DNA from: Bacteroidota bacterium
GTDB taxonomy: Bacteria > Bacteroidota > Ignavibacteria > SZUA-365
Direction of reading: 5' to 3'
Assembly (NCBI GenBank): GCA_035362335.1
Contig: DAOSDL010000005.1
Span: 12,708-76,707 of the forward strand
DNA length: 64,000 bases
Below, one piece after another: positions 1 through 64,000 of this stretch. The position numbers and the translations under genes are program-made. Numbering within the stretch: the stretch's first letter is position 1; the number at the start of each line of letters is the position of its first letter. The notes below the pieces were generated by a model. It worked only from the letters and a program-made list of their open reading frames with translations. It had not been told where the DNA came from and ran no database searches.

Positions 1-307
1 TCATCGTCTCCAGAATACGCAATTGATCGATGAGCACTTTCTGAATTTCGATCACGCGCTGCAGGCGGTTGACGCACACGCCGATGTCGGTTTCGGGAAC
101 CCGCTCGCGCGAGAGCAAGGCGATGACGGAATCCATTTCAAACAACACCTGCTTGAACCACAGCTCGTAGGCCTGATGCACCACGATGAACAGCATTTCG
201 TCGTGCGCGGGTTTGCCGTACTCCTCGCTTTTTCTGTGTTGGCTGTCGAGCAGGGTGTCGAGGCGCAGATAATCGGCGTAGTATATCGAGGGATAGGGTT
301 TGTCCAT
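1..307 (-). CDS. kynA: Tryptophan 2,3-dioxygenase, N-terminal ~102 codons; the gene runs off the window edge at position 1
   Basis: ATG at 307 (complement of cat 305-307). Hand translation: MDKPYPSIYYADYLRLDTLLDSQHRKSEEYGKPAHDEMLFIVVHQAYELWFKQVLFEMDS..., which matches the conserved TDO N-terminus (YxDYLxLDxLL...HQxYELWFKQ). The reading frame continues past position 1. This ORF is not in the ORF track because it is truncated. Confidence 0.8.
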   Translation of the reverse strand, partial: MDKPYPSIYYADYLRLDTLLDSQHRKSEEYGKPAHDEMLFIVVHQAYELWFKQVLFEMDSVIALLSRERVPETDIGVCVNRLQRVIEIQKVLIDQLRILETM

Positions 308-322
308 GTGCGTTCTCTTTCT

Positions 323-1711
323 TCACATGCCCGCGTCATCGGCGAAGGGCGGGAGCGTTGCGGTGATGAGACGGCGTGCAGCGTCGAGATCGATATCTTC
401 GATGCGCGCGACGCCCTCGGTGAGTTGTTCGAGTATGCGCTGTTGCAGCAATCCCCGCCGCAGCGCGGTGGCATAGGGCAACAGATGGAAGGAGACCATC
501 GAATACATGGGCACGAAATAGTCGGGAAAATGCCGCTCCAGCACGAGACCGGCGCGCTTCATGAAGAGGAAGCGCGGGTCGGCGACGAGGTCGCGCATTT
601 CAATGAAATTCCGCAGTGCCATGTCCGCGATGGCGTCGGCATTGTCCTTGCGGCGATGCTGCACCTCGGCGAAGACGCGCGCCCAGTCGGCGCCGTGCCG
701 TTCGATGGCGTGGTCCAACGCCACGCAATCCTCGAAGGCGCAGTTCATTCCCTGCCCGAAGAACGGCACGATGGCGTGCGCGGCATCGCCCAGCAGCAGG
801 GCCTTGCCTTCCGCATGCCAACGGTCCACGCGCACAGTGCCCAGATGTCCGGTGGGATTGGCGAAAAACTCCTCCTCCAGTTGCGGCATCAAGGCGAGCG
901 CGTCGGGGAAGTACTGCGCGAAGAAGCTCCGTACGGTCGCCGCGTCGCGCAAGCTGTCGAAGGAGGTGTCGCCCTCACGTTGGAGAAACAGCGTGCAGGT
1001 GAAGGTACGGTCGGGATTGGGCAGGGCGATCATCATGAACGAGCTGCGCGGCCAGATGTGCAGCACATCCGCTTCCATGCGGAACGCACCGTCGGGTCCG
1101 GGATGAATGGTCAGCTCCTTGTACCCGTGCTCGAGCATGTCCTGCGTACACCGATGCCCGCCGCGTCGCAGCATGGCGTCGCGCAGCGCGGAGGCGGCGC
1201 CGTCGGTGCCGATCACGGTTGCTCCCGACACGTGCTGTTGTTCGCCGCTGCGCTCGTCCACGAACAGTGCGCCGCATGCGTCCACATCCACATCCTCGCA
1301 GCGCTGCGAGAAATGCAGGGCCACGGACGGCAGCGCTTCCGCGGCGCTCAACAGGCGCTTGTTCAATTCCGCGCGCGACACAGAGTGAATCACCTCCTCG
1401 GGCCGCTGACCGTAGGGTTGGAAGGTGCGTGTACCGTCCACCGCGTGCATCATGCGTCCACGCATGGGAATGGCGATGGAGAGAATGTCGCGGTCGAGCC
1501 CCACGCGCGCCAGTGCGTCGATACCGCGCGCCGACAGCGCGAGATTGATGGAGCGTCCCGCGCCTGGCGTGCCGCCACGAGGGTCGGGTCGCCGCTCGAA
1601 GGCCCGCACGGCGATGCCTCGGCGCGCAAGGAACACGGCGAGCAGCGAGCCGGCCAGGCCCGCGCCGATCAGGGTCACCGGTGCATGCTGCGTCATTCCG
1701 TTTGTCTCCAT
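323..1711 (-). CDS. kmo: Kynurenine 3-monooxygenase (FAD-dependent)
   Basis: 462 aa. N-terminal FAD GxGxxG motif (IGAGLAGSLLAVFLARRG). Conserved GDAAHAIVPFFGQGMNCAFEDC flavin-monooxygenase motif typical of KMO. Sits 16 nt upstream of kynA on the same strand. Confidence 0.88.
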   Translation of the reverse strand: METNGMTQHAPVTLIGAGLAGSLLAVFLARRGIAVRAFERRPDPRGGTPGAGRSINLALSARGIDALARVGLDRDILSIAIPMRGRMMHAVDGTRTFQPYGQRPEEVIHSVSRAELNKRLLSAAEALPSVALHFSQRCEDVDVDACGALFVDERSGEQQHVSGATVIGTDGAASALRDAMLRRGGHRCTQDMLEHGYKELTIHPGPDGAFRMEADVLHIWPRSSFMMIALPNPDRTFTCTLFLQREGDTSFDSLRDAATVRSFFAQYFPDALALMPQLEEEFFANPTGHLGTVRVDRWHAEGKALLLGDAAHAIVPFFGQGMNCAFEDCVALDHAIERHGADWARVFAEVQHRRKDNADAIADMALRNFIEMRDLVADPRFLFMKRAGLVLERHFPDYFVPMYSMVSFHLLPYATALRRGLLQQRILEQLTEGVARIEDIDLDAARRLITATLPPFADDAGM

Positions 1712-1732
1712 AGTTCTCTCATCCCGGCCATA

Positions 1733-3031
1733 TTACACGGCGCTATCGCGCCAGAAGGTGTGAAAGGCGTCCGCCAGGCGCCACACATCCTCGAAGGTGT
1801 TGTACATCGGTACCGGTGCGGCGCGTATCACATCGGGCTCGCGCCAGTCGCAGACAATGCCCTGCCGGTGCAGATGGTCGAAGCAGGCGCGGCCGCGTTC
1901 GTGCAGGCGGATGGAAAGCTGGCATCCCCGCTGTTCCGGATCGGCGGGTGTGATAATCGACCAGGTGTCGCGCTGCCCGGCGCGCAGGAGTTGTTCGAGC
2001 CAGCCGGTGAGGCGCAGGCTTTTCGCGCGCAGCGCGGGCATGCCCGCTTCCTCGAACAGCGCCAGCGAAGCGCGCAACGCGGCCATGGGCAGCACGGCCG
2101 GATTACTCAACTGCCACCCGTCGGCGCCCGGGGCGGGCATGAATTGCCGTGGCATGGCAAAACGCGTGGCGGGGTCGTGCCCCCACCAGCCGCTGAAGCG
2201 GGGGAGGTCCGGCGCATGCTCATGCCGCGCGTGCACGAAACATGCGGCTGTGCCGCCGGGGCCGGAGTTGAGGTATTTGTACGAACACCACACCGCGAAG
2301 TCCGCATTCCATTCGTGCAGGTGCAGGGGAACATTGCCCGCCGCATGGGCCAGATCGAGGCCGGCCACCATACCTGCCGCATGCGCCGCGTCGATCAGAG
2401 CGGGAATGTCGAACAACTGTCCGTTGTAATAATTCACACCGCCCAGCAACAGCATCGCCGCCTCGTCGCGATACAGATGGATGAGGTCCAGCGCACGCTG
2501 CCTGTCGAAGAGTCCATCCTCGCTGAGGGGAAGCTCGATCAGATCGTGCTCCGGATCGCAGCCGTGAAAGCGCAACTGCGACATCACCGCGTATTGGTCG
2601 GAGGGAAAGGCCTTTTCCTCGATGATGATTTTCCGCCGGCGGCCTTCGGGACGGTAGAAGGAAACGAGCAGCAAATGCAGATTCACCGTCAACGTGTTCA
2701 TCGCCACCACCTCCGAGGGCAGCGCGCCCACAATGCGCGCCAGCGGTGCGGCGACCTCCTCGTGCGTGCGCATCCACGGATGCGGGCCGTCGAAATGTCC
2801 GTCCACGGCCAGGCGCGCCCAGGTGTCGAGCTCGGTGAGAAGCTCAGCTTCGGTTGCCCGGGGTTGCAGGCCGAGAGAGTTGCCGCTGAAATAGGCGATC
2901 TCGCGTCCCTCCGCATCCAGCGGAACGTGGAAGCGCGGACGAAGCGTGGGAAAGGCGTCGCCGTGGTCGAGCATGCGGGCGTGTTCGAGCGTGGCGGTCG
3001 CGTGCGATGAATACGTGGGCGGTGCTGTCAT
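1733..3031 (-). CDS. kynU: Kynureninase (PLP-dependent)
   Basis: The track ORF 1733..3844 carries a spurious N-terminal extension. The real start is MTAPPTYSS at 3031, preceded by a GGAG ribosome-binding site. Kynureninase-like motifs are present, including SYKYLNSGPGG. The start overlaps the upstream gene stop as ATGA (3028-3031). Confidence 0.88.
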   Translation of the reverse strand: MTAPPTYSSHATATLEHARMLDHGDAFPTLRPRFHVPLDAEGREIAYFSGNSLGLQPRATEAELLTELDTWARLAVDGHFDGPHPWMRTHEEVAAPLARIVGALPSEVVAMNTLTVNLHLLLVSFYRPEGRRRKIIIEEKAFPSDQYAVMSQLRFHGCDPEHDLIELPLSEDGLFDRQRALDLIHLYRDEAAMLLLGGVNYYNGQLFDIPALIDAAHAAGMVAGLDLAHAAGNVPLHLHEWNADFAVWCSYKYLNSGPGGTAACFVHARHEHAPDLPRFSGWWGHDPATRFAMPRQFMPAPGADGWQLSNPAVLPMAALRASLALFEEAGMPALRAKSLRLTGWLEQLLRAGQRDTWSIITPADPEQRGCQLSIRLHERGRACFDHLHRQGIVCDWREPDVIRAAPVPMYNTFEDVWRLADAFHTFWRDSAV

Positions 3032-3849
3032 TGCTCCGGAGAAATGGGGTAGAGAATCGGACGGCTGGGTGTCGCATCGGAGACGAACGCGGCAATCTGC
3101 AAGTTGAGCAAATAACGGCCATCCGGTACATGATCCGGAATATAGACCATTTCCGTGATGGTGCGAAGCCGGGGCGCGCCAACGGCGACGCGCTGCTGAC
3201 CGACGGGCATTTGCCAGAACGCGTGATGCGCGAGCATCTCGCCGCCATCGTCGTCGCGGTCCAGCGATGGCACATCCACCAGCAGATGGCGCACGTCGCG
3301 TTCGACAAGGCATTGCACCGCCTCCACAGTGAAATACGGTGCGCGTTGCCGCGTGTAATGGCGCGTGCGCTTGCTCTCGGGATTGGGCAGCGTGCGAATG
3401 ATCACGGCCTGGCCGAAGGAAATGTCCTGCGACTCCAGCGCGTGCCGCAACGCGGTGGCCGTGATCAGCGTGTCGTCGGATGTGGCGTTGTGCGCGGCGC
3501 TTTCGTGCGAGGCGGCGGCGGGCACCAGCACGGCGCTGACGAGTGTCGCCGGAATGAGCGAGCCAGGCAACACATCGGTGACGGGGATGCGCTCGACGGT
3601 GAGATGCCCGACGCATTCGGTGTGCGTGCCGTTGCAATGCGGCGTGAGAACGAGGGTTTCGACGTTGCAGCTCCCGCCGAGACGGGTGTCGCCCACGAGC
3701 GATCCCGCGCGCAACGCCTCGGCATGCGCGTCCGCAACACCGTAGGCGTTGGGTTGCGCGCCGTGGAAGTCGAGCGGGATGGCGATGCTGATGCCGGCAT
3801 CGAGGTCGGCATCGAATCGCGCCTGGCCGATGGTGATGGTGCAAATCAT
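3028..3849 (-). CDS. Cyclase-family protein, putative kynurenine formamidase (divergent KynB-like)
   Basis: 273 aa. Cyclase-family hallmarks are TPHCNGTHTECVGH (a variant of HxGTHxDxPxH), LLVDVPSLDRDDDG, and a C-terminal PDGRYLLNLQ region. ATGA overlaps at both ends (3846-3849 and 3028-3031). Lies inside the kynurenine operon. Confidence 0.6.
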   Translation of the reverse strand: MICTITIGQARFDADLDAGISIAIPLDFHGAQPNAYGVADAHAEALRAGSLVGDTRLGGSCNVETLVLTPHCNGTHTECVGHLTVERIPVTDVLPGSLIPATLVSAVLVPAAASHESAAHNATSDDTLITATALRHALESQDISFGQAVIIRTLPNPESKRTRHYTRQRAPYFTVEAVQCLVERDVRHLLVDVPSLDRDDDGGEMLAHHAFWQMPVGQQRVAVGAPRLRTITEMVYIPDHVPDGRYLLNLQIAAFVSDATPSRPILYPISPEQ

Positions 3850-4862
3850 CGGATAAAACGCTCCTTGGTTAAGCCGAGCCAGTGGAGGGCGTTCTCGCCA
3901 AGCAACTTTTGCTTGACGGTGTTCGGAAGTTCATCCATGGATTCGATCAATGCGCCCGGAATGGCCTCGCCCAGAGGGAAGGGATAGTCCGAGCCGAGGG
4001 TGACGCGGTCTTCGCCCACGAGATCGATGATGTAGCGCAACATCACCGCGTCGTGCACGAGCGAATCGAGCCAGAAGCGCCCGAGGTAGGCGCGCGGCTG
4101 CACGGGGTTGTCGATGGCCACCAGGTCGGGCCGCACGTTGAAGCCGTGCTCAATGCGCCCGAGTGTTGCGGGGAAGGAGCCGCCGCCATGCGCGAAATTC
4201 ACGCGCAGACGGGGCAGGCGCTCGAGCACGCCGCCGAAAATCATCGAGCAAATCGCGAGCGAGGTTTCGGCCGGCATGGCCACCAGCCAGGGCAGCCAGT
4301 AGCGCTGCATGCGGTCGCGCCCCATCATGTCCCAGGGATGCACAAACACAGCGGCGCCCAGTTCCTGCGCCGCTTCGAAAAAGGGAAACAGTGCGGGTTC
4401 GTTGAGATTCCAGTCGTTGACATGCGTGCCGATTTCCACACCGGCCAGGCCGAGTTCCTTCACCGCGCGTTCGAGTTCGCGAATGGCGAGCGCGGGATCC
4501 TGCAAGGGCACGGTGCCGAGTCCCACGAAGCGCTGTGGATGCCCCGCCACCGTGGCCGCGATGTGATCGTTGAGATAGCGGGACAGATCATGACCGTGCT
4601 CGGGCTTGGCCCAGTAGCTGAACATCACGGGCACGGTGGACAACACCTGCACGTGTACTCCATGCGTGTCGCATTCGCCGATGCGCACGGCGGGATCCCA
4701 GGAATTCGGATGAAAGGTGCGGAAATGCTTGCAGTCCACGAACATGTCGGCCGCACCGTCGTCGCGCCGCTGCAACGCGGGGAAGCCGCCATACCCGTAG
4801 CGCTCGGCCAGATCGGGCCAGGACGGCGGGAGTATGTGAGTGTGTACGTCGACTTTCAGCAT
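3846..4862 (-). CDS. 2-amino-3-carboxymuconate-6-semialdehyde decarboxylase (ACMSD, amidohydrolase-2 family)
   Basis: 338 aa. Long stretches match ACMSD as I recall it from metazoan/Pseudomonas enzymes: MLKVDVHTHILPPSWPDL, STVPVMFSYWAKPE, YWLPWLVAMPAETSLAICSMIFGGV, FAHGGGSFP, LGSDYPFPLGE. Ribosome-binding site TGAGGA upstream of the ATG at 4862. Confidence 0.9.
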   Translation of the reverse strand: MLKVDVHTHILPPSWPDLAERYGYGGFPALQRRDDGAADMFVDCKHFRTFHPNSWDPAVRIGECDTHGVHVQVLSTVPVMFSYWAKPEHGHDLSRYLNDHIAATVAGHPQRFVGLGTVPLQDPALAIRELERAVKELGLAGVEIGTHVNDWNLNEPALFPFFEAAQELGAAVFVHPWDMMGRDRMQRYWLPWLVAMPAETSLAICSMIFGGVLERLPRLRVNFAHGGGSFPATLGRIEHGFNVRPDLVAIDNPVQPRAYLGRFWLDSLVHDAVMLRYIIDLVGEDRVTLGSDYPFPLGEAIPGALIESMDELPNTVKQKLLGENALHWLGLTKERFIR

Positions 4863-4937
4863 GCGTCCTCAGGTACTCGTTACAGGCGTGCGGGGAGTGC
4901 TTGGAAACGGGACCGGGCGGATGGCCGCGGCGAGCCC

Positions 4938-5462
4938 TCAGCGCGCGGGCACGGGCGCTTCCATCACCGCGCCGCATTGGCTGCAACGGCGCAGTTGTTC
5001 GGAGCCATAAAAACGCTCCATGATGGGTGGAAACTGCGTGACGATGTTTTCCAGCGTGAAATACTCCTCGTGCAACGGAGCATTGCATTGCTCGCAAAAC
5101 CAGAGAAATCCGTCCTGTTCACCCTCGCGGCGCTTGCGTTCGATTACCAGGCCCACGGTATTGGCCGGCCGTTGCGGCGAATGCGGCACGCGGGCGGGGA
5201 GGAGGAAGATCTCGCCCGGCCGCAGCTTCACCGCGCGACGCTCGCCATCCACGATGAGATGCAGCGTGATCTCGCCTTCGATTTGATAGAAAAACTCCTC
5301 GCCCTCGTTGTAATGGTAGTCCTTGCGGGCGTTGGGTCCGCCCACAATCATGACGATGAACTCCGCATTCTCGAACACCTGCAAGTTGCCCACCGGGGGT
5401 TTGAGCAAGTGGCGGTGTTCTTCTATCCATTGTTGAAGGTTGATGCCCTGTGATGTATACAT
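4938..5462 (-). CDS. 3-hydroxyanthranilate 3,4-dioxygenase (cupin)
   Basis: 174 aa. The cupin core (PNARKDYHYNEGEEFFYQIEGEITLHL) and the C-terminal Cys-rich rubredoxin-like segment (CEQC...CSQCG) are typical of HAAO/NbaC. Confidence 0.88.
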   Translation of the reverse strand: MYTSQGINLQQWIEEHRHLLKPPVGNLQVFENAEFIVMIVGGPNARKDYHYNEGEEFFYQIEGEITLHLIVDGERRAVKLRPGEIFLLPARVPHSPQRPANTVGLVIERKRREGEQDGFLWFCEQCNAPLHEEYFTLENIVTQFPPIMERFYGSEQLRRCSQCGAVMEAPVPAR

Positions 5463-5472
5463 GCGAACCTCG

Positions 5473-5886
5473 TCAAATCGTGGCGATACATTTCAACTCG
5501 ATGGCGATGGGGGTGGGGAGCGAGAGCACCTCCACGGTGGTGCGGCAGGGCCGGTTGTCCCGGAAATACTCCGCGTACACGCGGTTGAAGGTGGCGAAAT
5601 CCTTTTTCATGTCGGTGAGGAACACCGTCACATCCACAAGATTTTCCCAGGCCGCGCCGGCGTCCTCCAGCACGGCGCGCACATTGCGGAACACGCTGTG
5701 GCATTGCCGCTCGAAATCGTAGCTGATGACGCGGCCGTCCGCATCCACTTCCACGCCGGGCACGTCGTCGACGCCGCGTTCGCGCGGACCGATGCCCGAG
5801 AGAAACAGCAGATTGCCCACGCGACGCGCGTGCGGGTACAGGCCCACGGGCTCGGGAGCGGAGGAGGAGTGGATTTCCTCGTTCAT
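5473..5886 (-). CDS. RidA/YjgF-family protein, likely 2-aminomuconate deaminase
   Basis: RidA fold motifs are present (FLSGIGP, TVFLTDM, VEVLSLP). The ATG at 5886 overlaps the upstream ALDH stop as ATGA (5883-5886). The track start at 5910 is a GTG that lies upstream of this. Confidence 0.72.
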   Translation of the reverse strand: MNEEIHSSSAPEPVGLYPHARRVGNLLFLSGIGPRERGVDDVPGVEVDADGRVISYDFERQCHSVFRNVRAVLEDAGAAWENLVDVTVFLTDMKKDFATFNRVYAEYFRDNRPCRTTVEVLSLPTPIAIELKCIATI

Positions 5887-7397
5887 GGCGATGTTCCCAG
5901 ATGGATGCACACGTTGGTGGGTTCGGTGAAAAAGCGCAGCGCTTCCCAGCCGCCTTCGCGTCCGATGCCGCTCTGCTTCACGCCGCCGAAGGGCGTACGC
6001 AAATCACGCAGCATCCAGCAATTCACCCACACGATGCCCGCCTCCAGCGCGCCGGCAACGCGATGGGCGCGGAGCAGATCGCGCGTCCACAGCGACGCGG
6101 CGAGTCCGTAGGGCGTGGAGTTGGCGATGGCCAGCGCCTCTTCCTCGCTGTCGAAGGGCAGCAGCGTGACCACGGGACCGAAGATCTCTTCCTGATTCGT
6201 GCGGCACTGCGCCGACAGGCCGTCGATCACGGCGGGCGTGAGGAAGGCGCCACCGGCACAGCGGCCATCGGGCACGATGCGCTCACCGCCGCACAGCACC
6301 GTGCCACCCTCCTCGCGGGCAAGCTGCACATAGCTCAGGACTTTGTGGAGATGTTCCTCCGAAACCAAGGCGCCGATGCGCGTGTCGGGGTCCAGGGGAT
6401 CGCCCACACGCAGAGCGCGCACCTCGTCCACGAAGCGCGCGCGGAAGCGGTCGTACAAGCCGCGTTGCACGAGGATGCGCGAACCGCAAAGGCAGATTTC
6501 GCCCTGATTCGAGAAGGCCGAGCGCACGATGGTGGGCAGGATATCCTCCAGATCCACATCGTCGAAGACGATGGTGGGATTCTTGCCTCCCAGCTCCAGC
6601 GAGAGCTTTTTGAACATCGGCGCCGCCGTCGCGGCGATGGAGGCGCCGGTGCGCGTGCCGCCGGTAAAGGAAATAGCCGGCACATCCGGATGCGCGCAGA
6701 GGGGAGCGCCGACGTCCGCGCCGCGTCCATGCACGATGTTGAGCACGCCGGCGGGCAATCCGGCCTCGATGCACAGCTCCGCGAAGCGACCGGCGGTGAG
6801 CGGCGTCAATTCCGAGGGCTTGGCCACAACGCAACTGCCGGCGGCCAGCGCCGGGGCGATTTTCCAGGTGAAGAGGTACAGCGGCAGATTCCATGGTGAA
6901 ATGCAGGCCGCCACGGGTATGGGACGACGCAGCGTGTAGTTCAACGCCAGCGTATCGCTATGATGCGCCTCGTCGTGGTCGTGGAGAATGGCGGTGGCAA
7001 AAAATCGCAGATTGCGGGCCGCGCGCGGAATGTCCACCGTGCGCGCGAGCGTGAGCGGCTTGCCGTTGTCGCGCGATTCCAGCGCGGCGAGTTCTTCCAG
7101 ATGTTCTTCGACCAGGGTGGCGAGGCGCAGCAACAGCCGCGAACGCTGTTCCGCCGGTGTCGTGGCCCAGTGCCGTGCCTGTTGCGCCGCGCGGACGGCG
7201 GCGTCCACATCGCGGGCGTCGGATGCGGCCGCCATGGCGATGGTCGCGCCCGTCGCCGGCTCCAGCACGGGCAGCCAGTCGCCGCCTTCCGGATCCACCA
7301 ATGCGCCGCCGATGTAATTGCGAATGTAGTGCATGTCGTGCATCATGCGGACGCTTTCGCGACTGCGTTGCGCGCCGCCTGCTTTCTTTTGTGTCAT
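5883..7397 (-). CDS. NAD-dependent aldehyde dehydrogenase, likely 2-aminomuconate-6-semialdehyde dehydrogenase
   Basis: 504 aa. ALDH motifs present: ELGGKNP, FSNQGEICLCGSRILV, FGGVKQSGIGREGG. It is the first gene of the kynurenine operon. The N-terminus is uncertain (ATG at 7397 with no RBS, or an internal MM at about 7346). Confidence 0.85.
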   Translation of the reverse strand: MTQKKAGGAQRSRESVRMMHDMHYIRNYIGGALVDPEGGDWLPVLEPATGATIAMAAASDARDVDAAVRAAQQARHWATTPAEQRSRLLLRLATLVEEHLEELAALESRDNGKPLTLARTVDIPRAARNLRFFATAILHDHDEAHHSDTLALNYTLRRPIPVAACISPWNLPLYLFTWKIAPALAAGSCVVAKPSELTPLTAGRFAELCIEAGLPAGVLNIVHGRGADVGAPLCAHPDVPAISFTGGTRTGASIAATAAPMFKKLSLELGGKNPTIVFDDVDLEDILPTIVRSAFSNQGEICLCGSRILVQRGLYDRFRARFVDEVRALRVGDPLDPDTRIGALVSEEHLHKVLSYVQLAREEGGTVLCGGERIVPDGRCAGGAFLTPAVIDGLSAQCRTNQEEIFGPVVTLLPFDSEEEALAIANSTPYGLAASLWTRDLLRAHRVAGALEAGIVWVNCWMLRDLRTPFGGVKQSGIGREGGWEALRFFTEPTNVCIHLGTSP

Positions 7398-7600
7398 GAG
7401 AAATGAACAATCTCAAAATACACGACATGGCGAAAATCGCAAGCGTACGGGACGGATGAGGTCGCGGCATGTACTTCGCGATGCTACGGACTCCGTGGAG
7501 ATTGAATTCAAGCTCAAAACCACAGTCATTCATGTTCCTTCGTCACACCCGGGAGAATGAAAATGGTGCGGAGATTGGATTATTCGGATTCGACACGGTT

Positions 7601-8071
7601 TTAAAACCACGGATTTCGCAGATTATCCACAGATTAGCACAGATTATTCGTGGAAGTCCACAAGGATCCGAGCAGTAGCCGCAAGGAAAGCAATCCAACA
7701 CCTGTTGTCGAAAGTGACGCGAAACACGCGTACATTGCCTGCTGGGACAGCGGTGGTGCGGGTTGACTCCCGGCTACTACCGTCAAACTTTACTCTTTAC
7801 TCTTCACTCTTTACTCATCACCGCGCAGAAGCGCATGATGCAGGCAGCGACACTATTTTCAGAGCAGATTGCACGGATTGCACACAGATTAGCATAGATT
7901 ATTCGTGGAAGTCGGCGAGGTGCCGGGCGAATCGTCGCAGATGAAGCGATCAGACGCCCGCTGACAGCAGTGATGCGAATCGGCGTTTATTGCCTGCGGT
8001 GCCGGCGGGAGTACGGGTTGGCTCCTGCGACTACCGTCAAACTTTACTCTTTACTCTTCACTCTTTACTCA
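7601..8071. repeat. Imperfect tandem duplication (2 x about 215-245 bp) in a 700-bp ORF-free, AT-richer spacer
   Basis: Copy 1 is about 7601-7817 and copy 2 about 7861-8071. They share a near-identical head (cagattagcaYagattattcgtggaagtc) and an identical 41-bp tail (ctaccgtcaaactttactctttactcttcactctttactca). The tail on the other strand reads as four GAGTRAA heptads. An exact TTATCCACA sits at 7623-7631. Confidence 0.6.
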
Positions 8072-8109
8072 ACGCATCACTGCGCAACCGACATGCCGAT
8101 GCGGCAGGG

Positions 8110-8562
8110 TCACGAAATGAAGCGGATGCTCAGCGGGTAGCGATAGGCCTCGCCGCGGTAGCTGCGCACGGACGCCACGATGACGAGGACGAGATTGGTG
8201 ATGCCGAGCGCGATCATCAGCAACAGCGAGAGACCGGCCGTGACCCCGAGTCCGAACACGCTCTCCTGCACGGCTGCCGACAGCATGCCGGTGACAAACA
8301 CCACCATCAGCACGATGAAGTAGATGGTCATGCTGATCTGGAAATTCATGGATTCCTTGCCCTGATCGTTCACCAGCGGCATCTCATCCTTTTTCATCAA
8401 CCACACGGTGAGCGGACCGAAAATGTGACCGAAGGGAACGATCACCGATGCGAATGTGGACAGGTGGCAGAGCATGCCCCAGGTGTGGATTTGATCTTCG
8501 CGCATGCGTGCCAACTGTGCGGCGACATCCTGCGTCGCTTGTTCCTGCGTGCCGTCGTTCAT
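8110..8562 (-). CDS. Small membrane protein (DUF4870-like)
   Basis: 150 aa with about 3-4 hydrophobic helices. ATG at 8562. Confidence 0.55.
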   Translation of the reverse strand: MNDGTQEQATQDVAAQLARMREDQIHTWGMLCHLSTFASVIVPFGHIFGPLTVWLMKKDEMPLVNDQGKESMNFQISMTIYFIVLMVVFVTGMLSAAVQESVFGLGVTAGLSLLLMIALGITNLVLVIVASVRSYRGEAYRYPLSIRFIS

Positions 8563-8635
8563 GTCGATCTCCTTGTGCTATGTGAATTGCTGCCGCTTCC
8601 GAGCGTCAGTGCGGTCGAAGCGCCCGCGTGCATCG

Positions 8636-9379
8636 TCACGTTGCCACAGCATCGCTGTTCGCCATCACGTCAATCCAGGAGCGCACAATGGCCTCGAGTC
8701 CGTCCCGCCGTGGCAGTCCATCCGCGTCATTCAATCGTGTGATGTCGCCGTTGCGCAGCAGCTGCCGCACGCCCTCGACATTGGCCCAATAGTAGAATCC
8801 CCACTGTTCGAGACTCCAACGCGGATCATAGCCATTGACTTCGTAGTCAACATAGGTGAGCGCGCCATTGTGTACAACCATGTTCGCCGGAAACCAGTCG
8901 AGATTGTAGCCCGCTTCGCGGCAACGCCGCGAAAGGGAGAGCAGTTGGAGGATGATGTCACGCTCCGGAAGGCCGTCGGCCACGAGCCGCAGGCCGTCGA
9001 TGCCATCCACCCATTCCTTGAGCAGCGTGCCCCGCTCGTGATCCACATGCAGCAGACGCGGAAGCGGCACGCCGATGCGGAGCAAGGTTGCGTAATCGCG
9101 CTGCTCGGCAATGGTTTTTGCTTCATGAAAGGTGTAATACGGGCAGGGTTCGTCGTGCATGACTTTGAGCACGAAGCGGGCGCCGCCTTCCTCCACCAGC
9201 CAGGAAAGCGCGGATTTGCCCTTACCGAGCGCGCGCAGGAGTGTGAGTCGATGCGGGCCGCAGGAGAGTGTCATGCCGGCCGCGCATGCATCGGCCACAT
9301 TGTATTCCGGAGAAGGGGAGGGTGTTTCCTGCGCTGCGTCGCTCATGGCATTCAGGGAATGTGTATGTTGGGTGTACAT
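8636..9379 (-). CDS. Small protein-kinase-like-fold protein (Kdo/RIO/LPS-kinase-like, atypical)
   Basis: 247 aa. Gly-rich loop LGKGKSA, then VLKV (lysine), LLKEWVDG hinge, a catalytic-loop-like DWFPANMVV (D...N) and a DFG-like YVDYE. An alternative start is MSDAAQ at about 9346. Confidence 0.5.
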   Translation of the reverse strand: MYTQHTHSLNAMSDAAQETPSPSPEYNVADACAAGMTLSCGPHRLTLLRALGKGKSALSWLVEEGGARFVLKVMHDEPCPYYTFHEAKTIAEQRDYATLLRIGVPLPRLLHVDHERGTLLKEWVDGIDGLRLVADGLPERDIILQLLSLSRRCREAGYNLDWFPANMVVHNGALTYVDYEVNGYDPRWSLEQWGFYYWANVEGVRQLLRNGDITRLNDADGLPRRDGLEAIVRSWIDVMANSDAVAT

Positions 9380-9634
9380 CGGGCGACCGGGAGAGGGCCG
9401 AGGATTGTTTCGCTTCGTGCTATCGGTGGCCCGAATCTGTCACCGGGCAGAGTACGGGGGGAGTTGGACATGGTTGCGCGAAGGATTTTCATAAACTCTT
9501 TGAAATGAAACATTGATGCGCTATATTTACTTGCTCTGAATGGCACAACCACATTCAGTGCGGCGTACATTGTCCCGATTCGGATTACACACGGAAGTTA
9601 CACAGAAAATACAGGTTCATCGGAGCACAGAAGC

Positions 9635-10240
9635 ATGAAGTACAACGGCCCCAAGGTCAAACTTTCCCGCCAGCTTGGTATCCCCCTCACCCCCAAGGCC
9701 TCGAAGATCATGGAGCGCAAGCCGCATCCGCCCGGTGCGCATGGCCTGTCGCGCAATCGTCGCGCCAAGGTGTCGGATTACAAGCGTCAGCTTCTCGAGA
9801 AGCAGCGTCTGCGCTGGCAGTACAACATCAGCGAGAAGCAGATGCGCAATTACTACGAGAAAGCTTCGCGCAAGACGGGAAACACGGCCGACAACCTCGC
9901 GACCTTGCTTGAGACGCGCCTCGATGCCGTGGTCTTCCGTGGCGGCCTCGCCCGCACGATTCATGCCGCACGCCAGTATGTGACGCATGGACACGTGGAA
10001 GTGAACGGCCAGCGCGTGAACATTCCGTCGTACCATGTGCGCGTGAACGATGTGATCAGCGTGCGCCAGAAGAGCCGCAAGATCGCGATGTTCAACGATG
10101 CGGTCAAGCTGTCGCGTCCGCCCGAGTATCTGGACACCAACAAGCCCGAGCTTTCCATCACCGTGCTTGCGCAGCCCGATCGCGAGCGCATCCCTGTGGT
10201 GTGCGAGTTCCCGCTGGTGATCGAGTACTACTCGCGCTGA
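9635..10240 (+). CDS. rpsD: 30S ribosomal protein S4
   Basis: 201 aa. Full-length match to the bacterial S4 pattern (MKYNGPKVKLSRQLG...; S4 RNA-binding domain RLDAVVFRGGLARTIHAARQYVTHGHVEVNG). Confidence 0.95.
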   Translation: MKYNGPKVKLSRQLGIPLTPKASKIMERKPHPPGAHGLSRNRRAKVSDYKRQLLEKQRLRWQYNISEKQMRNYYEKASRKTGNTADNLATLLETRLDAVVFRGGLARTIHAARQYVTHGHVEVNGQRVNIPSYHVRVNDVISVRQKSRKIAMFNDAVKLSRPPEYLDTNKPELSITVLAQPDRERIPVVCEFPLVIEYYSR

Positions 10241-10252
10241 TCCCCGCGATAC

Positions 10253-10268
10253 CGGCATCGATGCCGGA
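10253..10268 (+). terminator. Perfect 16-bp palindrome 13 nt after the rpsD stop (candidate terminator, no T-tract)
   Basis: ccggcatcgatgccgg. Confidence 0.3.
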
Positions 10269-10412
10269 AGATATTCCACAAACGGCGGACCGATGGCCCG
10301 CCGTTTTCTTTTCGAAGGAAAAGACCCGCGACTCCCGCGTTTGCGGAGTATGCGGATTTCATCGCATCTTACCTGCGAATGCGTCTCTCCTGTCACACCC
10401 GCGGACTCGACC

Positions 10413-12482
10413 ATGCATCGTTACCCCACCTTCATTCTCACCGTGCTTCTCCTCTGCATCACCGTCCCCGCCTCATGGGCGCAACAGGACGTCAATCGCG
10501 CGCGCCTCGCGGCGGCGGGTGGCGCCTGGATCGGCACAGCGGATGTGCTTGTCGTGTATGACAGCACCTCCGTGGACGTGCAGGAAAGCGGCCTCAGTTA
10601 CGTGCACATGCACAAACTCACCAAAGTGCTCACCGCGAAGGGCGCCATGAGTCTGCGGACGGTGGTGTTCGACTACGATCCGCTGTCGGCAGCGGTGGAG
10701 CTGCTGCTCGTGCGCATCTACCGCGCCGATGGTTCGGTGGAAGTGGTGGCCGCCGACCGCGTGCATGACTATCCCGCGCCGGCGCGCGCCATTTACTGGG
10801 GCGCGCGGCAGAAGCTGGTGGACATCGGCCGTCTCGAGGTGGGCGACGCGGTGGAAACCGTGGCCTTTCGCAAGGGCTTCACCTATGCGCTGCTCGGGAG
10901 CGAGGAGGACGACAGCCGCTTCGTTCCACCCATGCGCGGGCATTTTTACGATATCGTGGAATTCTGGTCCGCCGTTCCCGTGGCGGAAAAAGTGTATCGC
11001 GTGTTCATGCCGGCGGACAAGCCCTTGCAGTACGAGGTGTACAACGGCGAGGTCGCTTCCTACATCCATTTCCATCCGCAGCATCAGCATCGCGTGAAGG
11101 TTGCGGTGAATCCCACCGGCGCGCAGGCACTCACAAGCGAGGATGCCCTGCATCCCACCTCGGGCATGGTGACGCGGCCGGGCAAGGTGACCTACTGTTG
11201 GTACAAGCGCAACATCACGCCGTTGCGGCGCGAGAGCGACATGGTCGATCCTTCGGATGTCGCGCCCAAGTTGCTGCTTTCCACTTCGCCGGACTGGTAT
11301 GCGAAGGCGGTGTGGTTTCACGGTGTAAACGAGGATTTCGGCAGCTTCGCCGTCACGCCCGAAGTGCAGGCGCAGACCGACAAGCTGCTGCACGGGGTAA
11401 GTGGAGAGCAGGAAAAAATCGCCGTGCTCAATCACTGGGTGGCCGAGGAAATCCGCTACTCCGGTATTTCCATGGGGCAGGGCGAGGGCTACACGTTGCA
11501 CACCGGGCAGATGACCTACCTCGATCGCTGCGGTGTGTGCAAGGACAAGGCCGGCATGCTCGTGACCATGCTGCGCGCGGCGGGCTTCGAGTCCTATCCC
11601 GCCATGACCATGGCAGGTTCGCGCATCGATCGCATTCCCGCCGATCAATTCAACCACAGCGTCGCCGCGGTGAAGCTGAGCACAGGCGAGTGGATGCTGC
11701 TGGATCCAACGTGGATTCCCGGCGTGCGCGAAATGTGGTCCAGCGCCGAGCAGCAGCAGGAATTCCTGCTCGGCATTCCCGGTGGCGCCGATGTGATGAG
11801 TACGCCGGTGTCGCCCGCCGAAAATCACTACTGGAAGGCCGTCAACCACGCCACGCTGGCCGAGGATGGCAGTCTCGAGGGCACGGTGACCATCGAAGCC
11901 GAGGGGCAGAGCGATTCCATGCTGCGCCGGGCATTCGCGCGTTCGTATCGCTCGTCGTGGGAGGATCAGTTCACCACGCTGTTCCTGCGGAAATTTCCGC
12001 AGGCCACGGTGGGCGTGAGCGCGATGACAAGAATCGAGGATTTGTCCGTCCCCTTTTCCATTACTCTCACGTATCGCATTCCCGCCTACGCGACGATTGA
12101 CGGGAAGAAGGTGCTGCTGCGCTCGCTGCTGCTGGACACGCCGTTCGACGACAGCTTCAACGCGGCGGAGCTGGGCATAGCCACGGCGCTGGAGAAGCGC
12201 GACTATGGTTTCCGGACGCGCTGCTCGAAACTCGTGCGTCTCGACGAGACGATCACGCTTCCGGCGTCGCTGCGTGCCGAGCGTTTGCCCGACCGCGTGC
12301 AGCACATCGCGGCGCCCGCCAGTTTCATCGCGGCGGTGACGATGGAGGGCAACGCGCTCAGCATTTCCGCCGAGCATCGTCTGGAGAAGCGCCTGTACGA
12401 AGCGGCTGAATGGCCGGCGTTCCGCGCCGCCTTGCTCGCGCGAAAGGAACTCTCGTCCACACCCATCATTCTCTCACGCTAG
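10413..12482 (+). CDS. Secreted DUF3857 / transglutaminase-like cysteine protease-fold protein
   Basis: The track ORF starts at 10293. A signal-peptide start MHRYPTFILTVLLLCITVPASWAQQ at 10413 is more likely. Transglutaminase-like core: GVCKDKAGMLVTMLRAAGF (Cys), NHSVAAV (His), LLDPT (Asp). Confidence 0.78.
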   Translation: MHRYPTFILTVLLLCITVPASWAQQDVNRARLAAAGGAWIGTADVLVVYDSTSVDVQESGLSYVHMHKLTKVLTAKGAMSLRTVVFDYDPLSAAVELLLVRIYRADGSVEVVAADRVHDYPAPARAIYWGARQKLVDIGRLEVGDAVETVAFRKGFTYALLGSEEDDSRFVPPMRGHFYDIVEFWSAVPVAEKVYRVFMPADKPLQYEVYNGEVASYIHFHPQHQHRVKVAVNPTGAQALTSEDALHPTSGMVTRPGKVTYCWYKRNITPLRRESDMVDPSDVAPKLLLSTSPDWYAKAVWFHGVNEDFGSFAVTPEVQAQTDKLLHGVSGEQEKIAVLNHWVAEEIRYSGISMGQGEGYTLHTGQMTYLDRCGVCKDKAGMLVTMLRAAGFESYPAMTMAGSRIDRIPADQFNHSVAAVKLSTGEWMLLDPTWIPGVREMWSSAEQQQEFLLGIPGGADVMSTPVSPAENHYWKAVNHATLAEDGSLEGTVTIEAEGQSDSMLRRAFARSYRSSWEDQFTTLFLRKFPQATVGVSAMTRIEDLSVPFSITLTYRIPAYATIDGKKVLLRSLLLDTPFDDSFNAAELGIATALEKRDYGFRTRCSKLVRLDETITLPASLRAERLPDRVQHIAAPASFIAAVTMEGNALSISAEHRLEKRLYEAAEWPAFRAALLARKELSSTPIILSR

Positions 12483-12493
12483 GAGGCAGTGTC

Positions 12494-14377
12494 ATGAAAT
12501 CCCTTTCCGCCATCCTGGCCATGCTGTTCTGCGCCGCTCCGCTGCTGGCGCAAACGCCATCCACCGCCGACGCCGAGTACCTGCTCGTCGAGCATCATTT
12601 CACGCTGCGCGACGACGGCAGCACGGTGTACACGTACCATCACAAACTGAAGTATCTCACGTCGTATGGATTCAGCCGCGCCTACGGCGAATCCTTCATC
12701 GTGTACAATCCCACCTGGCAGAAGCTGACCGTCGACAGGTCCGTGACCACCATGGCGAACGGGCAGGTGGTGTCCGCACCGTTCAATGCGTTCAACGAAG
12801 TGCTTCCCGGCTATGCCGCGCAGGCGCCCGCGTATTTGCATTTGCGTGAAATGGTGGTGACGCACACCGGCCTGGAAATCGGCGCGGTGGTGGATTTTTC
12901 CTACACCATCACCAGCAAGCCCGGCATGCTGCCCGGATTGATGGGCAAGGTGCTGTTCGGCGAGCGCAGTCCCATTGCCCGCATGGTGGTGACCGTGGAT
13001 ATTCCGGCCAAGGCCACGTTGAAATACGCCATGCTGCGCGATGCCGCGGTGCTTCCTTTCATCGCCGCGAAGGATGGCCGCCAGGTGTTCACCTGGGAGA
13101 AATCGGATCTCCCGATCTATGAAGTCGAAGCCATGCAGCCGGCCATGGACGAAGTATTGCCCGCGCTGGTGTTTTCCACCGTCACACTCAAGGATTGCGC
13201 CAGCCATGTCGCCGCCGGCATTGCCACGGGCAAGGCCACGCGCCGCATGAGCGATGTGGTGAAGGCCAACACGACAGGAAGCACCGACAAGCGCGACAAC
13301 GCTCTGAAGCTGCGCGGCTGGGTGGCGGACAACGTGGCACGCGCGCCGCTGCCGCTGGACATGCAGGGGTACATCCCGGCGAAAGCCGAGTTCACCTTCG
13401 AGAAGCGCTCGGGCTCGGATCTCGATCGCGCGGTGCTGCTCGCGCAACTCTGCCGCGAGGCGGGACTCGATGCCGTAGCCGCGCTGGCAAGCAGGGATCT
13501 CAGCGGCGCCATGTCGGCAACGGACGATGCGCTTGTGGCACAGGGCGTCGCGGGAATGCCGGATGTACCGGCGCTGCAACTGTTCACACGCGCTGTGGTG
13601 CTGTGCCGCGACGCATCCTTCGATGGCGGCATGCTTGTGCTGGATCCGGCCTCGGCGCAGAGCGGCCCACTCACCGCTGGCACCGCGGCCGCCATGCTGC
13701 TGCCGCTGGACAATACGGCTGCGATGAAGGATGTGCTGCCGCTGGCGCTGCCCAAGGCCATAGTGCGCATGACAAGCGATTGGACGCTGCGTGAGGATGG
13801 CACTGTGGCGGGAAAAACCCTGCTTCATGCGCAGGGCTATCGCAGCTACGCCTTCGATGGTGCCGCGATGCAGCGTGCTCTGCGTCAGGGCGTGCAGAGT
13901 GCCGCGCAAGGCCTGACCGTGACCCCCGGCGCGATGCAGTCCGCCAGCGCATTTGTCTCGACCTGTGAGGCGGATCTCGGAGCGGGCACGCCGTTGAAAG
14001 CCACGGCGGGTTACGCGCGTTTCGCCTTGCCGACGGTGCCCGGCGGGGTCGCCGAGCTGCGCTTCGTGCCCGCCGATGTGCGGCGGACCTCGCCGGTGCA
14101 GTTGCCGAGCGCAATGGTCGAGGAGCAGTTCCTGACGCTGCATCTGCCGTCGGGAGTGGAAGTGGTGGACGCCGCGGCGCAACGCGAGTTGAGCAACGCG
14201 GTGGGTTCGGTGCGCAGTGTGATCACCGTTGACGGAGAGAGCGTGGAAGTGAAGCGCACGCTGCGCATTGACGTGCAGCGCGTACAGCCCACGCAGTACG
14301 AGGATTTCGCCGCGCTGCTGCGCATCTGGCTCGATCCATCGCATACGCAGCTTCTGCTGCGCATGCCGACGAAGTAA
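12494..14377 (+). CDS. Secreted DUF3857-like paralog; the transglutaminase-like core appears to lack the catalytic Cys
   Basis: AGGAGG ribosome-binding site at 12481-12486, then ATG at 12494 (MKSLSAILAMLFCAAPLLAQT signal peptide). The equivalent of the GVCKDKA motif reads GSDLDRAVLLAQLCREAG, with Asp in the Cys position. Starts 11 nt after the upstream stop. Confidence 0.7.
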   Translation: MKSLSAILAMLFCAAPLLAQTPSTADAEYLLVEHHFTLRDDGSTVYTYHHKLKYLTSYGFSRAYGESFIVYNPTWQKLTVDRSVTTMANGQVVSAPFNAFNEVLPGYAAQAPAYLHLREMVVTHTGLEIGAVVDFSYTITSKPGMLPGLMGKVLFGERSPIARMVVTVDIPAKATLKYAMLRDAAVLPFIAAKDGRQVFTWEKSDLPIYEVEAMQPAMDEVLPALVFSTVTLKDCASHVAAGIATGKATRRMSDVVKANTTGSTDKRDNALKLRGWVADNVARAPLPLDMQGYIPAKAEFTFEKRSGSDLDRAVLLAQLCREAGLDAVAALASRDLSGAMSATDDALVAQGVAGMPDVPALQLFTRAVVLCRDASFDGGMLVLDPASAQSGPLTAGTAAAMLLPLDNTAAMKDVLPLALPKAIVRMTSDWTLREDGTVAGKTLLHAQGYRSYAFDGAAMQRALRQGVQSAAQGLTVTPGAMQSASAFVSTCEADLGAGTPLKATAGYARFALPTVPGGVAELRFVPADVRRTSPVQLPSAMVEEQFLTLHLPSGVEVVDAAAQRELSNAVGSVRSVITVDGESVEVKRTLRIDVQRVQPTQYEDFAALLRIWLDPSHTQLLLRMPTK

Positions 14378-14392
14378 GGAGCGTAACGCGAT

Positions 14393-15235
14393 ATGCTGTA
14401 TCTCGCGCTCGCGGTGTTCTGTTCGGTCGGCATTGCCACCACGTTCAAATTCGCCGAACGGCGCGGCTATCCCGATTTCGTACTCTTTGCGGTGAATTAC
14501 CTTGTCGCCACCATCGCGGCATTGATCGGTGGCGGCGGGCGCGTGGCACCGTTGGGCGATGCGTCGTTCCTGCTCTTCGCCATGGGCCTAGGTGCGCTGT
14601 TCATCTGGTGTTTTTTCATTCTGATGCTGGCGGTGCGCAAACTGGGCATGGTGCTTCCGGTTACGCTGATGCGCATCGCCGCCGTGCTTCCCACCCTGGG
14701 ATCCATGCTGCTGTACCGCGAAACCCCGGAAGGTCTGCAAGTCGTGGGCATAGTGCTCGCGTTCGCGGCCCTGCCCTTGGCCGCGCGGGGACCGTTGCGC
14801 AAGGACGATGTGCGGAATCTGTTCAGCAGCGGCTTCGGTTGGGGACTGCTGCTGTTTTTTTCCTACGGCGTCACGGACTTCATGTTCAAGCTGCAGAAAG
14901 AGGAGTTCCCCGTCGCGAATAATTACGAGGTGCTGGTGGTGATCTTCGGCACCGCCTTCCTCATCGCGGTGGTGACGGCGTTGGCGCGCAGGCAGAAGCC
15001 GGGCATGGGTGTGGCGCTGGCGGGCACCGTGCTGGGGTTGTTCAATGTGTTCGCGGCCTACTTTTTCATGCTTGCCATCGCGGAGCTGTCCGGCGTCGTG
15101 GTGTTTCCCCTCAATGGCATCGGCGTGATTCTGTTCTCCACACTCATCGGCGTGCTGGTGTGGAAGGAGAAACTCGCGCCGCGCAATTACATCGCGCTGG
15201 CCCTGGCGGTGGCGGCGCTGCTCTTCCTTGCCTGA
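14393..15235 (+). CDS. Integral membrane protein, about 10 TM (DMT/EamA-like)
   Basis: 280 aa, highly hydrophobic. First gene of a tightly packed five-gene plus-strand operon. Confidence 0.7.
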   Translation: MLYLALAVFCSVGIATTFKFAERRGYPDFVLFAVNYLVATIAALIGGGGRVAPLGDASFLLFAMGLGALFIWCFFILMLAVRKLGMVLPVTLMRIAAVLPTLGSMLLYRETPEGLQVVGIVLAFAALPLAARGPLRKDDVRNLFSSGFGWGLLLFFSYGVTDFMFKLQKEEFPVANNYEVLVVIFGTAFLIAVVTALARRQKPGMGVALAGTVLGLFNVFAAYFFMLAIAELSGVVVFPLNGIGVILFSTLIGVLVWKEKLAPRNYIALALAVAALLFLA

Positions 15236-15236
15236 C

Positions 15237-16256
15237 ATGCCGCGGTTGCCGGAGGTGTCGGTGGTGATTCCCGCGAGAAACGCGGAGGCGACCATCCTCC
15301 GGGCCATCGACAGTGTGGGACCCGGCGGCGGCGACTGCGAAGTGCTGGTGGTGAACGATGGTTCCACAGACTACAGCGCAGCGTTGCTCGACGATGCCGC
15401 CCTGCGGCGTCCCTGGCTGCGCGTACTGCATACACCGCATCGTGGCATTGTCGCCGCGCTGAACATGGGTATCGCCCATGCGCGTGCGGAACTGATCGCC
15501 CGCCTGGATGCGGACGACGAGGCCTTGCCCGGGCGCATCGATCTCCAGCGGACGTTTTTACACGACAATCCTGAAATCGGACTTGTGGGTGGTTTGGTGG
15601 AATTCGCCGGCGACGCCCACAGCGCTCGCGGGTATGCACTGCATGTGGAGTGGACGAACAGTGTGCGCAGCGAAGAGGAGATTTTCCTGCTGCGTTTCGT
15701 GGAGTCGCCCTTCCCGCATCCGTCGGTGATGTTCCGCCGCTGTCTGATCGAGCGCCACGGGGGCTACGTCGAAGGCGATTTGCCCGAGGATTACGAGCTG
15801 TGGCTGCGTTGGATGGACGCGGGCGTACGCATGGCAAAAATCGACGTGCCTGTTCTGCGCTGGCACGACTCGGCCGGACGGCTTTCGCGCAGCGACGCGC
15901 GCTATCGAGTGGAAGCGTTCTACGCCGTCAAAGCCCGTTACGCCGCTTCCTGGCTGCGGCGGCATAGCGCGCACTGGCCGCAGGTGATTGTCTGGGGTGC
16001 TGGACGCATCACCAGGCAACGCGCGGCGATGCTGCGGCAGCATGGCGCGCGGATCGAGGCCTGGGTGGACATCGACCCGAAGCGCATCGGGGCGCGCATC
16101 GACGGCGTGCCGGTGCTGTCGCCCGAGCAACTGCCCGCACCCTCGCGCTGTTTCGTGCTGCCGTTTGTGGGAAGCCGCGGCGCACGCGAGCGCATCGTCG
16201 ACTGGCTGGAGCGCCATGGCTACCACTGCGGAGAATCGTATCTTCCCATGGCATGA
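15237..16256 (+). CDS. Family-2 glycosyltransferase with a C-terminal NeuD/PglD-like Rossmann domain
   Basis: The GT2 N-terminus (VSVVIPARNAE...LVVNDGSTD) and DxD region (LDADDE) are present. The C-terminal about 100 aa (VIVWGAGRITRQRAAMLRQHGARIEAWVDIDPKRIGARIDGVPVLSPEQL) resembles the N-terminal domain of NeuD-family acyltransferases. ATG at 15237 (the track uses a TTG at 15228). Confidence 0.78.
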   Translation: MPRLPEVSVVIPARNAEATILRAIDSVGPGGGDCEVLVVNDGSTDYSAALLDDAALRRPWLRVLHTPHRGIVAALNMGIAHARAELIARLDADDEALPGRIDLQRTFLHDNPEIGLVGGLVEFAGDAHSARGYALHVEWTNSVRSEEEIFLLRFVESPFPHPSVMFRRCLIERHGGYVEGDLPEDYELWLRWMDAGVRMAKIDVPVLRWHDSAGRLSRSDARYRVEAFYAVKARYAASWLRRHSAHWPQVIVWGAGRITRQRAAMLRQHGARIEAWVDIDPKRIGARIDGVPVLSPEQLPAPSRCFVLPFVGSRGARERIVDWLERHGYHCGESYLPMA

Positions 16257-16283
16257 CAGCGCAGCATTCCCGAACCACCATGG

Positions 16284-17255
16284 ATGACCATGTCCCCGCT
16301 TCTTTCCCGCGAACAATTGCATGAGGCCGCCGAACGCATCCGGCCTTTCATCCATCGCACACCGGTGTTGACTTGTGGCACCATCGACCGCCTCCTGGGC
16401 GCCAGGTTTTTTTTCAAATGTGAAAATTTCCAGAAAGTCGGCGCCTTCAAGTACCGTGGCGCCACCAATGCCGTGCGCAGTCTTGACGGCATGCTGGCCG
16501 CGCGCGGCGTGGCCACGCACAGTTCCGGCAATCATGCGGCCGCGCTGGCGCTAGCGGCGGCCTTGCGAGGCATCCCCGCGCACATCGTCATGCCCGACAA
16601 CGCCCCCGCCATCAAGAAGGCCGCCGTGGCGGGCTACGGAGCACGCATCACCTTCTGCGCTCCGACACTCGCCGCGCGCGAGGAAACGCTTGCGGCAGTG
16701 ATTGCGGATAGCGGCGCAACGGAAGTCCATCCCTACAACGACGTGCGCATTATCGCGGGGCAGGCCACCGCGGCGCGGGAGCTGTTCGAGGACGTTCTGG
16801 ATCTTGATGTGGTGATGACGCCTGTGGGCGGCGGGGGGCTGCTGAGCGGAACGGCGCTATCGGCGCATTACCTCTCGCCCGGCACCGCGGTGATTGCCGC
16901 CGAGCCCGCCGGCGCCGACGATGCGTATCGCAGTTTCCACGCCGGACACATCATTCCTTCGGTACACCCGCGCACCATCGCCGATGGCCTGCTCACATCG
17001 CTGGGCGACAATACCTTTGCGGTGATACGCGATCATGTGCGGGACATTCTCGTCGTCGACGACGCGCATATCATCAAGGCGATGCGTCTGGTGTGGGAGC
17101 GCATGAAAATCGTGATCGAGCCCTCCGCCGCGGTACCGCTGGCCGCTCTTCTGGCCGGCGCGATGGATTGCGCCGGAAAACGCATCGGCATCATTTTCTC
17201 CGGAGGAAATTGCGATCTCGAGCAACTGCCATGGATGAAGGAGCGCGAGGCATGA
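16284..17255 (+). CDS. PLP-dependent beta-eliminating lyase (threonine dehydratase / serine racemase family)
   Basis: 323 aa. Lysine motif ENFQKVGAFKYRGA, plus HSSGNHA and the Gly-rich loop VGGGGL. Confidence 0.8.
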   Translation: MTMSPLLSREQLHEAAERIRPFIHRTPVLTCGTIDRLLGARFFFKCENFQKVGAFKYRGATNAVRSLDGMLAARGVATHSSGNHAAALALAAALRGIPAHIVMPDNAPAIKKAAVAGYGARITFCAPTLAAREETLAAVIADSGATEVHPYNDVRIIAGQATAARELFEDVLDLDVVMTPVGGGGLLSGTALSAHYLSPGTAVIAAEPAGADDAYRSFHAGHIIPSVHPRTIADGLLTSLGDNTFAVIRDHVRDILVVDDAHIIKAMRLVWERMKIVIEPSAAVPLAALLAGAMDCAGKRIGIIFSGGNCDLEQLPWMKEREA

Positions 17256-17950
17256 TCGACAACTACGACGCGATGTTTCTCGACGCCGACGAAACGCTGT
17301 TCGACTACGCCGCCGCCGAGCGCGCGGCTTTCACGCTGTGCATGCGCAGCTTCGGTCTGCCCGAGGACGAGGCCAGCTACGCATTGTATCGCAAGCACAA
17401 CGCCGATGTGTGGAGCGAACTCGAGCAGGGGAGCATCGATCCCGAAACACTGAAGGTCGAGCGCTTTCGGCGTTTGCTCGACGCGCTCGGTCGCAACGGT
17501 GTGCCGCTGCGCGAACTCAGCGCCTGCTACCTCGACATGCTTTCGCGGCAGGCCCAGCTCCTGCCCGGAGCCGAGAATGCGGTGCACACGCTGGCGCGCC
17601 ATCGACCTCTGGCCCTGATCACCAATGGCCTGTCGCTGGTGCAGCGGCGACGCTTCGCTGCGACGCCGTGCATCGCATTGTTTCGCCACATCGTGATTTC
17701 GGAGGAGGTGGGCATAGCCAAGCCCGATCCGGCGATTTTCGCATCCGCGCTGCACGCATTGCGGGTTGCCCCCGAGCGCGTGCTGTACGTGGGCGATAGT
17801 GTGAGCAGCGACATGCGCGCGGCGGCCAATGCGGGCATGGACTTTTGCTGGATCAATGCCGCGAACGCCGCGTTGCCCGAGGACGGGCAGGCGCGCTTCA
17901 TTGTGCGTTCGATCACCGATCTGCCGGCATTGCTGGGAGTGGCGGAGTGA
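17252..17950 (+). CDS. HAD-superfamily hydrolase (YjjG-like)
   Basis: Real start MIDNYDAMFLDADETLFD (DxDxT motif) at 17252, overlapping the upstream stop as ATGA. Late motif YVGDSVSSDMRAA. Confidence 0.8.
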   Translation: MIDNYDAMFLDADETLFDYAAAERAAFTLCMRSFGLPEDEASYALYRKHNADVWSELEQGSIDPETLKVERFRRLLDALGRNGVPLRELSACYLDMLSRQAQLLPGAENAVHTLARHRPLALITNGLSLVQRRRFAATPCIALFRHIVISEEVGIAKPDPAIFASALHALRVAPERVLYVGDSVSSDMRAAANAGMDFCWINAANAALPEDGQARFIVRSITDLPALLGVAE

Positions 17951-18702
17951 AGGACAACACCATCGTGATCATCGGTGCCTCGCGGGGCATAGGCGCGGCT
18001 CTGGTCCGCGAGTATCTGGCGCGGGGTTGCCACGTGTTGGCGGCGTCGCGCGATCTCGCCGCGCTCGAAGCGCTGCGTGGGGCGGCGCCGGAAGGCATGC
18101 TGGATGTCGTGCAATGCGATGCCGCGCAGCCGGGGGCAGTGCGTTTTGTGCTGGAGCGCGCCGAGGCACGGTGGCCGCGTGTGGACCTGCTGCTGTACAA
18201 TGCCGGCGCGGATCATGCCGCGTGGATGGATACCTTCACCGCCGAGGACTTCCGAGCCCTGCTGGCGGTGAACACCTCGGGATTGGCCGAGGCGCTGGAA
18301 TGTTCCTACGCACTGTTTCGTCGACAGGGCGGGGGCGTGTTTGCGGGAGTAAGCAGTCTTGCCGATGCGCGGGGATACCCCGGATCGGCGTCGTACTGCG
18401 CCTCGAAGGCCGCCGCTTCCACGCTGCTCGAGGCGGCGCGTGCGGAATTGCGCCAAGGGCCGATACACGTGCTCACGGTGCGCCCCGGCTTCGTCCGCAC
18501 GGACATGACGGCCAAGAACACCTTTCCCATGCCGCTGCTCATGGAAGCCGCGGAGGCGGCACGCATCATCGTGCGCGGTATCGAACGAAGGAAGTCCGTC
18601 ATCACCTTTCCCTGGCCCATCGCATTCGCCACGCGCATCATCCGTGTCCTCCCCGATCGTCTGTTCGCGGCTCTGGCCTTGCGTGGTCGTCGACGCCGAT
18701 AA
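17947..18702 (+). CDS. Short-chain dehydrogenase/reductase
   Basis: GTG start at 17947 overlapping the HAD stop (GTGA). IVIIGASRGIGAAL (TGxxxGxG), NAG motif, and the YxxxK motif in SYCASKAA. Confidence 0.72.
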   Translation: MKDNTIVIIGASRGIGAALVREYLARGCHVLAASRDLAALEALRGAAPEGMLDVVQCDAAQPGAVRFVLERAEARWPRVDLLLYNAGADHAAWMDTFTAEDFRALLAVNTSGLAEALECSYALFRRQGGGVFAGVSSLADARGYPGSASYCASKAAASTLLEAARAELRQGPIHVLTVRPGFVRTDMTAKNTFPMPLLMEAAEAARIIVRGIERRKSVITFPWPIAFATRIIRVLPDRLFAALALRGRRRR

Positions 18703-18840
18703 CAGGTAGGGTGGAAGCGGGGTGGGAGTTGTCAGCGGACAGGTAGGTCCGTTCTTCTTGTGTTCGCCGATTTGCGTATCTTGCAACGATGTTCCGCCGG
18801 GGGCGGAGCGCCTTCCATCGACCACCTACGAGGTTTTACC

Positions 18841-20022
18841 ATGAAACGTACCATCGTCGCGATGCCCGGTGACGGAATCGGGAAAGTCGTGCTTCCGGAA
18901 GCTATTCGCGTGCTCGATGCCGCGGGATTCGAAGCTGAATACGTCAACGGAGACATCGGCTGGGATTTCTGGTGCAGCGAGGGAAATCCGCTGCCGCAGC
19001 GCACCATCGATTTGCTCGAGCAGCACAAGATCGGCCTCTTTGGCGCCATCACTTCCAAGCCCAAGAACAAGGCGGCCGAGGAACTGTCCCCGGAACTGCG
19101 CGACAAGGGCTTCGTGTACTACAGCCCCATCGTGACCATGCGCCAGCATTTCGATCTGGACATCTGCATTCGTCCCTGCCAGACCTTTCCCAACAATCCG
19201 CTGAACTTCGTCCGCAAAACCCTCGCCGGCGGCTTCGAGGAGCCCACGGTGGATGTGGTGATTTTCCGGCAGAACACCGAAGGGCTGTACTCGGGTGTGG
19301 AGTGGACCAATCCGCCGCAGCAGGTGCGCGACGCGCTCGCAACGCACCCGCGCTTCAAGCCGTACAGCAATGTCCCGGGAGAGGACCTCGCCGTGTCCAC
19401 GCGCATTTTCACGCGGCATTACTGCCGCCGCATCGTCACCGCCGCTTTCGAGCATGCGAAGAAGTACGGGTATAAATCCGTGACGGTGTGCGAGAAGCCC
19501 AACGTGATTCGCGAAACCTCGGGCATGATGGAGCAGGAAGCCGCTCTTGCCGCGAAAAATTATCCGGGTATTTCGCTTTGGTCCACTAACATCGATGCGC
19601 AGATGATGTGGTTGACGAAAAATCCCGAGGACTACGGTGTGATCGTTGCGGGCAACATGTTCGGCGACATCGTGTCCGATGGTTTCGCAGGGCTGGTGGG
19701 CGGATTGGGTTTCGCTTGCAGCGCCAATATCGGCAGCGAAGTGGCGGTGTTCGAGCCCACGCACGGCTCGGCGCCGAAATACGAAAAGCTCGATCCCTCC
19801 ATCGTGAACCCCATCGCCATGATTCTCAGCGCCTGCATGATGCTGGATCATATCGGTGAAACGGAGAAGGCGCAGCGCATACGCGCGGCGATTTCCGCGG
19901 TGATCAGCGAAGGCGCGGTGCGCAGCTATGACATGCTCAAACTCGCGGGTGGCCCGGATGTGTTCGCCAAAGGCGCGGCCACCACACAGCAGATGACCGA
20001 CGCGATCATCGCACGATTGTAA
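18841..20022 (+). CDS. Isocitrate/isopropylmalate dehydrogenase-family beta-decarboxylating dehydrogenase
   Basis: About 394 aa from MKRTIVAMPGDGIGKVV (the track ORF starts earlier at 18760). Family signature NMFGDIVSDGFAGLVGGLGFACSANIG. Confidence 0.85.
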   Translation: MKRTIVAMPGDGIGKVVLPEAIRVLDAAGFEAEYVNGDIGWDFWCSEGNPLPQRTIDLLEQHKIGLFGAITSKPKNKAAEELSPELRDKGFVYYSPIVTMRQHFDLDICIRPCQTFPNNPLNFVRKTLAGGFEEPTVDVVIFRQNTEGLYSGVEWTNPPQQVRDALATHPRFKPYSNVPGEDLAVSTRIFTRHYCRRIVTAAFEHAKKYGYKSVTVCEKPNVIRETSGMMEQEAALAAKNYPGISLWSTNIDAQMMWLTKNPEDYGVIVAGNMFGDIVSDGFAGLVGGLGFACSANIGSEVAVFEPTHGSAPKYEKLDPSIVNPIAMILSACMMLDHIGETEKAQRIRAAISAVISEGAVRSYDMLKLAGGPDVFAKGAATTQQMTDAIIARL

Positions 20023-20057
20023 TCGGACGCCGCCGCAACGGCCCGCATTGAACGACG

Positions 20058-20096
20058 CAGCCCCCTGTACCACGTTGGTCCAGGGGGCTGTGCATG
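20058..20096. terminator. Bidirectional hairpin between convergent genes
   Basis: Stems cagccccctg (20058-20067) and cagggggctg (20081-20090), with a 13-nt loop and T-rich flank. Confidence 0.5.
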
Positions 20097-20139
20097 TTCT
20101 GACGGTGCGAGGCGCCGTGCGCCTGAGCCGCAGCCGCAA

Positions 20140-20808
20140 TCAGCGCGAGCCCTCCGATGCGACGCGCGAGGGTTGCGCGGCGATGGAGCGGGCGTAGTCC
20201 GTGCCGTCGCCGAAGGAGTCGGCGAATTTGTCGACGAAGGGCGCGAGCACCGCACGAAGGCCCGGCATGTGCAGTCCCCCGATCATCACTCGCGTGGAGG
20301 GGAGCAAGGCGCGCAGATCGCGCAACAGCTGCTCGGTGACCTCCATCGATCCCACGGACTTCATTGTGAAGCACACGAGATCGGGTTGCAGCGCCGAAGC
20401 GCTTTGGAGAATGTCGTGCGTGGGCACGGAGTTGCCGTAGTGGTACACTTCCCATCCCTCGCGCTCGAGAATGTTGGCGAGAATGGTGGAAGCCACATCG
20501 TGATACTCGTTGGGTACGCAGCCGATGAGTGCCTTTTTGCCGTTGCGTGCGGCGGGCTTGCCGCGAAAGGCCTTGTAGGCGAGTACCTGCTTGACGATTT
20601 GCGTCGCGATATGCTCGCTGACAATGCTCTGGCTGTTCTCTTCCCAGCCGGTGCCGACCTGCGCGAGCGCGGGGATGAGAATGTCATTGTAGAGCAATTC
20701 ATCCGGTAATTGCTGCTGTTCCCATTCCTCCACGAGCGCGAAACATCGGCGGCGGTCGCCGGCGAGCAGCGGCTCGGTGAACATCGAGAGTTGATCGTTG
20801 CGTGTCAT
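20140..20808 (-). CDS. Stand-alone cobalamin (B12)-binding domain protein (B12-binding_2 helical cap plus Rossmann B12-binding domain)
   Basis: Real start MTRNDQ at 20808 (GGAGG ribosome-binding site); the track ORF 20140..21516 is over-extended. The motif reads GCVPNEYHDVAS, a variant of DxHxxG, followed by a GG loop (MIGGLH). No DNA-binding domain. Confidence 0.78.
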   Translation of the reverse strand: MTRNDQLSMFTEPLLAGDRRRCFALVEEWEQQQLPDELLYNDILIPALAQVGTGWEENSQSIVSEHIATQIVKQVLAYKAFRGKPAARNGKKALIGCVPNEYHDVASTILANILEREGWEVYHYGNSVPTHDILQSASALQPDLVCFTMKSVGSMEVTEQLLRDLRALLPSTRVMIGGLHMPGLRAVLAPFVDKFADSFGDGTDYARSIAAQPSRVASEGSR

Positions 20809-21257
20809 GCTTCCGCCTCCATGCTCAGACTGTGTTCGCGTTGCTGCAATTGCCGCAGCGCCTCGGCGATGGCGTCGCTGTTGTACTGCTCCATGAAGGC
20901 ATGGGTCGCGGTGCGCGTGGCCGCAAGCAGATTGGGAATGAAGGAGGTGGGGAAATGCCGATGCGTGAGAAAATTCCGCAGCCAATCGAGATACTCGATC
21001 AGCGCGGCGGGCAATTGGTACTTCATGGTGGCCTGGAGATTTTCCACAAAAATCTTGGCGCACTCCCTTGCAAGACGCGCGCGCTCGGGATCGGCGATGA
21101 GATCGCGAAACGCCTCGTTGCACTCCAGCCTGTCGATCACGGCGGAGAGAATTTTTTCCTTCTGCTTCTGAAACTCCTCGACATCCGGCGCCGCGATCGC
21201 GCCAAAGGAGATGGGCTCGGCTACTGCTTCCATAACGAATCGCCCGAATGTGAACAA
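20805..21257 (-). CDS. Hypothetical all-helical protein, translationally coupled to the downstream B12-binding protein
   Basis: 142-150 aa. TTG at 21257 or ATG at 21233 (MEAVAEP...). Its stop overlaps the B12-protein start by 4 nt (20805-20808). No recognisable domain. Confidence 0.45.
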   Translation of the reverse strand: MFTFGRFVMEAVAEPISFGAIAAPDVEEFQKQKEKILSAVIDRLECNEAFRDLIADPERARLARECAKIFVENLQATMKYQLPAALIEYLDWLRNFLTHRHFPTSFIPNLLAATRTATHAFMEQYNSDAIAEALRQLQQREHSLSMEAEA

Positions 21258-21601
21258 TGAATGCTTGAGAACAACATGCGTCCCGAGTGGAAAGTTTCAC
21301 AGTTCTTCCGTGAAAATGGTATGGGTGCGATGATGTGCAACGGAGCGGATTTGACAGAGGGGGAAAACCACAGATAGCACGGATTTCACACGGATTTTCA
21401 CAGATGAATCGGAGAAGGGTGCGCGGGCAGCGGTTACTTTTCACCATTTTTCCTTTTGCCTCGTGATTGCGTGGTAGCATCGCGGCATCGCGATTATCCA
21501 AACCGGCGGGGCCCATTATCCACGGGGACTTCGTATATTAGTACATCCACGCCTTTTTATCGCGCGGATATCACGAAGTACTCATCGAAACAGAGATCAG
21601 C

Positions 21602-22822
21602 ATGAACAGCAGAGCCGAAGCCGGGAGGGGTGGCAAGAACGTGCGCTCGGATTGCCTCGTTGCCATCGAACTTCTCGATAGCGGCGGCATCACCATTGAT
21701 CTGCGCAGCAAGGTGGAGACCCTGTACGGGCGCTCCATCCGCGCTATGGTCGAGGAGATGCTCGCTTTTTATACCATCACCGATGCGCGCATCGTCGTCG
21801 AGGACAGCGGTGCGTTGCCCTATGTGCTGGCCGCGCGCATCGAGGCGGCCATCCGTCGACTGCGTCCCGAGGAGACGCGCGAGTTCCTTCTTCCCACGCG
21901 ACCCGGCATCGCATTGAGCACAGCGCGCGACCGTTTGCGCCGCTCGCGCCTCTATCTGCCGGGCAACGATCCGAAGCTGGCCATCAACGCGGGCATTCAC
22001 GAAGCGGATGCTATCATCCTCGATCTCGAAGACTCCGTCGCGCCCGCCGAAAAGGATGCCGCACGCCTGCTCGTGCGCAACACCTTGCGCGAGGTGGATT
22101 TCATGGGCGCCGAACGCATGCTGCGCGTCAATCAGGGGGCGCCGGGTATGGAGGATCTGCGCATGCTGATTCCCCAGGGACCCAATCTCGTGCTCATTCC
22201 CAAAGTGGAGGAAGCCGCGCAGGTGCGCGACGTGCATGCGCTCATCGAGGAATTGCGCCAGCGGCACGGCATTGCCCACGACATTCACCTGATGCCGATC
22301 ATTGAAAGCGCGCGAGGTGCGCTGTTCGCCTACGACATCGCGACGGCGGCTCCGAGCGTGGTTGCTCTCGCCATCGGTCTCGAGGATTACACGGCGGACA
22401 TCGGGGCCGAGCGCACGCTGGAAGGCCGCGAGAGTTTCTGGATGCGTGGCGCGGTGCTCAATGCCGCGCGTGCTGCCGGCGTGCAGGCCATCGACACGGT
22501 GTTTTCGGATGTCAATGATATGGACGGCCTGTACGCGAGTGTGCGCGAAGCCGCTTCGCTGGGCTTCGACGGCAAGGGCTGCATCCATCCCCGGCAGATC
22601 GCGGTGGTGCATCGTGGTTTCGCACCCACCGAGGCCGATATGGAAAAAGCCAAGCGCATCGTGCTGGCTTTCGACGATGCCACGCGGCGCGGTCTCGGCG
22701 TGGTGGCGCTGGGATCGAAAATGATCGACCCCCCTGTGGTCAAGCGCGCGCTGCGCACCATCGATCTGGCGGTGCGCTCGGGCGTGCTGTCGCAAACATG
22801 GAAAGAGGAGGTGCAGGCATGA
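21602..22822 (+). CDS. Citrate lyase gamma (acyl carrier, CitD) - beta (citryl-CoA lyase, CitE) fusion protein
   Basis: The N-terminal about 95 aa resemble CitD, including the prosthetic-group Ser region (RSDCLVAIELLDSGGI). The remainder is HpcH/HpaI-fold CitE (YLPGNDPKLAINAGIHEADAIILDLEDSVAP...). Confidence 0.78.
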   Translation: MNSRAEAGRGGKNVRSDCLVAIELLDSGGITIDLRSKVETLYGRSIRAMVEEMLAFYTITDARIVVEDSGALPYVLAARIEAAIRRLRPEETREFLLPTRPGIALSTARDRLRRSRLYLPGNDPKLAINAGIHEADAIILDLEDSVAPAEKDAARLLVRNTLREVDFMGAERMLRVNQGAPGMEDLRMLIPQGPNLVLIPKVEEAAQVRDVHALIEELRQRHGIAHDIHLMPIIESARGALFAYDIATAAPSVVALAIGLEDYTADIGAERTLEGRESFWMRGAVLNAARAAGVQAIDTVFSDVNDMDGLYASVREAASLGFDGKGCIHPRQIAVVHRGFAPTEADMEKAKRIVLAFDDATRRGLGVVALGSKMIDPPVVKRALRTIDLAVRSGVLSQTWKEEVQA

Positions 22823-24372
22823 GCGCGGAACGCGTCATCAATGCGGCGGGACGCGAAGTTCTCACCGAGATCAACGGTGTGCCCGCCGTTCCCTATCAGG
22901 GCGTCGGCGCATACAAACCCTCTGGCCGCAAGGCCGCACCGCCGGTGTCGTCCTGTGCGGACTATCCGTCCGACGGCAACAAGGTGCTCCCGGGTTTGCG
23001 CGAAGCCCTGATCAACGCCGGACTGCGCGATGGCATGACCATTTCCAGTCATCATCATTTCCGCAACGGCGACCTGGTGGCGAATCAGGTGTTCGACATC
23101 GCGGCGGAACTGGGCGTGAAGGATTTGCGCTGGTTTCCTTCGGCCGCCTTCCCCTGCCACGAACCGCTGATCAAGCATCTCGAAAGCGGCGTGATCCATC
23201 ACATCGAGGGCTCGATGAATGGGCCGCTGGGCGATTACGCAAGCTCGGGCAGGATGCGCGGGCTGGGCGTACTGCGTTCGCACGGCGGCCGCTACCAGGC
23301 CATTCAGGATGGAGAAGTCCATATCGACATCGCGGTCATCGCCGCACCCACCTCCGATCCCTTCGGCAACTGCAATGGCGTGAACGGTCCCTCGGCCTGC
23401 GGAGGGTTGGGCTTCGCGCTGGCGGATTCGCAGTATGCGGACAAGGTGATTGTGGTCACGGACAACCTTGTCCCCTTCCCCTGTGTACCCTGGCAGTTGC
23501 ACGGCAATCATGTGGACAGCGTGGTGGTGCTGGACAAGATCGGCGAGCCCGAAAAAATCGTGAGTGGCACAACGGCCATCACGAAAAGTCCCGACCGTCT
23601 GCTCATCGCCGAACTCACCGCGCGTTTCTGCGATGCCGCCGGCATCGTGCGCGACGGCTTCTCCTTTCAGGCGGGTGCGGGTGGCACCGCCCTGTCCTTC
23701 GCCATCTTCCTGCGCGACATGATGCGCGAACGCCGCATCAAGGCGCGCTTCGTGCGCGGTGGAAGTACGCGCTACCTGGTCGACATGCTGGAGGAAGGGC
23801 TGACGGACTACATCCTCGACGGTCAGACCTTCGACCTCGCGGGCGTGCAATCCATGCGCGACAATCCGCGCCATATTCACAGCAATCCCTTCGTCAGCTA
23901 CAACTACCATGGCAAGGGCAATGTGGCCTCCATGCTCGATGTGGTGGTGTTGGGTGCGACGGAAGTGGATGTGCAATTCAACGCGAATGTGGTGTCGCAC
24001 AGCGATGGACGCTTGCTGCATGGCATCGGCGGATGGCAGAACTGTCTGTTCTCCAAATGCACCATTCTGCCCATCCCCAGCTTCCGCGACCGCATACCGG
24101 TGATTGTGGACCAGGTCACCACGCTGTGCGGTCCCGGAGAACTGATCGATGTGATCGTGACCGAGCGCGGCATCGCCATCAATCCCTTGCGTCAGGATCT
24201 CATCGACGCAACGCGGAACTCCGGGCTGCCCATTCGTCCGATCGAGGCCATCAAGGATGAAGTGGAATCGATGTGCGGCGGAGCGCCGGACAAGCCGCGC
24301 TTCATCGACAACTACATCGCCGCCATCAAATGGGTGGACGGTACGGTCATCGACATGGTGAAGCAGGTGTAG
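22819..24372 (+). CDS. citF: Citrate lyase alpha subunit (citrate CoA-transferase)
   Basis: About 517 aa from MSAERVINAAGREV. GAGGAGG ribosome-binding site, then an ATG at 22819 that overlaps the upstream stop as ATGA. CitF-family length and motifs. Confidence 0.88.
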   Translation: MSAERVINAAGREVLTEINGVPAVPYQGVGAYKPSGRKAAPPVSSCADYPSDGNKVLPGLREALINAGLRDGMTISSHHHFRNGDLVANQVFDIAAELGVKDLRWFPSAAFPCHEPLIKHLESGVIHHIEGSMNGPLGDYASSGRMRGLGVLRSHGGRYQAIQDGEVHIDIAVIAAPTSDPFGNCNGVNGPSACGGLGFALADSQYADKVIVVTDNLVPFPCVPWQLHGNHVDSVVVLDKIGEPEKIVSGTTAITKSPDRLLIAELTARFCDAAGIVRDGFSFQAGAGGTALSFAIFLRDMMRERRIKARFVRGGSTRYLVDMLEEGLTDYILDGQTFDLAGVQSMRDNPRHIHSNPFVSYNYHGKGNVASMLDVVVLGATEVDVQFNANVVSHSDGRLLHGIGGWQNCLFSKCTILPIPSFRDRIPVIVDQVTTLCGPGELIDVIVTERGIAINPLRQDLIDATRNSGLPIRPIEAIKDEVESMCGGAPDKPRFIDNYIAAIKWVDGTVIDMVKQV

Positions 24373-24397
24373 GCCCGATCCATAACCGATGGGGAAT

Positions 24398-24431
24398 ATG
24401 CCCGCTCCGAAAGGATGCGGGCATCTTTTTT
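24398..24431. terminator. Rho-independent terminator (bidirectional; overlaps the 3' end of the convergent NlpC/P60 gene)
   Basis: atgcccgc-tccgaaaggat-gcgggcat followed by cttttttac. Confidence 0.65.
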
Positions 24432-24930
24432 ACTTGATGATTTTTCGCGCTCCGGCGTAGTGGCTGCGGTAGTAGGCATCCTCCAGCGAGGAGGTGATGA
24501 CGCCGGCCTGTGTGGAAGCGTGCAGGAAATCCGTACCCCCGAGAAAAATTCCCACGTGGGTGATCCCGCGACCCGCCGTGTTGGAGAAGAACACCAGATC
24601 GCCCGGCAGCATGGTGCCACGGTTTACCGCGCGTCCCTCGCCGAACATATCGCGCGCTGTGCGCGGAAGCTTCACGCCGAATTTGCCATACACGGCGTAC
24701 ACCAAACCCGAACAATCGATGCCATTGCGGCTGTTGCCGCCGAAGGCGTAGGGAACGCCCAGCCAGGTCCGTGCTTCCTTGAGCAATACCTGCCGCGCCT
24801 TGCTGATGCCTTCGGTGGACGGCTGCGGCCGCACCGTTTCTTCCGTGCCACTGCACGCGGCGAAGAGCAGCGCAATGCCCAGAACGGGGAGGAGGCGGTA
24901 CGTTGGTTTCAACAGCATGGTATTACTCAC
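24430..24930 (-). CDS. NlpC/P60-family lipoprotein peptidase
   Basis: Lipobox LLFAAC. Catalytic Cys context GIDCSGLVYAVY, with His in ITHVGIFLG. Confidence 0.85.
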   Translation of the reverse strand: MSNTMLLKPTYRLLPVLGIALLFAACSGTEETVRPQPSTEGISKARQVLLKEARTWLGVPYAFGGNSRNGIDCSGLVYAVYGKFGVKLPRTARDMFGEGRAVNRGTMLPGDLVFFSNTAGRGITHVGIFLGGTDFLHASTQAGVITSSLEDAYYRSHYAGARKIIK

Positions 24931-25118
24931 GTTACGCCGGAAATATAAAGCGAAACATGAAAGGATTCAACGCGGAGCGCGCCTGCCTTCTCCGCGGTAG
25001 CAGCGCGCCGTGCCCACAGGCGGTAGAGCGAGGTGGCGTGGCTGCGGAGGCGGTTTTTCCGGCGTCCGGCGATGTGGTATATTTCAGGATTGAAGTGGCT
25101 TGAACATTTGGTGGAATC

Positions 25119-26891
25119 ATGATATTTGCACAACGAACCCATACTTGCGGCCAACTCCGCGCCTCCCATGTCGGCAGCACGGTAACACTCAACGGCTGGG
25201 TGAATGTCCGGCGCGATCTCGGCGGCATGATCTTCATTGATTTGCGCGACCGCTACGGCATCACCCAGGTGGTGTTCGCGCCGCAGCACAACGCCGAGGT
25301 GCACGAACGCGCGCATGACCTGCGCTCAGAGTTTGTGCTGTCAATCACCGGCACTGTGGGACACCGTCCCGATGGCATGACGAATTCCTCCATGCCCACA
25401 GGTGAGGTGGAGGTGGTGGTGGATTCCTTCCAGATACTCAATGCTTCGGAAATCACGCCCTTCGAGATCAAGGACGATGTGGATGCGAACGAGGATTTGC
25501 GGCTCAAGTATCGCTTCCTCGATCTTCGTCGTCCGGTGCTGCAGAAGAATCTGCTGCTGCGCCATCGCGTGTATCAGATCGTCCACCGCTACTTCGACGC
25601 ATTGGATTTCGTGGAAGTGGAAACGCCCGTGCTGATGAAAAGCACGCCCGAGGGTGCGCGCGATTATCTGGTTCCCAGCCGCGTACATCCCGGACGCTTC
25701 TACGCGCTGCCGCAATCGCCGCAGCAGTACAAGCAATTGCTGATGGTGGCTGGTCTCGATCGCTATGTGCAAGTCGTGAAGTGTTTCCGCGACGAGGATT
25801 TGCGCGCCGACCGTCAGCCCGAATTCACACAGATCGATGTGGAAATGTCCTTTGTCACCGCCGAGGATGTGTACGGCGTGATAGAAGGATTCGCGCAACA
25901 GCTGCTGCGCGAAACCGTGGGAACGGAATTGACGCTGCCGTTGCCGCGGCTCGATTACTTCGAAGCGCTGGAGCGCTATGGTTCGGACAAGCCCGATCTC
26001 CGCTTCGGCATGGAGATGCGCACGCTCAACGATGCTGTCGCCGGTTGTGAATTCAAGGTCTTCAGCGCCGCGCTGGAACAGGGTGGTATTGTTACCGGTC
26101 TCGCGGTAAAAGGCGTGGCTGCGGATTTCAGCCGGAAGAAATTCGATGAACTGACCGAGCGCGCCAAAACACTGGGCATGGGCGGACTCGTGTGGTTGAA
26201 ATTCACCGAAGGCGCGCTGCAAGGACCTTCCGCGAAATTCCTCGATGAGAGCGTGCAGCATCGCCTCATCGACGCGTTGCAAGCGGAGGAGGGCGATGTG
26301 CTGTTGATTCTCGCCGATGCGCGGAAACGCGCCGCCCTGCTCGCCATGGGTACGCTGCGCCTGGAACTGGGGCGCGAACTCGGCCTGGTGGACAGCACGA
26401 AGCATGCGCTGCTCTGGGTCACGGACTTCCCGCTGTTCCAATGGGATGATGAAACGCAGCGCTACTACGCCGAGCATCACGCGTTCACTTCGCCGAAGCC
26501 GACGGATATTCCCTTGCTCGACAGCGATCCCGCGGCCGCGCGTGCGGATTGCTACGATCTCGTGTGGAACGGCAACGAAGTAGGCAGCGGCAGCATTCGC
26601 ATCCACGACAGCGCGTTGCAGGCGAAGATTTTCTCCATTCTGGGTTTTTCTCCGGAGGAAATCGAGGAGAAGTTCGGCTTTCTCATCAACGCGTTTCGTT
26701 ACGGCGCGCCGCCGCACGGTGGTGTTGCGCTCGGCCTCGATCGCATCGTCACCATTCTCGCCGGACTCTCGTCCATACGCGATGTGGTGGCCTTCCCGAA
26801 AACGAACAGCGCGTTGTCGCTGATGGACAACGCACCTTCGCTCGTGGCCGAGGAACAGCTCCGCGAACTGCATATCAGCATACGCGGGTAA
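25119..26891 (+). CDS. aspS: Aspartate--tRNA ligase
   Basis: 590 aa with the full-length bacterial AspRS pattern: OB-fold N-terminus, class II motifs, and the C-terminal GLDRIV motif. Confidence 0.95.
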   Translation: MIFAQRTHTCGQLRASHVGSTVTLNGWVNVRRDLGGMIFIDLRDRYGITQVVFAPQHNAEVHERAHDLRSEFVLSITGTVGHRPDGMTNSSMPTGEVEVVVDSFQILNASEITPFEIKDDVDANEDLRLKYRFLDLRRPVLQKNLLLRHRVYQIVHRYFDALDFVEVETPVLMKSTPEGARDYLVPSRVHPGRFYALPQSPQQYKQLLMVAGLDRYVQVVKCFRDEDLRADRQPEFTQIDVEMSFVTAEDVYGVIEGFAQQLLRETVGTELTLPLPRLDYFEALERYGSDKPDLRFGMEMRTLNDAVAGCEFKVFSAALEQGGIVTGLAVKGVAADFSRKKFDELTERAKTLGMGGLVWLKFTEGALQGPSAKFLDESVQHRLIDALQAEEGDVLLILADARKRAALLAMGTLRLELGRELGLVDSTKHALLWVTDFPLFQWDDETQRYYAEHHAFTSPKPTDIPLLDSDPAAARADCYDLVWNGNEVGSGSIRIHDSALQAKIFSILGFSPEEIEEKFGFLINAFRYGAPPHGGVALGLDRIVTILAGLSSIRDVVAFPKTNSALSLMDNAPSLVAEEQLRELHISIRG

Positions 26892-26895
26892 CGGC

Positions 26896-28164
26896 ATGAT
26901 GGACCTGGTGATATACAACGCCTCGCAGGTGGTGACCGTGGCCGCCCACGGTGAGCGCTGCAAGCGGGGACGTGACATGCGGGACATCGGCGTGATCGAA
27001 GACGGCGCCGTGGCGATAAAGGATGGGCGCATCGTGTTCGTGGGTCCGTCCGATGACATCGACATCGCCGACGCCGAACGCAGCATCAACGCCTGGGGAA
27101 AAACCGTGTTGCCCGGCTTTGTCGACAGTCATACGCATCTCGTGTTCGCCGGAGCGCGCGAAGAGGAATGCGCCCGCCGCATCGCGGGAGCCACCTATGC
27201 GGAGATCGCGGCGTCGGGCGGCGGCATCAACACCACGGTGAAGGCCACGCGTGCCGCAACAGCGATCGAACTTATCGAATACGCGCTGCATCGGCTCGAC
27301 AGCTGCCTCGGCTTTGGCAGCACCACGGTTGAGATTAAAAGCGGCTATGGTCTGGACGTGGCCAACGAGATCAAAATGCTCGAGGTCATTGCCGAACTCA
27401 AGCAATTACACGTCGTCGACATCGTACCCACCTTTCTTGGCGCGCATACCATTCCCTTCGATTACAAGGAGCGGCGCGAGGAGTACCTGCGCATGGTACT
27501 GGAGGAGATGCTGCCCGTCGTCGCCGAGCGCCGGCTGGCGGAATACTGCGATGTGTTCGCCGAGCGCGGGGCCTTCAGCATAGACGAGGCCCGCATGATA
27601 TTCGAGCATGCGAAAGCCCTCGGACTCCGTCCGCGCCTGCACGCCGATCAGATCACCGCTGGCGGCGGTTCGGAACTCGCCGCCTCGATGGGTGCGGCCT
27701 CGGCCGATCATCTCGATCATATCAGTCCCGATGGCATCGCCGCAATGCGCGAGGCGGGCACCATCGCCACGCTGCTCCCCGGTGTGTCGCTGTTCCTCGG
27801 TGAACGCATGCCCGACGCGCGCGCATTGATCGACGCCGGCCTGCCGGTGGCGGTGGCCACGGATGCCAATCCCGGTTCGTGCATGAGCGAGAACATTCAA
27901 CTCATGATGAGTCTCGCCTCCCTGCAGATGCGCATGACCATGGAGGAGACGATCACCGCGGTCACACTCAATGCCGCGGCGGCGCTGGATCGCTCGGATC
28001 GTCTCGGCAGTCTCGAAGTGGGCAAGCAGGCGGATGTGCTGATATTCGATGTACCGAATTACCATCGCATCATGTACCATTTCGGTGTGAATCATCTCGG
28101 CACGGTGATCAAGAACGGCAAGGTGGTGCTCGAACGGCATTATGCCGAGGAGCGCCCCGCGTGA
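26896..28164 (+). CDS. hutI: Imidazolonepropionase
   Basis: 422 aa. Amidohydrolase metal-binding motif VDSHTHLVFAG, with HAD...H and a D in GLPVAVATDANPG. Confidence 0.88.
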   Translation: MMDLVIYNASQVVTVAAHGERCKRGRDMRDIGVIEDGAVAIKDGRIVFVGPSDDIDIADAERSINAWGKTVLPGFVDSHTHLVFAGAREEECARRIAGATYAEIAASGGGINTTVKATRAATAIELIEYALHRLDSCLGFGSTTVEIKSGYGLDVANEIKMLEVIAELKQLHVVDIVPTFLGAHTIPFDYKERREEYLRMVLEEMLPVVAERRLAEYCDVFAERGAFSIDEARMIFEHAKALGLRPRLHADQITAGGGSELAASMGAASADHLDHISPDGIAAMREAGTIATLLPGVSLFLGERMPDARALIDAGLPVAVATDANPGSCMSENIQLMMSLASLQMRMTMEETITAVTLNAAAALDRSDRLGSLEVGKQADVLIFDVPNYHRIMYHFGVNHLGTVIKNGKVVLERHYAEERPA

Positions 28165-28282
28165 CGACGCGGGAGCCGAAGCACGCTCACGGATCGTGGG
28201 AAGGCCCGGCAAGAATAAAGTAGCAACGGTGGATTTTTCTTTTCCCTGACATACAACCACCACCAACAGAAGGATGAGAACA

Positions 28283-28948
28283 ATGAAACGCATGATCATG
28301 GCATCGCTCGCACTGCTGTGCGGCATGACCCTGCTTAGCAGTTGTGGCGAAAAGGCCGCCGAGACCAAAGACGCAGCCGGCAGCGCACTGACGGTTGCAC
28401 AGCTCTTTGCCGACCCGACACCGTACGCGGAAAAGGAAGTCACGCTTACCGGCACCGTTACCCACGTGTGCAAGCATGGCGGCAAGCGCCTGCACATCAC
28501 CGACACCAAAACCAACGAACGCATCAAAGTGGAATCGGGCGAGGACATGGCCGCCTTCGCGCGCGAGTTGGAAGGTTCGGATATCGTTGTGACCGGTGTG
28601 CTGCACGAGACGCGCATCGACAAGGCGTATCTTGACGAATGGGAGCAGGAAGTCCGCGATGCCGCAGCCGCCGAGGCGAAGGAAGCCAAGGAAGCGAAGA
28701 AGCAGAGCAAGAAGGGCGCCGAACAGGCCGACGCCGAACACGTGGCGCAGGGTGGCAACGGTGGTCATGTCGAGCCGCAGGGCATGGACGCGGTGAATGA
28801 GAAGCGCGCCGAACTCGAGAAAAGCGGCAAGCCCTATCTCTCGCAGTGGCATCTCGTCGCCAAGAGCTATTCGATGAAGGACGGCTCGGCCGCTCCCGTG
28901 GCCAAGGATGTTCCCGCCGAGGAAGGCCACGAAGGACATCAGCACTGA
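28283..28948 (+). CDS. Hypothetical lipoprotein with an Ala/Glu/Lys-rich middle region and a His-rich C-terminus
   Basis: AAGGA ribosome-binding site, then ATG at 28283 (MKRMIMASLALLCGMTLLSSCGE lipobox). An alternative ATG is at 28274. Confidence 0.6.
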   Translation: MKRMIMASLALLCGMTLLSSCGEKAAETKDAAGSALTVAQLFADPTPYAEKEVTLTGTVTHVCKHGGKRLHITDTKTNERIKVESGEDMAAFARELEGSDIVVTGVLHETRIDKAYLDEWEQEVRDAAAAEAKEAKEAKKQSKKGAEQADAEHVAQGGNGGHVEPQGMDAVNEKRAELEKSGKPYLSQWHLVAKSYSMKDGSAAPVAKDVPAEEGHEGHQH

Positions 28949-28979
28949 TTTCCGAGGGTCCGGCCCGCAAACGCTTCAT

Positions 28980-29012
28980 GGCAGGGAGTCTTCCGGCTCC
29001 CTGCCACGTTCT
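28980..29012 (+). terminator. Hairpin terminator after the lipoprotein gene
   Basis: ggcagggag-tcttccgg-ctccctgcc, followed by a T-containing tail. Confidence 0.4.
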
Positions 29013-29089
29013 TGCCCCGCTCGAAAAGGTAGTGATTGGAGCGGGATGCTCTCCGCACACAGCATGTTCCATCGCAGCACATCCGACGC

Positions 29090-29656
29090 ATGAAACTCTC
29101 GACACGCATACGACTTTGGAATCAGGCCATACACCGCGATCTCGGCTATCTGTTCGCAGGTATGACGATCATTTACGCGCTCTCGGGCATCGCCCTGAAT
29201 CATCTCAAGGAATGGGATCCCAATTACATCATCGAGGCGAAGGACGTGACGTTCGCCGCACCCATCGAAGCGGAAGGATTGACACAGGAAAAGGTCGAAG
29301 CCCTGCTCGCCACCATCGATGAGGACGGGAATTACAAAAAGCATTACATGCCCGAAGAGGGCGTGCTGAAAGTGTTTCTCCACGGAGGATCGGTCACCAT
29401 CGACATGGCCACGGGTGAGGGACTGTTCGAATCCGTCCGTCGCAGGCCGGTATTTTTCGAGGTGAACTTCCTGCATTACAACACTCCCAAGAAGTTGTGG
29501 ACCTGGTACGCCGACATTTTCGCCGGCGCGTTGATCGTGCTCGCGTTGTCCGGCCTGTTCATTCTCAAAGGCAGCAAGGGCATCACACGCCGTGGCGCCT
29601 GGCTCACGTCCATCGGTCTGATCATCCCCGCCATTTTCCTCATTCTCTATCTCTGA
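29090..29656 (+). CDS. PepSY-associated TM-helix-like small membrane protein
   Basis: About 188 aa from MKLSTRIRLWNQAIHRDLGYLFAGMTIIYALSGIALNH, with two terminal TM segments. Confidence 0.5.
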   Translation: MKLSTRIRLWNQAIHRDLGYLFAGMTIIYALSGIALNHLKEWDPNYIIEAKDVTFAAPIEAEGLTQEKVEALLATIDEDGNYKKHYMPEEGVLKVFLHGGSVTIDMATGEGLFESVRRRPVFFEVNFLHYNTPKKLWTWYADIFAGALIVLALSGLFILKGSKGITRRGAWLTSIGLIIPAIFLILYL

Positions 29657-29664
29657 GGTGCGGC

Positions 29665-30594
29665 ATGTCCGACGCGGAAATCGTTCTCTCCACGCATCAG
29701 CTCTCGAAGCGCTTCGGCAAGCGCGATGCGGTGCTGAATCTGAATCTCGAAGTGCATCGCGGCGATGTGTTCGGTTTCCTCGGGCCGAATGGCGCGGGCA
29801 AAAGTACCACCATCCGCATGGCGCTGTCGCTGATTCAGCCCACGGCGGGATCGGTGCGAATATTCGGTGCGGATGTGGCGCGAGACCGCGGCGTGCTCGC
29901 GCGCGTGGGGGGATTGGTGGAGCGCCCGGATTTTTACCTGTATCTCAGCGCGCGCCGCAATCTCGAGATCGTCTCGGCGCTGTATGGCGCGGTGAATCAC
30001 GCGCGCATCGACGAAGTGCTGGACATTGTGGGACTGAGCGATCGCGCGAACGATCGCGTCAAGGCCTATTCACACGGCATGAAGCAACGGCTCGGCATCG
30101 CACAGGCGCTGTTGCCCAATCCGGAGTTTCTCATCCTCGATGAACCCACCAACGGACTCGATCCCCAGGGCATGAAGGAAGTGCGCGAGTTGATCCTGCG
30201 CCTCAACCGCGAACAGGGTATGACCATTCTGCTCTCGTCACATTTGCTCCACGAAATCGAACAGGTGGCCACCCGCATGTGCATACTGCATCGCGGTGAA
30301 CTCGTGGTGCAGGGCAGTGTGGGCGATTTGCTCGGGCGCGACAGTATCGCGGTGCGCATCAGCATGGAGCCGATGGAGGAGGGCATGCAGGTGCTGCGCG
30401 CGATGGAGTGGGTGAGCGATCTGCGCGCGGTGGATGGGCAATGCGCCTGTGCCATGCCCGAGGCGGATCTCGCGCGCACCAATGCCGCGCTGGTGCAGGC
30501 CGGCATCGCCGTTTCGGGTTTCGCGCCGCGTCGCTCGCTTGAGGATTATTTCCTCAGCATCACGGAGGCACCGGAAGGAGGGAAGCAGGCATGA
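29665..30594 (+). CDS. ABC transporter ATP-binding protein
   Basis: Walker A GPNGAGKST, ABC signature loop YSHGMKQRLGIAQAL, Walker B LILDEPTNGLD. Real ATG at 29665. Confidence 0.88.
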   Translation: MSDAEIVLSTHQLSKRFGKRDAVLNLNLEVHRGDVFGFLGPNGAGKSTTIRMALSLIQPTAGSVRIFGADVARDRGVLARVGGLVERPDFYLYLSARRNLEIVSALYGAVNHARIDEVLDIVGLSDRANDRVKAYSHGMKQRLGIAQALLPNPEFLILDEPTNGLDPQGMKEVRELILRLNREQGMTILLSSHLLHEIEQVATRMCILHRGELVVQGSVGDLLGRDSIAVRISMEPMEEGMQVLRAMEWVSDLRAVDGQCACAMPEADLARTNAALVQAGIAVSGFAPRRSLEDYFLSITEAPEGGKQA

Positions 30595-32546
30595 TGTCCA
30601 TACGAATGCAGCGCTTACTGGCGGCGGCTGGCACCGCCACGCTCGCCCTCATCGTGTACATCATCACGCTGGCGCCGTCGGTGGATTTCATCGACGCGGG
30701 TGAGCTGGCGGCTGTGGCGCATAGTTTCGGCATCGCGCACCCCACCGGCTATCCGCTGTTCACCATGCTTGCCGGGGTATGGGCATGGCTGCCGCTCGGC
30801 GATGGCATCGTGCGTTTGAATCTGCTTTCGGCCGTGCTCGCGGCCACGGGTGTCGGCTTTCTCGTGGATGCCCTGTGGATGCTGCTGGGCATGCAGACGA
30901 GAAAAAGCGTCGGCAAGGGCGGGAAAAAAGCCGCAGCCGAGCAACGCGGCAGCTCAAGCGGATGGACGCGTAGCGCCGCCGCCGTGATCGGTGCCCTGGT
31001 CGTAGCGCTATCGCGCACGTACTGGCGCACGGCGCTTTCCATCGAAGTGTACGCCCTGCACATGTGCATGCTTGGTGTGCTGTTCTGGGCGATGCTGCAC
31101 CTGCTGACCGCGCTGTCGCGGGAGGAACAGACGCCGACGGGCACGCGCAACGCGGTACTGCTGTTGGCCTTTCTGCTCGGCCTGTCGTTCAGCAATCACA
31201 TGAGCACGATTTTCCTCTTACCGGGATTGCTGCTGGTATTCGCGCTGCTGCGGTCCAAGGGTCTGCTGCGCGTTCGACTGCTGCTCATGGCGGCGGGGGT
31301 ATTCGTGCTCGGATTGCTACCGTACCTGTACCTTCCGCTGCGCGCGGCGGCGGAGCCGGCGTTGAATTGGGGCAATCCTTCGAGTCTGGAACGTCTGCTC
31401 TGGCATGTGAGCGGCAAGCAGTACAGCGTGTGGATGTTTTCCAGCTCCGATGCCTGGCAGGAGCAATTCTCGAACATCGCCACGCTGCTGCCGCAGTCCG
31501 TGGGCTATGTCGCGCTGCTCCCCGCGCTGTTCGGCGCGGTGCTGCTGTTCCGCAGGCATGCCGTGGTGGCGGGCGGACTGCTGCTGTTTTTCGCGACCTG
31601 CATATTCTGGGCCTCGGGGTATGATATTCACGACATCGATTCCTATTTGCTGCTCGCCATTGTGGTCATCGGCTGCTGGACGGCGGTAGGCATCGATGCC
31701 TTCGTGCGAATGGCTCAGCGGCGATGGTCGCTCGCTCCGCGCTACGGTGTACTGGCGGGGGCACTGTTGATAATACCGCTTGCATTGCACGCTTCCAGCG
31801 TGTCGCAGCGCGGCAATTATCTGGTCGAGGACTACACCAAGGCCATGTTCGCTTCCTTCGAACCCGGCTCCTTGGTGCTGTCGTATCAGTGGGATCACTG
31901 GGTGTCGGCGGCGTTGTATTTTCAAATGGTGGAAGGCTGGCGCCCCGATGTGATCGTACTGGACAAGGAGTTGTTCCGGCGTTCCTGGTATCTCGACCAA
32001 CTGCGTGTGAATCATCCCGATATCTACGAAACGTCGCGTCGCGAAATCGAGGCCTTCCGCGTGCATCTCGACCGCTTCGAACGCGATCTTCCCTACGATC
32101 CAACGGCGATCGAGAACGCATTCAACGCGATGATCAACAGCTTCATCGACAGGCACATGTCGCGCGGTCCGGTGTATCTCACGCTGGAAATCGAACAGCA
32201 ATTTGCACAGGGCTATGTGCGGGTTCCGGAAGGCCTGGCCTTCCGGCTCTTCGCTCCGGATTCGCTTCCCGCGGCTGCCACGCGGAAGTTGCCCGAGCTG
32301 CGCTTCCGTCCGTTCGCCAGCGAGGAGCGCCTGGCGAAGGACATGTGGTCGATGCTCGCTTCGATGCTGGTGAATCACGGCGTGTTTCAGCACAGCAGCG
32401 GGGAATTCGACAGGGCGGACGCGGCCTTCGATGCGGCGCTGCGATATTCGCCCAGGGACGCGCGCATTCTCGAGTGGAAGCGGCGCAATACCGCGGCGAG
32501 GGCGCAGGGCGCGGCGCCGCCAATGCCGGTACCCGGCGCACCCTGA
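30591..32546 (+). CDS. Large polytopic membrane protein (DUF2723 / PMT-like glycosyltransferase-fold N-terminus) with a C-terminal TPR-like region
   Basis: 651 aa with about 11 TM segments. ATGA overlap with the ABC ATPase stop. Confidence 0.65.
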   Translation: MMSIRMQRLLAAAGTATLALIVYIITLAPSVDFIDAGELAAVAHSFGIAHPTGYPLFTMLAGVWAWLPLGDGIVRLNLLSAVLAATGVGFLVDALWMLLGMQTRKSVGKGGKKAAAEQRGSSSGWTRSAAAVIGALVVALSRTYWRTALSIEVYALHMCMLGVLFWAMLHLLTALSREEQTPTGTRNAVLLLAFLLGLSFSNHMSTIFLLPGLLLVFALLRSKGLLRVRLLLMAAGVFVLGLLPYLYLPLRAAAEPALNWGNPSSLERLLWHVSGKQYSVWMFSSSDAWQEQFSNIATLLPQSVGYVALLPALFGAVLLFRRHAVVAGGLLLFFATCIFWASGYDIHDIDSYLLLAIVVIGCWTAVGIDAFVRMAQRRWSLAPRYGVLAGALLIIPLALHASSVSQRGNYLVEDYTKAMFASFEPGSLVLSYQWDHWVSAALYFQMVEGWRPDVIVLDKELFRRSWYLDQLRVNHPDIYETSRREIEAFRVHLDRFERDLPYDPTAIENAFNAMINSFIDRHMSRGPVYLTLEIEQQFAQGYVRVPEGLAFRLFAPDSLPAAATRKLPELRFRPFASEERLAKDMWSMLASMLVNHGVFQHSSGEFDRADAAFDAALRYSPRDARILEWKRRNTAARAQGAAPPMPVPGAP

Positions 32547-32554
32547 AATGGAAG

Positions 32555-32590
32555 CGGCCATTCCCCGGCAAGGGAATGGCCGCTGTGTTT
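32555..32590. terminator. 12-bp-stem hairpin between convergent genes
   Basis: gcggccattccc-cggcaa-gggaatggccgc, then tgtgtttc. Confidence 0.5.
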
Positions 32591-32606
32591 CATACCGCCG
32601 CGTCGA

Positions 32607-32972
32607 TTATTCGGCTTTGCCCGGAATGGGATCCACGGCGTAGCTGGCGACCGCGCGCTCGACGGAGTCGAAGCTCTTGAACACTTTCACAAGCTGCGTG
32701 ATCATGAAGAGACTGTTGATTTTCTCGGTTACGTTGGCAATGCGCATGTCCCCACCCCCATTGTTCACCGTGGCGAGTGCGGAGATCAATGCGCCGAGTC
32801 CGGAGCTGTTCACCCATTTCAGTTTGCCGACGTCGAGCACGATTTTCAGAAAACCGTCACGCACGAGATGCTTGACGGCATCGCGAAGTTCCGTGGTGTC
32901 CGGCTCGCCCATGAGGTTTCCCTTCATCTCGAGAACGACGACGTCCCCGCGGAATTCCTCCTTGATATTCAT
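32607..32972 (-). CDS. STAS-domain anti-sigma-factor antagonist (SpoIIAA-like)
   Basis: ATG at 32972 (MNIKEEFRGDVVVLEMKGNLMG...). AGAGGAA ribosome-binding site. The conserved phosphorylatable Ser region is in NSSGLGALI. Confidence 0.8.
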   Translation of the reverse strand: MNIKEEFRGDVVVLEMKGNLMGEPDTTELRDAVKHLVRDGFLKIVLDVGKLKWVNSSGLGALISALATVNNGGGDMRIANVTEKINSLFMITQLVKVFKSFDSVERAVASYAVDPIPGKAE

Positions 32973-32997
32973 GGTGTTCCTCTGTTGTGAAAAAGAT

Positions 32998-33213
32998 CTA
33001 CTGATTGTGTCGTTTGTTGGATTGCGCGAGTTGCGCGAATTCGCAATTGCCCTGATGGGTGCAGCTGCCACAATGCGCCACTTCGCGGGGCACGGCACCG
33101 AAGCAACGTGGGCATCGGTCCGAGAGCGGATTCAGGATGAGGTAATCGCAGTGGGGACAATGCCGCTGTTCAGAGCGCAATTGTTCTTCATGCGCGCGCA
33201 GTTCGTCGCTCAT
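32998..33213 (-). CDS. Small Cys-rich zinc-ribbon-like protein (71 aa)
   Basis: CPHC...CPRC...CGSC...C pattern. Codon usage is consistent with coding sequence. No clear ribosome-binding site. Confidence 0.35.
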   Translation of the reverse strand: MSDELRAHEEQLRSEQRHCPHCDYLILNPLSDRCPRCFGAVPREVAHCGSCTHQGNCEFAQLAQSNKRHNQ

Positions 33214-33515
33214 GCGTGCGTCGGGGAGTCCAGACGCGCCCGTATGCGTCGGAGGGCTTCAGCCGCATCGATGCGCAATCTCGGTTGTGCGATGCGCAGC
33301 GCTTCGTCCAGCGAAGAGAGCTCGCCCCGCAGGTACAGCCACACATGGTATCCGAGCCGATTCCTGTCGTTCATATCCACTGTCGGGATATCCTCGACAG
33401 CGGCGTATGCCCGCGCTTCCAACGTATGTTCTGGCCATTTCCGTATGCTGGCCGCCATGATCGTGCTCCATTCCTCGCGATGGTCGCGATGGTTCAACCT
33501 CTGTGGACGAAGCAA
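33210..33515 (-). CDS. Hypothetical small protein (about 82-101 aa)
   Basis: ATGA overlap with the downstream zinc-ribbon ORF. GC3-rich codons. No recognisable domain. Confidence 0.25.
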   Translation of the reverse strand: MLRPQRLNHRDHREEWSTIMAASIRKWPEHTLEARAYAAVEDIPTVDMNDRNRLGYHVWLYLRGELSSLDEALRIAQPRLRIDAAEALRRIRARLDSPTHA

Positions 33516-33602
33516 TATGGCAGTTTTTCGGCACTATTTCAACGTGCCTCGCGCACAGCGGCGATGCATGGGACTGTGGAGCAGTGCGGGGATGGCCGGG
33601 TG

Positions 33603-34376
33603 TCACGGATCGAGACGGAATTTCGGATGCAGCAACTCCGCGATGTCCTTGAGGGGGAGGAGGATCTCGGTGGGACCCTGTGCGTAGGAAGCCACCTCGT
33701 AATTGTTGTAGTACAGCAGCAGGCCCTCGTCGGTAAGGGCCATGTTGTCGGGCAGCGTGAAGCGATCCCCGTCGAACCAATAGCCCGCATCACGCAGGGA
33801 TTGCTGATCGGGCACTCCGCGGATCGAGCGGAACGCTTTTTCCGCGAGCCGCAGAAGTTGATCCCGTCCGGAATCGTCGATAAGATGCCGTGGTGAGACG
33901 CTGGAGCCGTCACGGCTGTCGCACATCAGAAGTATGGAAGTGCTGTTGGGATGCGCGCCACCGGAATACACGGATTCATCCAGGCGCAGCGTCACTATGG
34001 AGGAGGATGAGAGGAGCACGCTGGTGGCGCGTTCGAGAAACCAGCCGTTGCCGAGGTCGGGGATTTCCTCGCGTGCGGCGAGGTAAGCCTCGCCCCACGC
34101 TTTGCACAGCGTGGCCGCGTCGGGATAGCCGCTGCCTTCCGAGAACGTGGCGAAGGTCAATGCACGCACCTGCGCCCGAAGGGAATCCGCCACCGCTCCT
34201 TGTCCATCGAAGCGCGGATAGCTCAACGTGATAACGGCGCCGGAGGATTGTTCGCCTCCGCAATCACCGTAGCAGGCGGTGGTGTCGGCAAGTTCGTAGG
34301 AGAAAGATGTTCCGCCATGTGGGGAGCATTGCACGAGGCCGATGGCGAGGCAAAGGGTAATGTAGAAGCGTAGCAT
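33603..34376 (-). CDS. DUF3298/DUF4163 (RsiV/PdaC-like) lipoprotein
   Basis: Lipobox LVQCS. The SGGAHP motif is typical of DUF3298. Confidence 0.68.
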   Translation of the reverse strand: MLRFYITLCLAIGLVQCSPHGGTSFSYELADTTACYGDCGGEQSSGAVITLSYPRFDGQGAVADSLRAQVRALTFATFSEGSGYPDAATLCKAWGEAYLAAREEIPDLGNGWFLERATSVLLSSSSIVTLRLDESVYSGGAHPNSTSILLMCDSRDGSSVSPRHLIDDSGRDQLLRLAEKAFRSIRGVPDQQSLRDAGYWFDGDRFTLPDNMALTDEGLLLYYNNYEVASYAQGPTEILLPLKDIAELLHPKFRLDP

Positions 34377-34505
34377 AACAGATCCCTCCGTTCAAAAAAG
34401 TGAGTAAGGAAGGGATCCGATCGGGTTGCGTGCGGGCACGCAACCCGATCGATGGCGATCGTGAATCTATGTATGGCGGACGGCGTGGGAAAGCCGCCGC
34501 AGGTG

Positions 34506-34965
34506 CTACTTCTTCTTCGAGGCGGCTTTCTTCGGGGCAGCGGCCTTCGGGGCAGCGGCCTTCGGGGCAGCGGCCTTCTTCGGAGCGGCGGCCTTCTTCG
34601 GAGCAGCAGCGGCTTTCGGCGCAGCGGCTTTCTTCGGGGCAGCGGCCTTGGGAGCAGCAGCTTTCTTCGGAGCGGCAGCGGCCTTGGGAGCAGCAGCCTT
34701 TTTCGGAGCAGCAGCGGCCTTGGGAGCAGCGGCTTTCTTCGGAGCGGCAGCGGCCTTGGGAGCAGCAGCTTTCTTCGGAGCGGCAGCAGCCTTGGGAGCG
34801 GCGGCCTTCTTCGGAGCAGCGGCGGCCTTGGGAGCGGCGGCCTTTTTCGGAGCAGCGGCGGCCTTGGGAGCGGCGGCTTTCTTCGGGGCAGCGGCCTTGG
34901 GGGCGGCGGCCTTCTTGGGAGCAGCAGCTTTCGGCGCCGCGGCGGGTTTTGCCGCTACCGTGGCT
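34506..34965. repeat. In-frame tandem nucleotide repeat (15/27/42-nt periodicity) encoding the AAAPKK tail
   Basis: Reiterated units ggcagcggccttcggggcagcggcc / cttcttcggagcggcagcggccttgggagcagcagc. Confidence 0.8.
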
Positions 34966-35534
34966 TCTTTTTTGGTTGCCTTCGCGTCTGCCATTTTGTG
35001 TTTCTCCGCTTTGTGTTTGGGGGTAGTGGATTTACCCTTGGTGGGTGTTGTCGCGTTATTGGTGTTTGCTGTGGTTGCAGAAGTTTCAAACAATGAAGCA
35101 TGGGCGTCCACCGCGCGGAGGCCGCCGGCCATCTTCCGGATAACGTCGTCGGTTTCGTCGGCCACGTAGGCCACCGTGCCGATGGTCATGCGCAATTCAT
35201 TCTTGTCAAGATTCGCGCCGGCGATGCTGTGGCTGAAGACAATCGTGTCGTCGAACAGCAATCCGTACGCACCCACGCTCTGTGTGGCATTCTGCCGCAT
35301 GAGCCATGCGAGTACTTTCGGACCGATTTTCGCGTTCTGCACGACATAGGCGAGGGCGGTGACCATGGATTCGCCGTCGCCCCAGGGACGCACGGACACG
35401 TGCACCGCCGCGGATCCGCGACGGATGATGAACACATCATCGATTTCCTGGACGACATCCTTGTAATGTTTGCCATGAATGTCCTTGAGAAAGGCCTTGA
35501 CCTTGGTACGGGTGGATTTCACTATACTGGCCAT
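34506..35534 (-). CDS. YbjN/DUF2170-like domain protein with a C-terminal histone-H1/AlgP-like Ala-Pro-Lys repeat tail
   Basis: AAGGAG ribosome-binding site, then ATG at 35534. The N-terminal about 160 aa form a globular domain. The C-terminal about 150 aa are made of (A)AAAPKKAAAPKA repeats ending in KKK. Confidence 0.72.
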   Translation of the reverse strand: MASIVKSTRTKVKAFLKDIHGKHYKDVVQEIDDVFIIRRGSAAVHVSVRPWGDGESMVTALAYVVQNAKIGPKVLAWLMRQNATQSVGAYGLLFDDTIVFSHSIAGANLDKNELRMTIGTVAYVADETDDVIRKMAGGLRAVDAHASLFETSATTANTNNATTPTKGKSTTPKHKAEKHKMADAKATKKEATVAAKPAAAPKAAAPKKAAAPKAAAPKKAAAPKAAAAPKKAAAPKAAAAPKKAAAPKAAAAPKKAAAPKAAAAPKKAAAPKAAAAPKKAAAPKAAAAPKKAAAPKAAAPKKAAAPKAAAAPKKAAAPKKAAAPKAAAPKAAAPKKAASKKK

Positions 35535-35564
35535 GCTGCAAGCTCCTTGGAATGATGTCGTGCG

Positions 35565-36233
35565 TTATTCTTTGTTCGCCGCGGCCTTCAGCAGCGCAAG
35601 CTCATCCTCGACGGAACTGCCGGCCTCCAATTTTTTGAACTCGTCATCGAGCGACGTGCTTTCGCCGGCGAGCTCCGAAAAGGCCTCGGCCTCGGATTCC
35701 ACCTTGAGCACTTTCTGCTCGTATTTATCGAAGTTGGCGAAGGCGCCATCGCCGATGCCGGCGAGACTCTGCGAGATCTGCTTCTTCGCTTTCGCCGCCT
35801 GATGCCGCGCGATGAGTGTTCCTTGGCGCACACGGGCCTCGTCGAGCTTGGCCTTGAGCTGATCGAGCTGTTGACGCATGACCACGGAAGCTTTCTTTGC
35901 CTCGGCCAGGGGCGCCTCGATATCGCTCGCAGCGCGGTCGAACATGTTCTTCTTCTCCAGCGCCTGACGGGCGAGATCGTCGCGTCCCGCATTGACGGCC
36001 TTCACCGCGCGTTCGTGCCATTCGCCCGAGAGTTTCTTCTTCTCGGCGTACTGGCGCTCGAGCTGCTTCTCGTTGGCAATGGCGGAGCCCACGGCGGTTG
36101 TCGCCTTGTTCACCGCTTCCTCCATCTCGATGACCATTTGCTTGATCATCTTCTCGGGGTCTTCCGCGCGATCAAGCAAATCGTTGATGTTCGCTTTCAC
36201 CATGTCGGAAATGCGACCGAATATACCTGCCAT
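35565..36233 (-). CDS. pspA: PspA/IM30 (phage-shock protein A / Vipp1) family protein
   Basis: 222 aa coiled-coil. N-terminus MAGIFGRISDMVKANINDLLDRAEDPEKMIKQ matches the family. AGGAGGAA ribosome-binding site. Confidence 0.9.
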   Translation of the reverse strand: MAGIFGRISDMVKANINDLLDRAEDPEKMIKQMVIEMEEAVNKATTAVGSAIANEKQLERQYAEKKKLSGEWHERAVKAVNAGRDDLARQALEKKNMFDRAASDIEAPLAEAKKASVVMRQQLDQLKAKLDEARVRQGTLIARHQAAKAKKQISQSLAGIGDGAFANFDKYEQKVLKVESEAEAFSELAGESTSLDDEFKKLEAGSSVEDELALLKAAANKE

Positions 36234-36572
36234 ACGTTCCTCCTGTGTTGGCTGCTGTCCAGCATTATTCAGAATGATACGAATATAAGGATTTCAATCG
36301 TGAATGCAACGCCTATCGCATTTCGATCAATGTTTACAGGCCTTCGCAACAGGTGCGTGCAATGCGCGCCGCGCGTACCCCACGGTGCATTGCATGGAAC
36401 GCATATAGGTGCTCACGCATCGCATGCATGTGTTACGGCCGTGGGGCAGGAAAAATGATAAGCGATAAAAATTTCCGTATCTTGCCGATGTGATCCACGG
36501 AACCCTTCAGCACGCGTCCGGGTTGTTGAGAAGCAACCGGACGTCGCACCTCCACCTTTGCGTTACACCTGT

Positions 36573-38003
36573 ATGACTCGTCCCACGCTCTTCATTATCC
36601 TCGCCCTTCTGCAAGGCGCTCCCGCATGCATGGCCCAGGGACATGCCGACCTCAACGCGACAGACGTGGCAGTCTCACAACGCGATCTGCTGCTGCATGT
36701 GCAGTGGCTCGCCGACGATGCGCGCGAGGGACGCGAGGTGGGTTCACCGGGCAACGATTCCGCCGCGTTGTACATCGAAAAGGTCTTCGCTCGTCATGGT
36801 CTGTTGCCCGCAGGTGCCGCCGGCTACACGCAGGACTTCGAATTTCAGTCGCCGACCCGACTGTTTGAACACGCGCTGAGCCAGTTGCTCTCCGATTCTT
36901 CGGGTGATGGCGCATCGGTGAATACCGAGGCACTGCAGGCCACGCTTTCGAATCTGCTGAATCCCACGGCCTCCGCGGTCGCACATGCGCCATCGTACGA
37001 AGGTTCGACATCGGGTCCCACCGCCACCATCGACGGAATACCGTCGCTGCGTGCGCGCAACGTCCTCGGTTTGATCCGCGGTACGGACGCGCTGCGGCGC
37101 GACAGCGTAATAGTGATCGGTGCGCATTACGACCATGTGGGCTGGGGAGGAATGAGTTCGCGCAATCCTGGAGGTCCCCCGGAAATTCACAACGGCGCCG
37201 ACGACAATGCTTCGGGCGTGGCGGCGATGCTTGAATTGGCGGAATACTTCGCCGCCAAACCCACGGGTTACTCGCTGCTCTTCATCGCATTCAGCGCGGA
37301 GGAGCACGGACTCATCGGCTCGAGATTCTGGGTGGCCAATCCCACCATTCCGCTCGGGCGCGTGGTCGCGATGCTGAACCTCGACATGATCGGACGTCTT
37401 TCGGAAGACAAGCGCGCGCTTACCGTGTACGGCATGCACAGCTCGTCCCGCTGGTCGCCACTGCTGGATCAGGTCAACACGGCGCATCGTTTCACCCTGC
37501 GGCGCCTTGCCGCGGGAGGCAGCAGCGATCACAGCTCGTTCATCGACGGCGGCATACCATCACTCTTCCTGTTTACCGGCTTGCATAAGGATTATCACAC
37601 GCCCACCGACGATGTGGAGAAATTGAACGTCGAGGGTCTGGAGCAGGTGAGTCGTTTCGCCGCCGACGTCCTCGCCGCCATTGATCGTGGGCCACGCCCG
37701 ACATTCAATACGGCGTCCACAGCAACCGCTTCTCCGGCGAGAAAGCCAGGGCTCGGCATTCGTCTCGATCATGCCTGGGCTGGCGAGGGGGTGCGCGTGT
37801 TCGCTGTGAAAAAGAACAGCCCCGCCGACAGCGCCGGACTGCGCGCGGGCGATGTGCTGCTCCGCGTGGGTTTCGAAGAAGTGGGAACGGTGGCCGAGTA
37901 CCTCCGGGCGATCGGGCAGGCGAGAGAAGACGCACCGCTTCCGTTGCGCATCAAACGTGGCGACGAGATCATCGTGCTGTCCATTCCGCAAGGGCAGCAT
38001 TGA
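36573..38003 (+). CDS. M28-family aminopeptidase with a C-terminal PDZ domain
   Basis: Zn ligands in GAHYDHVGWGG and NGADDNASG, plus FSAEEHGLIGS. PDZ motifs GIRLDHAWAGEGVRVFAV...GLRAGDVLL. ATG at 36573 (the track uses TTG at 36558). Confidence 0.85.
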   Translation: MTRPTLFIILALLQGAPACMAQGHADLNATDVAVSQRDLLLHVQWLADDAREGREVGSPGNDSAALYIEKVFARHGLLPAGAAGYTQDFEFQSPTRLFEHALSQLLSDSSGDGASVNTEALQATLSNLLNPTASAVAHAPSYEGSTSGPTATIDGIPSLRARNVLGLIRGTDALRRDSVIVIGAHYDHVGWGGMSSRNPGGPPEIHNGADDNASGVAAMLELAEYFAAKPTGYSLLFIAFSAEEHGLIGSRFWVANPTIPLGRVVAMLNLDMIGRLSEDKRALTVYGMHSSSRWSPLLDQVNTAHRFTLRRLAAGGSSDHSSFIDGGIPSLFLFTGLHKDYHTPTDDVEKLNVEGLEQVSRFAADVLAAIDRGPRPTFNTASTATASPARKPGLGIRLDHAWAGEGVRVFAVKKNSPADSAGLRAGDVLLRVGFEEVGTVAEYLRAIGQAREDAPLPLRIKRGDEIIVLSIPQGQH

Positions 38004-38140
38004 CGCTGCCACCGGCGCGAGCCCCACTCCGCGAGTTTGAAGGAGTATTCGCAAGCTCCCGGGATTTTCGTACCAACGCATTGAAAAAAACTTGCTACAT
38101 TATTGAATTGCTGTTGTCACACATCATAGTTCGACATACC

Positions 38141-39913
38141 ATGAAGCGCGTTCTCCTGACACTCGGCTTGCTCGCCTCCTTCGCAATGACCCTTCACGCG
38201 CAGTCGGAGGAATCCCCCGAAATCACCGTGGAGGAACTCCGCCAGCATGTCGGTCGGCTGGCCTCCGACGACTGGATGGGACGCAAGCCCGGGCACAGCG
38301 GCTGTGACGAAGCCGCCGAGTACCTGCGCGATCATCTGCGCACGGCGGGAGTGACAATGCTGGGTGAGGACGGCTTTCAGAATTTCGATATCACCACCGA
38401 CATGCTGCCTTCGCCCGATTGCGCCGCGCGCGTGGGCGACGCCGCGTTGGTAATGGACAAGGATTTTCGGCCCGTGGTGTTCTCGGGCAATGCAACGCTC
38501 AAGGCGCGTGTGCTGTGGGTGGGCTACGGTTTCGATTTTGAAAAGGATAAAAGCACGTGGCGGGATTACGAAGGCCTCGATGTGAAAGGTGCCTGGGTGC
38601 TGATTCTGCGCGGAAGCCCCGACGATAAGAGTGGTGATTACGATCCGTGGTCGTCGCTGCGCGCCAAGGCGCTCGCCGCGCGCGACAAGGGCGCCGCCGG
38701 CGTACTCTTCGTGTCCGGCCCCGTCGGCGACAAGGACGACAAGCTGGTCGATGTCCGCTGGCAGATGCAGGACACACCGATGGATATTCCCTTGTTGAGT
38801 ATTTCGCGCGGCGTTGCCGATCGGCTGCTCGATGGCGCAACCGTCGCCGAGTTGGAGGCGCGCCTCATCGCCGGCAAGCAGCCCGTGCGCTGCGCCACCA
38901 AGGGCGAGGTCGATGCCACCGTGCGCATGCTGCCCAAGACCATCACGACGCGCAATGTCATCGGCGTGGTGGAGGGAAGCGACGCCGCGTTGAAGGACGA
39001 GTACGTGCTCATCGGCGCGCATTACGATCATCTGGGCATGGGCGGTCCGGGCAGCGGCTCGCGCCGTCCCGACACCGTGGCAGTGCACAATGGCGCCGAC
39101 GACAACGCCTCCGGCACCGCAGCCGTGATGGAAATTATGGAACGGGTCGCCGCCTACAGGAATGAATTCCGTCGCAGCGTACTGGTGGCATTGTTCAGCG
39201 CCGAGGAAATGGGGTTGGTCGGATCGAAGGAGTATGTGAACAATCCGCCGGTGGATCTCAAGAAGGTCACGCTCATGTGCAATCTCGACATGGTGGGACG
39301 CCTCGACACCGCCCGCGCGATCAGCGTTGGAGGCACGGGCACGGCCAAGGATTTGAACATCATCGTCGAGGCCGCGGCGCGGCAGCATCAACTGCGCGCG
39401 ACCATGTCGCCCGAGGGCTTTGGGCCCTCCGATCATGCCGCATTTTATTCAAAGGACATCCCGGTGCTGTTTTATTTCACCGGCGTGCACGACGACTACC
39501 ATACGCCGTTCGACGACGCGGAGTTGATCAATTACGACGGACAGAAAATCGTGGCCGACATGGTCTTCGATGTGCTGCGTGATGCGGGCGGCCGCGATAG
39601 CCGACTCGTCTTCCAGGAAGCGGGCCCCAAGTCGCGTCCGCAAGGCGCGGCACGCTACAAGGTGACGCTCGGCATCATGCCCGATGTGTCTGGTGGCGAC
39701 GGCAAGGGCTTGCGCGTGGACGCGGTGATGAAGGATAGGCCCGCCGAGCGCGCGGGTTTGAAGAAGGGCGATGTGATCGTCAGCATGGAAGGAAAAAGTG
39801 TCACCGGCGTGTACGACTACATGGCGCGGCTCGGTGAATTCAAGGTGGGGCAGCGCATCAGCGTCGAGGCCCTGCGTGACGGCAAGCGTCACGTGTTTAT
39901 TGTCGAACTCTAA
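38141..39913 (+). CDS. M28-family peptidase with a PA-like insert and a C-terminal PDZ domain (paralog of the upstream gene)
   Basis: ATG at 38141 (MKRVLLTLGLLASFAMTLHAQ signal peptide). Motifs GAHYDHLGMGG, HNGADDNASGTA, FSAEEMGLVGS. PDZ segment GIMPDVSGGDGKGLRVDAV...GLKKGDVIV. Confidence 0.85.
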   Translation: MKRVLLTLGLLASFAMTLHAQSEESPEITVEELRQHVGRLASDDWMGRKPGHSGCDEAAEYLRDHLRTAGVTMLGEDGFQNFDITTDMLPSPDCAARVGDAALVMDKDFRPVVFSGNATLKARVLWVGYGFDFEKDKSTWRDYEGLDVKGAWVLILRGSPDDKSGDYDPWSSLRAKALAARDKGAAGVLFVSGPVGDKDDKLVDVRWQMQDTPMDIPLLSISRGVADRLLDGATVAELEARLIAGKQPVRCATKGEVDATVRMLPKTITTRNVIGVVEGSDAALKDEYVLIGAHYDHLGMGGPGSGSRRPDTVAVHNGADDNASGTAAVMEIMERVAAYRNEFRRSVLVALFSAEEMGLVGSKEYVNNPPVDLKKVTLMCNLDMVGRLDTARAISVGGTGTAKDLNIIVEAAARQHQLRATMSPEGFGPSDHAAFYSKDIPVLFYFTGVHDDYHTPFDDAELINYDGQKIVADMVFDVLRDAGGRDSRLVFQEAGPKSRPQGAARYKVTLGIMPDVSGGDGKGLRVDAVMKDRPAERAGLKKGDVIVSMEGKSVTGVYDYMARLGEFKVGQRISVEALRDGKRHVFIVEL

Positions 39914-39955
39914 ATGAAGAAAGGCGACGGTCTCGCTCCCGTCGAATAGATACGT

Positions 39956-42148
39956 ATGAAGCTGGGATGTACCGCGTCGGCGCGACGCGGAGCGTGCGCC
40001 GTGGCGCTGCTCGTCCTTCTCGCACCTCTTCTCCACGCGCAAACAGGCAGCATACACGGCACGGTCGTGCTCGAGGATCTGCCTCGCGGCGTGGCGGGTG
40101 TGAATATCGTCATTCCCGGCGGCACGCACGGGACTATCACCGACACGCGCGGTGCCTTCACCATCCCTGATGTGCCCGAAGGTGTGTACCGCGTCCGTGC
40201 TTCCTATATCGGCTACGCTCCGGTGCTGCGCGACAGCGTGCGCGTCCGTGCCGGCGAACGCACGGAGTTGCGCATCGTGCTCACCTCCTCGCCCTTCCTT
40301 CTCGACGAAGTAGTGGTGACGGGTACGCTCAATCAGCATTTGCTCAAAGACAGCCCGGTACTGACCGAGGTGATGTCGTCGCGGGATTTGCGCATGGTGG
40401 GCAGTTCCGATCTCGCGGATATCATGCGTTCGCACACGGGCATCGAAATCGGCACAGGCATCGGACAGACGCAGAGTGCGCAGTTGCACGGCCTGAGCGA
40501 CAATCACGTCCTTGTGTTGGTGGATGGCGAACGGGTGACGGGCAAGGTGGATGGCGCGGTGGATCTCGGGCAGATTCCCGTGCAGGCCATTGAAAAAATC
40601 GAAGTGGTGAAAGGCCCGTTGTCCGCGAAGTACGGCACCGATGCCATCGGTGGTGTGATCAACATCATCACACGCAAGGCGGGCGAGGGTAGCCGCGCAA
40701 CAGTGGCCGCGCATGTGGGCGGCTACGAGCGCCGCGATATCGAGGCGAGTGCTTCGCACAGCGTGACGGACGCGTTCGGCGCGGGCAGCATGCTCGGCGT
40801 ATTCGTGAATGCCGCGTGGAATTCCTTCGGCGGCGTGGATTACAACGCGTCCGACAATTTCATGGAAATGCCCGAGCGCGACCGCAAGCATGTGGGAGTA
40901 AAAACGGACATGCGCATCTCGGATGCGCTGTCCTTCGATTTGCGTGGCGAGTACTACCGCGACCGCAGCGAATGGCTCGCCGGCAATCCGAGCGTGTTCT
41001 TCCGCGACATCGCCGGAAATGACAAATGGACCGGCACGGCGTCGGCCCGTTACGCATTCTCGCCCCTGACCTCGCTTTCCGCCACGGCGCATGTTTCCAC
41101 CAACGACCACAGTTCCATCGAGGAATCGCGTTCGGGCAACAGATTGCGCGATGATGCTTCCAAGGAGCGGATAGAAACCGCACGCCTGCAATTCGCGACA
41201 GCGCCGTACGGCAACAGCATCGTCACCCTTGGCTATGAATACACCGCCGAGCGCGCCGAAAGCGACCGGCTCGACAATCGCAGCAAGGCGTATTACAACA
41301 ACGTGCTCTACGCGGAGGACGAATGGTCGATGGGACCGGTGATGATTTCGGTGGGCGGGCGCTTTTCGCACAACAGCGTGTACGGCAACTTCTTCGCGCC
41401 GCGTGTGAGCGGCGTGTGGAAGGTGGATGAACAACTCACCTTGCGCGCTTCGTACGGACGCGGTTTCCGCGCGCCGAGCATCAACGAACTGTACATCGAT
41501 TTTCCCAACAACGGCGTGGGTTATATCGTGAAGGGCGAACCCACGTTAAAAGCTGAATCCTCGCACGGCTACAACGCCGGACTGCAATACGCGCGCGACA
41601 ACCTGGTGTGGCTGCGTGTGAACGCGTACCGCAACGACCTGACCAATCTCATCGACTACTACGTGCGCTCGGGTAATCCCATCACGCTGTCGTACCGCAA
41701 CATCGCCACCGCCGTCACCATGGGGGTGGATGTGGACATCGACATGCAACTGCACTCCTCGCTGCTGCTCGGCGCGGGGTATGGCTATACGGTGGCGGAG
41801 GATGGGGCCGGGCGCGACCTGCCGTTCCGCACGCCGCATTCCCTGACGCTGCGCCTGCGGCACGACTGGGCGATGACGGGACTGCGCACCTTCGTACGCG
41901 CGCGGTGGTTCGACCGCAAACTCGTGACCGACGAGCAGATCAACCTTTCCATTTACACTGGAGGCGGGGATGCGAAATTCTTCCATACGCCCGCATACGC
42001 CGTGGTGGATGTGCGCTTCTCCCGCGTGCTCTTCGACCGCCTCGAAGTTTCGGCGGGCGTACACAATGCCACCGATCAAACCTTCTATCCCTTCGGGCAG
42101 ATCAAGGGACGCGAATGGTTTGCCGGCGCGACCTGGACCATCGAATGA
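39956..42148 (+). CDS. TonB-dependent outer-membrane receptor with an N-terminal carboxypeptidase-regulatory-like domain
   Basis: Signal peptide. CarbopepD_reg-like segment (GSIHGTVVLED...GVYRVRASYIGY). Plug domain, beta-barrel, and a C-terminal aromatic residue. Confidence 0.85.
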   Translation: MKLGCTASARRGACAVALLVLLAPLLHAQTGSIHGTVVLEDLPRGVAGVNIVIPGGTHGTITDTRGAFTIPDVPEGVYRVRASYIGYAPVLRDSVRVRAGERTELRIVLTSSPFLLDEVVVTGTLNQHLLKDSPVLTEVMSSRDLRMVGSSDLADIMRSHTGIEIGTGIGQTQSAQLHGLSDNHVLVLVDGERVTGKVDGAVDLGQIPVQAIEKIEVVKGPLSAKYGTDAIGGVINIITRKAGEGSRATVAAHVGGYERRDIEASASHSVTDAFGAGSMLGVFVNAAWNSFGGVDYNASDNFMEMPERDRKHVGVKTDMRISDALSFDLRGEYYRDRSEWLAGNPSVFFRDIAGNDKWTGTASARYAFSPLTSLSATAHVSTNDHSSIEESRSGNRLRDDASKERIETARLQFATAPYGNSIVTLGYEYTAERAESDRLDNRSKAYYNNVLYAEDEWSMGPVMISVGGRFSHNSVYGNFFAPRVSGVWKVDEQLTLRASYGRGFRAPSINELYIDFPNNGVGYIVKGEPTLKAESSHGYNAGLQYARDNLVWLRVNAYRNDLTNLIDYYVRSGNPITLSYRNIATAVTMGVDVDIDMQLHSSLLLGAGYGYTVAEDGAGRDLPFRTPHSLTLRLRHDWAMTGLRTFVRARWFDRKLVTDEQINLSIYTGGGDAKFFHTPAYAVVDVRFSRVLFDRLEVSAGVHNATDQTFYPFGQIKGREWFAGATWTIE

Positions 42149-42221
42149 TTCGACAACGGCGCCGCTGTGTGCGCCGAGGCATGCATGTTCATTCTCATCG
42201 TTTCACTGAAAGGATCGTTCC

Positions 42222-43202
42222 ATGAAATACTTCCGTACACTGCTCCTGTTGGGGCTGACTCTCACGCTGTTTTCGGCGTGCAGCGACGACGACGACAGCG
42301 GCAACAATCCGCAGCCCACACAGAACCCAAGCTACACCTCGGGGAATGTGAAGAGCGGCGCCATCTACTATAGTTTCGATCAGGAGAAGGAAAGCATCCA
42401 GTGGGATGTGAAATTCGGCTCCTACACCATGCCCGGCTCTCCCGTGGCCATTCCGATGTTTCTGCTCAACGATGCGAAACTCGGTAACAGTTACGTGCGC
42501 ATTTACAACAGCGAGGCCACCGCACTCGATGCCGTGACCACGGTGGATGCCGGCAAACTCGGCACTGATGTGCAACGGCTTGTGCAGGGCGCCAATTGGT
42601 TCGATTATAATCCACTCACGCATCAGGTGTCGTCCAAAGGCCAGGTGTATGTGGTCGAAGCGTCGAACGGCCACATGGTGAAATTCCGCATCGACAGTTT
42701 CGATCAGACGCAGAACAGCTTTGCCTTGTCCTATGCGCATTACGACATGAGCACCAGCACCTGGGGCATGGTGATGCAGTCCACGGTGAACATCGCCGCC
42801 GGTGAGAAACTGTTCAGTTTCGCGAAAGGCGAAGTTGCCGTGCAGCCCTGGGATGTGAAGCTCACCGTGCTTTCCGTACCCACGCCCATTGGTCCGATGA
42901 ATTTCCCCGGCATCGTGCTCAACGGCGCCGCCGGCGTGAAAGCCGCAATCGTCAACGGCACACCCTTTGCCGATGTGAATGCCGCCACAGTCGCGCCCCT
43001 GCTTGCCGACGGTGATACCACCTACGTGATCGGTACGACCTGCCTGAACTACGACGAGAATTCTCATCGCCTGTCGCCGTTCACCGATCGCACCTTCGTT
43101 GTGCAGAGCACATCCGGCAAGCGGTACAAATTCCGTATGCTCGGCTACTACAACGATCAGGGTCTGAGTGGTTTCATGAAATTCGAGTATGTGAAACCCT
43201 GA
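42222..43202 (+). CDS. HmuY-family-like lipoprotein (putative haem/tetrapyrrole-binding partner of the flanking receptors)
   Basis: Lipobox LTLFSAC followed by DDDDSGNN. 326 aa. Sits between two TonB-dependent receptors. The family assignment is by context and composition only. Confidence 0.5.
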   Translation: MKYFRTLLLLGLTLTLFSACSDDDDSGNNPQPTQNPSYTSGNVKSGAIYYSFDQEKESIQWDVKFGSYTMPGSPVAIPMFLLNDAKLGNSYVRIYNSEATALDAVTTVDAGKLGTDVQRLVQGANWFDYNPLTHQVSSKGQVYVVEASNGHMVKFRIDSFDQTQNSFALSYAHYDMSTSTWGMVMQSTVNIAAGEKLFSFAKGEVAVQPWDVKLTVLSVPTPIGPMNFPGIVLNGAAGVKAAIVNGTPFADVNAATVAPLLADGDTTYVIGTTCLNYDENSHRLSPFTDRTFVVQSTSGKRYKFRMLGYYNDQGLSGFMKFEYVKP

Positions 43203-43222
43203 CCCTCGGCGGACAATGAAGC

Positions 43223-43279
43223 ATGGAGGGATGTGCCGCGCTCGATGCGCACGGCCATCCCTCCATTCGATTTTTCTCG
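43223..43279 (+). terminator. Hairpin plus T-tract after the lipoprotein gene
   Basis: atggagggatg ... catccctccat (22-nt loop with an inner stem), then tcgatttttctcg. Confidence 0.5.
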
Positions 43280-43492
43280 ACATAGCGCCGGATCCTTGTA
43301 AATGGGATATTGGGTGTCTGAAAAAGATTTCGTAGGTTGTTACAGGCATGGCCGCCTGGAGAACGGCCGTGATGGGAGAGGCAGGATGTCACAGCAACCC
43401 TGTGCCCACGGGTGCGGGGCGAAGCCGGATCACGCGCGTTGTGCTTTCCGCGTGTCCCTGTGTACATTCACTGCAACAAGGTGTTGATTGCC

Positions 43493-45781
43493 ATGCGTAC
43501 CCTTTCCATTGTCATGCTGATACTGTTCGCCACGAGTTCGCGCGCCCTGTTGGCGCAGCACGCGGCGATTTCCGGTACCGTCACTTCGTCGGATGGCGCG
43601 CCGCTGTCTGCGGCGCATGTTGCGCTGCCGGATGCGCTGCGCGGCGTGGTGGCGGACGAGCAGGGCAGGTTTTACATTTCCGGCGTCGAAGCCGGGCGGC
43701 AGCGCCTGCGCGTGACGCATGTAGGTTTTCGCGTCGAGGAACGCGAAATCGTTGTGGAGCAGGGCGCGACGCTGCGCCTGACCATTACGCTGCAACCGAC
43801 AACAGTCGACATGGGCGAAGTGCGTGTGAGCGCCACGCGCTCGGAAGAACTCGTGCGCAATGTGCCCTTGCCCATGCAGGTCGCCGTGTCCGAACAGCTC
43901 CTGCGCGCCCCCTCGGTGGGCATCGCCGACGCGCTGGACGCGCAACCGGGTGTGGCGTTGATTCGCGATGGCGTGTGGGGTACGGATGTCAGCATACGCG
44001 GACTTGGGCGCAGCAATGTGGTCACACTCGTGGATGGCGCCCGCATCGAAACCGCCACCAATCATGCCGCCGGCCTGAGTCTGGTCGACATCAACGATGT
44101 GGATCGCGTGGAGGTGATTCGCGGCGCGGCGTCCACGCTGTACGGAAGCGGCGCCACCGGCGGTGTGGTGAACATCATCAGCGGCAGCGGACATTACAGC
44201 GACGCATTCCGCTTCAGTGGCGCGCTTGGATCCGGTTACGGCAGTGCAAACAACGGCGCTACTGGAACGCTGGCACTTGATGCCTCGGCCACGCAGTGGT
44301 TCGCGCGGCTGAGCAGTACACTGCGCAGCGCCGAAGACGTGCGCACACCGCTCGGCACGCTGCGCGACAGCCGGTATCACGACCATGCGCTGTCCGCTTC
44401 GGCGGGCTTGCGCCCATGGGATGGGCAGGAAGTGAGCGCACGCTATCAACGCGTCCGCGCCGAGGATGTGGGCATTCCGGGAGGAGCATCCTTTCCGGCG
44501 AACGCCAGCGCGCGCTATCCGATGGAGGAACGCGAACTCTTCACCGCCGCATGGACGTCCACCGCGCCTCTGCCGGCCGTGCGGCAACTCACGCTGCGCT
44601 ACGTGCATCAGCTCATCGAGCGCGATGTGGAACTGCGCTCCTCTCCCGTGGTGACGCTGCGTCCCTCGGCCGAGCACAGCATGCACGGTGTGCAGCTCCT
44701 CGGCAATCTGCGCTTCGGCGAGCGCCACAACATCAGCAGCGGCGTGGATGCCTGGCAGCGCCGCTACACCGGACGACGTCTGCGCGAGAATGCGGCTACC
44801 AAGACCACGGTGGCCGACATGCCTCTTCCCAACGCCACATTCCGCAGCATCGGTGTGTTCGCGCAAGATGAAATCGCGCTGTTCGACGGCGCAACGCGCA
44901 TCACCGTTGGCGGCCGCGCCGATCTGATCCATGTGTGGAACGACGAGGCCTACAACATTCTCTACATCGAAAGCAATGGCGTGCGCAACACCGCTCCGCC
45001 TTCGCGCGTGCTGCGATGGACCGCCGCGGAAGGGCAGGATGTGTCCTGGAGCGCCTATGCTGGCGTGCTGCACCGTGTGAGCGGCGCGTTGGATCTCACG
45101 CTCAACCTCGCGCGTTCCTTCCGCGCACCCGCGCTGGAGGAGCGCTACCAGTACATCGAGCTGGGCGGATCGACGTATATCGGTGATCCCGATCTGGCAT
45201 CCGAACAGGCCACCGCGCTGGATCTCGGCGTGCGTTTGCGCCACGAGCGCGTGAGTGTCACCGCCAATGCCTTCGCGAATTTCATGAACGATCTCGTGGT
45301 GGATCGGCAAGTACTCGACACGCTGTACGTGAAAGACAACGTGGGCGAAGCGCGATTGCTGGGTGGAGAACTTGGCGTGGAGTACAATCCCGTCGCGCGC
45401 TTCGTGCTCTACGGTACGCTCTCGTACGTGCGTGGTCGTGACACAGGCAAGGACAGCGATCTGCCGGCGATTCCGCCGCTCACCGCCGTCGCCGGACTGC
45501 GCCTGCCGCTGTGGGATCTGGGACATGCGGACGTATCACTTATGGCGACGGATGATCAGGAGCACGTGGCGACGGGAGAGAAGAGCACGCCGGGCACCGC
45601 GGTGGTAAACGCACGTCTGCGGTCGAACACCCTGCGCTTCGCCGGGTTGGGCGTGCAACTGTTCGCCGGTGTGGAGAATCTCTTCGATCGCGCCTGGCGT
45701 CGACATATTTCGACGCTGCGCGGATTGGTGAATGTGGAGCCCGGGCGCAATGTGTATGTTCGCGTGCGCATGCTGTGGTGA
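43493..45781 (+). CDS. TonB-dependent outer-membrane receptor
   Basis: ATG at 43493 (MRTLSIVMLILFATSSRALLAQ). CarbopepD_reg-like N-terminus, plug (IRGLGRSNVVTLVDGARIE), barrel, and terminal W. Confidence 0.85.
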   Translation: MRTLSIVMLILFATSSRALLAQHAAISGTVTSSDGAPLSAAHVALPDALRGVVADEQGRFYISGVEAGRQRLRVTHVGFRVEEREIVVEQGATLRLTITLQPTTVDMGEVRVSATRSEELVRNVPLPMQVAVSEQLLRAPSVGIADALDAQPGVALIRDGVWGTDVSIRGLGRSNVVTLVDGARIETATNHAAGLSLVDINDVDRVEVIRGAASTLYGSGATGGVVNIISGSGHYSDAFRFSGALGSGYGSANNGATGTLALDASATQWFARLSSTLRSAEDVRTPLGTLRDSRYHDHALSASAGLRPWDGQEVSARYQRVRAEDVGIPGGASFPANASARYPMEERELFTAAWTSTAPLPAVRQLTLRYVHQLIERDVELRSSPVVTLRPSAEHSMHGVQLLGNLRFGERHNISSGVDAWQRRYTGRRLRENAATKTTVADMPLPNATFRSIGVFAQDEIALFDGATRITVGGRADLIHVWNDEAYNILYIESNGVRNTAPPSRVLRWTAAEGQDVSWSAYAGVLHRVSGALDLTLNLARSFRAPALEERYQYIELGGSTYIGDPDLASEQATALDLGVRLRHERVSVTANAFANFMNDLVVDRQVLDTLYVKDNVGEARLLGGELGVEYNPVARFVLYGTLSYVRGRDTGKDSDLPAIPPLTAVAGLRLPLWDLGHADVSLMATDDQEHVATGEKSTPGTAVVNARLRSNTLRFAGLGVQLFAGVENLFDRAWRRHISTLRGLVNVEPGRNVYVRVRMLW

Positions 45782-45817
45782 GCGCATGAATGAGCTTGCG
45801 ATGCGAAGGAGGGTGAA

Positions 45818-46693
45818 GTGAGCTGGTTCTGGCTGGCGCTGCTCTCCGCCGCCTTGTCGGCGGCCGCGGCCATCACGCAGAAAAAGGTACTCTTCCGCAT
45901 GGAAGCCCTGGATTTTTCCTGGCTGCTGTCGCTGTTGACCTTGCTGCTGTCGTTGCCCTTGTTCGTGCTGGTGGACTACAGCCGCGTCACGCCGGAGGCG
46001 CTGTTCGTGCTGTTCGGGAAAAATATACTCGGCGCGCTGGCCTTTTACTGCGTGATGCAATCCATTCGACGACTCGAGCTGAGCAGTGCGCTGCCCATGA
46101 TGACGCTCACGCCGGGCATCGTCGCTGTGGCTGCATGGCCGCTGCTCGGGGAGGCCTTGCGCGGCATGGAGTTGCTGGGCATGCTGCTGTTGCTGATCGG
46201 CACCTATCTGATGGAGATGGTGAAAGGAAAAAGCATCTGGCATCCGTTTTCCGTGTATCTGCGTTCGCCGCATCACAAGTACATCACCGCGGCCTTGCTG
46301 CTGTTTGCCGCCACCTCGATACTGGACAAAGTGCTGCTCACCGATCTCCGCATGGGTCCCGTGCCGCTGGTAGCGTTTCAACATGCGTTCAACGTGCTGG
46401 TATTCGCGGCCTTCATGCTGATCATGCGCAGGCCTCTGCGTCCTGCACGCGCGGTGGTGGCGCCCGTGCTACCCTGGATCGCGCTGGTGGGCGTGATGAC
46501 GCTTGGTTATCGTTTCGCGCAGGTCGAAGCCGTGGCGCTCGCGCCGGTGGCACTGGTATTGGCCGTGAAACGCACCTCGGTGTTCATGGCCGCCATGGTG
46601 GGTGGCTCGCTGTTCGAGGAGAGCGCGCTCGCGCGCAAGGCCGTCGCAATTGTGCTGTTACTGGCCGGCGCGTTGTGCATCGTGGGACTGTGA
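45818..46693 (+). CDS. EamA/DMT-family transporter (10 TM)
   Basis: GTG start at 45818 with an AAGGAGGG ribosome-binding site 5 nt upstream. 291 aa. Confidence 0.72.
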   Translation: MSWFWLALLSAALSAAAAITQKKVLFRMEALDFSWLLSLLTLLLSLPLFVLVDYSRVTPEALFVLFGKNILGALAFYCVMQSIRRLELSSALPMMTLTPGIVAVAAWPLLGEALRGMELLGMLLLLIGTYLMEMVKGKSIWHPFSVYLRSPHHKYITAALLLFAATSILDKVLLTDLRMGPVPLVAFQHAFNVLVFAAFMLIMRRPLRPARAVVAPVLPWIALVGVMTLGYRFAQVEAVALAPVALVLAVKRTSVFMAAMVGGSLFEESALARKAVAIVLLLAGALCIVGL

Positions 46694-46741
46694 GGCGAGA
46701 GGCACCGGCGTACGGTGTTGAAGCGTGCATGAGAGTGGCGT

Positions 46742-47734
46742 ATGTTAGGGCAGTGGTTTTCTCTCGCGCGGAAAGGAGTTGTTGCATCGCCCATGGGTGA
46801 CGGGCACCATCATCATCATCACCATCACGAGCGTGACAGCGCTCGCGACATCGGGTTGGCGTTTTTCCTCAACCTCGGTTTCGCGATAGCGGAGATCATC
46901 GGCGGCATACTCACCAACAGTCTCGCCATACTCTCCGACGCGTTGCACGATTTTGGCGACAGTCTGATTCTCGGTGTGAGTTGGTTGCTGGAGCGCCGCG
47001 CGCGGCGTGCGCCCACCGCGAGGTACAGCTATGGCTATCGCCGCGTGTCGCTGCTCGGCGCGTTCGTGAATGTGGTGGTGCTCGTGGCGGGTTCGGTGTA
47101 CATCATCACCGAAGCCATACCGCGAATCCTGCATCCGCAGGACACCGATGCGGTGGGCATGATGTGGTTCGCCATCGCCGGTGTGCTGATCAACGGTCTG
47201 GCGGCGTTACGCCTCCGCGGCTCGGGATCGATGAACGCACGCGTGGTGGCCTGGCATTTGCTCGAGGATGTGCTGGGCTGGACCGCCGTGCTGGTGGTGA
47301 GTATTGTCATGCAGTTCACCTACCTGCCCGTGCTCGATCCGCTGCTTTCGCTGCTCATCGCCACGTACATTCTGTACTACAATGTGGCGGTGAATTTGTA
47401 CCGGACTGTGCGTCTGTTCTTGCAGGCGGTGCCCGAGAGCATTGATCTCGACGAGTTGCGGCGACGCATTCTCGCCATCGACAAGGTGCGCGCGGTACAT
47501 CACGCGCATGTGTGGTCGCTCGACGGCGCGCAGCATGTGCTGTCGGCGCATGTGGTGGTGGCCGCCGGAGTGGACAAAGCCGAGGTCATCGGCATCAAGC
47601 AGCGCATCAAGCAGGATTTGCTCGGTGAACACATCGAGCATCTCACCATCGAGATCGAGTACGAGGACGAGGACTGCATCATGGGTTCGACCTGGAACGG
47701 TGCCGCAGCCGGCACCACGACGAGCGAGGAATAA
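46742..47734 (+). CDS. Cation-diffusion-facilitator (CzcD/ZitB-like) metal efflux transporter with an N-terminal His8 tract
   Basis: CDF signature ([15 protein letters not shown]). HHHHHHHH at the N-terminus. An alternative start MGDGHHHH at 46793 follows a GAAAGGAG ribosome-binding site. Confidence 0.82.
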
Positions 47735-48546
47735 TGGATACGACGCATCTCTTTTTCGCCTTCGGGCTCACGGTGTTTGCCGGCCTGTCCACCGGCATCG
47801 GCAGTGCCCTGGCGTTTTTCGCAAAGCGCACCAACACCCGCTTTCTCTCCCTGTCCATGGGATTTTCCGCGGGTGTGATGATTTACGTGTCGATGGTGGA
47901 AATCTTCGTCAAGGCCAAGGATTCGCTTATCGAAGCGCTGGGCGTGACGGGCGGCAACTGGGCCACTGTCGGCGGATTTTTCGGAGGCATCGCTCTCATT
48001 GCGGTCATCGACAAGCTCGTGCCTTCCGGCGATAATCCGCATGAGATGCGCATGGTGGAGGAAATTCCCGCGGCCGGAGCGCAGCCCGACATGCGCCGGC
48101 TTATGCGCACGGGCATGTTCTCGGCCATCGCCATCGCCATACACAATTTTCCCGAAGGGCTGGCCACCTTTCTCTCCGCCATGAAGGATCCCACGCTCGG
48201 CATTCCCATCGCCGTGGCCGTGGCAATTCACAATATTCCCGAGGGTATCGCGGTGAGCATTCCGGTGTTCTACGCCACCAACAACCGCAAGCGCGCCTTT
48301 CTGCTTTCCTTCGGTTCGGGGCTCGCCGAACCCGTAGGCGCCATCCTCGGCTATTTCATCCTGCTGCAATTCTTCAGCGACGTCGTCTTCGGCATCGTCT
48401 TCGCTTCCGTGGCGGGCATCATGGTTTTCATTTCCCTGGACGAACTACTCCCCGGCGCCCGCGAGTACGGCGAACATCACCTCGCGATCTACGGTCTCAT
48501 TGCCGGCATGGTGGTGATGGCGATCAGCTTGCTGCTCTTTGTCTGA
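47734..48546 (+). CDS. zupT: ZIP-family zinc transporter
   Basis: 270 aa. Repeated HNFPEGLA / HNIPEGIAV metal-binding motifs. The start overlaps the CDF stop (TAATG). Confidence 0.88.
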
Positions 48547-48570
48547 GTGGCGAAGCGTTGAGTGCAGCTG

Positions 48571-48875
48571 GCTGAGTGCGTGATACATTCGAAGAGCGCG
48601 GAGAGCGCAGGGCGCGGAGGATGGGTTGAGGTCGCATCCCGCTCAGATCATGCCAGCGAGCTGAGTGCGGGATACATTTGAAGAGATGAAAGAGAGTGGA
48701 GAGAGCGGAGAGGAATTGTTGAGGTTGCTTCCCGCTCGATCCGTGCGCCACGCCGCAATCGAATCAACGCAAGGACGCCGAGCCGCTTAGCCGCGAACCC
48801 TCTGGGCCCTCGGTGTTCGCGAAGCGCTCTGGGTTCTCCGTGTTCCCGCGAAGCGCTCTGGGTACTCCGTGTTCC
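48571..48875. repeat. Cluster of direct repeats in a 500-bp non-coding spacer
   Basis: Two copies of a roughly 75-bp unit are at 48571-48644 and 48660-48737; each begins gctgagtgcgKgatacattYgaagag and ends cccgctc. A roughly 27-bp unit (gcgaagcgctctgggtWctccgtgttc) occurs three times at 48792-48873, followed by a polypyrimidine tract (48885-48925). Confidence 0.6.
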
Positions 48876-49056
48876 ACAATTCCTCCTTACCCTCCTTTCC
48901 TCCTTACTCTCATTCTTCACTGTATTACACGATCACGCTCACCCCACCACACTGAATCGGCGCACGGATCACTCCTCGTCTGATAAAAATCCCGTTTCTT
49001 TCGCAACGCTGCGGATAATATATTCCGGTATCTTGTTCCATTCCCGGAGAAGTAGC

Positions 49057-50781
49057 ATGCGTTACCCGCTGGAGGAGTACCCGTTGTACACCGTGCCGGA
49101 GCTGCGAACGTTTCAGGACATTCTCCGCAACGGCTTCACCGCGCATCCCGATCGTATCGCGCTGTCCGATCTCGCGCCCACGCCGATTCAGCAGGTCACC
49201 TACGCCCAGCTCTTCCGGCACGTGGTGCGTTTCGGACAGGCGTTGCGCGGCATGGGACTGAAGGAGCGCGACCATATCGCGCTCATCGCCGAGAATCGCG
49301 TGCAATGGGCCATCGCCTATCTCGCTATCACCAGCTTCAACTTCGTTGTGGTGCCGATCGACCGCAATCTCAAGGAGAACGAGATTCTCACGATTCTCCA
49401 TGCATCCGATGCGCGCGCCGCCGTGTTTTCGGAGAGTTTCCGCGAAATGTTCGACGAATTCTCCCGCTCGGTGCGGCAACTCGAATTTCTGGTGGACATG
49501 GATTTACCCGCGCGACGCGACAATATGCATGCGATGCGCGAAGTGATCGAAGCGCAGCCGTTGCCCGCCGCCGGAGATCCTTTTCCAGTGCTTACACCCG
49601 AGGACATGGCCGTGATCGTCTTCACCTCCGGATCCATGGGACATGCGAAAGGGGTGATGCTGTCGCAGAAAAACATCTGCGCCAATCTTCGCGCCATGCT
49701 GCAGATGGTGGAGATCGTGGCGGAGGACCGCTTCCTCTCGGTGCTGCCTATGCATCACACCTACGAATGCACCTGCGGCTTTCTCTGTCCGCTGGTCACC
49801 GGCGCTTCCACGCATTTCGCGCGCTCGCTGAAAACCGTGGCCGAAGACATGCTCTCGGTTCGGCCCACGGTGCTGCTGGGCGTACCGCTGTTGTTCGAGA
49901 AAATGTACCGCCGCATCAGCAAGGCCATCGAGGAAAAGAAAATCGCCTCGGCCATCATGAAGCCGCTGCAGGCCATGATCACCGTGCTCGAAGTGGCAGG
50001 CGTGAAGGGCGCGCGGAAGAAGGTGTTCCACGAAGTGCACGATCGCTTCGGCGGAGCCATTCGTCTGCTCATCGTCGGTGGAGCCGCGCCCGAACCCTCG
50101 GTGGCCGCCGGTTTCCAGGCTTTGGGTTTCGCCTTTCTCCAGGGCTATGGCCTCACCGAATGTTCGCCCATTCTCGCGCTCAATCGCGAGCGCAAATTCA
50201 AGAACGAAGCCGCCGGCCTCCCACTGCCGGGTGTGGCGATACGCATCGAGGATCCGGACGAGGAGGGGCGCGGCGAGATCGTTGCCAAAGGCGACAGCAT
50301 CATGCTCGGCTATTACCGCAACGAGCAGGCCACCAAGGCCGTGCTCGCCGACGGCTGGTTCAACACAGGCGACTACGGCTTCATCGATGCGGATGGTTTT
50401 CTCCACATCAATGGACGCAAGAAAAATGTGATCATCGCGCGCAACGGCAAGAATGTGTTTCCCGAGGAACTCGAAGAGCAAATCACACGCTTGCCCTTCG
50501 TGCTCGAATGCGTGGTGCACGGCGTGAAGTCCGCAAACGGCGACGAGTACATCGCAGCGATGATCGTGCCCGATGCGAACGCAGTGTACGAACACGCCAA
50601 CGCGCAGGGCAAGGAGGTCACCTCCGATTTCGTGCAGGCGCTGCTCGACGAGGAAATACGCAAGCTCAACCGCAAGCTGCCCGTGTACAAGCAGATCCGC
50701 CATGTGGCGCTGCGCGACAGCGAATTTGAAAAAACCACCACGCAGAAAATCAAACGCTACCTGGTGGAAGGCCACGCGTAG
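49057..50781 (+). CDS. Long-chain-fatty-acid--CoA ligase (AMP-binding superfamily)
   Basis: GGAGAAG ribosome-binding site, then ATG at 49057. AMP-binding motif VFTSGSMGHAKGVMLS, with GYGLTE and a late GDxG/K motif. Confidence 0.85.
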   Translation: MRYPLEEYPLYTVPELRTFQDILRNGFTAHPDRIALSDLAPTPIQQVTYAQLFRHVVRFGQALRGMGLKERDHIALIAENRVQWAIAYLAITSFNFVVVPIDRNLKENEILTILHASDARAAVFSESFREMFDEFSRSVRQLEFLVDMDLPARRDNMHAMREVIEAQPLPAAGDPFPVLTPEDMAVIVFTSGSMGHAKGVMLSQKNICANLRAMLQMVEIVAEDRFLSVLPMHHTYECTCGFLCPLVTGASTHFARSLKTVAEDMLSVRPTVLLGVPLLFEKMYRRISKAIEEKKIASAIMKPLQAMITVLEVAGVKGARKKVFHEVHDRFGGAIRLLIVGGAAPEPSVAAGFQALGFAFLQGYGLTECSPILALNRERKFKNEAAGLPLPGVAIRIEDPDEEGRGEIVAKGDSIMLGYYRNEQATKAVLADGWFNTGDYGFIDADGFLHINGRKKNVIIARNGKNVFPEELEEQITRLPFVLECVVHGVKSANGDEYIAAMIVPDANAVYEHANAQGKEVTSDFVQALLDEEIRKLNRKLPVYKQIRHVALRDSEFEKTTTQKIKRYLVEGHA

Positions 50782-50809
50782 TCCTTCACATTCTTTGTGA
50801 TGAGAAAGG

Positions 50810-50843
50810 AAACGCCGTGCGCAGATCGTGCACGGCGTTTTCA
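50810..50843. terminator. Bidirectional hairpin between convergent genes
   Basis: aaacgccgtgc-gcagatcgt-gcacggcgttt. Confidence 0.6.
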
Positions 50844-50887
50844 CAACTTTTCCCCGTTCACTCCTTCACTTTTACCCCGGATTGCTC

Positions 50888-51868
50888 TTACTGCTTTCGC
50901 AGCATGACGAGCGGTATTGTTCGCATGCTGCGCTCTGTCAGAGCGGTGCAATAATATTGGCCGTTCGCAAGGCCGCGAGTGTCGAAGCGGATATCGTGCA
51001 CGCCGGTGCCGAGGCGTCCATTGTGAAGAATTCGCAGCACCCGACCCTGCACGTCGTGGACGAACAGTCGCAATGATGCTCTTTCCACAGCATCGACATG
51101 TATCACTGCATCCGCGCTCGATGGATTTGGATAGCATGACAGATGGACGCCGTACGGCGGAGCTTCGGGCTTGTCAACCGCAGGCGTAGCGGTAAGAATG
51201 TAGCGCTCATCCGAACTCCAGTCGAAGAAATTGAAGGTGTACAAGCGGATTTCGTGCAGTCCCCCGTGTCGAGAGACAAGCAATTCCCTGCTTACAGCGT
51301 TGTCCAGGCAATCCGTCCACAGCGTACGCAGATGCAGGTACCCGTCGCGCTCATCCATCGAATCCGCCGGGGTGGGTGAGTAGTAGCGATACATGCGGGC
51401 GTAAGGATAGAGGAGAGCGGTATCCGGTATGTCCGGACAGGGCGGCGAGTTCCACACCGTATCCGGAAACATCCAACCGCGCAACGAATTCGTTCCCGCA
51501 CCCTCGCCGTCGCCCACGGTCTCGATGATGGTGTCCCGCGTCACGACGTCCACCATTTGTTGAGAAACAATGCGCCGCGAGGTCCTGATGGTTTCCACAC
51601 CGCGCTTCCTGAGTTCCAGACCGTGGATAATCGCCGATCCGTCCGGTGTGGCATGTTCTTCGCTTCGAATCAGGACTGTCCCGTCAAACTCTGTAAACTG
51701 CGACACTGTATCACCTCCCATGAATGTCGAAGGGATGCCAGCACGAGTCAGACGAAAGGTGCGTTCATCTCCCCAACCAGGTCCCAGCAGATCATAGCTC
51801 TGTGCCGCGCCGGGCCTCGGCAGCAGGAGAAACGCAAGTAGCGCGGGAAGAAGGGGCATCTTCTTCAT
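50888..51868 (-). CDS. Secreted protein with a type-IX-secretion C-terminal sorting domain
   Basis: Signal peptide MKKMPLLPALLAFLLLPRPGAAQ. The C-terminal about 80 aa (LSCYPNPSSADAVIHVD...GVHDIRFD...GQYYC...) fit the T9SS C-terminal domain pattern. Confidence 0.7.
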   Translation of the reverse strand: MKKMPLLPALLAFLLLPRPGAAQSYDLLGPGWGDERTFRLTRAGIPSTFMGGDTVSQFTEFDGTVLIRSEEHATPDGSAIIHGLELRKRGVETIRTSRRIVSQQMVDVVTRDTIIETVGDGEGAGTNSLRGWMFPDTVWNSPPCPDIPDTALLYPYARMYRYYSPTPADSMDERDGYLHLRTLWTDCLDNAVSRELLVSRHGGLHEIRLYTFNFFDWSSDERYILTATPAVDKPEAPPYGVHLSCYPNPSSADAVIHVDAVERASLRLFVHDVQGRVLRILHNGRLGTGVHDIRFDTRGLANGQYYCTALTERSMRTIPLVMLRKQ

Positions 51869-52185
51869 TTCAGCTCCTGGGATGTGTCATCAGCTTGCAC
51901 AAATATAGGGACGCCATGGTCCGCTTGCATCAGCATCGAACGATGCGGCGTTCCGGGCGATCCGCGCAGGAATGACACTTCAGCATGCCCATGCATTCCT
52001 TCGTCCGATAACAATGTTGCTTCGGGACTCGATGCTGTCTGCTCGGCAACGTCCTCGGTGATACAGGGAGATCGGCACTGCTAAGTCCATCGGCATCCCG
52101 GAAAAACAAAGCGCGGACGAAATCGCCCGCGCTTTGTGAAAAATCCGCATTTCGCTATCCGCGAAATGAGATCCGGAATCCGCAA

Positions 52186-53778
52186 TTACCGCACGACCAT
52201 CATGCTGCGCGTTTCCACGGCGCTCGAAGTTTCGAGGCGGTACAGATACGTGCCCGCCGCGAGTTGCGTGGGGGAGAAACGCACCTGATGCGCACCCGGC
52301 GGCAGCACTCCGTCCACCAGCGTTTTCACCAGCTTGCCCTGTATGTTGTACACGGCGAGACGCGTCTGTCCGCCCGTCACCTGGAAGCCGATGGTCGTCC
52401 CGCCGTCGCGCGATGCTGCGAACGGATTCGGATAATTCTGCTCCAGAGCGAAGCCCGCCGGCAAGCCGCGGCCGCTCACGCCCACCGGCGCCTGTACGAA
52501 CAGCGGCAGGGGATCCCACTCGCCTTTGAGAATCAGCGCCGCGTCGCTCTGCTTCACGCCGAACCATTGCCGCAGCACGCTGGCGTAGGTCTGCTTGAAA
52601 TCGTATTGCTGCTTGATATCGCCGTTGCGATCCAGATCCGCGAGATCCGGATTGTGCCCGTACACACCGCCGTGTACTTCGGGACCCACGAAGAGCATAG
52701 GCGCGGCAGTGCCGTGATCGGTGCCCGCGGTGCCGTTGGCCTCCACACGTCGACCGAATTCGGATATCGTCATCAGCGCCACGCGTTGATCGAGGCCGAA
52801 GCGCTTGAGGTCCTCGAAAAACGCGCCGATGGCCGAGGACAAGGCGCCGAGCAATTGCGTGTGCCGCGGCGTCGCCCCGTTGTCCTGCTGCGCATGCGTA
52901 TCGTAGCCCTTTTGCGACACCACGTAAATGGGTGTGTCCAGGCCGCCCGCGATCAGTCGCGCCACGATTTTCAAACGCTCGGCCACATCATTGCCCGTCG
53001 GATACACATCGTTGTTCTGCACTGTGTTTGCCGCGTCGCGCACCGGCTTGGCGTAGTGATTGGCCTCCAGAGCGATGTTGCGAATGTACTCCAGCTCGAG
53101 CCCGGCCGGGGTGCTGGTGTCGGGCGGGTCGCCACCGCTGATGTCCGTGCCGGAGATGATGCGGTAAAATGTTTCGGGATCGTAAATCGCCATGCTCATG
53201 CCCACCTCCGGACCCTGCATCATCAGCGAGGTGGTGGTGCCGATCTCGATGGCCAGAGGATGCGCCGGCGTGGCCGAGGGATCGGGGTAACCGGGGAAGC
53301 GGTGGTCGAGATAGCGGCCGAGCCAGCCGTCCTCGAGAAAGGTGTACTGGTCGGACGGCGACTTGTTGTTGCTCCCCGTGAACCAGATGTCGGTCGAACG
53401 GAAGTGGCTGCGATTCGGATTCTCGTATCCCACATTCTGCACCACCGCTAATTTGCCTTCGCCGTGCAGCGCGTGCAGATGGCTGAGCGCGGGATGCAAA
53501 CCCAAGGTATCATTGAGCTTCAGCGGATTGGCGATGGCCAGGCTTCCGCGCGCGTTCTGATACAGACTGTCTTCGAAGGGCACGACGGTGTTGAGGCCGT
53601 CGTTGCCGCCGTCGAGTTGAATCACCACCAACACACGCCCCGTGCCCGCGCTCATGGCGGCGCGCGCCAGCGAAGGAGCGTTCGCGTACGCCTTGGCCGC
53701 GAAGGGACGGGAGAGGCCGATGGTGCTCGTCACGATACCGGCGGTGACGCCGGACTTTACGAAATCTCTGCGTTTCAT
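52186..53778 (-). CDS. DUF1501 (sulfatase-like) protein with an N-terminal twin-arginine signal and a C-terminal T9SS sorting domain
   Basis: Tat-like motif MKRRDFVKSG. DUF1501 core. The C-terminal about 90 aa (EQNYPNPFAASRD...LAVYNIQGKLVKTL...GTYLYRLET) are T9SS C-terminal-domain-like. Confidence 0.82.
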   Translation of the reverse strand: MKRRDFVKSGVTAGIVTSTIGLSRPFAAKAYANAPSLARAAMSAGTGRVLVVIQLDGGNDGLNTVVPFEDSLYQNARGSLAIANPLKLNDTLGLHPALSHLHALHGEGKLAVVQNVGYENPNRSHFRSTDIWFTGSNNKSPSDQYTFLEDGWLGRYLDHRFPGYPDPSATPAHPLAIEIGTTTSLMMQGPEVGMSMAIYDPETFYRIISGTDISGGDPPDTSTPAGLELEYIRNIALEANHYAKPVRDAANTVQNNDVYPTGNDVAERLKIVARLIAGGLDTPIYVVSQKGYDTHAQQDNGATPRHTQLLGALSSAIGAFFEDLKRFGLDQRVALMTISEFGRRVEANGTAGTDHGTAAPMLFVGPEVHGGVYGHNPDLADLDRNGDIKQQYDFKQTYASVLRQWFGVKQSDAALILKGEWDPLPLFVQAPVGVSGRGLPAGFALEQNYPNPFAASRDGGTTIGFQVTGGQTRLAVYNIQGKLVKTLVDGVLPPGAHQVRFSPTQLAAGTYLYRLETSSAVETRSMMVVR

Positions 53779-53806
53779 GGCTGTGTCCTCATTCCTTGTG
53801 CGTGGA

Positions 53807-55402
53807 TCAACAGAGCTGCGATTCGCTCAACCGCAACACGGCCTTGAGCAAATCCTTGATGCGGCCATCGGCGCCGGGGAGGTTGACATTCCACTCGTAC
53901 TCCGGTGCGCCCGCGAGGAGCTTGTCGAGCAGAATCTCGAATTGATTTGTGCTGAGCTTCAGCGGCACAAGGTAGGCGATGAGGTCCGCGATCATCTGCC
54001 GCGCATTGTTCGGATCGGGGAGCGAAGACACGAAGGGGATGGGATCCACGCTGAACTTGGGTGTGGTGCGCATAGTGCCCAGCACCAGTTCGTCGGACAC
54101 CGACCAGCGATTGGCCAGGCGACTCGCGCTGATCCAGTTGCGATACCCCGGCCAGCCTTTCACATTGGGCGCTTCCAGCAACTGGCAGCCCAGCGCCGAG
54201 CACACCTGATAGAGGTAGCGCACGTTGGTGGTGCTGATGTTGAGCTGGCGAATGCTTCCGATGTAAAATTCCAGCGGCGAGGTGATGTGCGCGCCGATGT
54301 TGGCACTCTCGAAGAAATGCTCGCTCTTGAGCAGCGTATCCATCACTGGCCGTATCGACCAATTGTTGGCAATGAGTATGCCGGCGAGTTCATCGATGAT
54401 GGTTTCGTCGGCGATTTCATACACGAATTCGCGATAGAGTTTGCGGCAAATGAAACGCGCCACTTCGCGCTCATGCACTTCGAAAATGATGTTGAGAATG
54501 TCCTCGTAACCGAAGGTCCCCGTGCGGCCCATGAAGGTTTTGCTCGTGGCATCGTGTCTGTTGGCAATGAACACGGCCTCGCGGGGATGATACATCTTCG
54601 TGCCGGCGGGACTGGTGCCGGTTTCCTTGATAGTCCAACCGGACAGTGCCCGGGCGGCCTCCTTGATGTCCTGCTCGGTGTAGCCGTTTCCCTCGCCCAG
54701 CGTGTGCAGTTCCATCAACTCGCGTGCGTAGTTCTCGTTGGGACGCTGCCGCGTGTTATACCAGCCATCGAGGTAAATCAACATCGCCGGTGCGATGGTG
54801 ACGTCCTTGACCATCTGCTTGAAATTGCCGAGGAAATTCCGACGGAAAAGATCCACGAACCAGTAGTTGAAATGCGGCTGCCGTACCGTGGTGGATTCGG
54901 TGGCCCAGTGGTCGGACCAGAAAAACGTCATCTTCTCGCGAATCGACCTGTCCTGGTTGAGCATCAATCCCGTCCACCAATCGCGCAAGGCGGCGAGGCG
55001 CTCGACATTCGTGCGATCATTGTTCGAGTTGTCGTACCAGTAATCTTCGTCCACCCATGGCCCGGGAGCCGAGGGGAGGGACGAGTCCGCGAGGAGAATG
55101 TCCACCATCTCGGAAGGTGTTTTGCTCAGCGCGAAATCGATGTCCGCGCGCGTTGCGCCGAACATGCAGCGCCGTAACAGATACCCCGCGCGCTGCCGGT
55201 CCCAGGGTTTCTGCGCCGAAGGGATGTAGGGTGTCAATCCCGCCAGAATCAAACGGGGCAGGGGCACGGGTTCGGGCAGTCCCTTCAGACTTGCCTCGCG
55301 CTCGGCCAGCGCGCTTTTGTGCAGACGCGCCGCGGCCGCCCTTGCGGCGCCGGGACTGTCATGTCGAGACCGCATGGCATCGTTGGTAACGGAACGTTCC
55401 AT
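53807..55402 (-). CDS. DUF1800 protein (partner of DUF1501)
   Basis: AAGGA ribosome-binding site, then ATG at 55402 (MERSVTNDAM...). The track ORF extends spuriously to 55600. Conserved WFWSDHWATE and ELHTLG motifs. Confidence 0.78.
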   Translation of the reverse strand: MERSVTNDAMRSRHDSPGAARAAAARLHKSALAEREASLKGLPEPVPLPRLILAGLTPYIPSAQKPWDRQRAGYLLRRCMFGATRADIDFALSKTPSEMVDILLADSSLPSAPGPWVDEDYWYDNSNNDRTNVERLAALRDWWTGLMLNQDRSIREKMTFFWSDHWATESTTVRQPHFNYWFVDLFRRNFLGNFKQMVKDVTIAPAMLIYLDGWYNTRQRPNENYARELMELHTLGEGNGYTEQDIKEAARALSGWTIKETGTSPAGTKMYHPREAVFIANRHDATSKTFMGRTGTFGYEDILNIIFEVHEREVARFICRKLYREFVYEIADETIIDELAGILIANNWSIRPVMDTLLKSEHFFESANIGAHITSPLEFYIGSIRQLNISTTNVRYLYQVCSALGCQLLEAPNVKGWPGYRNWISASRLANRWSVSDELVLGTMRTTPKFSVDPIPFVSSLPDPNNARQMIADLIAYLVPLKLSTNQFEILLDKLLAGAPEYEWNVNLPGADGRIKDLLKAVLRLSESQLC

Positions 55403-55666
55403 CGCAATCGTCCTTGTTGTGAATGCCGGGAAGATTTCAGATAGGACATGATATGTCCGAAAAGGTTGAATGTCAAGATGCACCCGGGAGATCGCAGTGG
55501 GCACAGAGGCGGGCAACTCCCGGGGCGAGAGGTATGCACCGTACGCACGCGCGCACAACGCCGCCACTGCCGCGATGTGCGGAAAAAGCGTAGATTTCAC
55601 TCATGAGCACCGTTCGCATTGTTCCACAATAGCGGCACGCAGCACACCCGCAACACCGTCACACTC

Positions 55667-56833
55667 ATGATCATCGCCGCCGACAGCAACATTCCCTTCA
55701 TCACCTACGCCTGCGCGGAACTCGGTACCGTGCTTCGTTTCGACGCGCGCGACGCCAGCGGCGTGCGCGATGCCGTTGCCCAGGCCGACGTAGTACTCTG
55801 CCGCTCCACTCTGCGCGTGGATGACGCGCTACTCGCGGGCAGTGCCGTTCGCTTTGTCGCCACCGCCACCTCCGGCACCGAGCATATCGACATCGCGGCG
55901 CTGGAGGCGCGCGGCGTCGCGGTGGCTTCGGCCGCGGGCAGCAATGCGCGCTCCGTGGCCGAGTGGGTGATGACGGCGCTCTTTCACCTCGCCCTGCAAC
56001 AGCGGCGATCGCCGCACGATCTGCGACTGGGAATCGTTGGCGTGGGGCACGTGGGCACGGCGGTGCTGCATCTCTCGCGTGCGGTCGGGATGTCGGCGCT
56101 CCTGAACGATCCCCCGCGATCCGAGCGCGGCGACGCGCCACCGCCGGGCGCCGCCGGAGGCTGGCAGCCGCTCGAACAACTGCTTGCCGCGAGCGATGCG
56201 ATCACCGTGCATACTCCGCTTCAGAGCGAAGGGCCACATCGCAGCGCCGGGCTGCTGAACAGCGGAAATCTCTCGCGGCTGGCCCGAACCCCGATGCTGC
56301 TCAACGCCGCGCGCGGCGAGGTGGTGGATATGGATGCCGTACGCGCATTTCGCGGCTCGCTGTCCGCTGTCGCCCTCGATGTGTTCCCGGGCGAGCCGGA
56401 AGTGGATCCCGACCTGCTCGCCTTGGCCGACGTGGTCACGCCGCATGTGGCCGGTCATTCACTCGATGGAAAGCTTCTGGGAACGCAGATGGTTTACGAC
56501 GCGCTGTGTGCCTTCTTGGGTGTGCCGCCGCAGTGGCGTCACGAACAGCATTTGCCGGAGGATGCGCTCATCGAGATGCAGGCCGGCGAGCTGCGTGCTG
56601 CGACGCCCGAGGAACAGGTCGCGGAGGTGCTGCTGCGGGCCTGCCCCCTCCTGCGCGATGACGCGGCATTGCGAGCCGTCGGCGCGTTGCCCGGCGTGGA
56701 ACGCGCGCGCGCCTTTGGCACATTGCGTGCGGAGTATCCGGTTCGGAGGGAATTCCATCGCACACGCGTGTACGCGTCGGGATTCGACGAACAGGCGCTG
56801 GCGATGTTGGGAGCGCTGGGATTTCTCCTTTGA
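55667..56833 (+). CDS. pdxB: Erythronate-4-phosphate dehydrogenase-like D-2-hydroxyacid dehydrogenase
   Basis: ATG at 55667 (MIIAADSNIPFITYA...). The N-terminal layout resembles PdxB (VGTATSGTEHIDIAAL). NAD-binding GIVGVGHVG. Catalytic R/E/H region ...AARGEVVDMDA...HVAGHS. Confidence 0.75.
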   Translation: MIIAADSNIPFITYACAELGTVLRFDARDASGVRDAVAQADVVLCRSTLRVDDALLAGSAVRFVATATSGTEHIDIAALEARGVAVASAAGSNARSVAEWVMTALFHLALQQRRSPHDLRLGIVGVGHVGTAVLHLSRAVGMSALLNDPPRSERGDAPPPGAAGGWQPLEQLLAASDAITVHTPLQSEGPHRSAGLLNSGNLSRLARTPMLLNAARGEVVDMDAVRAFRGSLSAVALDVFPGEPEVDPDLLALADVVTPHVAGHSLDGKLLGTQMVYDALCAFLGVPPQWRHEQHLPEDALIEMQAGELRAATPEEQVAEVLLRACPLLRDDAALRAVGALPGVERARAFGTLRAEYPVRREFHRTRVYASGFDEQALAMLGALGFLL

Positions 56834-56910
56834 CCCACGCCAGCGCGCCGCGACCTTTTGCCTGCCCGGCGCATCCTACGCGACATGTACCACAGTGTTC
56901 GACGAAGGAC

Positions 56911-57126
56911 ATGGACATTTCACGCGACAGCATCATCGAGGACCTCGTCAACGACCATCCGAAAGCCGTGGTGTTTCTCATGGAAAAGGGCATCCGCTGC
57001 CTGCGTTGCGGCGAGCCGATCTGGGGAACACTCGGATCCGCGATGGACGAGAAGAGTATTCCGTCCGACGAACAGCAGCGTCTGGTCGAGCAGTTGCGCG
57101 AGTATCTCGCGGCGCACGCGGTGTGA
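56911..57126 (+). CDS. DUF1858-like small redox protein (71 aa)
   Basis: GAAGGAC ribosome-binding site, then ATG at 56911. MDISRDSIIEDLVNDHPKAVVFLMEKGIRCLRCGEP... carries a CxxC motif. Confidence 0.55.
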   Translation: MDISRDSIIEDLVNDHPKAVVFLMEKGIRCLRCGEPIWGTLGSAMDEKSIPSDEQQRLVEQLREYLAAHAV

Positions 57127-57162
57127 AACACGAATGGAAACGTCACCAGGAAAGGATAACGC

Positions 57163-57762
57163 ATGAAGAAGAACCCAACCACCACCAAGCCCGGTAACAC
57201 GGGATTCCGTGTCAGCCCCTTCGCCTGGGTCATCACCGGTTTCGCGGTGATTATTGTGGGCATTCTCATCATCAACCGCATGCACGAGCCCGATCCGGTT
57301 GCCATCCCCGCGCAGCAGCTAGGCGCGGAAGCCGGTACCACCGGCGGCATGGGCGCGGCGCCGGAGTTTTCGCTCAAGGATATTGCCGGCGAAAGCAAAT
57401 CGCTCGACAATTACAAGGGCAAGGTGGTGATGCTGAATTTCTGGGCCACCTGGTGCGGACCCTGCAAGCGCGAGATTCCCGATTTCATCGAGTTGCAGGA
57501 GGAGTATCGGGAAAAGGGTTTCGAGATTGTTGGCATCTCACTCGATGAACCCGGCAAGGAAGAGGAAGTGCGCAGCTTTGTCGACCAGCAGGGCATCAAC
57601 TACGATGTGCTCTTCGGCGACAGCGGCGTGGCCACCGCCTATGGAGGTGTGCGCAGCATTCCCACCACGTTCATCATCGACCGCGATGGCAACATCGTCG
57701 ACACGAAAATGGGTTTGCAGCCCAAGGATGTTTGGCGGCAGGCGATTGAAGCCGTGCTGTAA
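57163..57762 (+). CDS. TlpA/ResA-like thiol-disulfide oxidoreductase (membrane-anchored thioredoxin fold)
   Basis: AGGAAAGGA ribosome-binding site. One TM helix, then FWATWCGPCKRE (WCxxC motif). Confidence 0.85.
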   Translation: MKKNPTTTKPGNTGFRVSPFAWVITGFAVIIVGILIINRMHEPDPVAIPAQQLGAEAGTTGGMGAAPEFSLKDIAGESKSLDNYKGKVVMLNFWATWCGPCKREIPDFIELQEEYREKGFEIVGISLDEPGKEEEVRSFVDQQGINYDVLFGDSGVATAYGGVRSIPTTFIIDRDGNIVDTKMGLQPKDVWRQAIEAVL

Positions 57763-57856
57763 GCGAGCGATGTGAGCGCCGCTGCCTGGAACGCGCCGTG
57801 GAGCGCGTGAATCGCAGCGTCAATGGCCGTGCAGAGAAGCGGTAGCTGTGAAGTGG

Positions 57857-57894
57857 AAAAAAGGTGAAGATGATCCGTCATCTTCACCTTTTCG
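57857..57894. terminator. Rho-independent terminator (13-bp stem, A-tract and T-tract flanks)
   Basis: aaaaaaggtgaagatga-tccg-tcatcttcaccttttcg. Confidence 0.65.
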
Positions 57895-57992
57895 CATTGC
57901 GGGCCAGAGCCCTGGAGTGTGGATGCCCGGCCCGCGCATTCTGTCCGAGCGCTCACGCGCCGATGGCGAATCGCCTGTGGCGATACAAACGC

Positions 57993-58020
57993 AAAAGGAC
58001 GCCCCGCGGGACGTCCTTTT
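57993..58020. terminator. Second hairpin, likely the terminator of the minus-strand acyltransferase gene
   Basis: aaaaggacg-ccccgcggga-cgtcctttt. Confidence 0.5.
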
Positions 58021-58042
58021 GCGTGATAGCATCGTTCTCGGC

Positions 58043-59185
58043 TTACGCGAACATCAGCACGGTGAGCAGCAGCACGGCGGCCGCGTACGGCAGATACCGG
58101 TAGGTCAGCGAGCGTTCCTGCTTCATCTGATGCACGGTCATTGCCGCCCAGCTTGTCGTGATGAGCAGTATCGTGATGATGGCGAGCACGGGTCCGAGTT
58201 CCAGCGTCTTGCCGAACATCTGGCGAAGTCCGGGCATCCACGCCGAGCCGTAGAGAACAACGATATGTGACACGTAGATAAGCAGCGAGTGCTGTCCCGC
58301 GATGGTGATGACGCGCGGCACGCGTTTGACGAAAGTCAGCAATCCGCCCACAGTAGCCCAGAGCAGCAGCACCCAGCCGAGGCGGCTGAACGTCAGCCAG
58401 ATGCTCGCGGCGCCGTCGTTGAACGGCAGCTTCCACCCGAAGATCAAACGCGGCACGAAGCTGATGAGCAGGATTGCTGCGGCGCCGTAGAGGAAATACA
58501 GCGGGAGACGCGACTCGCGGCCCTTTTCCTTCCAGCGCATATACAGCGCGGCCGACGTGGCGCCGGCGAACATATAGCCGGAGAAGGGGAAGAGCGGGAA
58601 CCAGGAACCGGTCTTTGTATTCAGATACGCCGCCAGCCAGTTCGGCACATGCGCCGTCCAATCCACCATGGCGGTGAACGGAGCCGCCACCATAAACAGC
58701 AGTGCGAGCGTGGACGCGCCCACGAGCAAACGCGTGTTCGTGCGCGCGACGAGGAAGAGCAGGAACATGCCAAACAAGGTCACCGCCATCAAGCGCAGCA
58801 CATCAACCTGGAAGAAGCGCTCCCAACTCGCGGAGGAGATGCTTGTCAAATCGCCGAGCGTACCCGCGGGTAAATGCATCAGCGCGCCCATGGCAAAAAG
58901 CACCGCGATCCAGCGCAGACGCTTTGCTACGAGCGACAGCGGGAGACTCGTGCCTTCCATCTTGCGGAAGGTGGCGATGACATAGGCGAAACCGGAACCG
59001 AAAAGGAAAATGGGCGCCGTCAGACCACGATTGAACTGCCAGATGTTGAACAGCGTCGAATCGTTATTGTAGTACACGTCGGACAGCAGGGCGTCGATGC
59101 TGTGTCCCTGAATCATCATGAACACCGCCCAGGCGCGCATGACATCCAACAACACGAGACGACTTTTGTTCTGCACTGTTTCCAC
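58043..59185 (-). CDS. Acyltransferase-3 / DUF1624-like polytopic membrane protein
   Basis: 380 aa with about 10-11 TM segments. GTG start at 59185 (the first in-frame ATG is Met16). Family assignment by topology and length. Confidence 0.6.
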   Translation of the reverse strand: METVQNKSRLVLLDVMRAWAVFMMIQGHSIDALLSDVYYNNDSTLFNIWQFNRGLTAPIFLFGSGFAYVIATFRKMEGTSLPLSLVAKRLRWIAVLFAMGALMHLPAGTLGDLTSISSASWERFFQVDVLRLMAVTLFGMFLLFLVARTNTRLLVGASTLALLFMVAAPFTAMVDWTAHVPNWLAAYLNTKTGSWFPLFPFSGYMFAGATSAALYMRWKEKGRESRLPLYFLYGAAAILLISFVPRLIFGWKLPFNDGAASIWLTFSRLGWVLLLWATVGGLLTFVKRVPRVITIAGQHSLLIYVSHIVVLYGSAWMPGLRQMFGKTLELGPVLAIITILLITTSWAAMTVHQMKQERSLTYRYLPYAAAVLLLTVLMFA

Positions 59186-59500
59186 GATCTCCTGACCAAT
59201 TGAATCTTACAGAAATCTTACAAAGTTACCGAGAAGTTTTGGTGATAGCAAGAACGCCGAAGCGGGCCCTCAAATTGTTGTTGTATTTCTCGAATTATCC
59301 GTGTACATTCATTGATGCCACAAGAAATGTGGCGCCCGCCTCTGATCCACAGGTTTCGGAAGCGGACCATTCGAGAATCGCTTTCCGTATCCCGTGTGAC
59401 CCTCCTGTAACGCGCTGACCGCTGCAAGTCGGACACATGACATCGCCACGATGCGGTGTCGGTAGAGTGCGTCTCCCCATAGATTTTTCAAAGGAACTCC

Positions 59501-61198
59501 ATGAGTTTTGATCTCCTCGGTCTGTCCGAGCCCCTGCTTCGTGCAGTGCAATCGGCCGGATATACCACCCCCACGGACATTCAGCGTCTGGCCATTCCTC
59601 CCGCACTTACCGGCGAGGACGTGCTCGGCCGTGCGAAAACCGGTTCGGGTAAAACCGCCGCTTTTGTCCTTCCCGTGCTCGACCGTCTGTTCATGACGGC
59701 CACCACGACCCATCGCGCAGCGCGCCCCGTGCCGGGACGCATCCGCGCGCTCGTGCTCGCGCCCACGCGCGAATTGGCACAGCAAATTCACCAATCCGCG
59801 CGCACCTACGGCCGCTACGTGCGCCTGCGCAGCGATGCGCATTTCGGTGGCGTGTCCATCGAACCGCAGATCGACCGTCTGCGCCAGGGCGTGGACTTGC
59901 TCGCCGCCACACCGGGCCGCCTGCTCGACCATCTCATGCGCGGCACCGTCGATCTCAGCGCCTGCGAAGTGCTGATTGTGGACGAAGCCGACCGCATGTT
60001 CGACATGGGCTTTATCAACGATGTGAAGCGCATCATCGCCCAGCTTCCCGCGAAGCGGCAGACGCTGCTCTTCTCCGCCACCATCAACGACGATGTGCGC
60101 AAGCTCGCCGCCGTGGTCATGCGCGATCCCGTGCGCATCGAGGTGGGTGTCGAGCGCAATCCGGCCGAGTCGGTGCGCCAGCGCTTCCTCGCTGTGGAAA
60201 AAGAAGAGAAAATCGATTTGCTGAGCGATTTCCTTGCCAAAGAGCAGGGCAGCACGGTGCTGGTGTTCTCGCGTACAAAGCATGGCGCGGATAAAATTTC
60301 CAAGCGCTTGCAGCGACTGAATATCAACACCGCGGTGCTGCATTCGAATCGCTCGCAGAATCAGCGCACCGTGGCACTCGACGCATTCAAGAGCGGACGT
60401 ATCCGCGTGCTCATCGCCACGGATATCGCCGCGCGCGGCATCGATGTGCACGGCATCACCTACGTGATCAACTACGACACGCCGACCTTTGCCGAGGATT
60501 ACATCCACCGCATCGGCCGCACGGGTCGTGCCGAACTCACCGGCGACGCAATTACGTACGTCTCGCGCGACGAGCGCGTCTATCTCAAGCGCATCGAGTC
60601 GTTCACCGGCTTGCGCTTCCACCTCGAAACTTCGGACGGCACACGTCTGCCCGATCGCACCTTCCAGCACCGTCAGGCGGCAGGCGCCGCGCAGGCGAGT
60701 GAGGGCGCGGCCGGCACGACGACGTCGGAGCGCTCCTTCGAGCAGCGCCGCGACAATGGTGGCAGGCGCGCTCCCGAGCGTCGCAACGGTGGCGACAGCC
60801 GCCGCGGTAAAGGCGATGCGCGCGGCGGACAGCGTCAGCGAGGCGAACGCCGCGAGAGCTTCTCTCCCGGAGCCATCGAGGAATTGTTCGAACCGCGCGC
60901 TTTCCGTACCGAGGATACCTCTTCCGACGGCCGTGGTTTCGGTCGCCAGTTCGAAACCTCGCCCGATCCTCGCGGTCGTCGCGGTGCTCCGGGCAAGCGG
61001 ACGAACGGACATGGAGCACCCAATGCTGCGAAGCGCGAACGCAAGAACGGCGGCGCCTTTGAAGTGCGCGGCGAAACACCTCGTGGCGCCACGCGACCGA
61101 GCGGTACGTCCGAGGGTGGCCGCAAGCGCGATCCGCGCACGGTCTCGGGCAGCTGGCGTGGAGCCCCCAAATCCGGAGGCAAGCGCGGCAAGCGCTGA
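59501..61198 (+). CDS. DEAD-box ATP-dependent RNA helicase with a roughly 190-aa Arg/Gly-rich C-terminal tail
   Basis: AAAGGAA ribosome-binding site. Q motif, GSGKT, DEAD, SAT, HRIGRTGRAE. The tail is rich in RGG/RRG/GGRR. Confidence 0.9.
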   Translation: MSFDLLGLSEPLLRAVQSAGYTTPTDIQRLAIPPALTGEDVLGRAKTGSGKTAAFVLPVLDRLFMTATTTHRAARPVPGRIRALVLAPTRELAQQIHQSARTYGRYVRLRSDAHFGGVSIEPQIDRLRQGVDLLAATPGRLLDHLMRGTVDLSACEVLIVDEADRMFDMGFINDVKRIIAQLPAKRQTLLFSATINDDVRKLAAVVMRDPVRIEVGVERNPAESVRQRFLAVEKEEKIDLLSDFLAKEQGSTVLVFSRTKHGADKISKRLQRLNINTAVLHSNRSQNQRTVALDAFKSGRIRVLIATDIAARGIDVHGITYVINYDTPTFAEDYIHRIGRTGRAELTGDAITYVSRDERVYLKRIESFTGLRFHLETSDGTRLPDRTFQHRQAAGAAQASEGAAGTTTSERSFEQRRDNGGRRAPERRNGGDSRRGKGDARGGQRQRGERRESFSPGAIEELFEPRAFRTEDTSSDGRGFGRQFETSPDPRGRRGAPGKRTNGHGAPNAAKRERKNGGAFEVRGETPRGATRPSGTSEGGRKRDPRTVSGSWRGAPKSGGKRGKR

Positions 61199-61235
61199 TC
61201 CGCATGACTGTCCGCTTTGTGGCGGAAAATTTGGA

Positions 61236-61262
61236 GAAACGAGGCGCAGCGCGCCTCGTTTC
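61236..61262. terminator. Bidirectional hairpin between convergent genes
   Basis: gaaacgaggcgc-agc-gcgcctcgtttc. Confidence 0.55.
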
Positions 61263-61264
61263 CG

Positions 61265-62029
61265 TTATAGGCGATGAAGTGGGCGCGAGAGCTGCATCGT
61301 CACCATCCAGGCGAAGTCTCGCGTGAATGGAAGGAAACGGAACAGCGCATCATCAACGCGTCGGAGAGCGTTGTAGAGTGTGGTGAACACAGGCGTCGAG
61401 CGCAGTGGCACGGCGCACAACGTGGTGAGATTGTGAAATGTGCAACGCACCTCACCGAAATATTCGCCGGCAATGCGCAGGTCGTTCGCGCACAACGGGT
61501 GTTCGTCCGCCGAGCGCATGGATGGGGTCAGCTTGCGATAAAGGTTGATCAGCGGATTCCGACCCAATGGTTCGATGAACACCGCGCAGCCGTCGCTGCG
61601 CAGCACGCGCGCGATTTCACAGAACGCGTTGCGCACATTCAGATGGTGGAGTATGCCAGTGCCTACAACCACGCCGAACGTCCCGTCGCGGAAATACAGC
61701 TTCTCGGCGTTCATCACCAGCAGCTTCGCAGCAAGGCCTTCGCGGGCGACACGTTTGTTTGCGATGCGTATCGCTTCGGGCGAGAGATCGATGCCCGTGG
61801 TGTCGATACCATGGCGCGCCCAGAACACCGCGCTCTCGCCCGTCGAGCAGCCGTAATCCAGCAACGGCGCGTGACGCGCTGATGCGAGGACGGCTTGCTC
61901 GAGCTTGCTACGCGGACGTTGCATCAGCGCATAAAACTTGTCCGCACGACGCCGCGCCGCGTCGTTTCCACCGAAACGCTCGTCGTGAAACTGCCGCTCC
62001 CTCCGCAGACGATCGGATTGAGACTTCAT
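61265..62029 (-). CDS. Class I SAM-dependent methyltransferase (type 11)
   Basis: ATG at 62029 (MKSQSDRLRRERQFHDERF). Motif I LLDYGCSTGESAV. The track ORF extends to 62101. Confidence 0.72.
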   Translation of the reverse strand: MKSQSDRLRRERQFHDERFGGNDAARRRADKFYALMQRPRSKLEQAVLASARHAPLLDYGCSTGESAVFWARHGIDTTGIDLSPEAIRIANKRVAREGLAAKLLVMNAEKLYFRDGTFGVVVGTGILHHLNVRNAFCEIARVLRSDGCAVFIEPLGRNPLINLYRKLTPSMRSADEHPLCANDLRIAGEYFGEVRCTFHNLTTLCAVPLRSTPVFTTLYNALRRVDDALFRFLPFTRDFAWMVTMQLSRPLHRL

Positions 62030-62378
62030 GGCATCATTCCATCGCGGAGCAAACTCCGCAGGTTGTCGAAGGACAGGCGATGACGTGTCACGCATCCACA
62101 ATGATGTTCCGGGCAGCCGGAACAGGTGGGTGAGTGTGTTCTTTCAGACAAACATATCACGAGGCAGCATAACGGTACAATATGCTGATAACATTATCCC
62201 GGAATTGGTCGTTTGGAACGTAGGATGGATAGATGCGGGAAAGACGCAGCGTGTGCGGAGGGGTTGCGTATACACGCGCTTCAGATGCACATCGCTGCGT
62301 TGTCAATTCCGCGCGTAGCTCATCGCCTCGATACTCCTGCGCGGAAGCCCGCCACCCGTCAGGTGCTGTTGCGTGCTA

Positions 62379-63269
62379 TCAATCGTTGGAAGGCCGCCGG
62401 GCGAGAATCACGCGCTCGATACTGGAGTAATCCCTCTGCACGCGGATGTCGGTCAATCCTGCGGCGGTGAGAATATCGCACACCGCGGCGGCCTGGCCGA
62501 AGCCGATTTCCAACCCGAGCAAGCCGCCTGGTTTGAGCAGCCGCTCGATGCGTCGCGCGATGGTGCGGAAAAAACGCAGACCATCGCCTTCGTCGGTCAG
62601 CGCATGCCGCGGCTCGTGCACGCGCACTTCGGCTTGCAGCTCCGGCATGTCGGCTTTGCCGATGTAGGGGGGATTCGACACCACGATATCGAAGGGCGCG
62701 CCGGGAAGGTCGGCCTCGTTGGCCAGAATATCCAGATGCGCGAAGGCGATGCCACCGCGCGGATCGTGGCGTTCGGCGTTGCGGCGGGCCACTTCCAGCG
62801 CTTCGGGACTGACATCCACCGCGGTGATATGCGCCTGCGGTACATGCTGGGCCAGCGCCACGGCAATGCAGCCACTGCCCGTGCCGATGTCGAGAATGCC
62901 GGGTCCGCTACCGCTGTTCGCGCTCCACTCCGCGCGCACATGATCGATCACGGCTTCAACCAAATGCTCGGTTTCGGGTCGGGGGATGAGCACGGCCGGG
63001 GTGACCTCGAGTTCGAGTGCGTAGAACTCCGTCGTGCCCACGATGTACTGCACGGGCTCACGAGCCAGCCGCCTGCGCACCAGATCCCGGAAGTGCTGCA
63101 ATTCCTCGTCGCCCACAGGTTGATCGAAGCGGAGGTACAGTTGAATGCGCGGCACGCCGAGCGCGTGGGCGAGCAAATGCTCCGCCGAGCGCTTCGGCTC
63201 GTCGATGCCTTTTTCCTCGAAAAATTCCGTGGCCTTGCGCAGCAGCGAGAGTACGGTATCCGGGTTCAT
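62379..63269 (-). CDS. prmC: Release-factor glutamine N5-methyltransferase
   Basis: 296 aa. NPPY motif (VVSNPPYIG) and the GTGSGCIAVALA SAM-binding motif. Confidence 0.85.
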   Translation of the reverse strand: MNPDTVLSLLRKATEFFEEKGIDEPKRSAEHLLAHALGVPRIQLYLRFDQPVGDEELQHFRDLVRRRLAREPVQYIVGTTEFYALELEVTPAVLIPRPETEHLVEAVIDHVRAEWSANSGSGPGILDIGTGSGCIAVALAQHVPQAHITAVDVSPEALEVARRNAERHDPRGGIAFAHLDILANEADLPGAPFDIVVSNPPYIGKADMPELQAEVRVHEPRHALTDEGDGLRFFRTIARRIERLLKPGGLLGLEIGFGQAAAVCDILTAAGLTDIRVQRDYSSIERVILARRPSND

Positions 63270-64000
63270 GAGCGGGGAGACTTCCTCTGCTTTTTCGCCG
63301 TCGGTGCTCCGAAGACGTGGGGGATGGCCTCGTCGATGGTCGCCACGGGAATAATGCGCAGCCCTTTGAGAATGCGCTTCGGCACTTCGGCCAAATCCTT
63401 CTCGTTGTCGCGCGGGATAATCACGCGCTGAATACCATGGCGTTGTGCCGCGAGAAGCTTCTCGTTGAGACCACCGATGGCCAGCACGTCGCCATGCAGC
63501 GTGATCTCGCCCGTCATGGCGATGTCTCCCGCCGGTGCGATGCCTTTCAGCGCCGACAGCATGGCCAGCGTCATCGTGATGCCTGCTGAGGGACCGTCCT
63601 TGGGGATGGCGCCCTCGGGCAGGTGAATGTGGATTTCGCGCTTCTCGAACGCGTGCTCGGCGATACCCAGACGCGCAGCGTTGGAACGCAGGTAGCTCAG
63701 CGCGGCCTGCGCCGATTCCTTCATCACCTCGCCCAGTTGTCCGGTCAGGGTCAGCTTCTCCGCGCCGGGCATCACGGTCACGCCCACATGCAGGATGTCG
63801 CCGCCCACGCTGGTCCAGGCCAGACCGACGATGGAGCCGATTTTACCGATGGGCTGAAGGGCCTTGCTGCGGAATTTCGGCACACCGAGAAATTTCTCGA
63901 CCATGGCCGGTGTGACGACGCGACTGCTGTCGGGCGTAGCCTTGCCGCGCGTGGTGGCCACCACGATATCGCGCGCGAGTTTTCGGCACATGGTGGCGAT
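63266..64000 (-). CDS. lon: Lon protease, C-terminal proteolytic domain (the gene continues beyond the window end)
   Basis: [18 protein letters not shown] (catalytic Ser), with Lys in [20 protein letters not shown]. Its stop abuts the prmC start. Coordinates follow the ORF track. Confidence 0.85.

Follow-up and report, generated by a model that had tools for sequence, protein, structure and literature searches.

A DUF1800-DUF1501 gene pair joining a predicted twin-arginine signal to a type IX sorting domain

Described cargo and DUF1501 modules

Reviews of the T9SS describe its cargo as Sec-dependent (PMC11285876). The 102 experimentally established cargo proteins in T9GPred are all Sec proteins, with no Tat substrate among them, and the same tool discards candidates that carry a Tat signal (PMC10515386). 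In the literature on Tat together with T9SS, on DUF1501 and on DUF1800, we found no paper on the combination and no functional study. A preliminary description of the DNA analysed here had called the combination rarely discussed; it is essentially undiscussed, and reviews take Sec for granted.

Passage through Tat followed by a second, outer-membrane step is established elsewhere: PlcH, PlcN, PA3910 (PhoD-like) and PA4140 of Pseudomonas aeruginosa use Tat and then type II secretion. Compared with these proteins, the outer-membrane step at the present locus would be the T9SS, reached via a discrete C-terminal domain, and the route is a predicted one.

The DUF1501 domain is known from modules of Planctomycetes and Verrucomicrobia, where its partners are PSCyt/PSD proteins, and from DUF1800-DUF1501 pairs of Proteobacteria; the present locus has the same domain, likewise in a conserved pair. 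A twin-arginine motif has already been noted in those modules and pairs (PMC3542564; PMC5122149), and DUF1501 proteins elsewhere were previously predicted to be Tat substrates (PMC5122149; PMC3542564). Whereas the DUF1501 proteins of these three groups stop after the catalytic core, those of an FCB-group clade add a T9SS tail and, in some cases, modules of the lectin, PA14, dockerin or Ig type.

We analysed one member of this clade, encoded in a 64-kb window (the whole stretch of DNA under study, 64,000 nucleotides; all positions refer to it). Like canonical type A cargo of the T9SS (RgpB, ChiA, 8glj/8glk), the protein ends in a C-terminal beta-sandwich of ~80 aa that matches TIGR04183, the hosts belong to the FCB group, and modular extracellular architectures occur among its relatives. 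Canonical cargo is Sec-dependent; in the DUF1501 family, by contrast, a twin-arginine signal is conserved, and the obligate operon partner lacks a sorting domain. On balance, and with considerable reserve, we read the pair as a bicistronic operon for a secreted alkaline-phosphatase-superfamily enzyme, in which DUF1501 would leave the cell via Tat and the T9SS and DUF1800 would accompany it as a hitchhiker.

The operon and the DUF1800 partner

Both genes lie on the minus strand. DUF1800 occupies positions 53807..55402 and DUF1501 positions 52186..53778 (530 aa plus stop codon), with the DUF1501 start 28 nt past the DUF1800 stop codon. The Pfam matches of these adjacent genes bear out their earlier naming as a DUF1800/DUF1501 pair: DUF1800 scored 350.4 bits against PF08811 (cutoff 26.1, E 2.1e-104) and DUF1501 scored 90.9 bits against PF07394 (cutoff 27, E 1.2e-25). 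The DUF1501 protein is 100% identical to a database protein (P0001).

The start codon of DUF1800 is the ATG at 55402, and the same Met begins a 98%-identical database protein (P0121). A longer reading frame starting at a GTG at 55600, with the Sec-like-looking N-terminus MKSTLFPHIAAVAALCARAYG, was rejected for three reasons: the upstream in-frame extension is not conserved among relatives, the nearest database protein (P0121 again) begins at ATG 55402, and a strong promoter-like site sits within the extension. The preliminary description had given DUF1800 as 532 aa after start correction; its start holds but its length does not, as the product is 531 aa plus a stop codon.

The promoter-like site, TTGACA-17-TATCAT (55448..55476, minus strand), lies ~46 nt upstream of the DUF1800 start codon and agrees with a sigma-70-like consensus in 11 of 12 positions; this is a consensus match only, and the consensus may not be that of the host. 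Scanning 5.2 kb for the promoter consensus gave three sites of at least 9/12, where 1.8 were expected. Directly 3' of the DUF1501 stop codon are two tandem hairpins (52102..52168, minus strand), of which the second has a 14-bp stem followed by UUUGUUUUU. Their MFE is -46.5 kcal/mol (z -5.18), and none of 200 shuffles gave an equally good fold. The hairpins are likely an intrinsic terminator that closes a bicistronic operon. We weighed whether a 326-aa neighbour is a third member of the operon and decided against it: the terminator lies between it and DUF1501, and related loci lack it. A second sorting-domain protein, with a classic Sec signal, is encoded 317 bp downstream of DUF1501.

Relatives were found in the genomes of at least 596 species. 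Of the best 80 genome loci, all bear FCB-group names except two, which are probably mislabelled. In 77 of these 80 loci DUF1800 is the gene immediately upstream, the remaining 3 ending without upstream DNA, and the median gap between the two genes is 20 nt. The closest genome (L006, 78% identity) is labelled Ignavibacteria. The wider neighbourhood is shared only with the closest relative (L001); the conserved unit is the two-gene pair. The combination of a Tat-type signal and a T9SS tail is a widespread family architecture and not peculiar to this locus.

The N-terminus of the window DUF1800, MERSVTNDAMRSRH, has neither a twin-arginine motif nor a hydrophobic signal core, and it aligns with the MDRRSFL... 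starts of relatives. The DUF1800 N-termini of relatives form a series. At one end stand full Tat signals that include a hydrophobic core (P0145-P0159, L058; PF10518 gave 16.1 bits on P0145); others read MDRRDFL and continue into charged residues without such a core, and at the far end there is no extension whatever (L003, L005). The RR has been lost in the nearest relatives of the window copy. A sorting tail was never found on DUF1800 among the relatives. It was correctly stated before that DUF1800 has no obvious sorting signal, but what is missing is a decayed twin-arginine motif rather than a signal that is simply absent.

Since the DUF1800 signal is decayed or absent, Tat hitchhiking is suggested; DUF1501 retains its full signal, motif plus real hydrophobic core, in 75 of 81 copies from species genomes. 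Known hitchhikers are found among the small and large subunits of hydrogenases and in the MelC1-tyrosinase pair. The resemblance is that one subunit carries a twin-arginine signal and the co-encoded partner carries none or a vestigial one. Unlike the partners in those systems, DUF1800 has a complete Tat signal of its own in some lineages, and the complex is putative. Signal-less DUF1800 would most likely bind DUF1501 in the cytoplasm and cross the inner membrane as a Tat hitchhiker. Among 149 representatives there was no natural DUF1800-DUF1501 fusion that could serve as evidence of interaction.

It is conceivable, if improbable, that DUF1800 is not co-exported at all and acts as a cytoplasmic maturation or proofreading factor, like the chaperones of redox-enzyme Tat signals, so that only DUF1501 leaves. 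Many copies of DUF1800 lack a signal and the protein is largely helical, as such a role would allow. Remnant Tat motifs occur on cytoplasmic proteins, for example NarG, and the vestigial RR without a hydrophobic core in some DUF1800 copies recalls that case. Complete Tat signals with a hydrophobic core in other lineages (those named above) argue the opposite, because DUF1800 carrying them would work outside the cytoplasm there. Moreover, polar residues are frequent among the ~30 invariant positions of DUF1800, as in the NENxxRExxE motif, and this pattern suggests a role in ligand binding or catalysis more than that of a chaperone. We keep hitchhiking on DUF1501 as the preferred reading for the partner.

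The predicted twin-arginine signal of DUF1501

As read from the sequence, residues 1-30 of DUF1501 (53689..53778, minus strand) form a predicted Tat signal peptide. It is built in the order M-K-R-R-D-F-V-K (residues 1-8), an uncharged core and a basic c-region, R..AAKA. The motif KRRDFVKSG named in the preliminary description is indeed found at the very start of the protein (MKRRDFVKSG), and it is canonical and strongly conserved: K-R-R-D-F-V-K at residues 2-8 fits the twin-arginine consensus S/T-R-R-x-F-L-K. The core, SGVTAGIVTSTIGLS, consists of 15 uncharged residues, is rich in Gly, Ser and Thr and is weakly hydrophobic; the mean uncharged run in the 75 genome copies was 17.6 residues. The thresholds used for the core (at least about 13 residues) and for the c-region are those of TATFIND-type rules and were not the output of a tool. 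The predicted signal peptidase I site is likely AKA|Y, at residue 30, and a basic residue stands at -2 before the AxA-like site in 119 of the 177 relatives that have such a site. The AF2 model leaves residues 1-44 disordered.

Conservation of the motif was counted in 257 relatives whose overall identity is only ~40%. Within R-R-x-F-[LIV], the first Arg was kept in 99%, the second in 95%, Phe in 96% and Leu, Ile or Val in 95% of them, followed by Lys, Arg or Gln in 77%. Such retention in proteins this divergent means that the motif is not due to chance. In a set of 62 aligned relatives, R3 and F6 were invariant and R4 and A30 were at least 90% conserved. R3 and F6 thus match the candidate catalytic residues in invariance, whereas the signal core varies freely. 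Short relatives of 400-425 aa that lack the sorting tail still carry the RR signal; Tat targeting therefore appears to be ancestral to the DUF1501 family.

The preliminary description had spoken of Tat import and of periplasmic folding, and both terms are wrong. What the Tat pathway exports has folded beforehand, in the cytoplasm.

A Pfam scan of the ~55 genes in the 64-kb window revealed no Tat or T9SS machinery genes (tatA and tatC included) and gave only housekeeping, peptidase, TonB-receptor and zinc-transporter genes. As no machinery gene lies within these 64 kb, both machineries are assumed for the source organism from its relatives. For a T9SS, the second sorting-domain protein beside DUF1501, the Ignavibacteria label of L006 and the reported tie between such proteins and T9SS presence would speak indirectly. 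The lack of tat genes in the window fits a second alternative, in which DUF1501 is an ordinary Sec-then-T9SS cargo that crosses the inner membrane unfolded. A Sec n-region requires positive charge only, and the two arginines would be fortuitous there. Every characterised T9SS cargo is Sec-dependent, as this alternative would have it, and the Tat-signal models speak for it in part: neither TIGR01409 nor PF10518 matched the first 50 residues of the window DUF1501 at E up to 10. The check with these models thus failed on the window copy, although TIGR01409 did find 18 of the 62 relatives at E<=0.1 (best E 2.7e-4). Fortuitous arginines are also hard to reconcile with a twin-arginine pair, a Phe at +2 and an aliphatic residue at +3 that persist at 95-99% in relatives ~40% identical. 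The neighbouring Sec-type protein with a sorting domain has a far stronger hydrophobic core (MPLLPALLAFLLL) than DUF1501, and the basic residue in the c-region is a Sec-avoidance feature. Finally, DUF1501 proteins outside the FCB-group clade are themselves predicted Tat substrates. We regard the Sec route as unlikely and retain Tat as the preferred route across the inner membrane.

The sorting domain, the catalytic core and the proposed route of export

The C-terminal 82 residues of DUF1501 (aa 449-530; 52189..52434, minus strand) were assigned as a T9SS type A sorting domain from TIGR04183 and sequence motifs. TIGR04183 (Por_Secre_tail) matched aa 449-528 of 530 with 31 bits (cutoff 23), and the tail contains the motifs YPNPF, VYNxxGKxV and GTYxYRL. 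The segments on which a T9SS domain had been proposed before, NYPNPFAASRD, LAVYNIQGKL and GTYLYRLE, are all present in the 530-aa ORF, and we take them to mark a probable sorting domain of type A. The two sorting-domain models disagreed on the window copy: TIGR04183 was above its cutoff, whereas PF18962 gave 18.5 bits, under its cutoff of 27. Relatives reach 28-46.5 bits on PF18962. TIGR04183 matched 62 of 62 aligned relatives, of which 56, 51 and 27 also matched T9SS-dependent protease and PorU tails.

In the structural model, the protein closes with a beta-sandwich of six strands across aa 461-529 (pLDDT 82-94), which follows a low-confidence flexible linker (aa 433-438). When the family profile was compared with PDB sequences, the only matches were the T9SS C-terminal domains 8glj_D (E 0.06) and 8glk_D (E 0.8). 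In some relatives, core and tail are separated by inserted modules, namely PA14 plus ricin lectin, Big_9/cadherin/fn3, or dockerin; going by sequence, the inserted PA14, lectin, Ig and dockerin modules would count in favour of an extracellular destination. T9SS genes have been reported from the phyla of the best loci (FCB group), and proteins with a sorting domain occur in step with the T9SS (PMC11285876).

That the pair stays in the periplasm after Tat export, as in bacteria that lack a T9SS, with the beta-sandwich being merely a structural or binding Ig-like (FlgD_ig-like) domain, is quite improbable: the PF18962 score below gathering level with a nearly equal FlgD_ig score (16.4 bits), the existence of tail-less relatives (L081 among them) and the lack of a tail on DUF1800 would fit it, but TIGR04183 exceeds its cutoff in the window copy and matches every aligned relative, the domain invariably ends the protein and retains its motifs, the tail is restricted to the FCB group, relatives have lectin, PA14, dockerin or Ig-repeat modules followed by tails of 28-46 bits on PF18962, and the sole PDB sequence matches are C-terminal domains solved as T9SS cargo.

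Between signal and tail lies the alkaline-phosphatase-superfamily catalytic core (~aa 45-432; 52483..53646, minus strand). The core has the alkaline-phosphatase-type alpha/beta fold. Candidate metal or nucleophile residues are D60 (GGNDG), S124-H125 (NRSHFRSTD), D293/H295 (FDTHA) and D354-H355 (GTDHG). All of these were invariant in 62 sequences, and their order fits NPP. The late His that is the typical seventh metal ligand of NPP had no invariant counterpart in the 62 sequences. DUF1501 differs from the two-metal phosphoesterases NPP, PafA and PhoK in this ligand and is only 12-16% identical to them; no solved structure showed a detectable relation at the sequence level. NPP-type enzymes require no DUF1800-like partner, whereas DUF1501 has one. 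DUF1501 is probably an NPP/PafA-like enzyme with a bimetal site and a Ser nucleophile, a chemistry that we infer from the pattern of residues.

Most likely, DUF1501 leaves the cytoplasm as an already folded enzyme, with Tat as its way across the inner membrane and the T9SS as its way across the outer one. Its metal would probably be acquired in the cytoplasm as well. The RRxFVK signal would be recognised by the Tat translocase, leading to export to the periplasm, with cleavage of the signal near AKA|Y (residue 30). Having passed the outer membrane, the enzyme may be released or anchored at the cell surface, where it would act on an extracellular phospho- or sulfo-ester, probably a glycan-associated one. 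A bolder version holds that the T9SS takes up a prefolded heterodimer exported by Tat, with DUF1800 passing both translocons on the signal and tail of DUF1501, and this in hundreds of species of the FCB group; we consider it doubtful.

If the proposed route is correct, the T9SS draws its substrates from either inner-membrane pathway, as the T2SS already does, and it would handle cofactor-loaded, perhaps oligomeric cargo. A whole class of proteins would then be absent from T9SS cargo predictions. For the long-uncharacterised DUF1501/DUF1800 pair, the analysis offers a working model: an extracellular NPP/PafA-like esterase and its obligate partner.

The DUF1800–DUF1501 locus

Two adjacent ORFs on the minus strand of the window (G+C ≈ 61%) encode a DUF1800 protein (Pfam, E 2.1e-104) followed by a DUF1501 protein (52186..53778, 530 aa; Pfam, E 1.2e-25). 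The DUF1800 stop codon is separated from the DUF1501 gene by 28 nt, and two tandem hairpins lie 3' of the DUF1501 stop codon (second hairpin, a 14-bp stem then UUUGUUUUU; region MFE −46.5 kcal/mol, z −5.2). The short gap and the hairpins argue for a two-gene operon.

The longest DUF1800 reading opens at GTG 55600. We rejected this start in favor of ATG 55402, since P0121 (a database protein of 531 aa, 98% identical) has the same start Met, the in-frame extensions 5' of this Met are not conserved among relatives, and a promoter-like match (55476..55448, minus strand; 11/12 to TTGACA-17-TATAAT) lies within the longer ORF, ≈ 46 nt 5' of the ATG. The predicted product has 531 aa; the length of 532 aa given in the preliminary description included the stop codon.

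Several other clusters were seen in the window. The genes at 323..7397 (minus strand) resemble a kynurenine/3-hydroxyanthranilate pathway (FAD monooxygenase, kynureninase, cyclase/formamidase-like, ACMSD-like Amidohydro_2, 3-hydroxyanthranilate dioxygenase, RidA-family and aldehyde dehydrogenase proteins), the kynureninase being the C-terminal part of ORF 1733..3844. Three more regions are on the plus strand. Two neighboring genes at 10293..14377 encode DUF3857 proteins that differ in a further domain, a transglutaminase core in one and DUF3858 in the other. Citrate lyase genes at 21602..24372 include an acyl-carrier (gamma) domain fused to a CitE-like beta subunit, with CitF after it. At 36558..45781, an HmuY-like protein sits between two TonB-dependent receptors, and this group is preceded by a pair of PDZ-domain M28 peptidases.

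Signals and candidate active site of DUF1501

DUF1501 begins with MKRRDFVK, followed by the uncharged core SGVTAGIVTSTIGLS and RPFAAKA↓YA, in agreement with the Tat consensus S/T-R-R-x-F-L-K. This core is rich in Gly, Ser and Thr and weakly hydrophobic, and a basic c-region residue precedes the AxA site. An alignment with 62 relatives (40–80% identical) shows no variation at R3 and F6 and ≥ 90% conservation at R4 and A30; in 257 relatives, the motif reads R (99%), R (95%), x, F (96%), L/I/V (95%), K/R/Q (77%). This conservation indicates strong selection on the twin-arginine motif. Named species genomes supplied 81 copies; 75 of these pair the motif with a well-formed hydrophobic core, and the remainder carry RK- or KR-type variants. 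The Tat signal claimed in the preliminary description is thus backed by motif, core, AxA site and conservation, but not by the Tat-signal HMMs TIGR01409 and PF10518, neither of which detected the window's copy; TIGR01409 matches only 18 of the 62 relatives. The DUF1501 copies of Rhodothermales and Balneolaceae (loci L033, L039, L048, L056 and L078; proteins P0082, P0101, P0308 and P0361) have a His-rich extension of 25–45 residues ahead of the RR motif (e.g. MPHRHAHHHHGHPHHGEHDHG...WTRRDFL), which may be a metal-binding or regulatory addition to the Tat signal.

At the C-terminus (aa 449–528), the sorting-domain HMM TIGR04183 scores 31 bits (cutoff 23), and it matches 62/62 relatives; this supports the proposed T9SS domain, but the second such HMM, PF18962, stays below its cutoff for the window's copy (18.5 versus 27 bits), so that the result for this copy is mixed. 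Most of these relatives also match the tails of PorU and of T9SS-dependent M6 and M36 proteases. The AF2 model (pLDDT 83.5) places a flexible linker before six strands spanning aa 461–529, and the only PDB sequences matched by the family profile, 8glj_D and 8glk_D, are two 75-residue T9SS sorting domains.

An internal contrast is provided by a 326-aa protein encoded 317 bp downstream, beyond a terminator (50888..51868, minus strand), which has a tail of the same kind but a classic Sec-type signal of high hydrophobicity (MKKMPLLPALLAFLLLPRPGAA↓Q), whose +1 Gln conforms to the Bacteroidetes Q-rule. Its T9SS-like domain reaches only 17.7 bits on TIGR04183 (cutoff 23) but gives 2.7e-14 against a family-specific C-terminal-domain HMM; no other Pfam domain was found in it.

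The invariant residues of DUF1501 are D60 (GGNDG), S124-H125 (NRSHFRSTD), D293/H295 (FDTHA) and D354-H355 (GTDHG). Their order corresponds to the NPP-type two-metal ligand/nucleophile order, which suggests a candidate active site. In the literature searched, we found no paper assigning a function to DUF1501 or DUF1800. Within a few kilobases of the putative metalloenzyme operon, the genes for a CDF cation-efflux protein and a ZIP zinc transporter are immediate neighbors (46742..48546, plus strand), an arrangement not conserved in related loci.

Distribution of the pair and the DUF1800 partner

PF07394 and PF18962 occur on almost all of the best 120 database matches to DUF1501, and the RR motif in 116 of them. 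When 1.8 billion cluster representatives were searched exhaustively, 1,851 relatives were recovered at E ≤ 1e-30; among the top 149, RR motif and terminal sorting domain occur together in 100, and ≈ 12 short relatives (400–425 aa) have the RR signal but no tail. These short forms indicate that the Tat signal is ancestral and the T9SS tail an addition in the FCB-group clade. Longer relatives carry PA14 plus ricin lectin, Big_9/cadherin/fn3 repeats or dockerin between core and tail, modules typical of extracellular polymer-binding proteins, and their tails score 28–46.5 bits on PF18962.

Scanning one genome per species gave at least 596 loci, of which the best 80 bear FCB-group names (Ignavibacteria, Chlorobiota, Kapaibacteriota, Chitinophagaceae, Cytophagales, Flavobacteriales, Saprospiraceae, Rhodothermales, Balneolaceae and Marinimicrobia); two of the labels are probably wrong. 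The nearest of these loci is from an uncultured Ignavibacteria MAG (78% identity). In 77 of the 80, the gene immediately upstream is DUF1800; the other three are without upstream DNA. The gap in related loci has a median of 20 nt, and the neighborhood beyond the pair is not conserved.

The DUF1800 N-termini form a graded series from full signal to none. Some lineages have a full Tat signal with hydrophobic core (P0145–P0159, L058), in many others, Chitinophagaceae among them, MDRRDFL leads into a charged stretch lacking such a core, and Ignavibacteria-type and Spirosoma proteins start directly at the domain. Within the window's own clade, MDRRSFL (P0126–P0142), MDRKSFL (P0143, L006) and MERSV (window) point to progressive loss of RR. 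MDRR[DES]FL plus a charged, non-hydrophobic stretch opens many DUF1800 proteins (ORFs of L007–L047; P0126–P0144); in these proteins the signal-peptide core is missing but the twin-arginine motif is conserved, and its retention means that decay alone does not account for the pattern. No sorting tail was found on any DUF1800 copy examined. In Tat hitchhiker complexes, the signal is constant on one subunit and dispensable on the other. The pair has the same pattern, DUF1501 always bearing the signal, and the best reading is that DUF1800 would hitchhike on DUF1501 through Tat.

A proposed Tat-then-T9SS route

We propose that the NPP/PafA-like DUF1501 enzyme would be exported by Tat and then secreted by T9SS, with DUF1800 probably traveling along. 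We regard the two-step route as the most likely mechanism, with somewhat better than even confidence; our confidence in hitchhiking is lower. The pair, twin-arginine motif and T9SS tail of the preliminary description were confirmed, but its interpretation ("Tat import", "periplasmic folding") was only partly right, because Tat substrates fold in the cytoplasm and are then exported.

T9SS has been described as working with Sec (PMC9251779; PMC11285876), and the T9GPred rule, derived from 102 experimental cargo proteins, reads "no Tat signal" (PMC10515386). No paper on a Tat-dependent T9SS cargo was found in the literature searched, and no Tat or T9SS machinery genes within the 64-kb window. The nearest known parallel is provided by PlcH, PlcN, PA3910 and PA4140, which take a Tat-then-T2SS route (PMC4899797). 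Since T9SS is known to move proteins in the folded state, and its sorting domain reportedly suffices for secretion (PMC11285876), the Tat-then-T9SS route appears mechanistically plausible. The proposed two-step secretion of DUF1501 would be widespread and is easily testable.
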